Virus record (IMG/VR): IMGVR_UViG_3300031565_000009
Reading direction: 5' to 3' (one strand)
DNA from: a virus
Lineage: Duplodnaviria > Heunggongvirae > Uroviricota > Caudoviricetes
Length of the DNA: 14,752 nt
Part shown: positions 1-14,752 of the stretch, piece by piece
How the letters are laid out: every line of letters begins with the position of its first letter
Position numbering within the stretch: position 1 is the stretch's first letter
Translations under genes and position numbers: made by a program
The notes under the pieces: model-generated
What the model was told of the DNA's origin: nothing
Database searches by the model: none
Seen by the model: only the letters and a program-made list of their open reading frames with translations

Positions 1-644
1 GCCCGATAAATCACGGCCGACTGCCTACCGCTAAGGCTGCGGTTCGCCTTGGGCAGAAGGGACTGCCTGACCTGCTCGGGATGATCCGAAAAATGGAGGA
101 AGCGTCGGGGCAACTCGTCCACATACTGCTGGACCTTCTCGTTGCACTCCACGAACACGCGGGTGTAGCCGTCCTTGGCCTTAATCTTGGAATCTTCCAC
201 CACCGAGACCGCCAGCCGGTGATCCTGGATGGCCGGGACAAACTCGCCGTTCTCCTCGCGGATGGTCCGATCAATGGCGTTGCTGACAAACTCCCGCAGC
301 GCCATACCCAACTCCGTCCAGTCGATCGCGCCAAAATCGAGTACCCATCCTAAATCGATGGTCCTGGTCGAGGTGCCGCCCAGCTTGCAGACAACTCGCT
401 GGACCCGCTTACGGGTCAATCCGTCGTCCACCTCGTCGTCGCGGGTCTGAAAGTCCAGGCGGGTCTTTCCGCAGCAGACGAACACCTTCAGGCCGGCCCG
501 CAGCAGCACGTTGATGGCGTGCTTCGTGCCTGAGCCGAATTGACCGATGGTGCCGTCCACACCGCAGTCGCGAGTCGTGCTGACGCCGAGCAGGGTGTAG
601 CCTTCGACCGGAGCCACACCGGGATTCTGAATCATCAGGAACAT
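1..644 (-). CDS. GHKL-like ATPase with permuted motif order, 3'-truncated by the window edge (at least 214 aa)
   Basis: Hand translation from ATG 644 (SD GAAGAGG upstream) is open to the edge: MFLMIQNPGVAPVEGYTLLGVSTTRDCGVDGTIGQFGSGTKHAINVLLRAG...WTELGMALREFVSNAIDR...KDGYTRVFVE. Not in the ORF track because no stop lies in the window. Confidence 0.8.
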   Translation of the reverse strand, partial: MFLMIQNPGVAPVEGYTLLGVSTTRDCGVDGTIGQFGSGTKHAINVLLRAGLKVFVCCGKTRLDFQTRDDEVDDGLTRKRVQRVVCKLGGTSTRTIDLGWVLDFGAIDWTELGMALREFVSNAIDRTIREENGEFVPAIQDHRLAVSVVEDSKIKAKDGYTRVFVECNEKVQQYVDELPRRFLHFSDHPEQVRQSLLPKANRSLSGRQSAVIYR

Positions 645-686
645 GAATGCCTCTTCATCACGGATGTCGTACTTGACCTCTATTCA

Positions 687-714
687 AGAATAGCACGAAA
701 GTGGCCAAAGTCAA
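687..714 (-). promoter_or_regulatory. Conserved sigma70-type promoter, family copy 1
   Basis: Minus strand TTGACT-TTGGCCACTTTCGTGC-TATTCT-TGAATAGAG: 16-bp spacer, extended -10 TG, upstream of ATG 644. Confidence 0.75.
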
Positions 715-732
715 ATAGGCCAGCACAAATTT

Positions 733-873
733 CTAGCGAAAAACGAGAAACGCGAAAAGCACGATCAGAACAAGAAAAATGAAGACGACAAGTACCCGCC
801 CAAACGGAATCGGTCTCTCGCCCTCCTCTGGCGGATAGACCAAATTGACAACCATCTCAATGAGCCATTTCAT
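733..873 (-). CDS. Small membrane protein, 46 aa (may instead start at ATG 1095, 120 aa)
   Basis: MKWLIEMVVNLVYPPEEGERPIPFGRVLVVFIFLVLIVLFAFLVFR has a C-terminal hydrophobic helix and is paralogous to the N-terminus of 945-1223. In-frame ATG 1095 has a strong SD (AAAGGAG). Confidence 0.5.
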   Translation of the reverse strand: MKWLIEMVVNLVYPPEEGERPIPFGRVLVVFIFLVLIVLFAFLVFR

Positions 874-944
874 AGGCAAGGTCGAGTTTGCACCTCGCAG
901 GGGCGGCAAATGTACCGATTCGAGCCGCGAAAAAAAGTCCGACA

Positions 945-1223
945 TCAACTCGACGTAGCCCACACCCTCGCTTGCCTCCAGCACCATACCACACAGCCGG
1001 CAGTGGGCTCGCCTCTTGTTGGAGCCCACAGGCTCATCGAAGTCCGCCCGTCGCTCGCGCCGCCAACATCGGAATTGCTCAACCGAAAGTCGCATCCTAC
1101 TCCTTTCAAGACAAGACAGATGAAGACAGCCAACATCCGCCAAAATGGGATCGGCTCCTCACCAGCCTCCGGCGGATAGACAAGATCGACCCAAGCCTCA
1201 ATGAGCCAGCGGAACGGTTTCAT
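945..1223 (-). CDS. Small membrane-associated protein, paralog of 733-873
   Basis: MKPFRWLIEAWVDLVYPPEAGEEPIPFWRMLAVFICLVL... shares the WLIE-x3-LVYPPE-x-GE-x-PIPF motif. The C-terminal half is uncertain. Confidence 0.4.
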   Translation of the reverse strand: MKPFRWLIEAWVDLVYPPEAGEEPIPFWRMLAVFICLVLKGVGCDFRLSNSDVGGASDGRTSMSLWAPTRGEPTAGCVVWCWRQARVWATSS

Positions 1224-1280
1224 CAAAAGACTTCGGGCTGTTCGAGGACCAACCGAACCATCCGTGCGCCAAGGTCCGCG

Positions 1281-2720
1281 CTATCTGAATAGGTCAGAAT
1301 CGTTCAAGGCCAGAAAAGTGAGGCGAGCACCAAGACGGCAACAAGCCTTGTAATATGATTCGCTCAAATGGTCGCTCTCATAATGGTGCGCGAACTCGTG
1401 TATGAGAAGAGTCACGACCTCCTCTGTGATGCCGTGCTCGAAGAAGGCCGCCCCGCAGCGGGAGTAGTTGAACGTCAGCCGACCCTTGCCGTAGGTCGCC
1501 CCATAGGGCCAATGCGGCTCGCGGGCGAAGGTGACAGTCAACGTGGAGTCCAGCAAGAGGTTCGCCAGGGCCTCGGCATAGTCGGCAATCCGCCGCATCC
1601 CCTCAGTCCACTCGCTTTCGGGAATCACATTCAATGGATCACCATCCGGGGAATACGGTTTCGGACTCGGGGTGACGACGCCGGCCGCCGGCAGCACGCC
1701 AGCCCGACTCGCGTTGGACCACTCAGCCGCCGTGAGGCTTCCGCCGTAGACAACGGGCCGTCCCTCAGCCGCCGACCGCTTATTGGCCTCCCGGTCCGAA
1801 GGATCATAGCGGACGGCATTTTCGCCGAAACGAAGGGTCACGGCGGCCTTGACCGCCTCGGTGTTGGCCCGCTCGTCGCTACATGCCTCCCGCACCCACG
1901 TCTGCGGGGCGTCTTCCTTGTCGATCAGATGGTGGGTGGCATTCAGGACCGCCACCCGAATCGTCCGCAAGTAGGCCGGCGTTACGTTGTCGCGGTCCAT
2001 GTTCAACGGCACCTTCTGCTGCACGTCTACATGGAAACGATCGCCCGTCTCAACCACCGGGATGCCCATTTCATAGAGCATCGCAACCTCACCCTCGGCC
2101 GGCTCGTAGACTCGCACCAACGTCTTGCGGCTGGTCTTCCGCAGCACACCCTCGCCATCTGCCACAACGGTCGGCAGGACTTCGTTGACGAACGCCACTG
2201 GGAAGCGAGATGCCAGAATGCAGCCGTTGAACATCGTGGCAATGTCGGCCGGCGGAATCAGCCGCTTGACGGCCTGATTGATCTCTTCCAGGTCAGCTTT
2301 TGTCATAGGGATCGTGGCACGGAACAAGGAACCGGCATCTCGCCGATGACGCGAAGCATGCCGCCCGTGCTCGTTGAACCACACGCCGCCGGTCGTCGTT
2401 TCGATGCAGGCGGCCTTTGCCAAAGCCAAAACCAGTTTCTCGCCCAGGTTAAAGCGGCCCCGTTGCCCGACATTCCCTTTCTTCCGGCTCTCGGCAAACA
2501 AGGTATAAGCGTCCCGCAGGTCCGCAAACCCATCTGGGTCATCATCAACCACGGTGATTTGCGCACTGCGCGTGCCGGCTACTAGCTCCAACGTCACGTC
2601 CACGCGGGTGACATTCTGATCCCAGGCGTTTTGCAGGAGTTCATAGACAATGAACGCCTTGGGCTTACTCGCCACCAGCTTTGCCAAGCCGGCTTTGTCC
2701 ACATCAAACCAGTTGCCCAT
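1281..2720 (-). CDS. GHKL (Hsp90/MutL/Topo VI-B-like) ATPase with C-terminal HExxH zincin-like module, 479 aa
   Basis: N-box ELLQNAWD (E27/N31), G1-like VVDDDPDG, G2-like GQRGRFNLGEKL, C-terminal LLIHEFAHHYESDH. SD GAGGTGAG before ATG 2720. Confidence 0.85.
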   Translation of the reverse strand: MGNWFDVDKAGLAKLVASKPKAFIVYELLQNAWDQNVTRVDVTLELVAGTRSAQITVVDDDPDGFADLRDAYTLFAESRKKGNVGQRGRFNLGEKLVLALAKAACIETTTGGVWFNEHGRHASRHRRDAGSLFRATIPMTKADLEEINQAVKRLIPPADIATMFNGCILASRFPVAFVNEVLPTVVADGEGVLRKTSRKTLVRVYEPAEGEVAMLYEMGIPVVETGDRFHVDVQQKVPLNMDRDNVTPAYLRTIRVAVLNATHHLIDKEDAPQTWVREACSDERANTEAVKAAVTLRFGENAVRYDPSDREANKRSAAEGRPVVYGGSLTAAEWSNASRAGVLPAAGVVTPSPKPYSPDGDPLNVIPESEWTEGMRRIADYAEALANLLLDSTLTVTFAREPHWPYGATYGKGRLTFNYSRCGAAFFEHGITEEVVTLLIHEFAHHYESDHLSESYYKACCRLGARLTFLALNDSDLFR

Positions 2721-2739
2721 AATCTCACCTCAAGCAATT

Positions 2740-2768
2740 ATTCTACTGGATAGAATTGCACAAGACAA
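2740..2768 (-). promoter_or_regulatory. sigma70-type promoter for the GHKL gene
   Basis: Minus strand TTGTCT-N17-TAGAAT in the intergenic gap, 20 nt upstream of ATG 2720. Confidence 0.6.
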
Positions 2769-2822
2769 CAGCAGCCTTCTTGGCGTCGGCCAGGACGTAT
2801 TCCCCAGGCTTGCCATGCCACG

Positions 2823-3791
2823 CTAGTTGCTTTCGCCATTCCCCAGAAACTCGATCACGTTGTTCCAGCGGGTGCTGACCTTGCCCAACTGGTCGCGGCC
2901 GGTTCGCTGCCGCTCCAATGCCTCCTCCCAGGCGTCCTGGTCGATCTGTGCCTCCACAGTCTGGCGGATCAAGTCCACGATCACTGCCGGCTCCAGGGCA
3001 TCCAACTCCCAGGAGTCCGCACCGTACAATTCCGCATAAGAGCGGTAGCGGACATCTGTGGTCTTAGCCGGGTTGGGCGGCGGATCATACTGCTCGACTT
3101 GATCGTAAGTCAAAGCGATCCGCAAGACAATGACTGAAGAGCCAAACAACTCCAGCCGATCTTGAATATCGCGGCTCATGTCAATCCCGGACGGATCATG
3201 GTCTCCCAGATGCACAATGAATGTCTTCTTGTCGCATTTCTCGCGCTCGATAAGCCGCTGAGCCGCTCCCCACATTTCCGACTGCGAAGTGTAGCCCTTG
3301 CACGCAAAGTAGGGCACATCCAGATCGGTGCAGACGCCTTCCAGAACGCCAATCAGGGCCTCTTTCTCAACCCACACCTCGACATAGTTCTCCTGAGTCT
3401 CCCACAGGTCCACAGCATACTGGCCGGCGCACGCCCGCACGATGGATCGCGGACTCGACCAGTGTGGGCTGCTTTGCAGGTTGCGGGTCCGGTCTTCAAT
3501 GGCGTCCCAGTCGATCAGGCCAGCCAGCCGACCGTCACTGGCAACATCGACCAGCCGCTTGTAGTTCTTTGGTGTGTTCTTCGTATCCGGCGGCAGACCG
3601 TTCTTCAAATTGTAAGCCCGGTCGATCCACGAGTCAGGAAACAGGTCGCGGGCGATGAACTGGTAATAAAGCTGACGCACGGTCAGTTTGAATCCCTGCT
3701 GCAAATAATCGGTGATGATGGCGTTGGCACGCTTGATGATGGCCAGCGAGTCAGAACGGAAACGCTTCTTGACATAGGTGATGCAGGGCAT
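2823..3791 (-). CDS. Spo11/Topo VI-A-like WHD-TOPRIM protein (Mini-A-like), 322 aa
   Basis: LTVRQLYY (Y42/Y43) matches the Spo11/Top6A TxRxxYY catalytic-tyrosine motif. TOPRIM glutamate motif VEVWVEKEAL, GY-S motif CKGYTSQS, DxD in HLGDHDPSG, and a downstream WELDAL motif. Confidence 0.85.
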   Translation of the reverse strand: MPCITYVKKRFRSDSLAIIKRANAIITDYLQQGFKLTVRQLYYQFIARDLFPDSWIDRAYNLKNGLPPDTKNTPKNYKRLVDVASDGRLAGLIDWDAIEDRTRNLQSSPHWSSPRSIVRACAGQYAVDLWETQENYVEVWVEKEALIGVLEGVCTDLDVPYFACKGYTSQSEMWGAAQRLIEREKCDKKTFIVHLGDHDPSGIDMSRDIQDRLELFGSSVIVLRIALTYDQVEQYDPPPNPAKTTDVRYRSYAELYGADSWELDALEPAVIVDLIRQTVEAQIDQDAWEEALERQRTGRDQLGKVSTRWNNVIEFLGNGESN

Positions 3792-3826
3792 GGTGTTGGC
3801 TCAATAGAGGAACAAAGCGTGAAAAC

Positions 3827-4234
3827 TTACGATGGCATGGAAACTGTTTCAAGATACCCCACGACCCTCTGCATCGCGGCGCGGGCCTCCTGCCACAATG
3901 CCCGCAATTGCGGATCGAAAATCCGTGCAGGCGGAATGAAACTGTAAATCGCGTACCCCAGCCCTTCATAGCTGACAACTTCCTTGACGATAGAGGCATC
4001 AATCGGCCCCTTGGGAAGCGGCTCCGGCGGCGAAATCTCCGGCATCCGCTTCGCCGTGTCCGCCACCCACGCCCCGGGCTCGGGATACAGCGGATGCGGG
4101 ACCTGCCCAGCCTTCATGGCGACCTTTATGACAGCCTTTCCATTGCGCTTGCAGCCGAAGTCGTGGCCGCACTCACAGACGAGTTTCCGGGCACCATGAC
4201 TGGTGCCGCAGTCGGGGCATCTCTTCATTGGCAT
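3827..4234 (-). CDS. Hypothetical protein with N-terminal Zn ribbon, 135 aa
   Basis: CPDC-x10-CECG at the N-terminus; overlaps the upstream gene and is co-oriented with the operon. Confidence 0.7.
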   Translation of the reverse strand: MPMKRCPDCGTSHGARKLVCECGHDFGCKRNGKAVIKVAMKAGQVPHPLYPEPGAWVADTAKRMPEISPPEPLPKGPIDASIVKEVVSYEGLGYAIYSFIPPARIFDPQLRALWQEARAAMQRVVGYLETVSMPS

Positions 4235-4548
4235 TTGAGCACCACACTGGATTCAAATTTCTTCACGACTTCCAGTTTCGTGCCGGCCGGAATCACTTGA
4301 TTTTCATCCTTGAACTCCGGCACATAAGCTACCAATCCCTTGTAACCATCGTGAACAAAAAATCGTGGCCCCATGCCATCAATGATGCAGTATTCAGAAA
4401 TCCGAACACACATCTTGCCAGTATGTGGATGCGGCTTTAGTCTAGCCCCCTTGTCACACACCAAAACATCACCCACCAAGACGCCACGCTCACGCAAGGC
4501 ATCCGAGTCCTTCCAGTATTGCTCCCATTCCTCTTTGTTAAGTTGCAT
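4225..4548 (-). CDS. Hypothetical protein, 107 aa
   Basis: Restarted at ATG 4548 (MQLNKEEW...) because of SD AGGAGG; overlaps both neighbours by 10-11 nt. Confidence 0.7.
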   Translation of the reverse strand: MQLNKEEWEQYWKDSDALRERGVLVGDVLVCDKGARLKPHPHTGKMCVRISEYCIIDGMGPRFFVHDGYKGLVAYVPEFKDENQVIPAGTKLEVVKKFESSVVLKCQ

Positions 4549-4726
4549 TCTCAGCCTCCTCGTGGGCCAATTCCAAGAAAGCCTCCCTCTCGTTGCCGTC
4601 GATCTTGACAAGCCACTGGGAGGCAAGGCTGCAATTGAACTCAATGCCAAGTGCTCGGGCGGCCGACACGACGCCAATCTTCGCCCGGCCACAGTCTTCA
4701 TGCACATCATTTGGGTGGATAATCAT
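4538..4726 (-). CDS. Hypothetical protein, 62 aa
   Basis: ATG 4726 with SD AAAGGA; fills the gap in a coupled gene run. Confidence 0.6.
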   Translation of the reverse strand: MIIHPNDVHEDCGRAKIGVVSAARALGIEFNCSLASQWLVKIDGNEREAFLELAHEEAENAT

Positions 4727-4728
4727 CG

Positions 4729-4869
4729 CTAGTCCTTTTGCAAGTCCTGGATTTTCAGAGAGATCGGGTCCAATTTGGCGGCGATCTCAGGGTGCGTGTC
4801 CCAAAGTTCTTCCATCAAGTCGCCAAGGTCTAGTTCAATCTCAAACAGCTTCTCATCTAGGCTGGCCAC
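4729..4869 (-). CDS. Small acidic helical protein, 46 aa (not in ORF track)
   Basis: GTG 4869 with SD GGAG: MASLDEKLFEIELDLGDLMEELWDTHPEIAAKLDPISLKIQDLQKD, stop TAG 4731-4729; fills the gap between neighbours. Confidence 0.6.
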   Translation of the reverse strand: MASLDEKLFEIELDLGDLMEELWDTHPEIAAKLDPISLKIQDLQKD

Positions 4870-5141
4870 GGTTCAATCTCCAATGCCAATTCGGCACAGT
4901 ACAAAGCAAACTTGCGGCTGTAGTCAACATGACCTTCAGCTTGATTCTCAACCTTCATCACGTCGAACAAGGTGGCCTGGGGCGCATCATTCTTCAAACG
5001 GATGGCATTTACGAGACGGAACATCACATCTCGTTCATAACGAACCCATTCCAGTTCGCCGTCCACCATCGCATTCTTCTGTAATCGAAGTTCTTGTGCC
5101 TTACTCAAAGCTGACAAGAACATATCCGAAAGTTGTCGCAT
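4857..5141 (-). CDS. Phage-type hypothetical protein, 94 aa
   Basis: ATG 5141 with SD GGGAG. C-terminal AEGHVDYSRKFALYCAEL resembles a motif I recall from uncharacterised phage proteins (unverified). Confidence 0.7.
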   Translation of the reverse strand: MRQLSDMFLSALSKAQELRLQKNAMVDGELEWVRYERDVMFRLVNAIRLKNDAPQATLFDVMKVENQAEGHVDYSRKFALYCAELALEIEPWPA

Positions 5142-5167
5142 CACTTCTCCCTGCCGAATGCTCCAAG

Positions 5168-5386
5168 TCACTTCTTGAATCCCATCGCCTTCAGTTGTTT
5201 GTCGGTATGCGGCCAGCACGGGCCGTCATCGGGAAACTGTTGCTCGTGGGCGCGGGCGCATTCCGCACACGGATGCTCCCAGAAACCGTGTTTATTCAGC
5301 TTGCCGATGCCAAAGGTGAGGCAGTCATGAATGCCGGTGCTGATCTGGCAGGTGTGGCCCTCGGGTCTAACGAATACCTTTGCCAT
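5168..5386 (-). CDS. Small Cys/His-rich protein, 72 aa
   Basis: ATG 5386 with a G-rich SD (GGGGAGGG); contains HTC, HPCAECARAHE and GPCWPH. Confidence 0.65.
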   Translation of the reverse strand: MAKVFVRPEGHTCQISTGIHDCLTFGIGKLNKHGFWEHPCAECARAHEQQFPDDGPCWPHTDKQLKAMGFKK

Positions 5387-5648
5387 CCATCCCTCCCCAC
5401 CGCTTCGCGTAAGCCACAAACTGGCTCCGGGCAGTGAATTTTTCAGTGCGCTTGATACACGCTTCACAGAGGCAGATGGCGATGTCACCCCAATTGGCAC
5501 CGTCGCTGCCTTGGCAATCGGTCAGCGGATGGGAAAAGTAGTCATCACCCACCACAGCAGTGCAACCCTGGCAACAGTTGACTTCGGTGTACTTGCCGTC
5601 GTCACTGCGCTGCTCCTGGCGAGCCTCTTGTTTAGGCGTTCGCGGCAT
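5367..5648 (-). CDS. Small Cys-rich (putative Zn-binding) protein, 93 aa
   Basis: ATG 5648 with SD GGAG; CCQGC and CLCEAC motifs; overlaps both neighbours. Confidence 0.65.
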   Translation of the reverse strand: MPRTPKQEARQEQRSDDGKYTEVNCCQGCTAVVGDDYFSHPLTDCQGSDGANWGDIAICLCEACIKRTEKFTARSQFVAYAKRWGGMDGKGIR

Positions 5649-6288
5649 TGACGATCTCCAATTCTTCCTCAGCCGGCTCCCCGGCTGGTTCCTCAATCTC
5701 CGGCGGCTCCGGAGCCTCGCCTTCGAGATACATCTGCTCACCACAGGCGCAGGTAGGGCACCCCGCCACGTCGATCCACTTCTGAGTCATTCGGCAGATG
5801 CAGCCGCACTCGGGGCACTCTACCTTGAGCATCCGCGTGCCCTGTTTAGGCGGGGCATTGGAGTGCTTCAACTCGGCGTGCGGATAGGGGCCAATCTGGT
5901 CAACGATCTCCTGGAGCCGCACTTTGAGGGTATCGCCAGCATGTGTAGCAGTCAGCTTGCCCTCCAGGCCAATCTTGCGGGCCACACCCTTGAAGCGGCC
6001 ACGATGCCCCTGATCGAGGCCAGCAACACAATGGCACAACTCGTGGACCAGCGTGGCGGCCACCTCGATGGGGTCCCTCAGCACGGGCGAAATGAAAGTC
6101 TCAAAGTGCTGGTCGCCGGAACACTCAGCACTCCACGCCTCACCGATCCGCTTCTTCTTTTGAGCCAGGCCAGACTTGGATGGCCAGGAGCAGGAGGCTC
6201 TGATCTTCTCGGGCAAAACGAAGCCGATCCTCTCGAAATCAGGACGCAGCTTCTCAATGCACTTCAACAGCCATTCTTCGCGTATCAC
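5632..6288 (-). CDS. SprT-like zinc metalloprotease with C-terminal Zn ribbon and acidic tail, 218 aa
   Basis: ATLVHELCHCVAGLDQGHRGRF (HExxH plus third His), KVECPECG...CPTCACG, Glu/Pro-rich tail. GTG start with SD GGAG. Confidence 0.85.
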   Translation of the reverse strand: MIREEWLLKCIEKLRPDFERIGFVLPEKIRASCSWPSKSGLAQKKKRIGEAWSAECSGDQHFETFISPVLRDPIEVAATLVHELCHCVAGLDQGHRGRFKGVARKIGLEGKLTATHAGDTLKVRLQEIVDQIGPYPHAELKHSNAPPKQGTRMLKVECPECGCICRMTQKWIDVAGCPTCACGEQMYLEGEAPEPPEIEEPAGEPAEEELEIVNAANA

Positions 6289-6328
6289 GGTGCCGTCTCC
6301 AGATATATAAACGCCTTAGCTCTATTCA

Positions 6329-6356
6329 AGAATACCACGAAGGTGGCCAAAGTCAA
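6329..6356 (-). promoter_or_regulatory. Conserved sigma70-type promoter, family copy 2
   Basis: TTGACT-TTGGCCACCTTCGTGG-TATTCT-TGAATAGAG; only 2 differences from copy 1 over 37 bp. Confidence 0.8.
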
Positions 6357-6640
6357 ATAGAAATCAGGGCATCGCAGCCAACCAGGATGTTCTCCATCTG
6401 GTCGAGACGGTCATAGCACCTGTAGCGGCCCGCCAACTGTGTCGCCGTGGATAGGTACTCCTCATACCTGACTGAGCGAACACGTTGACGACCCCGGCTG
6501 ATCTGCGGGTAGCGCTTCCGCCGAATCTTCTCAGCCAGGCTGATAGCCAGATGGCCGCCTTGACTCTTCATCACGTTCACTGGCATCCACAGCCCCCGGC
6601 CATGCTTAGCCTTCACCTCGATCACAAAGTAGTCCATCAT
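6353..6640 (-). CDS. Hypothetical basic protein, 95 aa
   Basis: ATG preceded by TGAGG and 3 nt downstream of the upstream stop; co-oriented. Confidence 0.55.
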   Translation of the reverse strand: MMDYFVIEVKAKHGRGLWMPVNVMKSQGGHLAISLAEKIRRKRYPQISRGRQRVRSVRYEEYLSTATQLAGRYRCYDRLDQMENILVGCDALISI

Positions 6641-6643
6641 GCC

Positions 6644-6955
6644 TCACAATAGGGTAATGTCTGCTGTACCATCATCAGATACACTCCGACGATGGCCGAT
6701 TTCTCGCACTTCGTATGTAATCCTAACTCTCGACTCCTGACGAAAGTAAACCCACACCTCGATGATAGTGCCCTGCAAGTAGCCTTCACCCCATCGAAAG
6801 TGAATGCGTTGACCAGGCTTGAATCGAGACACAGGAAGGTCCCCTGGAGTGACGCCGGCCGGCCAGGAAGCCTGCACCAACTCGTAGCAAGGCGGATCAT
6901 TGGAAAACGGCGTCCATTGCACGCCATCCCACTTCGCGCAAAAGGCTTCCCTCAT
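6644..6955 (-). CDS. Hypothetical protein, possible SH3/KOW-like C-terminal beta-barrel, 103 aa
   Basis: RFKPGQRIHFRWGEGYLQGTIIEV pattern; co-oriented in the operon. Confidence 0.55.
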   Translation of the reverse strand: MREAFCAKWDGVQWTPFSNDPPCYELVQASWPAGVTPGDLPVSRFKPGQRIHFRWGEGYLQGTIIEVWVYFRQESRVRITYEVREIGHRRSVSDDGTADITLL

Positions 6956-7104
6956 GGCTGCGTCTCGACTCGTGTATCAGCACCCACAGGGACGCCGTAC
7001 TTCTTCAGCCACTCCACCATCTTGCCGCTCTTGTACTGGATAATCTGGTTTTATCCTCTCAAACCTCAATACCTTGACGCGAAGGGTCAAAATTTCTCAC
7101 CGCG

Positions 7105-7260
7105 CTACGCATGAGCAAGGGCGTGGACCTTGCGCCGCTGAGCATTCCAGCCCCAGACGCTATTGATCTCCTCCCTCCGATCCAATAGGCCGTACTTCTG
7201 CATCAGCCGCTCAATCCGCTTTTTCCGCTTCGTGTTCAGCTTCCGCGTTCTCCAGTACAT
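7105..7260 (-). CDS. Small basic protein, 51 aa (not in ORF track)
   Basis: ATG 7260 with SD AAGGA: MYWRTRKLNTKRKKRIERLMQKYGLLDRREEINSVWGWNAQRRKVHALAHA. It overlaps the upstream gene by 50 nt, hence low confidence. Confidence 0.4.
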   Translation of the reverse strand: MYWRTRKLNTKRKKRIERLMQKYGLLDRREEINSVWGWNAQRRKVHALAHA

Positions 7261-7594
7261 CGCTGATCCTTACATTCTCGCTAGGAGTCCACCGCGTCAT
7301 CGGTAGCTCTTGGATTACGGGATTTCCCTTGCACGCCTTGCAGACAAGTTCCTTGCGAGTCCGCTTCGTCCGCTTCACCACATGGCCGCAGCCATCACAC
7401 GCCGCGCACCTCTCCTGAAAAGACACGCCAACCTTGTAGCTGCACGCCCCGATGTAGTACGTGACATCCTCAAACGCGCTAGCCAGAGCCTTGGAGAGCG
7501 TGTCATGAGGTGAAGTCACCAATGCCCTGGGCGTCTCGCCGTCAAGGCAGTAGCATTCATAGACCCAGTACGTTCCCGTTTTGACAGTCTTCAT
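7211..7594 (-). CDS. Hypothetical protein with DnaJ-type CxxCxGxG zinc-finger motifs, 127 aa
   Basis: ATG 7594 overlaps the upstream stop (ATGA); CAACDGCG and CKACKG. Confidence 0.7.
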   Translation of the reverse strand: MKTVKTGTYWVYECYCLDGETPRALVTSPHDTLSKALASAFEDVTYYIGACSYKVGVSFQERCAACDGCGHVVKRTKRTRKELVCKACKGNPVIQELPMTRWTPSENVRISDVLENAEAEHEAEKAD

Positions 7595-7854
7595 ATCTTG
7601 ATCTCGCGTGGAGTATTGACACCAAGGTTGAAGGCTTCCCATGCCAACCACGTTTCGCGGTACTCGTACTGCCCTGTGATCGTGCTACTGCGAGTCAAGT
7701 CCAGGTCGTAGCCGCGAGCCCACAACTCGAAGGTCGTCCGCCTGCTCCATCCACTCACATTGCACGGCCGATGGCGGCGGGCGGCAATCAGATTGCCGAA
7801 CAGGATCAGCAGAAACAAGCAGAATGAGCCGAAAAGCAGATCGCCGAGAGTCAT
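7591..7854 (-). CDS. Small protein with N-terminal transmembrane helix, 87 aa
   Basis: ATG 7854 with SD GGAGG and ATGA overlap; MTLGDLLFGSFCLFLLILFGNLIAA. Confidence 0.6.
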   Translation of the reverse strand: MTLGDLLFGSFCLFLLILFGNLIAARRHRPCNVSGWSRRTTFELWARGYDLDLTRSSTITGQYEYRETWLAWEAFNLGVNTPREIKI

Positions 7855-8081
7855 TTCAACCTCCGGGGACGCTTCAACACGCCTCTCTTGACCGCCCACC
7901 GGATAAGCCTCGCCGGGTTGCGCTTCCCAGCGTATTCCAGGTCGCGGGCATAATGCAAGTAGCGCCGCGCACGTCGCAACGTATCCAGTCTTCGAGTCTT
8001 CCGGCGGCTTCTCACGATGCGGGCCATTGCCACGCCGAAGAAACAGCACACCACGAAAACAAGTATCGTCTTCACTGTCAT
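7851..8081 (-). CDS. Small protein with N-terminal hydrophobic helix and Arg-rich tail, 76 aa
   Basis: ATG 8081; MTVKTILVFVVCCFFGVAMA followed by a very basic region; stop coupled to the next start. Confidence 0.6.
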   Translation of the reverse strand: MTVKTILVFVVCCFFGVAMARIVRSRRKTRRLDTLRRARRYLHYARDLEYAGKRNPARLIRWAVKRGVLKRPRRLK

Positions 8082-8098
8082 CTCCCGGTCAAACGGTC

Positions 8099-9415
8099 TC
8101 AGAAGGTAGCTTCCGAGGCTAAGATAGGCTCCTCGTAAGTCGTTTTTGGAGTGTTTTGGGTCTTCTTTCGGCCCTTTTTGGTCTTCGGAAGGCCCTCGAC
8201 GACCCTTTTCAACTCCGTTTGCGGGCATCCATGATAGTCGCCATGCTTCGTGACGGTCCCGGTGATGTCCATGGTGTCGCCGACATTCCAGTCGTCCAGT
8301 TCCTTCGACGCCCACCACACAATGATGTTGCCGTCCGGCGTCTCGAAGCGAACGAGCGTGCGGACACCATAGGTGCCCTCAAAGTATTTCATCGCCTTGA
8401 CTTCGCAGCCCGCGAATCCAAAACGCTGGCCGACTTCGCCTAGATGCTTGCGCTGTCGATCCTGCTTCTTCCGCAGGTTCAACTCCTCGATGCGCTCCAA
8501 ATGCCGCAAGTAGGCCGATACCGCCGAGGCGACGAGGCCGATGGTCTTGTAGTTGACCGACTCTTGCCGGCAGGCTACACCCAGGTTGTACTCGTAGTTG
8601 CTGACGCCGGCCGCCGGGATCGCGCGAGCCCATGCCAGGGCCTCCCCGGCTAGTTTCTCGTCGCGTTCCTCCGCATACAGGCTGTGATTCTTGATTAACT
8701 CCTGGACGAACTTGCTCTTCCAGTTGGTCAAGATCATCCAGGCAGTCGAGCCCGTGGTCTGCTCGTCGCTGAACGGATCACTTTTCTCGATCATGCGGCG
8801 ACTCTTCCAACCCAGTCGGCGGATGCAGATCGCCACGGTGCCCAGAAACTCGCGGATGTCCCGCATCCGCCCACCACGTCCACCACCCCAGCAGAAGTCT
8901 TCATCTTCCGCCTCGCGGGCGGCATCAAGGGCCGAGAACTCCCATCCCGCGCGGGCGGCCAGCGTTAAGGCGGAAACGTGCCCGAGGAAGTCGGCGATAC
9001 ACTGCCGGCCAACCTGCACGATGCGGCCATCCTCGTGGCCAAGCACGAAGACTTCCTTCCGCCGACGCAAGGCTTGGCAATGATCGCAGTGGGTATCGGT
9101 GCTGCGGTACACCTCTGGCACAGTCTGCCCGGGGACCGTGCGGACCAGATTCTCACCGTTGTCAAGCATTTCGATGGCCGCCAGCAGGGTCCAACCCTCA
9201 AACTTGGGCGACTCGCCGATCACCTCGATCTCCAGACGGGCTTGCTTATACACCAGCTTCGTGTCCGGCTGACGCTTCTTTACCTCAAACTCGCGAACGA
9301 CCCGCAACGCGATGGGCTGGCAGCCCAGCTTCTTGGCGCGGCGGTTCAGCCTTTCGATCCGCTCGCGGAGGTGATCGAAGTTGTAGGCGGGGATGTCGAA
9401 GACGTTCTCATTCAT
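8099..9415 (-). CDS. Phage-type protein with Zn finger and C-terminal OB-fold-like domain, 438 aa
   Basis: Start reassigned to ATG 9415 (MNENVFDIPAYNFDHLRERIERLNRRAKKLG) because a promoter lies inside the longer ORF. CDHC...VGRQC Zn motif; C-terminal HLGEVGQR...GTYGVRTLVRFETPDGNIIVWWAS...ITGTVTKHGDYHGCPQTELKRV has an OB-fold pattern. Confidence 0.8.
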   Translation of the reverse strand: MNENVFDIPAYNFDHLRERIERLNRRAKKLGCQPIALRVVREFEVKKRQPDTKLVYKQARLEIEVIGESPKFEGWTLLAAIEMLDNGENLVRTVPGQTVPEVYRSTDTHCDHCQALRRRKEVFVLGHEDGRIVQVGRQCIADFLGHVSALTLAARAGWEFSALDAAREAEDEDFCWGGGRGGRMRDIREFLGTVAICIRRLGWKSRRMIEKSDPFSDEQTTGSTAWMILTNWKSKFVQELIKNHSLYAEERDEKLAGEALAWARAIPAAGVSNYEYNLGVACRQESVNYKTIGLVASAVSAYLRHLERIEELNLRKKQDRQRKHLGEVGQRFGFAGCEVKAMKYFEGTYGVRTLVRFETPDGNIIVWWASKELDDWNVGDTMDITGTVTKHGDYHGCPQTELKRVVEGLPKTKKGRKKTQNTPKTTYEEPILASEATF

Positions 9416-9478
9416 GGTGTCGCTCACGGTGTCGCTCACGGTGTCGCTCACGGTGTCGCTCACGGTGTCGCTCACGGT
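9416..9478. repeat. Perfect 12-bp tandem array, GGTGTCGCTCAC x5 plus 3 nt
   Basis: Read directly; abuts ATG 9415 and lies downstream of the 9502-9529 promoter. Confidence 0.97.
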
Positions 9479-9501
9479 TGCTCGTTGCTCGACTCTATTC
9501 A

Positions 9502-9529
9502 AACATACCACAAATGTGGCAAAAGTCAA
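9502..9529 (-). promoter_or_regulatory. Conserved sigma70-type promoter, family copy 3
   Basis: TTGACT-TTTGCCACATTTGTGG-TATGTT-TGAATAGAG; preceded on the minus strand by a T9 run (9533-9541). Confidence 0.8.
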
Positions 9530-9592
9530 GACAAAAAAAAACCCCGGACTTGCGAACGGTAGCTTGCGAGCTGGTCGAAGGGATTGCAGCAA

Positions 9593-9943
9593 TCAGGAGG
9601 CCGTCTTTGGCGATATGAGTTGCGTCACCTTGCCGCTGAAGCGGCAGCCGCCGTTCTTGAACTTCACGTAGGTGCCATCAAAGCGGTATACCGAGCCCTT
9701 GACGCCTCGCTGCTCGACGTACTGGTCAATATACTCGATCAAGTCGTCGAAGAACCAGGGCGAATTGTTGAGGCCGTCGAACTCGCACTGGATCGGCACG
9801 ATGCCACCATACGCCCCGTAGGCAAAGAGGATGTAGCCTGTGTAAACGCGGCGGGGCTCTGGAGCCAAATGGCCCCACGTTGCCTCCATCACGGCGGCAC
9901 GGTAGCGGGCTTCATGTTCGGCAAAAGCATCACTCAAAGGCAT
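9593..9943 (-). CDS. Hypothetical protein, 116 aa
   Basis: ATG 9943 (or GTG 9946) with SD GGAGG; globular composition; co-oriented. Confidence 0.7.
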   Translation of the reverse strand: MPLSDAFAEHEARYRAAVMEATWGHLAPEPRRVYTGYILFAYGAYGGIVPIQCEFDGLNNSPWFFDDLIEYIDQYVEQRGVKGSVYRFDGTYVKFKNGGCRFSGKVTQLISPKTAS

Positions 9944-10028
9944 CACTTCCCCTCCAATCATCCACCCTTTTCGTAGACACTCCACATGATGATCGAAAAT
10001 AGCCGGCTTCCCACATTCAAACAGTGCT

Positions 10029-10793
10029 TCATTCCATAGCCTTGCAACAATTTAACACGCCAGTCTTGCTGCCAAGATAGTTCGCGCCAAGATAACGGCC
10101 AATTACACGTCGCAGCGTTGATTCATTCCACGGCTTGCCAGTGCGGGTCTTGCTTTCAGTGGCATTTAATTGGTCTACAATCTGCTGCAACGTCAGGCCA
10201 GATTCACGCATATACTTGATCCACGGCACAAGGGGCTCGTAGCACTTTTTCATTTCCTCTCGCGAGATATTCTGTGCTGCCGCCGTTGCCTGACGAAAAC
10301 CTCTCTTCTTGCCATCCCAGTGACCCTCCCGGTGCGAGCCCAGTTTCACGCCGCGAGACTTGAGCACGTCGAGGGCAGCCGTGGTCCGATCGGAGATCAT
10401 CCGCCCCTCACGCTCGGCCAGGGCAGCAAGGATATGGAGAGTGAACTGGTCCGCCTCGGGCATATCGCAGCAGATGATCGGCAGTTGGCTCTCCATGAGA
10501 GCGCTGATGAAGGCCACGTTACGGGCCAGGCGGTCCAACTTGGCAATCACCAAGGTCGCCCGCGTCTTGCGGGCATGGGCAATGGCCTTCTGCAACTGTG
10601 GCCGGCGAAGACACTTCTTCAGCCGCTTGCCGGTCTCCACCTCAGTGTATTCGCCGATCTTCGTGCCTGGCCGGCCGACCAGGAGTCGGGCAAACATGGT
10701 CCGCTGGGCTTCAAGCCCGAGACCCGAGTGACCTTGCTTCACGTCGGAAACGCGATAGTAGACGACATACTGAGTGGGCATGGTTGTTGGCAT
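10029..10793 (-). CDS. Serine recombinase (resolvase catalytic domain plus C-terminal recombinase-type DNA-binding domain), 254 aa
   Basis: Catalytic YYRVS...Q..SGLGLEAQ, then EVETG, RPQL, LVIAKLDRLARN, LAALAEREGRMISDRTTAAL, and a C-terminal TLQQIVDQLN...TRTGKPW HTH. SD GAGGAG. Confidence 0.92.
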   Translation of the reverse strand: MPTTMPTQYVVYYRVSDVKQGHSGLGLEAQRTMFARLLVGRPGTKIGEYTEVETGKRLKKCLRRPQLQKAIAHARKTRATLVIAKLDRLARNVAFISALMESQLPIICCDMPEADQFTLHILAALAEREGRMISDRTTAALDVLKSRGVKLGSHREGHWDGKKRGFRQATAAAQNISREEMKKCYEPLVPWIKYMRESGLTLQQIVDQLNATESKTRTGKPWNESTLRRVIGRYLGANYLGSKTGVLNCCKAME

Positions 10794-10813
10794 GATCGTG
10801 TCTCCTCAACACA

Positions 10814-10841
10814 ATCATACCACAATTTTGGCGAAAGTCAA
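10814..10841 (-). promoter_or_regulatory. Conserved sigma70-type promoter, family copy 4
   Basis: TTGACT-TTCGCCAAAATTGTGG-TATGAT, 16-bp spacer, directly upstream of SD GAGGAG and ATG 10793. Confidence 0.8.
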
Positions 10842-10899
10842 ATGGAAAAGCAAAGAGAAAAGCAAAGAGAAAGCAAATGGAAAAGCAAAAGAAACAAGC
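10840..10899. repeat. Degenerate ~12-bp A-rich tandem repeat, about 5 units
   Basis: AAATGGAAAAGC, AAAGAGAAAAGC, AAAGAGAAAGC, AAATGGAAAAGC, AAAAGAAACAAGC; abuts the -35 box. Confidence 0.75.
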
Positions 10900-10957
10900 C
10901 CGCCCGGGAAAGGGTCTCGTGCAACGCAACTTGCAACACAACGCAACCCGGGCGGGC
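10880..10957 (-). terminator. Putative terminator-like hairpin with U-rich tail
   Basis: 11-bp perfect inverted repeat GCCCGCCCGGG (10898-10908 / 10947-10957) followed on the minus strand by TTGTTTCTTTTGCTTTT. The 38-nt loop is unusually long. Confidence 0.5.
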
Positions 10958-10980
10958 CGTAGGGTGTCAGATTGTTGGTG

Positions 10981-11052
10981 TCAGACTGAATATCAGACTG
11001 AATATCAGACTGAGTATCAGACTGAGTATCAGACTGAGTATCAGACTGAGTA
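10981..11052. repeat. 12-bp tandem array, TCAGACTGA(A/G)TA x6
   Basis: Two copies TCAGACTGAATA then four copies TCAGACTGAGTA. The last copy is the final 12 nt of CDS 11041-11418, including its TGA. Confidence 0.97.
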
Positions 11053-11418
11053 GCCGTACTTCACTCGGAAGTCTGGGTTGTGCTTCATCAGCGCCAGCTT
11101 GGCAAACACCTCGCTCGACGTGCCGCCGCCGGCAAGGGAACTCTTCCACTGGTCAATATGATACTTCGACACGCCCCAATAGTAGACAACAGCCAATTCC
11201 ACTTCTTCGATCACTGCCCGCACCAAGCCGTTGCAAAAGATGGGAATCAGCTTGCCCCGATACGTGGTGGCTGGCCACCGGATGGGGGAGTCCGTGAAGC
11301 CGTCCACTTTCACGTCGCCGAGCCATTCATCTCTGACGATCTGTCCCTTGCGGGCCTTGGGCGGCATGTAGGGGCCGGCGTTGAATCGGTACTCGTAGGG
11401 AGGTGGGAAAGTGCTCAT
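11041..11418 (-). CDS. Putative HTH-containing protein, 125 aa
   Basis: GLVRAVIEEVELAVVYYWGVSKYHIDQWKSSL fits an HTH pattern. GPY-x-PP...D-x-PI-x-WP resembles uncharacterised proteins I recall from Planctomycetota (unverified). Confidence 0.65.
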   Translation of the reverse strand: MSTFPPPYEYRFNAGPYMPPKARKGQIVRDEWLGDVKVDGFTDSPIRWPATTYRGKLIPIFCNGLVRAVIEEVELAVVYYWGVSKYHIDQWKSSLAGGGTSSEVFAKLALMKHNPDFRVKYGYSV

Positions 11419-11430
11419 GCTGTTCTCATG

Positions 11431-12396
11431 CTATGCCCGCAACGCGCCCTCAGATTCGGTGGTGGCACCCAGGTACTCCTTGCCGATATAGCGCTTGACA
11501 ATGTTCCAGACCACACTCTGGCTGTAGTTGGACCCGCGCGGAGTCTGGTAGCCCTCCTCATTGAGGCGGTCAGCAATGTCGTGGAAGGTCAGACCCTCCT
11601 CGCGAAGCTGCTTGATCTTGGGCACTACCTTGGCGAGCACTTCTTCCTTCCGCTCGGCAGTCACGGAGCGATACTTGCCCTTCCGTGTGACGTTGCCCAG
11701 GTACTCGTCGCCAAGGTAGCGTTTGATGACGCGCCACAATGAAGCCTGTGAAAAGGGTTTGCCCGCAGTCGTCACCTTGCCCTGATCGTTCAGCCAACGG
11801 ACGATCTCGTCCATCGTGTCGCCGCGCGTGCGGCGCTTCTTAATCTCGGGCAAGAGCCACTGGTATTCCCGCAAGGCTTTCTCACTCCGCGCCTTCGATG
11901 CGGCCGGCACAGCTTGACGCCAACCGCGCTTGTGCTCGCGCCCCTTCCAGTGCCCGGGCCTGGCCGAACCAAGCGGCTTGCCCTCAGCCTTCAGCCTGGC
12001 CATCACCTCCCGATTGCGGAGGGAGATGCGCCGCGACTCCTCTTGGGCAACGGCCGAAAGGATATGGATAGTCGTCGCATTGGCCGAAGGATTATCGAGA
12101 CAAATGAACTTCAATCCCGACGCCTGAGCCTCCTGGGCCAAGTAGCCGGTGAAGCCGGCGTTGCGGGCCAGGCGGTCCAGCCTGGCGATCACCAGGGTCG
12201 CCCCAGCCTTGCAGGCGTGGGCGATGGCCTTCTGCAACTGCGGCCGAGGAGCCCGCTTGTTGCCAACTGTCTCGACCTCGTTGTAGGAGGCAAGCACCTC
12301 GCCACCAGCCGTCTTGAGCCAAGAGTTGACAGTTTTCCTCTGCCCGCCAAAATAGGGCTTGCCTTTCTTCGAGCGGTAGTAAATGATATAGGGCAT
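11431..12396 (-). CDS. Serine-recombinase-like protein with degenerate catalytic loop and duplicated C-terminal DNA-binding domain, 321 aa
   Basis: Clear paralog of 10029-10793 (RPQLQKAIAHA, ATLVIARLDRLARN, GHW-x-G, RYLG-x2-YLG). The N-terminus reads YYRSKKG instead of YYRVS, and the HTH-RY(L/I)G-x-EYLG module occurs twice. Confidence 0.88.
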   Translation of the reverse strand: MPYIIYYRSKKGKPYFGGQRKTVNSWLKTAGGEVLASYNEVETVGNKRAPRPQLQKAIAHACKAGATLVIARLDRLARNAGFTGYLAQEAQASGLKFICLDNPSANATTIHILSAVAQEESRRISLRNREVMARLKAEGKPLGSARPGHWKGREHKRGWRQAVPAASKARSEKALREYQWLLPEIKKRRTRGDTMDEIVRWLNDQGKVTTAGKPFSQASLWRVIKRYLGDEYLGNVTRKGKYRSVTAERKEEVLAKVVPKIKQLREEGLTFHDIADRLNEEGYQTPRGSNYSQSVVWNIVKRYIGKEYLGATTESEGALRA

Positions 12397-12423
12397 CTCT
12401 TTCTCGGTGACAGAGTTGAAGCG

Positions 12424-12550
12424 ACTTCAACGGACACTTCAACGGACACTTCAACGGACACTTCAACGGACACTTCAACGGACACTTCAACGGACACTTC
12501 AACGGACACTTCAACGGACACTTCAACGGACACTTCAACGGACACTTCAA
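12424..12550. repeat. Perfect 12-bp tandem array, ACTTCAACGGAC x10 plus 7 nt
   Basis: Read directly; spans from the -10 box of the 12550-12577 promoter to 27 nt before ATG 12396. Confidence 0.97.
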
Positions 12551-12577
12551 TCTTACACCATCATCGTCAGAAGTCAA
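12550..12577 (-). promoter_or_regulatory. sigma70-type promoter, divergent family copy 5
   Basis: TTGACT-TCTGACGATGATGGTG-TAAGAT-TGAA: same -35 box, 16-bp spacer and TGAA after the -10 box. Confidence 0.65.
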
Positions 12578-12607
12578 ATCCGACTTGATCGTCAACTCGA
12601 AGCGGGC

Positions 12608-12646
12608 GGTGGTATCGTCTGCAACGTCTATACCGACGATACCACC
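12608..12646. promoter_or_regulatory. 12-bp inverted repeat (hairpin or operator) between divergent promoters
   Basis: GGTGGTATCGTC (12608-12619) / GACGATACCACC (12635-12646), 15-nt loop. Confidence 0.6.
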
Positions 12647-12685
12647 TAAATGCCGAATGTTTCTACCAGAAGTGGGCGTGGACAC

Positions 12686-12714
12686 TTGACAACTAACTCT
12701 TCTAATAATAAGGT
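12686..12714 (+). promoter_or_regulatory. sigma70-type promoter for the plus-strand gene
   Basis: Perfect TTGACA-N17-TAAGGT with an AT-rich spacer. Confidence 0.7.
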
Positions 12715-12753
12715 ATTGTAAATGGCCAGACCGATTGGACCCGCGAGCACCTT

Positions 12754-13140
12754 ATGATGATCCACACAATCATCCACACAATCAGTCCCATGATGATGGC
12801 CCTTCACAATGGAGTAGCCGAATACCAACCCCTTCACCCGGGGGTTGAATTGGCCCGCGAGAATCAGGACACCTTAGTCTCTGTCGCCAATCTCCATCTC
12901 CTCCATGATGAAGGTCTACAAGTGCTGAACCTGATCGCCGGCACAGCCGGCCTTCTGTTCATCTTCCACACCGGCGAACAGTACCTCGCCACGGGGCTCC
13001 GCGTGGGCAATCACCAATCGGTCGAATCCCTGGCCGAACTCATGGCAGAGTGGGCCTTTGGCGACCGGCGGGAGTTGTCCGCCCTCTACGCGGCACTGCC
13101 AGACGACTACCGAGGCCCCATACCCTTGGGTCAGGTTTGA
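12754..13140 (+). CDS. Hypothetical protein, up to 128 aa; only supported plus-strand gene
   Basis: Lies downstream of a consensus promoter, does not shadow a credible minus-strand gene, and has globular composition. Start codon uncertain. Confidence 0.6.
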   Translation: MMIHTIIHTISPMMMALHNGVAEYQPLHPGVELARENQDTLVSVANLHLLHDEGLQVLNLIAGTAGLLFIFHTGEQYLATGLRVGNHQSVESLAELMAEWAFGDRRELSALYAALPDDYRGPIPLGQV

Positions 13141-13239
13141 TCGGCAGCTTGATCGGCAGCTTGATCGGCAGCTTGATCGGCAGCTTGATCGGCAGCTTGA
13201 TCGGCAGCTTGATCGGCAGCTTGATCGGCAGCTTGATCG
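13137..13239. repeat. Perfect 12-bp tandem array, TTGATCGGCAGC x8 plus 7 nt
   Basis: Read directly; the first unit contains the TGA stop (13138-13140) of CDS 12754-13140. Confidence 0.97.
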
Positions 13240-13257
13240 ACGGTTTGACGGGCTATG

Positions 13258-13693
13258 CTGACGCGGCAAAAAGAGTAACTGCTCCGGCAGGATAGTAACT
13301 CGTCACAAGTCTCTGGCAGGCCGTGGGTTATGACGATAGAGTTACCCAAACAGGCATAATTACCCTTTTCGCCACATCTGTTCTATATGCGCTGTTGTAT
13401 GTTTCTCTATTTAGTATTTGGATAGTATCAGAAATAGAGTAACTACAATAACATAAGTAACTAGACAAGCACTAAAGTCTTACTGCAAAACGATTTGCAA
13501 AAGTGACCCATTCGCGAATCTCGGCTAAAAAAGGGTAATTCCAGCCACTAAAAGGTCACTCCTTACCTGTCGCAAGACATTCTGACCGCCCAAGCTGGCC
13601 CCGCAAGCTGCCCGCTGCCCTTGCTGCCCTTGCTGCTTCCAGCCGTCAGACGCCGCCGGATGCTGCCAGCGGGCACCCTGATTGCCGCGTCAG
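13258..13693. other. Non-coding block with AT-rich core and several inverted repeats
   Basis: IR pairs: CTGACGCGGCAA 13258-13269 / 13682-13693; AATTACCCTTTT 13358-13369 / 13529-13540; CTCTATTT 13405-13412 / 13432-13439; AGTGACC 13502-13508 / 13554-13560. AGTAACT occurs 4 times. Confidence 0.7.
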
Positions 13694-14080
13694 GGTCCCT
13701 TTCGATTTGGCGCACCGCGATCTTGGCCCAGCCTCGCTCGATCTGGATTGCCGCGCCGGCTGACGTGATTTGACCCTCTCTCTCACCCTCTGCCGCGTCA
13801 GCACTCCCTAACCTTCACCACGGTCAGACTAAAGAGCACCCGGTCGCGCTGGTCGTAGGGGTTGTGTCGGTTCTACTGATTTTGACCCCGCCCGCCACCC
13901 ACCCGCCGTTAGCTTCCCTAGTTCGAGGCCGAACAATCTGCATCATCGCTACAATCGGAAGCCTCGTCGGTCCTTCGTCGTTCGTCAAAGGAGTGATGAT
14001 TGCCCACGCCCCGCCGATCATCCGCCGGGAGTCGAGGGCCACGCCCGGGAGTCGGGGCCGGTCGTGTCGGTTGCAGTGAT

Positions 14081-14117
14081 TGCCTACTTTTTAGGCACTG
14101 TGCCTACTTTTTAGGCA
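14081..14117. repeat. Tandem hairpin element TGCCTA-CTTTT-TAGGCA x2 (third copy 14433-14449)
   Basis: Exact 17-mers at 14081-14097 and 14101-14117; one-mismatch copy at 14433-14449. Confidence 0.9.
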
Positions 14118-14373
14118 GTCCTGGTTGTGACGGTTCTGCTAGATTTGCAATAAACAACTACTACCCTGGTAGTAGCTAACCGCGCGTGTAAATCGACTGC
14201 TCCGGCTATGCCGATCCTAGCGCTAGCGCCGGAAATGCACCCGCAAGCTACAATGATGCAACTATCAATTATATCGAGACTTACGACTATGCCGGCTTTG
14301 CCTTTCCGGCGCAATGTAGTAGATATTCCGGCGCGGAGTTGAGGCCCGCGCCCGCCCGCAAGAGACAGGTAGC

Positions 14374-14433
14374 GGTTGTCCTGGTTGTCCTGGTTGTCCT
14401 GGTTGTCCTGGTTGTCCTGGTTGTCCTGGTTGT
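14374..14433. repeat. Perfect 9-bp tandem array, GGTTGTCCT x6 plus 6 nt
   Basis: Read directly; a lone unit also occurs at about 14118-14128. Confidence 0.97.
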
Positions 14434-14520
14434 GCCTACTTTTTAGGTAGTGATGCCTAAAATAGTGGCACTGATTGCATCAATTGCAGCTTGCGGGTTG
14501 TATCGAGCGGGTCTTGCGCA

Positions 14521-14752
14521 GGCCCCGCCCGCCCGCCCGCCCGCCCGCCCGGCCACGGGCCGGCCACGGGCCGGAGTCGAGGGCAGGCCCCGCCCGCCGA
14601 TCATCCGCCCGGGAGTCGAGGGCCACGCCCGGCCGCCCGGCCACGGGCTGGAGTCGAGGGCAGGCCCCGCCCGGCCACGGGCCGGAGTCGAGGGCAGGCC
14701 CCGCCCGCCGATCATCCGCCCGGGAGTCGAGGGCAGGCCCCCGCCCGGCCAC
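14521..14752. repeat. GC-rich modular repeat region with GGAGTCGAGGG cores
   Basis: GCCC run at 14527-14550; GGAGTCGAGGG at 14573, 14612, 14650, 14684, 14723; perfect 61-bp direct repeat 14562-14622 / 14673-14733. Runs off the window edge. Confidence 0.92.

Follow-up and report, generated by a model that had tools for sequence, protein, structure and literature searches.

A reading frame at the edge of a 14,752-nucleotide stretch of tailed-phage DNA (Caudoviricetes; IMG/VR record IMGVR_UViG_3300031565_000009; hereafter the window) raises the question of whether a GHKL-type nucleotide-binding domain can be built with its motifs in an unusual order, and whether its product works together with the canonical GHKL gene encoded nearby. 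Few nucleotide switches have been studied as closely as the GHKL ATPases (which include gyrase B, Hsp90, MutL, MORC and the histidine kinases); they also serve as drug targets, and to our knowledge all described members keep one motif order. The frame occupies positions 644 to 3 of the minus strand, encodes 214 amino acids and leaves the window at the window's start; it is absent from the ORF track, as the initial annotation had pointed out, because it runs off the window edge. Its motifs are found at the residues given in that annotation, namely IQNPG at 5-9, IGQFGSGTKHA at 33-43, REFVSNAID at 117-125 (with E118 and N122) and DGYTRVFV at 158-165. Along the chain they therefore read G1 (5-11), G2 (34-41), N (117-125) and G3 (159-161), and not in the canonical order of N-box, G1, G2 and G3.

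The complete protein, P0001, whose retrieval had been suggested in the initial annotation, was recovered from public assemblies; it has 475 amino acids and is 100% identical to the 214-residue fragment, which spans the entire GHKL-like domain (residues 1-200) and reaches into the middle domain as far as its first strand. The start codon is the ATG at 644..642, and since an in-frame TGA is present 14 codons before it (686..684), there is no upstream extension able to hide a canonical N-box. Upstream of the start lie a Shine-Dalgarno-like sequence and a promoter-like element (Table 1), the latter being one of five copies in the window of the pattern TTGACT-N16-TATTCT, against 0.03 expected, in line with the earlier claim that the gene has its own promoter. 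The spacing to the canonical GHKL gene, previously put at about 640 bp, is also correct, that gene ending 637 bp upstream. The P0001 gene is carried by a temperate phage (~41-kb contig) and is located in the early or replication region; the gene order is serine recombinase, small early genes, SprT-like, Mini-A-like (322 aa), canonical GHKL-zincin (479 aa), 120-aa membrane protein and P0001, with a GpA-type terminase further on.

Table 1. Features of the P0001 gene, its encoded motifs and its neighbours, in window coordinates
Feature	Position	Strand	Remarks
CDS fragment	3..644	minus	Residues 1-214 of the 475-aa P0001; first 45% of the gene
G1-like strand and loop, residues 2-11 (IQNPGVA)	612..641	minus	N7 instead of the adenine-binding Asp
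G2 box and start of the G2 helix, residues 33-43 (IGQFGSGTKHA; G34xxG37xG39, K41)	516..548	minus	Aligns with G2 in the neighbouring family
Relocated N-box helix, residues 112-130	255..311	minus	Profile match, invariance, couplings to the G2 helix
N-box motif R117-D125 (E118, N122, D125)	270..296	minus	
Strand after the N-box helix, residues 145-149	198..212	minus	DSSP strand; predicted pairing with the G1 strand; couplings 4-147, 6-144
G3-like strand, residues 158-166 (DGYTRVFVE; G159, T161 conserved)	147..173	minus	Conservation; couplings 6-162, 54-166
Helix 169-181, beside the N-box helix	102..140	minus	Alignment ranges; couplings 120-174, 113-174
Shine-Dalgarno-like GAAGAGG	650..656	minus	Direct reading of the sequence
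Promoter-like TTGACT-N16-TATTCT	687..714	minus	TG preceding the -10 hexamer; 43 bp before the ATG
120-aa membrane-protein gene	733..1095		Between the P0001 gene and the canonical GHKL gene
Canonical-order GHKL gene, 479 aa	1281..2720	minus	Sacsin/Hsp90-like GHKL (N-box 22-40), middle domain, Wss1/SprT-type HExxHx5H zincin
Mini-A-type topoisomerase VI-A-like gene, 322 aa	2823..3791		2.2 kb upstream of P0001; phrog_6247, E 1.6e-110

An AF2 model of residues 1-200, built alone from 73 diverse sequences, shows one compact domain (pLDDT 95.6, pTM 0.91); the full-length model has a pLDDT of 87. Two partial domains in tandem, an arrangement that according to the initial annotation would speak against a permuted domain, were not seen. 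When the 200-residue domain was compared with 48,161 PDB representatives, the best 16 matches were all GHKL proteins, including GRP94, TRAP1, phage T6, yeast and ASFV topo II, MORC2/3, ParE, MutL, SMCHD1, Topo VI-B and MLH1, with 100-134 residues aligned at VIA Z-scores of 5.5-3.2, and residues 1-280 of the full-length model matched GHKL plus transducer regions (TRAP1, GRP94, Hsp90, MORC2/3/4, SMCHD1, ParE, MutL and topo II) at Z 6-7.5, all these values falling under the tool's own level for clearly non-random similarity. Structure comparison thus places the domain in the Bergerat alpha/beta sandwich with modest Z-scores, as would be expected if the helix has moved, because sequential aligners cannot place a moved helix. 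Foldseek, which had been proposed in the initial annotation, gave no PDB match for the 200-residue domain at E 0.001 or below.

Every structural alignment begins at residue 1 of the model, which is set opposite residue 73 of yeast Hsp90, 87 of Hsp90-alpha, 152 of TRAP1, 143 of GRP94, 62 of MORC2, 52 of E. coli MutL, 63 of ParE, 70 of Topo VI-B and 57 of MLH1. In every one of these targets this is six residues before the residue that we take to be the G1 Asp (D79, D93, D158, D149, D68, D58, D69, D76 and D63, respectively), and N7 of the model therefore falls at the position of the adenine-binding Asp, with which all 16 matches are consistent. In our view, the weight of the case for the fold lies in this agreement and in the matches being exclusively to GHKL proteins. 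Because the alignments to isolated GHKL domains reach model residue ~189-200, the place of the last GHKL helix is taken by the helix at 169-181/190 and not by that at 112-130, which is left over; in the model, helix 169-181 thus probably corresponds to the last GHKL helix.

Beyond the first domain, P0001 comprises a transducer-like middle domain (~200-290), a helical stretch and a small zincin-like tail (~376-475) with EExxH...D in place of HExxH...H. Residues 376-475 of the full-length model have a zincin fold as judged by structure comparison, at middling Z-scores (7.5 for jannalysin 4jix, 7.1 for abylysin 4jiu, 6.8 for Spartan 6mdx and 6.0 for Wss1 5xbn, with many other zincins), and the tail motif aligns to HEFGH of the neighbouring canonical protein with a score reached by 0/60 shuffles. 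One family member, P0268, keeps HEFAH and matches Peptidase_Mx1 (E 5e-4) and SprT-like. The third metal ligand is probably Asp457.

P0001 belongs to a large family, with 1342 representatives at 50% identity (412 of them scoring below 1e-30) and 774 proteins at 90% clustering among longer proteins, nearly all of about 475 aa and with a common start residue. Its ESM Atlas clusters are 95-98% viral, and in PHROGs it is placed in the unnamed families 8203 and 6077. Distant members are found in cultured phages. They include gp29 of Pseudomonas phage YuA, which is encoded in the replication region, and proteins of several Bordetella phages (CN1 and CN2 among them), of Brevundimonas and Dinoroseobacter phages, and of Synechococcus phage Ssp-JY42, whose copy carries the annotation 'HATPase'; the motif order and the C-terminal motif in these proteins are those of P0001. 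A literature search found no paper on the family, and the expectation that it would be widespread in phages and uncharacterised is in agreement with these data. Searches of Pfam, NCBIfam and PADLOC gave nothing relevant for the fragment, the full protein or cut segments, and the HATPase_c and HATPase_c_3 profiles had no match at E up to 1 with the whole protein or up to 10 with cut segments. Searches of PDB sequences with phmmer and the family profile returned only chance matches, and a UMP/CMP kinase (E 0.027) and a designed repeat protein were dismissed as such.

Conservation was counted over 258 full-length members, the most distant of them at about 31% identity. E118, N122, D125, G39, W109, G216 and R246, an Arg of the middle domain, are kept in all 258, G34 in 257, T161 in 255, N7 and K41 in 252 each, and G9 and G37 in 251 each, while in the tail D457 is kept in 237, H450 in 236, E447 in 234 and E446 in 232, with His at the last position (giving a full HExxH) in six. 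The top-conserved positions are therefore those lining the GHKL nucleotide pocket, together with the middle-domain Arg and a tail motif resembling a metal site. Two signatures of the superfamily are present, the ExxxNxxD helix of the N-box (E118, N122, D125) and the G2 motif GxxGxG (G34, G37, G39) at the start of a helix, which in the model of residues 1-200 is helix 39-49. The G1 signature DxGxG, with its adenine-binding Asp, is not found: the strand and loop I-x-N-P-G-V-A are there, and the Asp position is occupied by Asn, with Asp in none of the 258 sequences. Replacement of this Asp by Asn in Hsp90 or GyrB abolishes ATP binding, and since Asn is found throughout the family, ordinary ATP binding is not assured.

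This substitution, the Glu in place of the first zinc-binding His of HExxH and the lack of an HMM match of P0001 to any GHKL or peptidase family would also fit a catalytically dead pseudo-GHKL protein with a pseudo-protease tail, a scaffold or binding protein in which the motifs are kept only for fold or ligand binding. We regard this as improbable, given that the GHKL catalytic set (general-base Glu, Mg-binding Asn, G2 glycines and middle-domain Arg) is held across members as distant as those counted here, that E447, H450 and D457 still supply the catalytic Glu and two metal ligands, and that the six HExxH members have the complete motif.

Evidence that the N-box has been relocated came from comparison by hhalign of the family profile with that of the neighbouring canonical GHKL family, using sliced alignments and column-shuffle nulls. 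Residues 113-131 aligned to the neighbour's N-box (22-40) with a score of 30.6, which was reached by none of 100 column shuffles (maximum 24.7), and the G2-to-G2 alignment had p ~0.05 taken alone. Moving the N-box block to the front of the profile produced a single unbroken alignment (E 7.4e-5), a modest gain over the separate pieces. Residues 135-195 did not score above shuffles against the neighbour's G3/last-helix and G1 (strand A/strand B) regions; strand 160-166 had been considered as a duplication remnant, and this reading found no support in that comparison. G159-x-T161 is conserved and its profile match to the canonical G3 region is not significant, the G3 assignment resting on motif, conservation and coupling.

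Covariation was analysed by mean-field DCA on 311 family sequences (Neff 155), following a run on 225, against column-shuffled nulls that peak at 1.5-1.87 and ignore phylogeny. The coupling 6-162, between the G1 strand and the G3-like strand, had a value of 2.72 and ranked first and third in the two runs. Above every null were also 120-174 (2.23), between the N-box helix and helix 169-181, 54-166 (2.04) and 53-166, between the first post-G2 strand and the G3-like strand, 44-119 (2.00), between the G2 helix and the N-box helix, 4-147 (1.99) and 6-144, between the G1 strand and the post-N-box strand, and 24-129 and 74-129; the coupling 113-174 again pairs the N-box helix with helix 169-181. The weaker couplings 42-121, 38-124 and 38-128 fit a single antiparallel register with 44-119, 38-124 having moved from rank 6 to rank 57 once sequences were added. 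Known hairpins (66-85, 87-95) were recovered correctly, which supports the method. The sheet order implied by these couplings is post-G2 strand, G3-like strand, G1 strand and post-N-box strand, and this is the order in the core of the Bergerat fold. The packing of E118 and N122 on the pocket is thus suggested by covariation, at an Neff of ~155 and with a null that ignores phylogeny. Taken with the GHKL-only fold matches and the N-box profile match, the couplings to the G2 helix uphold the earlier proposal that the N-box helix has been relocated inside a single Bergerat-type domain.

A different origin for the same motif order would be truncation, in which a GHKL domain lost its N-terminal N-box helix and strand, and ExxxNxxD arose by convergence on the pre-existing last helix, with no segment having moved. 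An unrestricted collinear hhalign indeed sets helix 112-130 opposite the neighbour's last GHKL helix, the order of four strands, helix and strand resembles the C-terminal half of the Hsp90 N-domain, and residues 135-195 do not significantly match the strands found after the N-box in the canonical order. However, that stretch of the collinear alignment is of low confidence, and local mode sends the helix to the N-box with the score that no shuffle reached. Moreover, the structural alignments extending to ~190 let the later helix fill the place of the last one, and the couplings 120-174 and 113-174 describe two adjacent helices, as the N-box and last helices are in GHKL proteins. The N-boxes of Hsp90 and P0001 match at six of nine residues, which we also count against truncation, and we hold this origin to be quite improbable.

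If the N-box helix has been relocated, as we prefer, the rearrangement is not the circular permutation proposed in the initial annotation. No cyclic rotation turns N-G1-G2-G3 into G1-G2-N-G3. With the N-box helix and its strand placed after the post-G2 strands and ahead of the G3 strand, the change is a segment transposition, that is, a non-circular permutation. Such a transposition could have occurred by tandem duplication followed by deletions; no sequence trace of a duplication was found by hhalign in residues 135-195, and no relevant paper turned up in a literature search for GHKL or Bergerat folds in permuted form. Overall, the relocated helix, the GHKL fold and the spread of the family have stood, whereas circularity, partnership as a rule (see below) and assured ATP binding have not.

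The family to which the neighbouring canonical gene belongs numbers more than 3792 proteins, found in mobile elements. BLASTP of P0001 against this neighbour gave no match, and the overall collinear profile match between the two families is weak (E 1.3e-3, probability 18%), for which reason we call them distant relatives and not proven paralogues. Besides G2, the middle domain (206-245) aligns with residues 209-242 of the neighbour (1/60 shuffles reached the score) and the zincin (434-474) with residues 429-468 (0/60). These collinear matches therefore indicate a common GHKL-middle-zincin architecture at near-equal residue numbers, with only the N-box displaced. Both proteins are of similar length (479 and 475 aa) and both are stand-alone early genes of phages or other mobile elements, but the neighbour family has its N-box at 22-40, DDDPDG at G1, a full HExxHx5H and matches to HATPase_c_3 and the SACS domain, whereas the P0001 family has its N-box at 113-131, NPG at G1 and EExxHx6D.

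The proximity of the two genes had led to the suggestion that their products may be partners. As a rule this does not hold, since the complete genomes of phages YuA and Ssp-JY42 contain a member of the P0001 family and no relative of the canonical gene, and distant members of either family occur alone; among the relatives of the canonical gene that stand alone in other elements, one has an ArdA anti-restriction gene close by. Constant pairing with an A-subunit gene, as expected for the B subunit of a type IIB topoisomerase, is not observed either, given that three distant members of the P0001 family have no 480-aa or 320-aa neighbour, and so no Mini-A beside them, and that no topoisomerase is annotated next to YuA gp29 or the Ssp-JY42 member. 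The trio of GHKL, GHKL and Mini-A genes is local to this phage lineage. That P0001 is a dedicated partner, either forming a heterodimer with the product of the canonical gene or serving as a 'Mini-B' subunit for the Mini-A-like protein, is very improbable in the face of these stand-alone genes, the promoter of its own and the intervening 120-aa gene, even though the three genes lie inside 3.8 kb on one strand, both GHKL families share contigs in close relatives, as seen from the identical lengths of their longest contigs, GHKL ATPases are commonly dimeric, and a B-subunit gene is reported not to have been found alongside those for Mini-A (PMC7671362).

Comparison with known systems points first to Hsp90-type proteins. 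Hsp90, TRAP1, GRP94, MORC and SMCHD1 are the best structural matches to residues 1-280 and also to residues 1-200, for the latter at Z 5.5-4.0, and the Hsp90 motifs IGQFGVG (G2) and ELISNASD (N-box) resemble IGQFGSG and EFVSNAID of P0001. The conserved Arg in the middle domain of P0001 likewise has a counterpart in the catalytic Arg of Hsp90. In contrast to Hsp90-type modules, P0001 has its N-box helix and strand after the G2 strands, no N-terminal strap, Asn at G1, no match to HATPase_c or HATPase_c_3, and another C-terminal partner domain. Among named viral proteins, only rIIA gave recurrent, weak structural matches (Foldseek against BFVD, E 2e-3 to 0.1, TM ~0.25), and no sequence match of P0001 to rIIA was found. 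Like P0001, rIIA is an early-expressed phage GHKL protein, with an N-terminal GHKL domain, a variable C-terminal part and a role in protection from prophage-induced exclusion, but it has no zincin tail and its motif order is canonical. The fold of the tail is that of the minigluzincins (jannalysin, abylysin and selecase), Spartan, Wss1 and SprT-like proteins, from which the P0001 family differs in having Glu for the first metal-binding His in 90% of its members. Compared with known GHKL proteins, what would be new here, judging from sequence and model, is the non-circular motif order G1-G2-N-G3 with Asn at G1.

Considering all these data together, we think it likely that P0001 is an early 475-aa phage protein with a single Bergerat domain ordered G1-G2-N-G3, a transducer-like middle domain and a zincin-like tail, and that it is a distant relative of its neighbour and independent of it. 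In the proposed mechanism, the N-box helix and the strand following it would have moved, within residues 1-200, from the N-terminus to the connection that leads from the post-G2 strands to the G3 strand, and the usual pocket would be rebuilt in three dimensions, with the G1 strand between the post-N-box and G3-like strands and the N-box helix antiparallel on the G2 helix. From its modules, the protein may bind and hydrolyse a nucleoside triphosphate, with E118 as the general base, N122 holding Mg and the G2 loop holding the phosphates, while Asn7 would read the base instead of Asp. The nucleotide state may in turn gate the metal-binding, protease-like tail, whose target early in infection might be a protein of the host or the phage, or a complex of protein with DNA. 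The gene 640 bp upstream would encode a distant relative of the same architecture on which P0001 does not depend. A bolder version, which we put forward tentatively and consider rather doubtful as a whole, is that of a transposed-segment NTPase, possibly arisen by tandem duplication and three deletions, in which the Asn possibly shifts the nucleotide preference and which drives the EExxH tail as a widespread early weapon against host defence or host proteins, similar to rIIA in its spread and obscurity.

If this interpretation is true, a Bergerat pocket rebuilt from a re-ordered chain would be a clean case for how non-circular permutations evolve, and the exchange of Asp for Asn would help in asking which parts of the pocket are truly required. 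Because the family has cultured carriers and a canonical-order relative is present in the same phage, experiments should be easy to set up. With such a large family in cultured Pseudomonas, Bordetella, Brevundimonas and Synechococcus phages, these experiments could thus show what a common early gene of phages does.

The TTGACT-N16-TAnnnT pattern occurs five times in the window, against 0.03 copies expected, and the spacer of the five sites is conserved (TTnGCCA...GTG). Judged from sequence, they look like a phage promoter family at the head of minus-strand transcription units.

A canonical GHKL gene lies directly downstream of a Mini-A-type gene on the same strand, and Mini-A genes are described as having no adjacent Bergerat-fold gene (PMC7671362). 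The other elements compared (L008-L010) do not keep this pairing, which may therefore be particular to the lineage of this phage.

Also in this early region is its third zincin-type gene, which is a stand-alone SprT-like gene. Another gene of the window has a 497-aa product that had no Pfam match. The 103-nt direct repeat is a duplicated coding segment for the C-terminal membrane helix of the 120-aa gene, reading WLIE..LVYPPE.GE.PIPF..., and its upstream copy lies inside an uncalled short ORF.

Features of the window
Feature	Position	Strand	Match or detail
TTGACT-N16-TAnnnT site	687-714	-	
TTGACT-N16-TAnnnT site	6329-6356	-	
TTGACT-N16-TAnnnT site	9502-9529	-	
TTGACT-N16-TAnnnT site	10814-10841	-	
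TTGACT-N16-TAnnnT site	12550-12577	-	
120-aa gene	733-1095	-	
Direct repeat, 103 nt	765-867 and 1106-1208		two copies, 72% identity
Uncalled short ORF	945-1226	-	
Canonical sacsin/Hsp90-like GHKL gene	1281-2720	-	Wss1/SprT-type HExxHx5H tail
Mini-A-type topoisomerase VI-A-like gene	2823-3791	-	phrog_6247, E 1.6e-110
Stand-alone SprT-like gene	5632-6288	-	phrog_6361, E 1.3e-48; Pfam SprT-like match weak
497-aa protein, unnamed family	8099-9592	-	phrog_2319, E 2.6e-74

Within the family of P0001, the protein with the rearranged GHKL-like domain, a subgroup of 502-534 aa (P0132, P0169, P0181, P0185, P0196, P0205, P0206, P0261 and P0270) matches the family in two stretches, with about 35-50 additional residues ahead of position 135-143, which suggests an insertion close to the relocated N-box helix.

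What the first reader, a model, noticed from the sequence alone, without database searches (positions are those of the whole stretch)
1281..3791. Spo11/Topo VI-A-like gene beside a GHKL-HExxH ATPase: candidate atypical type IIB topoisomerase or DNA-cleaving system
Seen: a 322-aa protein with intact TxRxxYY, VEK and DxD motifs directly upstream of a 479-aa GHKL ATPase, with a second permuted GHKL downstream. Established: Topo VI is an A (WHD-TOPRIM) plus B (GHKL) heterotetramer; Mini-A proteins and Topo VIII are MGE-borne type IIB relatives; Wadjet JetD is a Top6A-like nuclease. Unusual here: I cannot see Top6B H2TH/transducer motifs in the ATPase, which ends instead in an HExxH module. Inference: an A-like subunit working with non-canonical B-like partners, either as a topoisomerase or as a covalent DNA-cutting effector against host or competitor DNA.
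Basis: partly seen in the sequence, partly recalled or inferred. Interest (0 to 1): 0.82.

Follow-up and report, generated by a model that had tools for sequence, protein, structure and literature searches.

The report
Phage Mini-A beside unrelated ATPase-protease gene
A phage carries a known stand-alone topoisomerase-VI-A-like gene (Mini-A) next to a gene fusing an ATP-driven clamp to a small zinc protease, but across phages and bacteria the two families almost always occur apart, so they are probably neighbours and not the two halves of a new topoisomerase.

Summary
Window 2823-3791(-) encodes a 322-aa protein with R39xxY42Y43, VE142K, D197xD199xxG and SWELDAL. Window 1281-2720(-) encodes a 479-aa GHKL ATPase ending in HExxHx5H. 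A third gene, cut by the window end (3-644), has its GHKL motifs in permuted order.

The first protein is a Mini-A, a known phage subfamily of type IIB topoisomerase A subunits. It matches phrog_6247 at E 1.6e-110, and Topo VI-A is its best fold match. The second protein is a GHKL plus transducer-like ATPase fused to a Wss1/SprT-like zincin. It belongs to a large unnamed family that this scan has already described several times on other DNA. It resembles Topo II, ParE, MutL, Top6B, Hsp90 and MORC ATPases about equally.

- 4 of 80 Mini-A viral loci hold the ATPase.
- 7 of 80 ATPase viral loci hold a Mini-A.
- 0 of 44 whole Mini-A virus records hold the ATPase (0 of 24 that are at least 90% complete).
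- 1 of 80 bacterial genome loci holds both.
- At most 1 of the 84 GenBank phage records with Mini-A can hold the ATPase.

Adjacency does recur in two distant phages, so a facultative link is not excluded. One example would be a protease that clears covalent Mini-A-DNA adducts.

Verdict: ordinary neighbours, both of unknown function; interest is low to moderate.

The parts
2823..3791 (-). Mini-A gene (322 aa): stand-alone Top6A/Spo11-like protein with a 5Y-CAP and a Toprim domain
   Evidence: phrog_6247 'DNA topoisomerase' E 1.6e-110. The model has pLDDT 88.4. Foldseek's top hits are Topo VI-A (9o0g_A, 9o8p_A, 1d3y; prob 0.99-1.0). The Toprim part 136-282 matches 1d3y_B with Z 8.9.
3663..3677 (-). 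RQLYY: R39 and the presumed catalytic Tyr43 of the 5Y-CAP
   Evidence: Translation. R39 and Y43 are invariant in A4. The spacing is the same as R99/Y103 of M. jannaschii Top6A as described in PMC7671362.
3186..3203 (-). DHDPSG: the Toprim DxDxxG metal-binding motif. The matching Toprim Glu (E142) lies in VEK at 3363-3371.
   Evidence: D197, H198, D199, P200, S201, G202, E142 and K143 are invariant in A4.
2994..3011 (-). WELDAL: the T2BI box signature that separates Mini-A from Topo VI and Topo VIII
   Evidence: E262, L263, D264 and A265 are invariant in A4. The signature xWELDAL is defined in PMC7671362.
2740..2768 (-). Sigma-70-like promoter match (TTGTCT-17-TAGAAT) in the 102-nt gap between the two genes
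   Evidence: 9 of 12 consensus positions. It is unique in the window. This is a pattern match only. A GAGGTG ribosome-binding site precedes the ATG at 2720.
1281..2720 (-). Gene for a 479-aa fusion protein: GHKL ATPase, transducer-like domain, helical linker and Wss1/SprT-like zincin
   Evidence: The model has pLDDT 90.3. The family has at least 3792 members, all unnamed.
1926..2720 (-). GHKL (Bergerat) fold plus transducer-like domain, residues 1-265. It carries N-box ELLQNAWD, DDDPDGF, RGRFNLGEK and an invariant Q235-K236 loop.
   Evidence: VIA-align: Topo II-beta ATPase Z 15.5, ParE 14.9, MutL 14.3, Top6B (2q2e_B) 13.8, GRP94 13.6, MORC2 13.2. Foldseek: TRAP1/Hsp90 E 1e-12. Pfam HATPase_c 7e-4 and NCBIfam sacsin ATP-binding domain 2.7e-5, both below their cut-offs.
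1284..1628 (-). Wss1/SprT-like zincin domain, residues 365-479, with HEFAHHYESDH (HExxHx5H) at 1368-1400
   Evidence: Wss1 5xbn_A Z 8.8, 5ln5_A Z 7.4, SPRTN 6mdx_A Z 6.6. Residues 263-475 match a stand-alone 'SprT-like domain-containing protein' at 38% identity, TM by hit 0.85. E442 and H445 are invariant.
3..644 (-). First 214 residues of a 475-aa distant paralogue (P0243) of the ATPase-zincin gene. Its motif order is permuted: the G2-like loop comes before the N-box-like helix.
   Evidence: hhalign of A3 against A5 gives probability 86.8%, E 4.3e-6, over 385 columns. Alignment A5 includes non-permuted relatives. The Atlas neighbours carry PF25856 and HATPase_c_3.
733..1095 (-). Small ORF (120 aa) of unknown function between the two ATPase-like genes
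   Evidence: It is a called gene in L001. It has no PHROG match.

Best explanation
The stretch holds two separate phage accessory genes, not one enzyme.

(1) Mini-A is a stand-alone Top6A/Spo11-like protein. Inferred: it acts as a homodimer, binds Mg2+ through E142, D197 and D199, and cuts DNA through a 5'-phosphotyrosyl link at Y43. Inferred from its context in cultured phages: it serves phage DNA replication or recombination without a dedicated ATPase subunit.

(2) The 479-aa protein is an ATP-gated clamp fused to a protease. Shown: it has a GHKL fold with intact ATP-binding motifs, a transducer-like domain with an invariant QK loop, and a Wss1/SprT-like zincin with HExxHx5H. Inferred: ATP binding dimerises the GHKL heads, as in MutL, Hsp90 and MORC, and this controls cleavage of a DNA-bound or other protein substrate.

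Shown: the two genes are adjacent only in this phage lineage and in a few others. In most genomes each occurs without the other. The host is probably a member of the Planctomycetota (inferred from the closest genomic relatives).
For: Identity of Mini-A:
- phrog_6247 at E 1.6e-110.
- All signature motifs are invariant, including the xWELDAL box that defines Mini-A (PMC7671362).
- Top6A is the best fold match.

Identity of the ATPase-zincin.

Independence of the two genes:
- IMG/VR loci within 8 kb: 4 of 80 Mini-A loci hold the ATPase, and 7 of 80 ATPase loci hold a Mini-A. Iterated profile searches give the same picture.
- Whole virus records: 0 of 44 Mini-A records match the ATPase profile, and 0 of 24 among those at least 90% complete. 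The positive control rang in 4 of 5 records.
- No PF13589-type GHKL was found in the same 44 records, while the two controls rang.
- 5 of 47 non-control ATPase records hold a Mini-A, and in 3 of those the genes are 12-45 kb apart.
- One further complete record (148,650 bases; loci L007 and L092) holds both genes about 60 kb apart.
- Species-representative genomes: 1 of 80 ATPase loci has a Mini-A within 10 kb.
- GenBank phages: 84 records have a Mini-A, and only one record (uncultured, 485 kb) has the ATPase.
- A prophage-like region in a 7.8-Mb Planctomycetia MAG has a 61%-identical ATPase and no Mini-A.
- Close relatives of this phage (L004, L005, L009, L010, L014, L015) keep Mini-A and the permuted paralogue but lack the ATPase-zincin.

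Context in cultured phages: in PaMx25 and BP12C the Mini-A lies in the replication and recombination module. Its neighbours there include primase, RNase H, ThyX, ligase, Sak4, Cas4 exonuclease and helicase, with no GHKL gene nearby.

Published work: Takahashi et al. found no Bergerat-fold neighbour of Mini-A and note that Mini-A lacks the N-terminal segment by which Top6A binds Top6B.
Against: Adjacency of the two families recurs outside this lineage.
- L135: Mini-A lies about 0.6 kb upstream of the ATPase; identities to the window's proteins are 43% and 46%.
- L150: a Mini-A split into two ORFs lies about 0.5 kb downstream of the ATPase.
- On the ATPase tree the three Mini-A-adjacent genes sit on separate branches. 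Juxtaposition therefore arose, or was kept, more than once.
- Among ATPase-bearing virus records at least 90% complete, 4 of 20 also hold a Mini-A. That is well above the 84 of 50,697 seen in GenBank phages.

Neither protein has been characterised biochemically, so every activity stated here is inferred from motifs and folds.
Confidence: 0.68

Rival explanations
1. Facultative functional coupling. In this lineage and a few others, the Wss1/SprT-like protease of the ATPase-zincin removes Mini-A, or another topoisomerase-like protein, that has become covalently trapped on DNA. This is the role Wss1 and SPRTN play for topoisomerase-DNA adducts. Alternatively the ATPase regulates Mini-A cleavage. 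Under this reading the pair is an optional add-on, not a holoenzyme.
For: - Same strand, 102-nt gap, no strong terminator between the genes.
- Adjacency recurs in L135 and L150 on separate branches of the ATPase tree.
- 4 of 20 complete ATPase-bearing virus records also hold a Mini-A.
- The C-terminal domain's best solved matches are the DNA-protein-crosslink proteases Wss1 and SPRTN.
- The window holds a second SprT-like gene at 5632-6288.
- That Mini-A makes a covalent tyrosyl-DNA intermediate is inferred from the conserved R39/Y43 and Toprim residues.
Against: - Most members of each family occur without the other.
- Close relatives of this phage keep Mini-A but lack the ATPase-zincin.
- Clustering of accessory DNA-metabolism genes in phage genomes could produce the few adjacencies by itself.
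- No biochemical data exist.
Confidence: 0.17
2. Mini-A and the GHKL protein, perhaps with the permuted paralogue, form an atypical A2B2-like type IIB topoisomerase or an ATP-driven DNA-cleaving effector. The GHKL protein would then be the long-sought 'Mini-B'.
For: - A GHKL plus transducer-like module lies directly downstream of a Top6A-like gene.
- Top6B is among the tied structural matches: 2q2e_B, Z 13.8, 229 residues aligned.
- Takahashi et al. leave open a non-canonical 'Mini-B' yet to be discovered.
Against: - Every Mini-A virus record examined outside the close lineage lacks this ATPase and any PF13589-type GHKL: 0 of 44, and 0 of 24 complete.
- Cultured Mini-A phages lack it.
- The ATPase family is widespread without Mini-A.
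- The model shows no helical H2TH domain between the GHKL and the transducer, and no long C-terminal transducer helix. A protease domain follows instead.
Confidence: 0.05
3. Both proteins are counter-defence or host-takeover effectors that act on host targets independently of phage replication. Mini-A would cut host DNA. The ATPase-protease would degrade a host defence protein or a nucleoid protein.
For: - Both genes lie in a variable early or accessory region, between serine recombinases and the structural genes, among many small ORFs of unknown function.
- The ATPase-zincin is spread patchily across phages and prophages of many phyla, as conflict genes tend to be.
- Iyer et al. 2021 propose host-directed roles for phage SprT-like and ArdC-like zincins and for rIIA-type GHKL proteins (PMC7824862).
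Against: - In cultured phages Mini-A sits inside the replication and recombination module, not an anti-defence island.
- None of the window's proteins tested matches a PADLOC defence-system model.
- No target is known.
Confidence: 0.1

Closest known systems
Mini-A subfamily of type IIB topoisomerase A subunits (Takahashi et al. 2020, NAR Genom Bioinform, PMC7671362). Examples: gp51 of Pseudomonas phage PaMx25 and gp28 of Salmonella phage BP12C, both annotated 'DNA topoisomerase'.
   Same: About 300-320 aa. 5Y-CAP with RxxYY, Toprim with E and DxDxxG, and the xWELDAL T2BI box. Phage-borne. Matches phrog_6247 at E 1.6e-110. 40-48% identical to the Mini-A proteins of cultured phages.
   Different: Nothing essential. 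It carries a roughly 20-residue insert (about residues 53-71) that some relatives lack. It sits among accessory genes, not inside a recognisable replication module.
Archaeal Topo VI (Top6A2-Top6B2) and eukaryotic Spo11-Top6BL
   Same: Mini-A shares the 5Y-CAP/Toprim fold and the catalytic residues of Top6A. The ATPase shares the GHKL-plus-transducer plan with Top6B: 2q2e_B, Z 13.8.
   Different: There is no conserved A-B gene pair. The model shows no H2TH domain and no long transducer helix, and the ATPase ends in a protease domain. Mini-A lacks the B-binding N-terminal segment. Top6B matches no better than Topo II, ParE or MutL.
Wss1 / SprT / SPRTN DNA-protein-crosslink metalloproteases (WLM and SprT-like zincins)
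   Same: The C-terminal domain has HExxHx5H. Its fold matches Wss1 (5xbn_A Z 8.8; 5ln5_A Z 7.4) and SPRTN (6mdx_A Z 6.6). A stand-alone SprT-like protein is 38% identical to residues 263-475.
   Different: It is fused to an N-terminal GHKL-transducer ATPase. None of the Wss1 or SPRTN structures matched here (5xbn, 5ln5, 6mdx) carries one. There is no significant Pfam match to SprT-like or WLM. The substrate and any dependence on DNA are unknown.
GHKL-plus-S5 'clamp' ATPases with variable C-terminal effector domains: MutL, MORC/paraMORC, Hsp90, sacsin, and phage T4 rIIA-type proteins
   Same: N-box, G1 and G2 motifs and a transducer-like second domain. Fold scores of Z 12-15 to MutL, MORC2, MORC3, GRP94 and sacsin SR1. 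The domain logic, an N-terminal GHKL with a variable C-terminal domain, is the one described for rIIA orthologues (PMC7824862).
   Different: No PHROG family matches at all, rIIA families included. The Pfam and NCBIfam GHKL hits are below their cut-offs. The effector domain here is a zincin.
Wadjet JetD and Topo VIII, the other Top6A-like proteins borne by mobile elements
   Same: The Toprim part of Mini-A also aligns to the C. glutamicum nuclease 8b7f_B with Z 8.1; I recall this entry as a JetD, but the entry title does not say so. Both families are carried by mobile elements or are linked to defence.
   Different: No PADLOC hit and no JetABC-like genes nearby. Topo VIII fuses the B and A moieties and has an RVELNAM box, not WELDAL.

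Membership tests
Mini-A (type IIB topoisomerase A-like subfamily) | 5Y-CAP with a conserved Arg and a catalytic Tyr in R-x-x-[YF]-Y | tested here: met
   RQLYY at residues 39-43. R39 and Y43 are invariant and Y42 is at least 90% conserved in 65 sequences.
Mini-A (type IIB topoisomerase A-like subfamily) | Toprim domain with a Glu and DxDxxG | tested here: met
   E142 (VEK) and D197-H-D199-P-S-G202 are all invariant. The Toprim fold 136-282 matches Top6A 1d3y_B with Z 8.9, rmsd 3.5, 138 residues aligned.
Mini-A (type IIB topoisomerase A-like subfamily) | T2BI box with the Mini-A signature xWELDAL | tested here: met
   SWELDAL at residues 260-266. E262, L263, D264 and A265 are invariant. The signature is defined in PMC7671362.
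Mini-A (type IIB topoisomerase A-like subfamily) | About 300 residues, shorter than Top6A, and encoded by viruses or proviruses | tested here: met
   322 aa. The contig carries a large terminase gene. 491 relatives were found in IMG/VR and 84 GenBank phage records hold one.
Mini-A (type IIB topoisomerase A-like subfamily) | DNA cleavage or topoisomerase activity | not testable with these tools
   The papers read here report no biochemical characterisation of any Mini-A.
Topo VI-type A2B2 holoenzyme | A and B genes conserved as a pair | tested here: not met
   4 of 80 and 7 of 80 viral loci. 0 of 44 whole Mini-A virus records (control). 1 of 80 genome loci. 84 versus 1 GenBank phage records.
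Topo VI-type A2B2 holoenzyme | B subunit with an H2TH domain between the GHKL and the transducer, and a long C-terminal transducer helix that contacts the A subunit | tested here: not met
   In the model (pLDDT 90) the GHKL (to about residue 150) runs straight into the beta-rich second domain (strands 161-233). No inserted helical domain is present. The chain then continues into a helical linker and a zincin domain. This rests on a predicted structure.
Topo VI-type A2B2 holoenzyme | Physical A-B association | not testable with these tools
   It needs co-purification. The one complex prediction gave no verdict (see Tried and rejected).
GHKL (Bergerat-fold) ATPase superfamily | N-box ExxxNxxD, G1 DxGxG-like and G2 GxxGxG-like motifs on the Bergerat fold | tested here: met
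   E27, N31, D34, D59, G64, G88, G93 and K95 are invariant. Fold Z 12-15.5 to Topo II, ParE, MutL, Top6B, MORC and Hsp90 ATPase domains. The Pfam hit is below its cut-off, E 7e-4.
Wss1/SprT-like zincin metalloproteases | An HExxH helix with a third His six residues after the second, on the small zincin fold | tested here: met
   H441-E442-x-x-H445-x5-H451. E442 and H445 are invariant; H441 and H451 are at least 90% conserved. Wss1 5xbn_A Z 8.8, rmsd 2.9, 103 residues aligned. A SprT-like AFDB cluster matches at 38% identity, TM by hit 0.85.
Wss1/SprT-like zincin metalloproteases | DNA-dependent protease activity on protein-DNA adducts | not testable with these tools
   This needs a biochemical assay.
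Wadjet JetD | Encoded together with JetA, JetB and JetC | tested here: not met
   No PADLOC match for any of the ten window proteins tested. No SMC-like gene is present in the 21-kb context.

The most novel reading that the evidence does not exclude
In a minority of phages the GHKL-Wss1-like protein is a dedicated, ATP-gated partner of Mini-A. Either it proteolytically releases Mini-A that is covalently bound to DNA ends, or it is a rudimentary 'Mini-B' that gates Mini-A cleavage. In that case the repeated, independent juxtaposition of the two rare families (this lineage, L135, L150) would be the first genomic clue to how Mini-A enzymes are controlled.
Probability: 0.15. Interest if true: 0.7.

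Novelty: new member of a known kind. Interest (0 to 1): 0.3.

Why it matters
Mini-A proteins are the least understood branch of the Topo VI/Spo11 family. Whether they have an ATPase partner ('Mini-B') has been an open question since 2019. This locus looked like an answer. The survey shows that the neighbouring GHKL protein cannot be the general partner, which narrows the search and supports the view that Mini-A works alone or with host factors.

The ATPase-protease fusion belongs to a very large phage and prophage family that has not been studied. Its mechanism, an ATP-controlled Wss1-like protease, would be worth testing in its own right. The few recurrent Mini-A adjacencies point to one concrete substrate to try.

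Tried and rejected
- **Complex prediction of Mini-A (A4) with the ATPase-zincin (A3):** no verdict. ipSAE was 0.00 in both runs and the controls were not run.
- **Megablast of window 1-6400 against GenBank phages:** no match.
- **Whole-genome search:** no genome is held for this window.
- **HMMER profile of close Mini-A relatives (A2) against PDB sequences:** only chance-level hits and no Top6A. The link to Top6A therefore rests on fold and motifs.
- **BLASTP of the zincin half of the ATPase against the window's other SprT-like protein (5632-6288):** not significant, E 0.64. The two are not recent paralogues.
- **PADLOC and NCBIfam:** no significant matches for Mini-A or its neighbours.
- **PHROGs:** no family for the ATPase-zincin or for ten small neighbouring ORFs.
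- **Clustering of all ORFs from 163 loci:** no broadly conserved neighbour for either family. The most frequent were serine recombinases, the permuted paralogue and a SprT-like protein, each in a minority of loci.
- **Literature:** the searches found no paper after 2019 that assigns a partner or an activity to Mini-A, and none that describes the GHKL-zincin fusion.
- **Structure of the permuted paralogue:** Its permutation rests on motif order, alignment A5 and hhalign only.
Full report
**What is in the sequence**

All genes of the window run on the minus strand. The finding covers two of them.

ORF 2823-3791(-) gives a 322-aa protein, P0001. ORF 1281-2720(-) gives a 479-aa protein, P0002. They are separated by 102 nt. 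That gap holds a 9-of-12 sigma-70-like match (TTGTCT-17-TAGAAT, 2768-2740) and a GAGGTG ribosome-binding site.

Downstream lie a 120-aa ORF (733-1095) and the first 214 residues of a third gene (3-644), which the window end cuts.

The exact protein P0002 occurs on 13 metagenome contigs of up to 93 kb. The 41-kb contig behind L001 extends the window. It shows the third gene in full (475 aa, P0243) and a GpA-type large terminase further downstream. The window is therefore part of a phage or prophage. The closest genomic relatives of P0002 are in Planctomycetota MAGs at 59-61% identity.

P0001 carries RQLYY (R39, Y42, Y43), VEK (E142), DHDPSG (D197, D199, G202) and SWELDAL (260-266) at the coordinates given under 'parts'. 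In an alignment of 65 relatives with a mean column identity of 49%, R39, Y43, E142, K143, D197-G202 and E262-A265 are invariant (A4).

P0002 carries the GHKL N-box ELLQNAWD, DDDPDGF, RGRFNLGEK and the C-terminal HEFAHHYESDH. The key residues are invariant or nearly so in 73 relatives of 40-76% identity (A3).

**What the first protein is**

P0001 matches phrog_6247, 'DNA topoisomerase', at E 1.6e-110. Pfam TP6A_N gives only E 0.078.

Takahashi et al. (PMC7671362) defined the 'Mini-A' subfamily as follows:
- about 300-aa phage-encoded homologues of Top6A;
- a 5Y-CAP with RxxYY and a Toprim domain with E and DxDxxG;
- a C-terminal T2BI box with the signature xWELDAL, which separates Mini-A from Topo VI and Topo VIII.

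P0001 meets every one of these features.

An AlphaFold model (pLDDT 88.4) has Topo VI-A subunits as its best Foldseek matches: 9o0g_A, 9o8p_A and 1d3y, with probability 0.99-1.0 and E about 1e-3. The weak E-values go with high rmsd over the whole chain. Its Toprim part (136-282) aligns best to:
- Top6A 1d3y_B, Z 8.9;
- Top6A 2zbk_A, Z 8.3;
- the C. glutamicum nuclease 8b7f_B, Z 8.1 (I recall this entry as a Wadjet JetD);
- Spo11 8uru_A, Z 7.1.

These Z values are modest but rank first.

84 GenBank phage records hold a relative at 40-48% identity. They include Pseudomonas phages PaMx25 and NP1, Xylella phages Salvo and Sano, Salmonella Chi-like phages, Roseobacter RDJL phages and a Listeria phage. 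Most are annotated 'DNA topoisomerase'. So P0001 is a new member of a known family whose activity has never been measured.

**What the second protein is**

The model of P0002 is confident (pLDDT 90.3).

Residues 1-265 form a GHKL fold followed by a beta-rich second domain. An alignment against all PDB cluster representatives gives these scores:

| Match | Z |
|---|---|
| Topo II-beta ATPase | 15.5 |
| ASFV topo II | 15.0 |
| ParE | 14.9 |
| phage T6 topo II ATPase | 14.8 |
| MutL | 14.3 |
| Top6B (2q2e_B) | 13.8 |
| GRP94 | 13.6 |
| MORC2 | 13.2 |

. Foldseek puts TRAP1/Hsp90 first at E 1e-12. Sequence profiles touch sacsin and MutL only weakly. The module is thus a generic GHKL-plus-transducer 'clamp' ATPase with no special affinity to Top6B.

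The model leaves no room for an H2TH domain between the two parts. An invariant Q235-K236 recalls the QTK loop of GyrB. That comparison is from my own knowledge and is an inference, not a test.

Residues 365-475 match the DNA-protein-crosslink proteases Wss1 (5xbn_A Z 8.8; 5ln5_A Z 7.4) and SPRTN (6mdx_A Z 6.6). Residues 263-475 match a stand-alone 'SprT-like domain-containing protein' at 38% identity with TM by hit 0.85. The motif is HExxHx5H.

The family is large. At least 3792 proteins scored E <= 0.001 among the candidates tested, and none carries an informative name. It occurs in Planctomycetota, Verrucomicrobiota, Acidobacteriota, Proteobacteria, Actinomycetota, Chloroflexota and other phyla.

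Earlier agents of this scan described the same family on other DNA as a clamp ATPase fused to a Wss1-like protease (e1-1607911, e1-1598418, e1-4755511, e1-1717070). My structure searches reach the same reading independently.

**The test of the partnership**

I ran it in four data sets.

(a) IMG/VR loci, 8 kb on each side.
- Of the 80 best Mini-A loci, 4 hold a P0002 homologue and 10 hold a P0243 homologue.
- Of the 80 best P0002 loci, 7 hold a Mini-A.
- Iterated profile searches on all ORFs give the same sets.
- The co-occurrences are almost all in close relatives of this phage, with at least 65% identity.
- Even there, L004, L005, L009, L010, L014 and L015 keep Mini-A and P0243 but lack P0002.

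(b) Whole virus records.
- None of 44 Mini-A records outside the close lineage matches the P0002 profile. That includes 0 of 24 records that CheckV rates at least 90% complete.
- The same search rang in 4 of 5 control records.
- Pfam HATPase_c_3 finds no GHKL protein in those 44 records, while the two controls ring.
- In the reverse direction, 5 of 47 non-control P0002 records hold a Mini-A, and 4 of 20 complete ones do.

(c) Species-representative bacterial and archaeal genomes.
- Of 80 P0002 loci with 10-kb flanks, one has a Mini-A fragment (L228).
- None of the 42 loci of at least 18 kb does.

(d) GenBank phages.
- 84 records hold a Mini-A.
- One unrelated uncultured 485-kb record holds a P0002 relative.

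In PaMx25 and BP12C the Mini-A gene sits in the replication and recombination module. Its neighbours there include primase, RNase H, ThyX, ligase, a Sak4-like annealing protein, a Cas4-type exonuclease and a helicase. No GHKL gene is nearby.

Clustering all ORFs of the 163 loci found no broadly conserved neighbour for either family.

This agrees with Takahashi et al., who found no Bergerat-fold protein near Mini-A genes. They also point out that Mini-A lacks the N-terminal 5Y-CAP segment through which Top6A binds Top6B.

**What speaks for some link**

The association is not zero.
- In L135, a 57-kb complete phage, a Mini-A (43% identical) lies about 0.6 kb upstream of a P0002 relative (46% identical).
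- In L150, a Mini-A split into two ORFs lies about 0.5 kb downstream of one.
- On a tree of the ATPase family the three Mini-A-adjacent genes fall on separate, well-supported branches (FastTree). The juxtaposition therefore arose or persisted more than once.
- In four other records both genes are present but 12-60 kb apart.

Two rare families meeting repeatedly is more than blind chance would give. It is also what modular phage genomes do with accessory DNA-metabolism genes, and it concerns a small minority of either family.

One mechanistic rationale exists. A Wss1/SPRTN-like protease is the kind of enzyme that removes covalently trapped topoisomerase-like proteins from DNA. I give this facultative coupling about 0.15-0.17 and a true A2B2 type IIB enzyme about 0.05.

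**Most likely mechanism**

Shown: the folds, the motifs and the distribution of the two genes.

Inferred for Mini-A: it dimerises like Top6A and cuts DNA by attack of Y43, with Mg2+ held by E142, D197 and D199. It acts in phage replication or recombination without its own ATPase.

Inferred for the 479-aa protein: it dimerises through its GHKL heads on ATP binding. The transducer-like domain senses the gamma-phosphate. This gates the Wss1-like zincin against a protein substrate, perhaps one bound to DNA.

Neither activity has been measured for any member of either family.

**The third gene**

P0243 is a distant paralogue of P0002. hhalign of A3 against A5 gives probability 86.8% and E 4.3e-6 over 385 columns. 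It aligns the G2 loops, the 'YEMGIPVVE' and 'YRAGVFVRE' strands and the HExxH helix.

Compared with non-permuted relatives found in L095, L101, L128 and L130, P0243 lacks the N-terminal N-box helix. It carries an N-box-like LREFVSNAIDR in an insert of about 135 residues after the G2 loop. Its zincin motif reads EExxH.

Atlas neighbours are viral clusters with PF25856 and HATPase_c_3. I could not fold this protein.

**Verdict**

The component identifications are right. The proposed type IIB holoenzyme is not supported.

Mini-A is a new member of a known family. The ATPase-protease is a member of a large, uncharacterised family that this scan has noted before. The pairing is at most a lineage-restricted, facultative association.

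Noticed in passing
window 678-718, 6320-6360, 9493-9533, 10805-10845: A 41-nt element occurs four times at 71-100% identity. Read on the minus strand it contains TTGACT-16-TATTCT with an extended TG. It lies just upstream of the starts of the permuted GHKL paralogue (644), the SprT-like gene (6288), the 458-aa phrog_2319 gene (9475) and a serine recombinase (10793). It looks like a phage-specific repeated promoter. Mini-A and the ATPase-zincin do not have it.
   Followed up: partly
window 12400-12567, 13113-13265, 10966-11061, 9394-9478, 14365-14436: Several tandem arrays of 12-nt units (ACTTCAACGGAC about 12 times, TTGATCGGCAGC about 10 times, ATATCAGACTGA about 7 times, and a GTGTCGCTCACG-type array) and one array of 9-nt units (GGTTGTCCT). 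Most lie in or next to intergenic regions around the two recombinase genes. They resemble iterons or binding-site arrays. The array at 9394-9478 lies at or just upstream of the start of the 458-aa phrog_2319 gene, whose called start is 9475 (a longer 497-aa ORF reaches 9592).
   Followed up: no
window 10029-10793(-) and 11431-12396(-): Two serine recombinase genes (Resolvase plus Recombinase domains; 254 and 321 aa) lie 0.6 kb apart. They share a 117-nt segment at 79% identity (10503-10619 and 12145-12261).
   Followed up: no
window 5632-6288(-): A second, stand-alone zincin gene: 218 aa, phrog_6361 at E 1.3e-48, Pfam SprT-like at E 0.0019 (below the cut-off). It is not detectably related in sequence to the zincin half of the ATPase fusion (BLASTP E 0.64).
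   Followed up: partly
window 3-644(-); full gene L001:12077-13504: A 475-aa distant paralogue of the ATPase-zincin. Its GHKL motif order is apparently circularly permuted and its zincin motif has changed to EExxH. Non-permuted HExxH relatives lie near P0002-type genes in L095, L101, L128 and L130.
   Followed up: partly
virus record behind L134 (G078:C1:213841-215841): A Mini-A homologue matches in two pieces (profile positions 3-121 and 119-296). The pieces are about 1.07 kb apart inside one 719-aa open frame, so the Mini-A gene may hold an intein or another in-frame insert.
   Followed up: no
L150:9917-11006: The Mini-A homologue next to the ATPase-zincin is split into two ORFs in different frames (139 and 222 aa), with a TGA inside the match. 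It could be a frameshift, a pseudogene or an assembly error.
   Followed up: no
L246 (Pseudomonas phage PaMx25) and L247 (Salmonella phage BP12C): In cultured phages Mini-A sits beside a ThyX thymidylate synthase, a DNA ligase and a Sak4-like annealing protein. In BP12C it lies near PAPS-reductase-like and nucleoside 2-deoxyribosyltransferase genes. This hints at a role tied to replication, recombination or modified-nucleotide metabolism.
   Followed up: no

Follow-up and report, generated by a model that had tools for sequence, protein, structure and literature searches.

Locus-specific 12-bp tandem arrays at gene starts and stops in the terminal module of a Planctomycetota phage

The window analyzed here, a stretch of 14,752 nucleotides, forms the end of a tailed phage whose host belongs to the Planctomycetota and whose genome measures ~120 kb or more. 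The phage carries structural and packaging genes with PHROG matches, and its relatives are prophages within metagenome-assembled Pirellulales and Planctomycetia genomes. The window ends in a gene-free, repeat-rich terminal region, at which all assemblies break. Known RNA families and tRNAs were sought in the window, and none were found. Tandem Repeats Finder (TRF) recovered every repeat listed in the initial annotation, namely four long 12-bp arrays (here A–D), a doublet (E), and a degenerate set, and added three further arrays at 14374–14433, 14524–14551, and 14560–14752. Copy numbers below are as assembled, which makes them lower bounds that may reflect k-mer ceilings.

8099–9415, minus strand: phrog_2319-family gene, 438 aa, function unknown (PHROG profile)
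9416–9478 (TRF 9412–9478), minus strand: array A, GTGAGCGACACC, period 12, 5.25–5.6 copies, 98% matches
9502–9529, minus strand: sigma-70-like promoter of the array A gene (TTGACT, 16-nt spacer, TATGTT, extended -10 TG)
10029–10793, minus strand: serine recombinase, 254 aa (Pfam PF00239, E = 6e-20)
10814–10841, minus strand: promoter of the 254-aa recombinase gene
10834–10894, minus strand: older, degenerate array of the TTTGCTTTTCYM type, 11–12 bp, 77–79% matches (TRF)
10880–10957, minus strand: intrinsic terminator 3′ of array B, with an 11-bp GC stem (10898–10908/10947–10957) and a T-rich tail
10981–11052, minus strand: array B, TACTCAGTCTGA, period 12, 6.0 copies, 98% matches; four TAC units, then two TAT units
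11041–11418, minus strand: 125-aa gene, conserved in relatives, with its stop inside array B
11431–12396, minus strand: serine recombinase, 321 aa, downstream of array C (Pfam PF00239, E = 1e-18)
12424–12550, minus strand: array C, TGAAGTGTCCGT, period 12, 10.6 copies, 100% matches
12550–12577, minus strand: promoter of the 321-aa recombinase gene (TTGACT, 16-nt spacer, TAAGAT)
12754–13140, plus strand: 128-aa gene, divergently transcribed, with homologs at the same position in five relatives
12760–12784, plus strand: array E, in-frame coding doublet ATCCACACAATC (IHTI IHTI), TRF period 12, 2.1 copies
13137–13239, plus strand: array D, TTGATCGGCAGC, period 12, 8.6 copies, 100% matches
14374–14433, no strand assigned: 9-bp array GGTTGTCCT in the gene-free terminal region, 6.7 copies (9.7 in ENA assemblies)
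14524–14551, no strand assigned: CCCG, seven copies (one unit more in assembly L003)
14560–14752, no strand assigned: 34-bp modular repeat (TRF)

The arrays lie at gene starts and stops, as first described. Arrays A and C occupy 5′ leaders, with a sigma-70-like promoter located upstream of each. Array A abuts the ATG (9415) of the phrog_2319-family gene, is open in that gene’s frame, and contains one GTG per unit. The first base of array C is the last of the -10 box, and the array fills the leader; the recombinase ATG follows 27 nt downstream, and every unit carries a TGA in its frame. With array C the leader spans ~155 nt, as opposed to ~40 nt without it, and it folds like shuffled sequence (z = -0.3, with an almost empty centroid). 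The array A leader likewise folds no better than shuffled sequence (z = -0.9, centroid structure almost empty).

Arrays B and D start within the last codons and stop codon of the 125-aa and 128-aa genes, respectively. The first unit of array B encodes the Y-S-V-stop that ends its gene (stop at 11041–11043) and the remainder is 3′ UTR, while the first unit of array D contains the gene’s TGA (13138–13140). Both units are self-complementary, that of array D around GATC. The whole stretch 10880–11060, array B included, folds with z = -4.8, and array D alone with z = -1.4; the loop sequence of the terminator is kept in the relative L122. This terminator and the -35 box of the promoter that follows flank the degenerate array. 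Array E is N-terminal in the 128-aa gene. Degenerate GGTTGT-type copies occur near the 9-bp array and in L122.

The units of arrays A–E are mutually unrelated, confirming that each is specific to its locus. A TGA is indeed present on the sense strand in all four long units, but there is no support for reading meaning into this shared feature, which has trivial explanations: two of the four are the genes’ own stop codons, the remaining two go back to conserved single-copy seeds found in relatives, and a set of four random 12-mers has some trinucleotide in common in 7% of cases.

This concentration of repeats is local. The last 5.4 kb of the window holds seven arrays, compared to a background of 0.28 per 10 kb across 776 kb surrounding homologs at 93 other loci (Poisson P ~3e-10), and high-copy non-coding arrays are confined to these 5.4 kb rather than spread genome-wide. 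Some 90 other relatives have almost no arrays; the syntenic sister phage G001, which shares 37 of 65 genes, is even richer, with 50.

Comparison with related genomes bears out the proposed local origin, as single-copy seeds of arrays A and C are present in relatives. L027 (63% aa identity) has the same promoter and leader with a single GTGAGTGACACC ahead of the ATG, and the sole difference between this copy and the array A unit is synonymous in the gene’s frame. L122 and L119 carry related single copies before the ATG, the latter with ACG at the GTG position. At the 321-aa recombinase gene, L027 and L024 retain the TAAGAT promoter and the TGAAGT box in leaders of ~36 nt that have no array. None of arrays A–D is present at the orthologous sites of five relatives with the same gene order (L122, L027, L024, L104, and L025), and array B is absent after the orthologous stop in each; L122 has its own 15-bp duplication spanning the start codon of the 125-aa gene’s ortholog. 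Since relatives with this gene order hold one copy of the leader unit and no array, arrays A and C appear to be recent local amplifications of the start-site motif and of the transcription-start box.

Differences between near-identical populations concentrate in the arrays. Assembly L003 departs from the window at only eight positions in 13.3 kb, six of them inside tandem arrays: array E gains one unit, the 9-mer three, and CCCG one, whereas array C loses eight. Both coding-side SNPs fall in array B, and 9.6 kb of genes are identical. Across assemblies, array E is present in two or three copies and the 9-mer in 6.7 or 9.7, and the CCCG run varies by a single unit; the large copy differences in arrays A, C, and D are compatible with k-mer collapse.

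A single mechanism generating 12-bp duplications, as originally proposed, receives slight support. Period 12 is the commonest in this phage (8 of 26 arrays in 69 kb) but other periods occur, and those of G001 span 5–186, 12 and 15 being equally frequent. Period 12 is not a rule of the lineage, in which array richness would be a trait without any fixed period. Reading frame accounts for part of the pattern. Divisibility of the period by three is seen in all seven arrays that are N-terminal or span a start codon, compared to 5 of 10 stop-inclusive arrays; in G001, this holds for all in-gene arrays versus 12 of 26 outside genes. Because start-touching arrays need a period divisible by three, the period of array A and of the doublet is explained, while that of arrays B, C, and D is not. 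Period 12 also recurs at three independent start codons (in the window, L119, and G001), and the high-copy non-coding arrays of the window all have period 12 or 9, CCCG excepted. An excess at stop codons was recovered as well: in this phage and G001, with genes called by a simple home-made caller, stop-inclusive arrays are ~2.5 times as frequent as under random seed placement (7 observed versus 2.8 expected, P ~0.005).

The initial annotation drew an analogy to Borg elements, which is fair as a description of behavior. Borg elements of Methanoperedens carry perfect tandem repeats, designated TRs and aaTRs (Schoelmerich et al. 2023, PLoS Biol, PMC9879509). By the Borg-type definition (perfect head-to-tail units, at least ~50 nt in total, at least three copies), arrays A–D all qualify, with 100% matches in C and D and 98% in A and B by TRF. 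As in Borgs, each unit is unique to its locus and originates from local sequence, with partial or degenerate copies in the flanks; close relatives lack the arrays; some have their first unit inside a gene end; and repeat richness is restricted to certain genomes (PMC9879509). Variation between populations may be a further common trait, as may the Borg rule that in-gene periods are divisible by three, which G001 follows. The carrier itself is not a Borg, a reading rejected on the basis of its structural and packaging genes, PHROG matches, and planctomycete prophage relatives: it is a ~120-kb tailed bacteriophage of Planctomycetota and not a giant linear archaeal element. Its high-copy non-coding arrays lie within ~5 kb, whereas those of Borgs are spread over the genome, and their periods are 12 or 9 (except CCCG), in contrast to Borg intergenic units, only 14–38% of which are divisible by three (PMC9879509). 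The units here are also not A-rich, at 25% A, 28% C, 23% G, and 23% T on the sense strand (21% A on the sense strand of genes), compared to 48% A in Borg units (PMC9879509). The arrays are therefore real without constituting a new kind of element, their repeat behavior having already been described for Borgs.

Bacterial VNTRs, minisatellites, and simple-sequence contingency loci, which work by slipped-strand mispairing, offer a second point of comparison, as they too change by whole units, occupy promoter, leader, or gene-end sites, and mutate far faster than their flanks. Classical phase variation involves units of 1–7 bp that shift the reading frame or promoter spacing. The units here differ: they measure 12 bp, are either in frame or clear of the reading frame, and, in the leader arrays, follow the -10 box, such that no ON/OFF switch is predicted. 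We accordingly reject a phase-variable contingency locus in the classical sense, as period 12 keeps the frame and the leader arrays leave the -35/-10 spacing unchanged. Iterons of phage and plasmid origins are similar in being direct repeats of ~10–20 bp in non-coding DNA. They consist of one unit that is recognized by a Rep protein, spaced, and conserved among relatives. Origin repeats of this type are rejected here, because the units differ between arrays, run strictly head to tail, and are absent from relatives.

On balance, we favor the view that the arrays are young, hypermutable, VNTR- or Borg-like tandem duplications that survive only where they are harmless. Each would be an amplified 12-nt piece of local sequence, most likely generated by slippage or template switching as phage DNA is replicated or recombined, and arrays would accumulate in the promoter-dense terminal module. 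They would persist where extra copies spare genes, in a 5′ leader (A and C), from a stop codon onward (B and D), or in frame at an N-terminus (E), and purifying selection may decide where they are retained. Array A would multiply a conserved pre-ATG motif, with an in-frame GTG after each copy; array C would lengthen an unstructured leader; and arrays B and D would place self-pairing sequence in 3′ UTRs. Any resulting effects on expression are likely by-products open to selection and not the reason for the arrays’ existence. Two observations count against this view. First, arrays B, C, and D, which are free of any frame constraint, all have period 12, with a chance of ~0.004–0.03 assuming a background period-12 frequency of 0.16–0.31; array length may therefore be genuinely biased or under selection. 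Second, the seeds coincide exactly with functional boundaries, namely the position following the -10 box, the one preceding the ATG, and the stop codon, a coincidence that even a short-UTR null predicts poorly.

Alternatively, the arrays could be selected regulatory devices, or phage contingency loci, in which copy number tunes the dose of terminal-module genes. Array A would then provide tandem translation-initiation regions with in-frame GUG codons, array C a leader of variable length without structure, and arrays B and D 3′ hairpins for mRNA stability or termination. The units derive by amplification from conserved motifs at functional boundaries, and that of array A, which is conserved and probably functional, would fit selection for more copies. 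The unstructured A and C leaders, the self-complementary B and D units, the strong terminator after array B, the clustering in a promoter-dense module, and the recurrence of period 12 at three independent start codons all point the same way. We nonetheless consider this reading unlikely, since relatives with the same genes and promoters all lack these arrays, which argues that arrays are not needed for regulation. Moreover, periods divisible by three give no frameshift switching, only two of the five members of the window’s sigma-70-like promoter family have a leader array, and the fold of array D alone is weak. A related and speculative idea, to which we give little weight, is that a biased process or selection amplifies ~12-nt motifs precisely at expression boundaries (the initial bases of the transcript, the translation-initiation motif, and the stop codon) to yield heritable, quickly reversible dosage variants of terminal-module genes, with array A acting as a start-site array whose in-frame GUG codons produce a ladder of N-terminal isoforms.

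It is improbable that some of the arrays are coding amino-acid repeats, with array A translated from an array GTG into an N-terminal (SDTV)n tail. Array E clearly codes in frame, and array A is open with a GTG at the opening of every unit; Prodigal-type callers start the phrog_2319-family gene within it, and public versions are 450 or 458 aa long. The synonymous difference from the L027 copy is also in keeping with translation. The PHROG profile alignment, however, begins at residue 1 of the ATG (9415) start, and this M1 is nearly invariant among 28 homologs. The ACG in L119 indicates that the motif is conserved as leader sequence and not as codons. Furthermore, the leader array of the sister phage contains stop codons, as does every unit of array C in its gene’s frame.

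It is highly improbable that the arrays are protein-binding DNA sites, either iterons of an origin or packaging site close to the genome end or accessory sites for the two neighboring serine recombinases. They lie within ~5 kb of the terminal region and flank the recombinase genes, but a different unit in each array would call for a separate binding protein, relatives with orthologous recombinases in the same layout lack arrays, and the arrays fall inside predicted transcripts. A search for inverted sites indicating an invertible segment found none. We give almost no credence to an assembler origin of the arrays or their lengths, for although array C matches a common maximum k of 127 at 127 bp and all four arrays in L002 measure just the in-phase minimum of at least 28 bp (39, 38, 31, and 31 bp) predicted for collapse at k = 29, the arrays occupy the same sites in four independent assemblies from three pipelines (JGI, ENA/MEGAHIT, and Logan) and different samples, and the interior of arrays B and E includes variant units, which collapse of a de Bruijn loop would not produce.

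In practical terms, short-read assemblers collapse such arrays to k-dependent lengths, and gene callers run into them, creating the public 450-aa and 458-aa versions of the 438-aa protein as well as small spurious ORFs. The locus extends Borg-style tandem-repeat behavior to a tailed bacteriophage of Planctomycetota. It also gives an unusually clean view of array birth, as orthologous single-copy seeds identify the amplified pieces: the pre-start-codon motif for array A and the box after the -10 element for array C. If copy number affects expression, these arrays would be simple natural dials on terminal-module genes, for example the two recombinases.

Tandem Repeats Finder recovered every array listed in the initial annotation, including four long 12-bp arrays (A to D), a 12-bp coding doublet (E), and a degenerate set.

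Tandem repeats in the window (Tandem Repeats Finder)
9412-9478: array A, period 12, 5.6 copies, 98% match
10834-10894: degenerate set, period 11-12, 77-79% match
10981-11052: array B, period 12, 6.0 copies, 98% match
12424-12550: array C, period 12, 10.6 copies, 100% match
12760-12784: array E, period 12, 2.1 copies (doublet)
13137-13239: array D, period 12, 8.6 copies, 100% match
14374-14433: 9-bp array, 6.7 copies
14524-14551: CCCG array, 7 copies
up to the window end: 34-bp GC-rich modules

Independent JGI, ENA/MEGAHIT, and Logan assemblies of the same phage, built from different samples, differ by 0-2 SNPs in 11 kb; the arrays occupy the same sites in all of these assemblies, which establishes that they are real and not an assembly artefact. 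The phage is present in JGI 3300031578, 3300031669, and 3300031539, in ENA ERZ27256808 and ERZ27256810, and in SRR8554503. In L002, an assembly of a near-identical population, the four arrays measure 39, 38, 31, and 31 bp, in every case the minimum in-phase length that reaches 28 bp; because this signature is what a de Bruijn graph collapsed at k = 29 would leave, we reject these low copy numbers as biology. The 127 bp of array C may itself represent a k = 127 ceiling. A second such assembly, L003, displays robust differences: a third array E unit carrying a SNP, two SNPs within array B, three additional 9-mer units, and one additional CCCG unit. Six of the eight differences between L003 and the window over 13.3 kb fall in arrays, while 9.6 kb of genes are identical. 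Outside arrays, the near-identical assemblies differ by SNPs at 13757 and 14224 only, two positions within the non-coding terminal region.

PHROG and Pfam matches, comprising a topoisomerase-like protein (phrog_6247), a phrog_2319-family protein, and two serine recombinases, identify the window as phage. Walking along public assemblies places a lambda-type large terminase, a tape measure, and a family A DNA polymerase on the same phage, whose genome spans about 120 kb or more; our analysis covers 69 kb of it. Metagenome-assembled genomes of Pirellulales, Planctomycetia, and Thermoguttaceae encode homologues of the phrog_2319 protein, in agreement with a planctomycete as the predicted host. The window has no Megablast match among GenBank phages, a search of IMG/VR with an exact 34-mer from it came back empty, and scans of the window detected neither a known Rfam RNA family nor a tRNA.

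Genes in the window lie mostly on the minus strand, including the neighbours of arrays A, B, and C. Transcription units are headed by five sigma-70-like promoters (TTGACTT, 15 bases, TAnnnT), a pattern for which 0.34 matches are expected by chance.

Promoter family with a conserved spacer and predicted initial transcribed box
687-714, minus strand: sigma-70-like promoter
6329-6356, minus strand: sigma-70-like promoter
9502-9529, minus strand: sigma-70-like promoter
10814-10841, minus strand: sigma-70-like promoter
12550-12577, minus strand: sigma-70-like promoter

The box that follows the promoter is TGAATAGAG in three members and TGAAGT in one, and array-free leaders in this family span ~40 nt. 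The first base of array C sits directly 3′ of the -10 box TAAGAT, and the array ends 27 nt upstream of the ATG of a 321-aa serine recombinase. Array A starts 23 nt downstream of its -10 box and abuts the ATG of the 438-aa phrog_2319-family gene; this ATG marks the start of the family, since alignment to the PHROG profile begins at residue 1 and 28 aligned homologues preserve M1 almost without exception. Unit 1 of array B (TAC TCA GTC TGA) supplies a conserved 125-aa gene with its final three codons and its stop, and a strong intrinsic terminator lies 3′ of the array. A 128-aa gene, conserved in five relatives and divergently placed there, has its TGA inside unit 1 of array D; array E, at the N-terminal end of its product, repeats IHTI in frame (IHTI-IHTI). 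On its ATG side, array C is flanked (12412-12430) by an inverted complement of part of its unit (GTTGAAG ... CTTCAAC), so that pairing of this flank with any of the units is possible in either DNA or RNA. The array D unit contains GATC, producing nine GATC sites at 12-bp spacing (13137-13239).

Relatives share a gene order of 128-aa gene, recombinase, 125-aa gene, recombinase, and phrog_2319 gene. In L027 (63% protein identity), the promoter and leader match those of array A's gene, and one GTGAGTGACACC precedes the ATG; L122 (67% identity) and L119 (43% identity) carry single copies of GAACGACACACC and GAGTGACACC, respectively. A GTGAGYGACACC-type motif immediately 5′ of the phrog_2319-family ATG is conserved in relatives with protein identities as low as 43%.

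Positions of the GTGAGYGACACC-type motif
9416-9427: window
3977-3988: L027
260-269: L119
about 4652-4663: L122

This motif is the amplified unit of array A and occupies the position where a ribosome-binding region would be; it probably serves in translation initiation or in regulation. The single copies in L027, L122, and L119 indicate that array A is a conserved 12-nt motif amplified five-fold. Since L119 has ACG at the GTG position, it is as leader sequence, rather than as codons, that the motif has been conserved. The array C unit begins with the TGAAGT box, which L027 and another relative, L024, retain together with the promoter; their leaders are array-free, at about 36 nt. Neither array B nor array D has a counterpart 3′ of the orthologous stop codons in relatives. 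Other duplications span start codons: L122 has its own 15-bp duplication across that of the 125-aa gene's orthologue, and L119 has a 12-bp duplication across the ATG of its phrog_2319 homologue.

The proposal that arrays are pinned to gene boundaries holds for stop-inclusive arrays, with seven seen versus 2.8 expected in this phage and its sister phage (P about 0.005) when seeds are placed at random in array-free spacers, a result that is indicative only, given the simple self-trained caller used for the genes. Array D would raise this count to eight. We judge the boundary pattern to be genuine. Periods are divisible by three in all seven arrays that span a start codon or sit at an N-terminus and in five of ten stop-inclusive arrays, a frame dependence that fits a selection filter. 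On the suggested shared period, arrays B, C, and D all have period 12 without a frame constraint, a chance of 0.004-0.03 given the observed background, so a modest length bias is possible in this phage, in which other periods also occur. We do not regard the TGA noted in each long unit as meaningful: two are the genes' own stop codons and two are inherited from conserved seeds. A cyclic 12-mer contains TGA with a probability of 0.14-0.16, and four random 12-mers have some trinucleotide common to all 7% of the time; given this chance sharing and the TGA already in the seeds, we reject TGA as a designed feature.

The 69 kb of phage contains 26 arrays, with periods of 12 (eight, the commonest), 15 (five), and 11 (three) most represented. 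Non-coding arrays of at least four copies are confined to the terminal 5.4 kb of these 69 kb; elsewhere we find low-copy perfect duplications, likewise at gene edges, and one 18-bp coding repeat. G001 (IMG/VR, 81.8 kb), a syntenic sister phage sharing 37 of 65 genes, carries 50 arrays. Their periods range from 5 to 186 and are divisible by three in all in-gene arrays versus 12 of 26 outside genes. The G001 contig ends both terminate within tandem arrays, and near one of them lies ~1 kb of degenerate 18-bp repeats (711-1723; 56 copies, 74% match). Across 93 other loci with a phrog_2319 homologue, the mean is 0.28 arrays per 10 kb. Together, these counts indicate that repeat richness is a sporadic trait of particular genomes, as reported for Borgs (PMC9879509). 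A leader array ahead of the phrog_2319 gene is not conserved in position: among relatives it occurs only in G001 (15-bp unit), and about 90 other loci lack it.

We reject the arrays as recombinase sites or as iterons: units differ from array to array, a search for inverted sites indicative of an invertible segment was negative, and relatives of the same layout, with orthologous recombinases, have no such arrays. Nor is array C a string of promoters: TTGAAG recurs, yet no correctly spaced -10 box follows. Folded as RNA, the A and C leaders perform no better than shuffled sequence, whereas the B and D units, being self-complementary, can close up as long hairpins (two arrays per kind). An in-frame GTG follows each copy of the putative initiation motif in array A, making extra start sites conceivable. 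Public gene calls for the 438-aa protein begin inside array A, which explains why an exact look-up of this protein found no match. Arrays whose period is a multiple of three generate open frames on which gene callers go wrong (8099-9592, 10877-11053, and 12916-13269), and public records contain 450-aa and 458-aa versions of the protein along with small spurious repeat-made ORFs.

The terminal region (13800-14752; 1-520 in L002 and L003, 1-720 in L122) is gene-free, with GC-rich modules bearing GGAGTCGAGGG cores. Every assembly breaks here, and a 37-bp module differs between assemblies. A GGTTGTGACGGTKCTG motif and the 9-mer family are common to the window and L122, so parts of the region may be functional, perhaps as an origin. 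The palindromic motif TGCCTACTTTTTAGGCA is present in three copies (14079-14119 and 14431-14451), and a 16-nt inverted repeat (14239-14254 / 14483-14498) brackets the 9-mer array and the TGCCTACTTTTTAGGCA copy at 14431-14451.

The arrays are statistically extraordinary relative to most relatives. The best explanation, which we hold with moderate confidence, is one in which local tandem duplication would occur at a high rate and a selection filter would let copies persist only at harmless positions, with side effects on expression possible. Within the literature searched, only the Borg papers turned up for Borg-like repeats in phages. The carrier here is not a Borg, and its units lack the Borg adenine bias, but the phage arrays work like Borg repeats and like bacterial VNTRs, and are a further case of this already known repeat behaviour.
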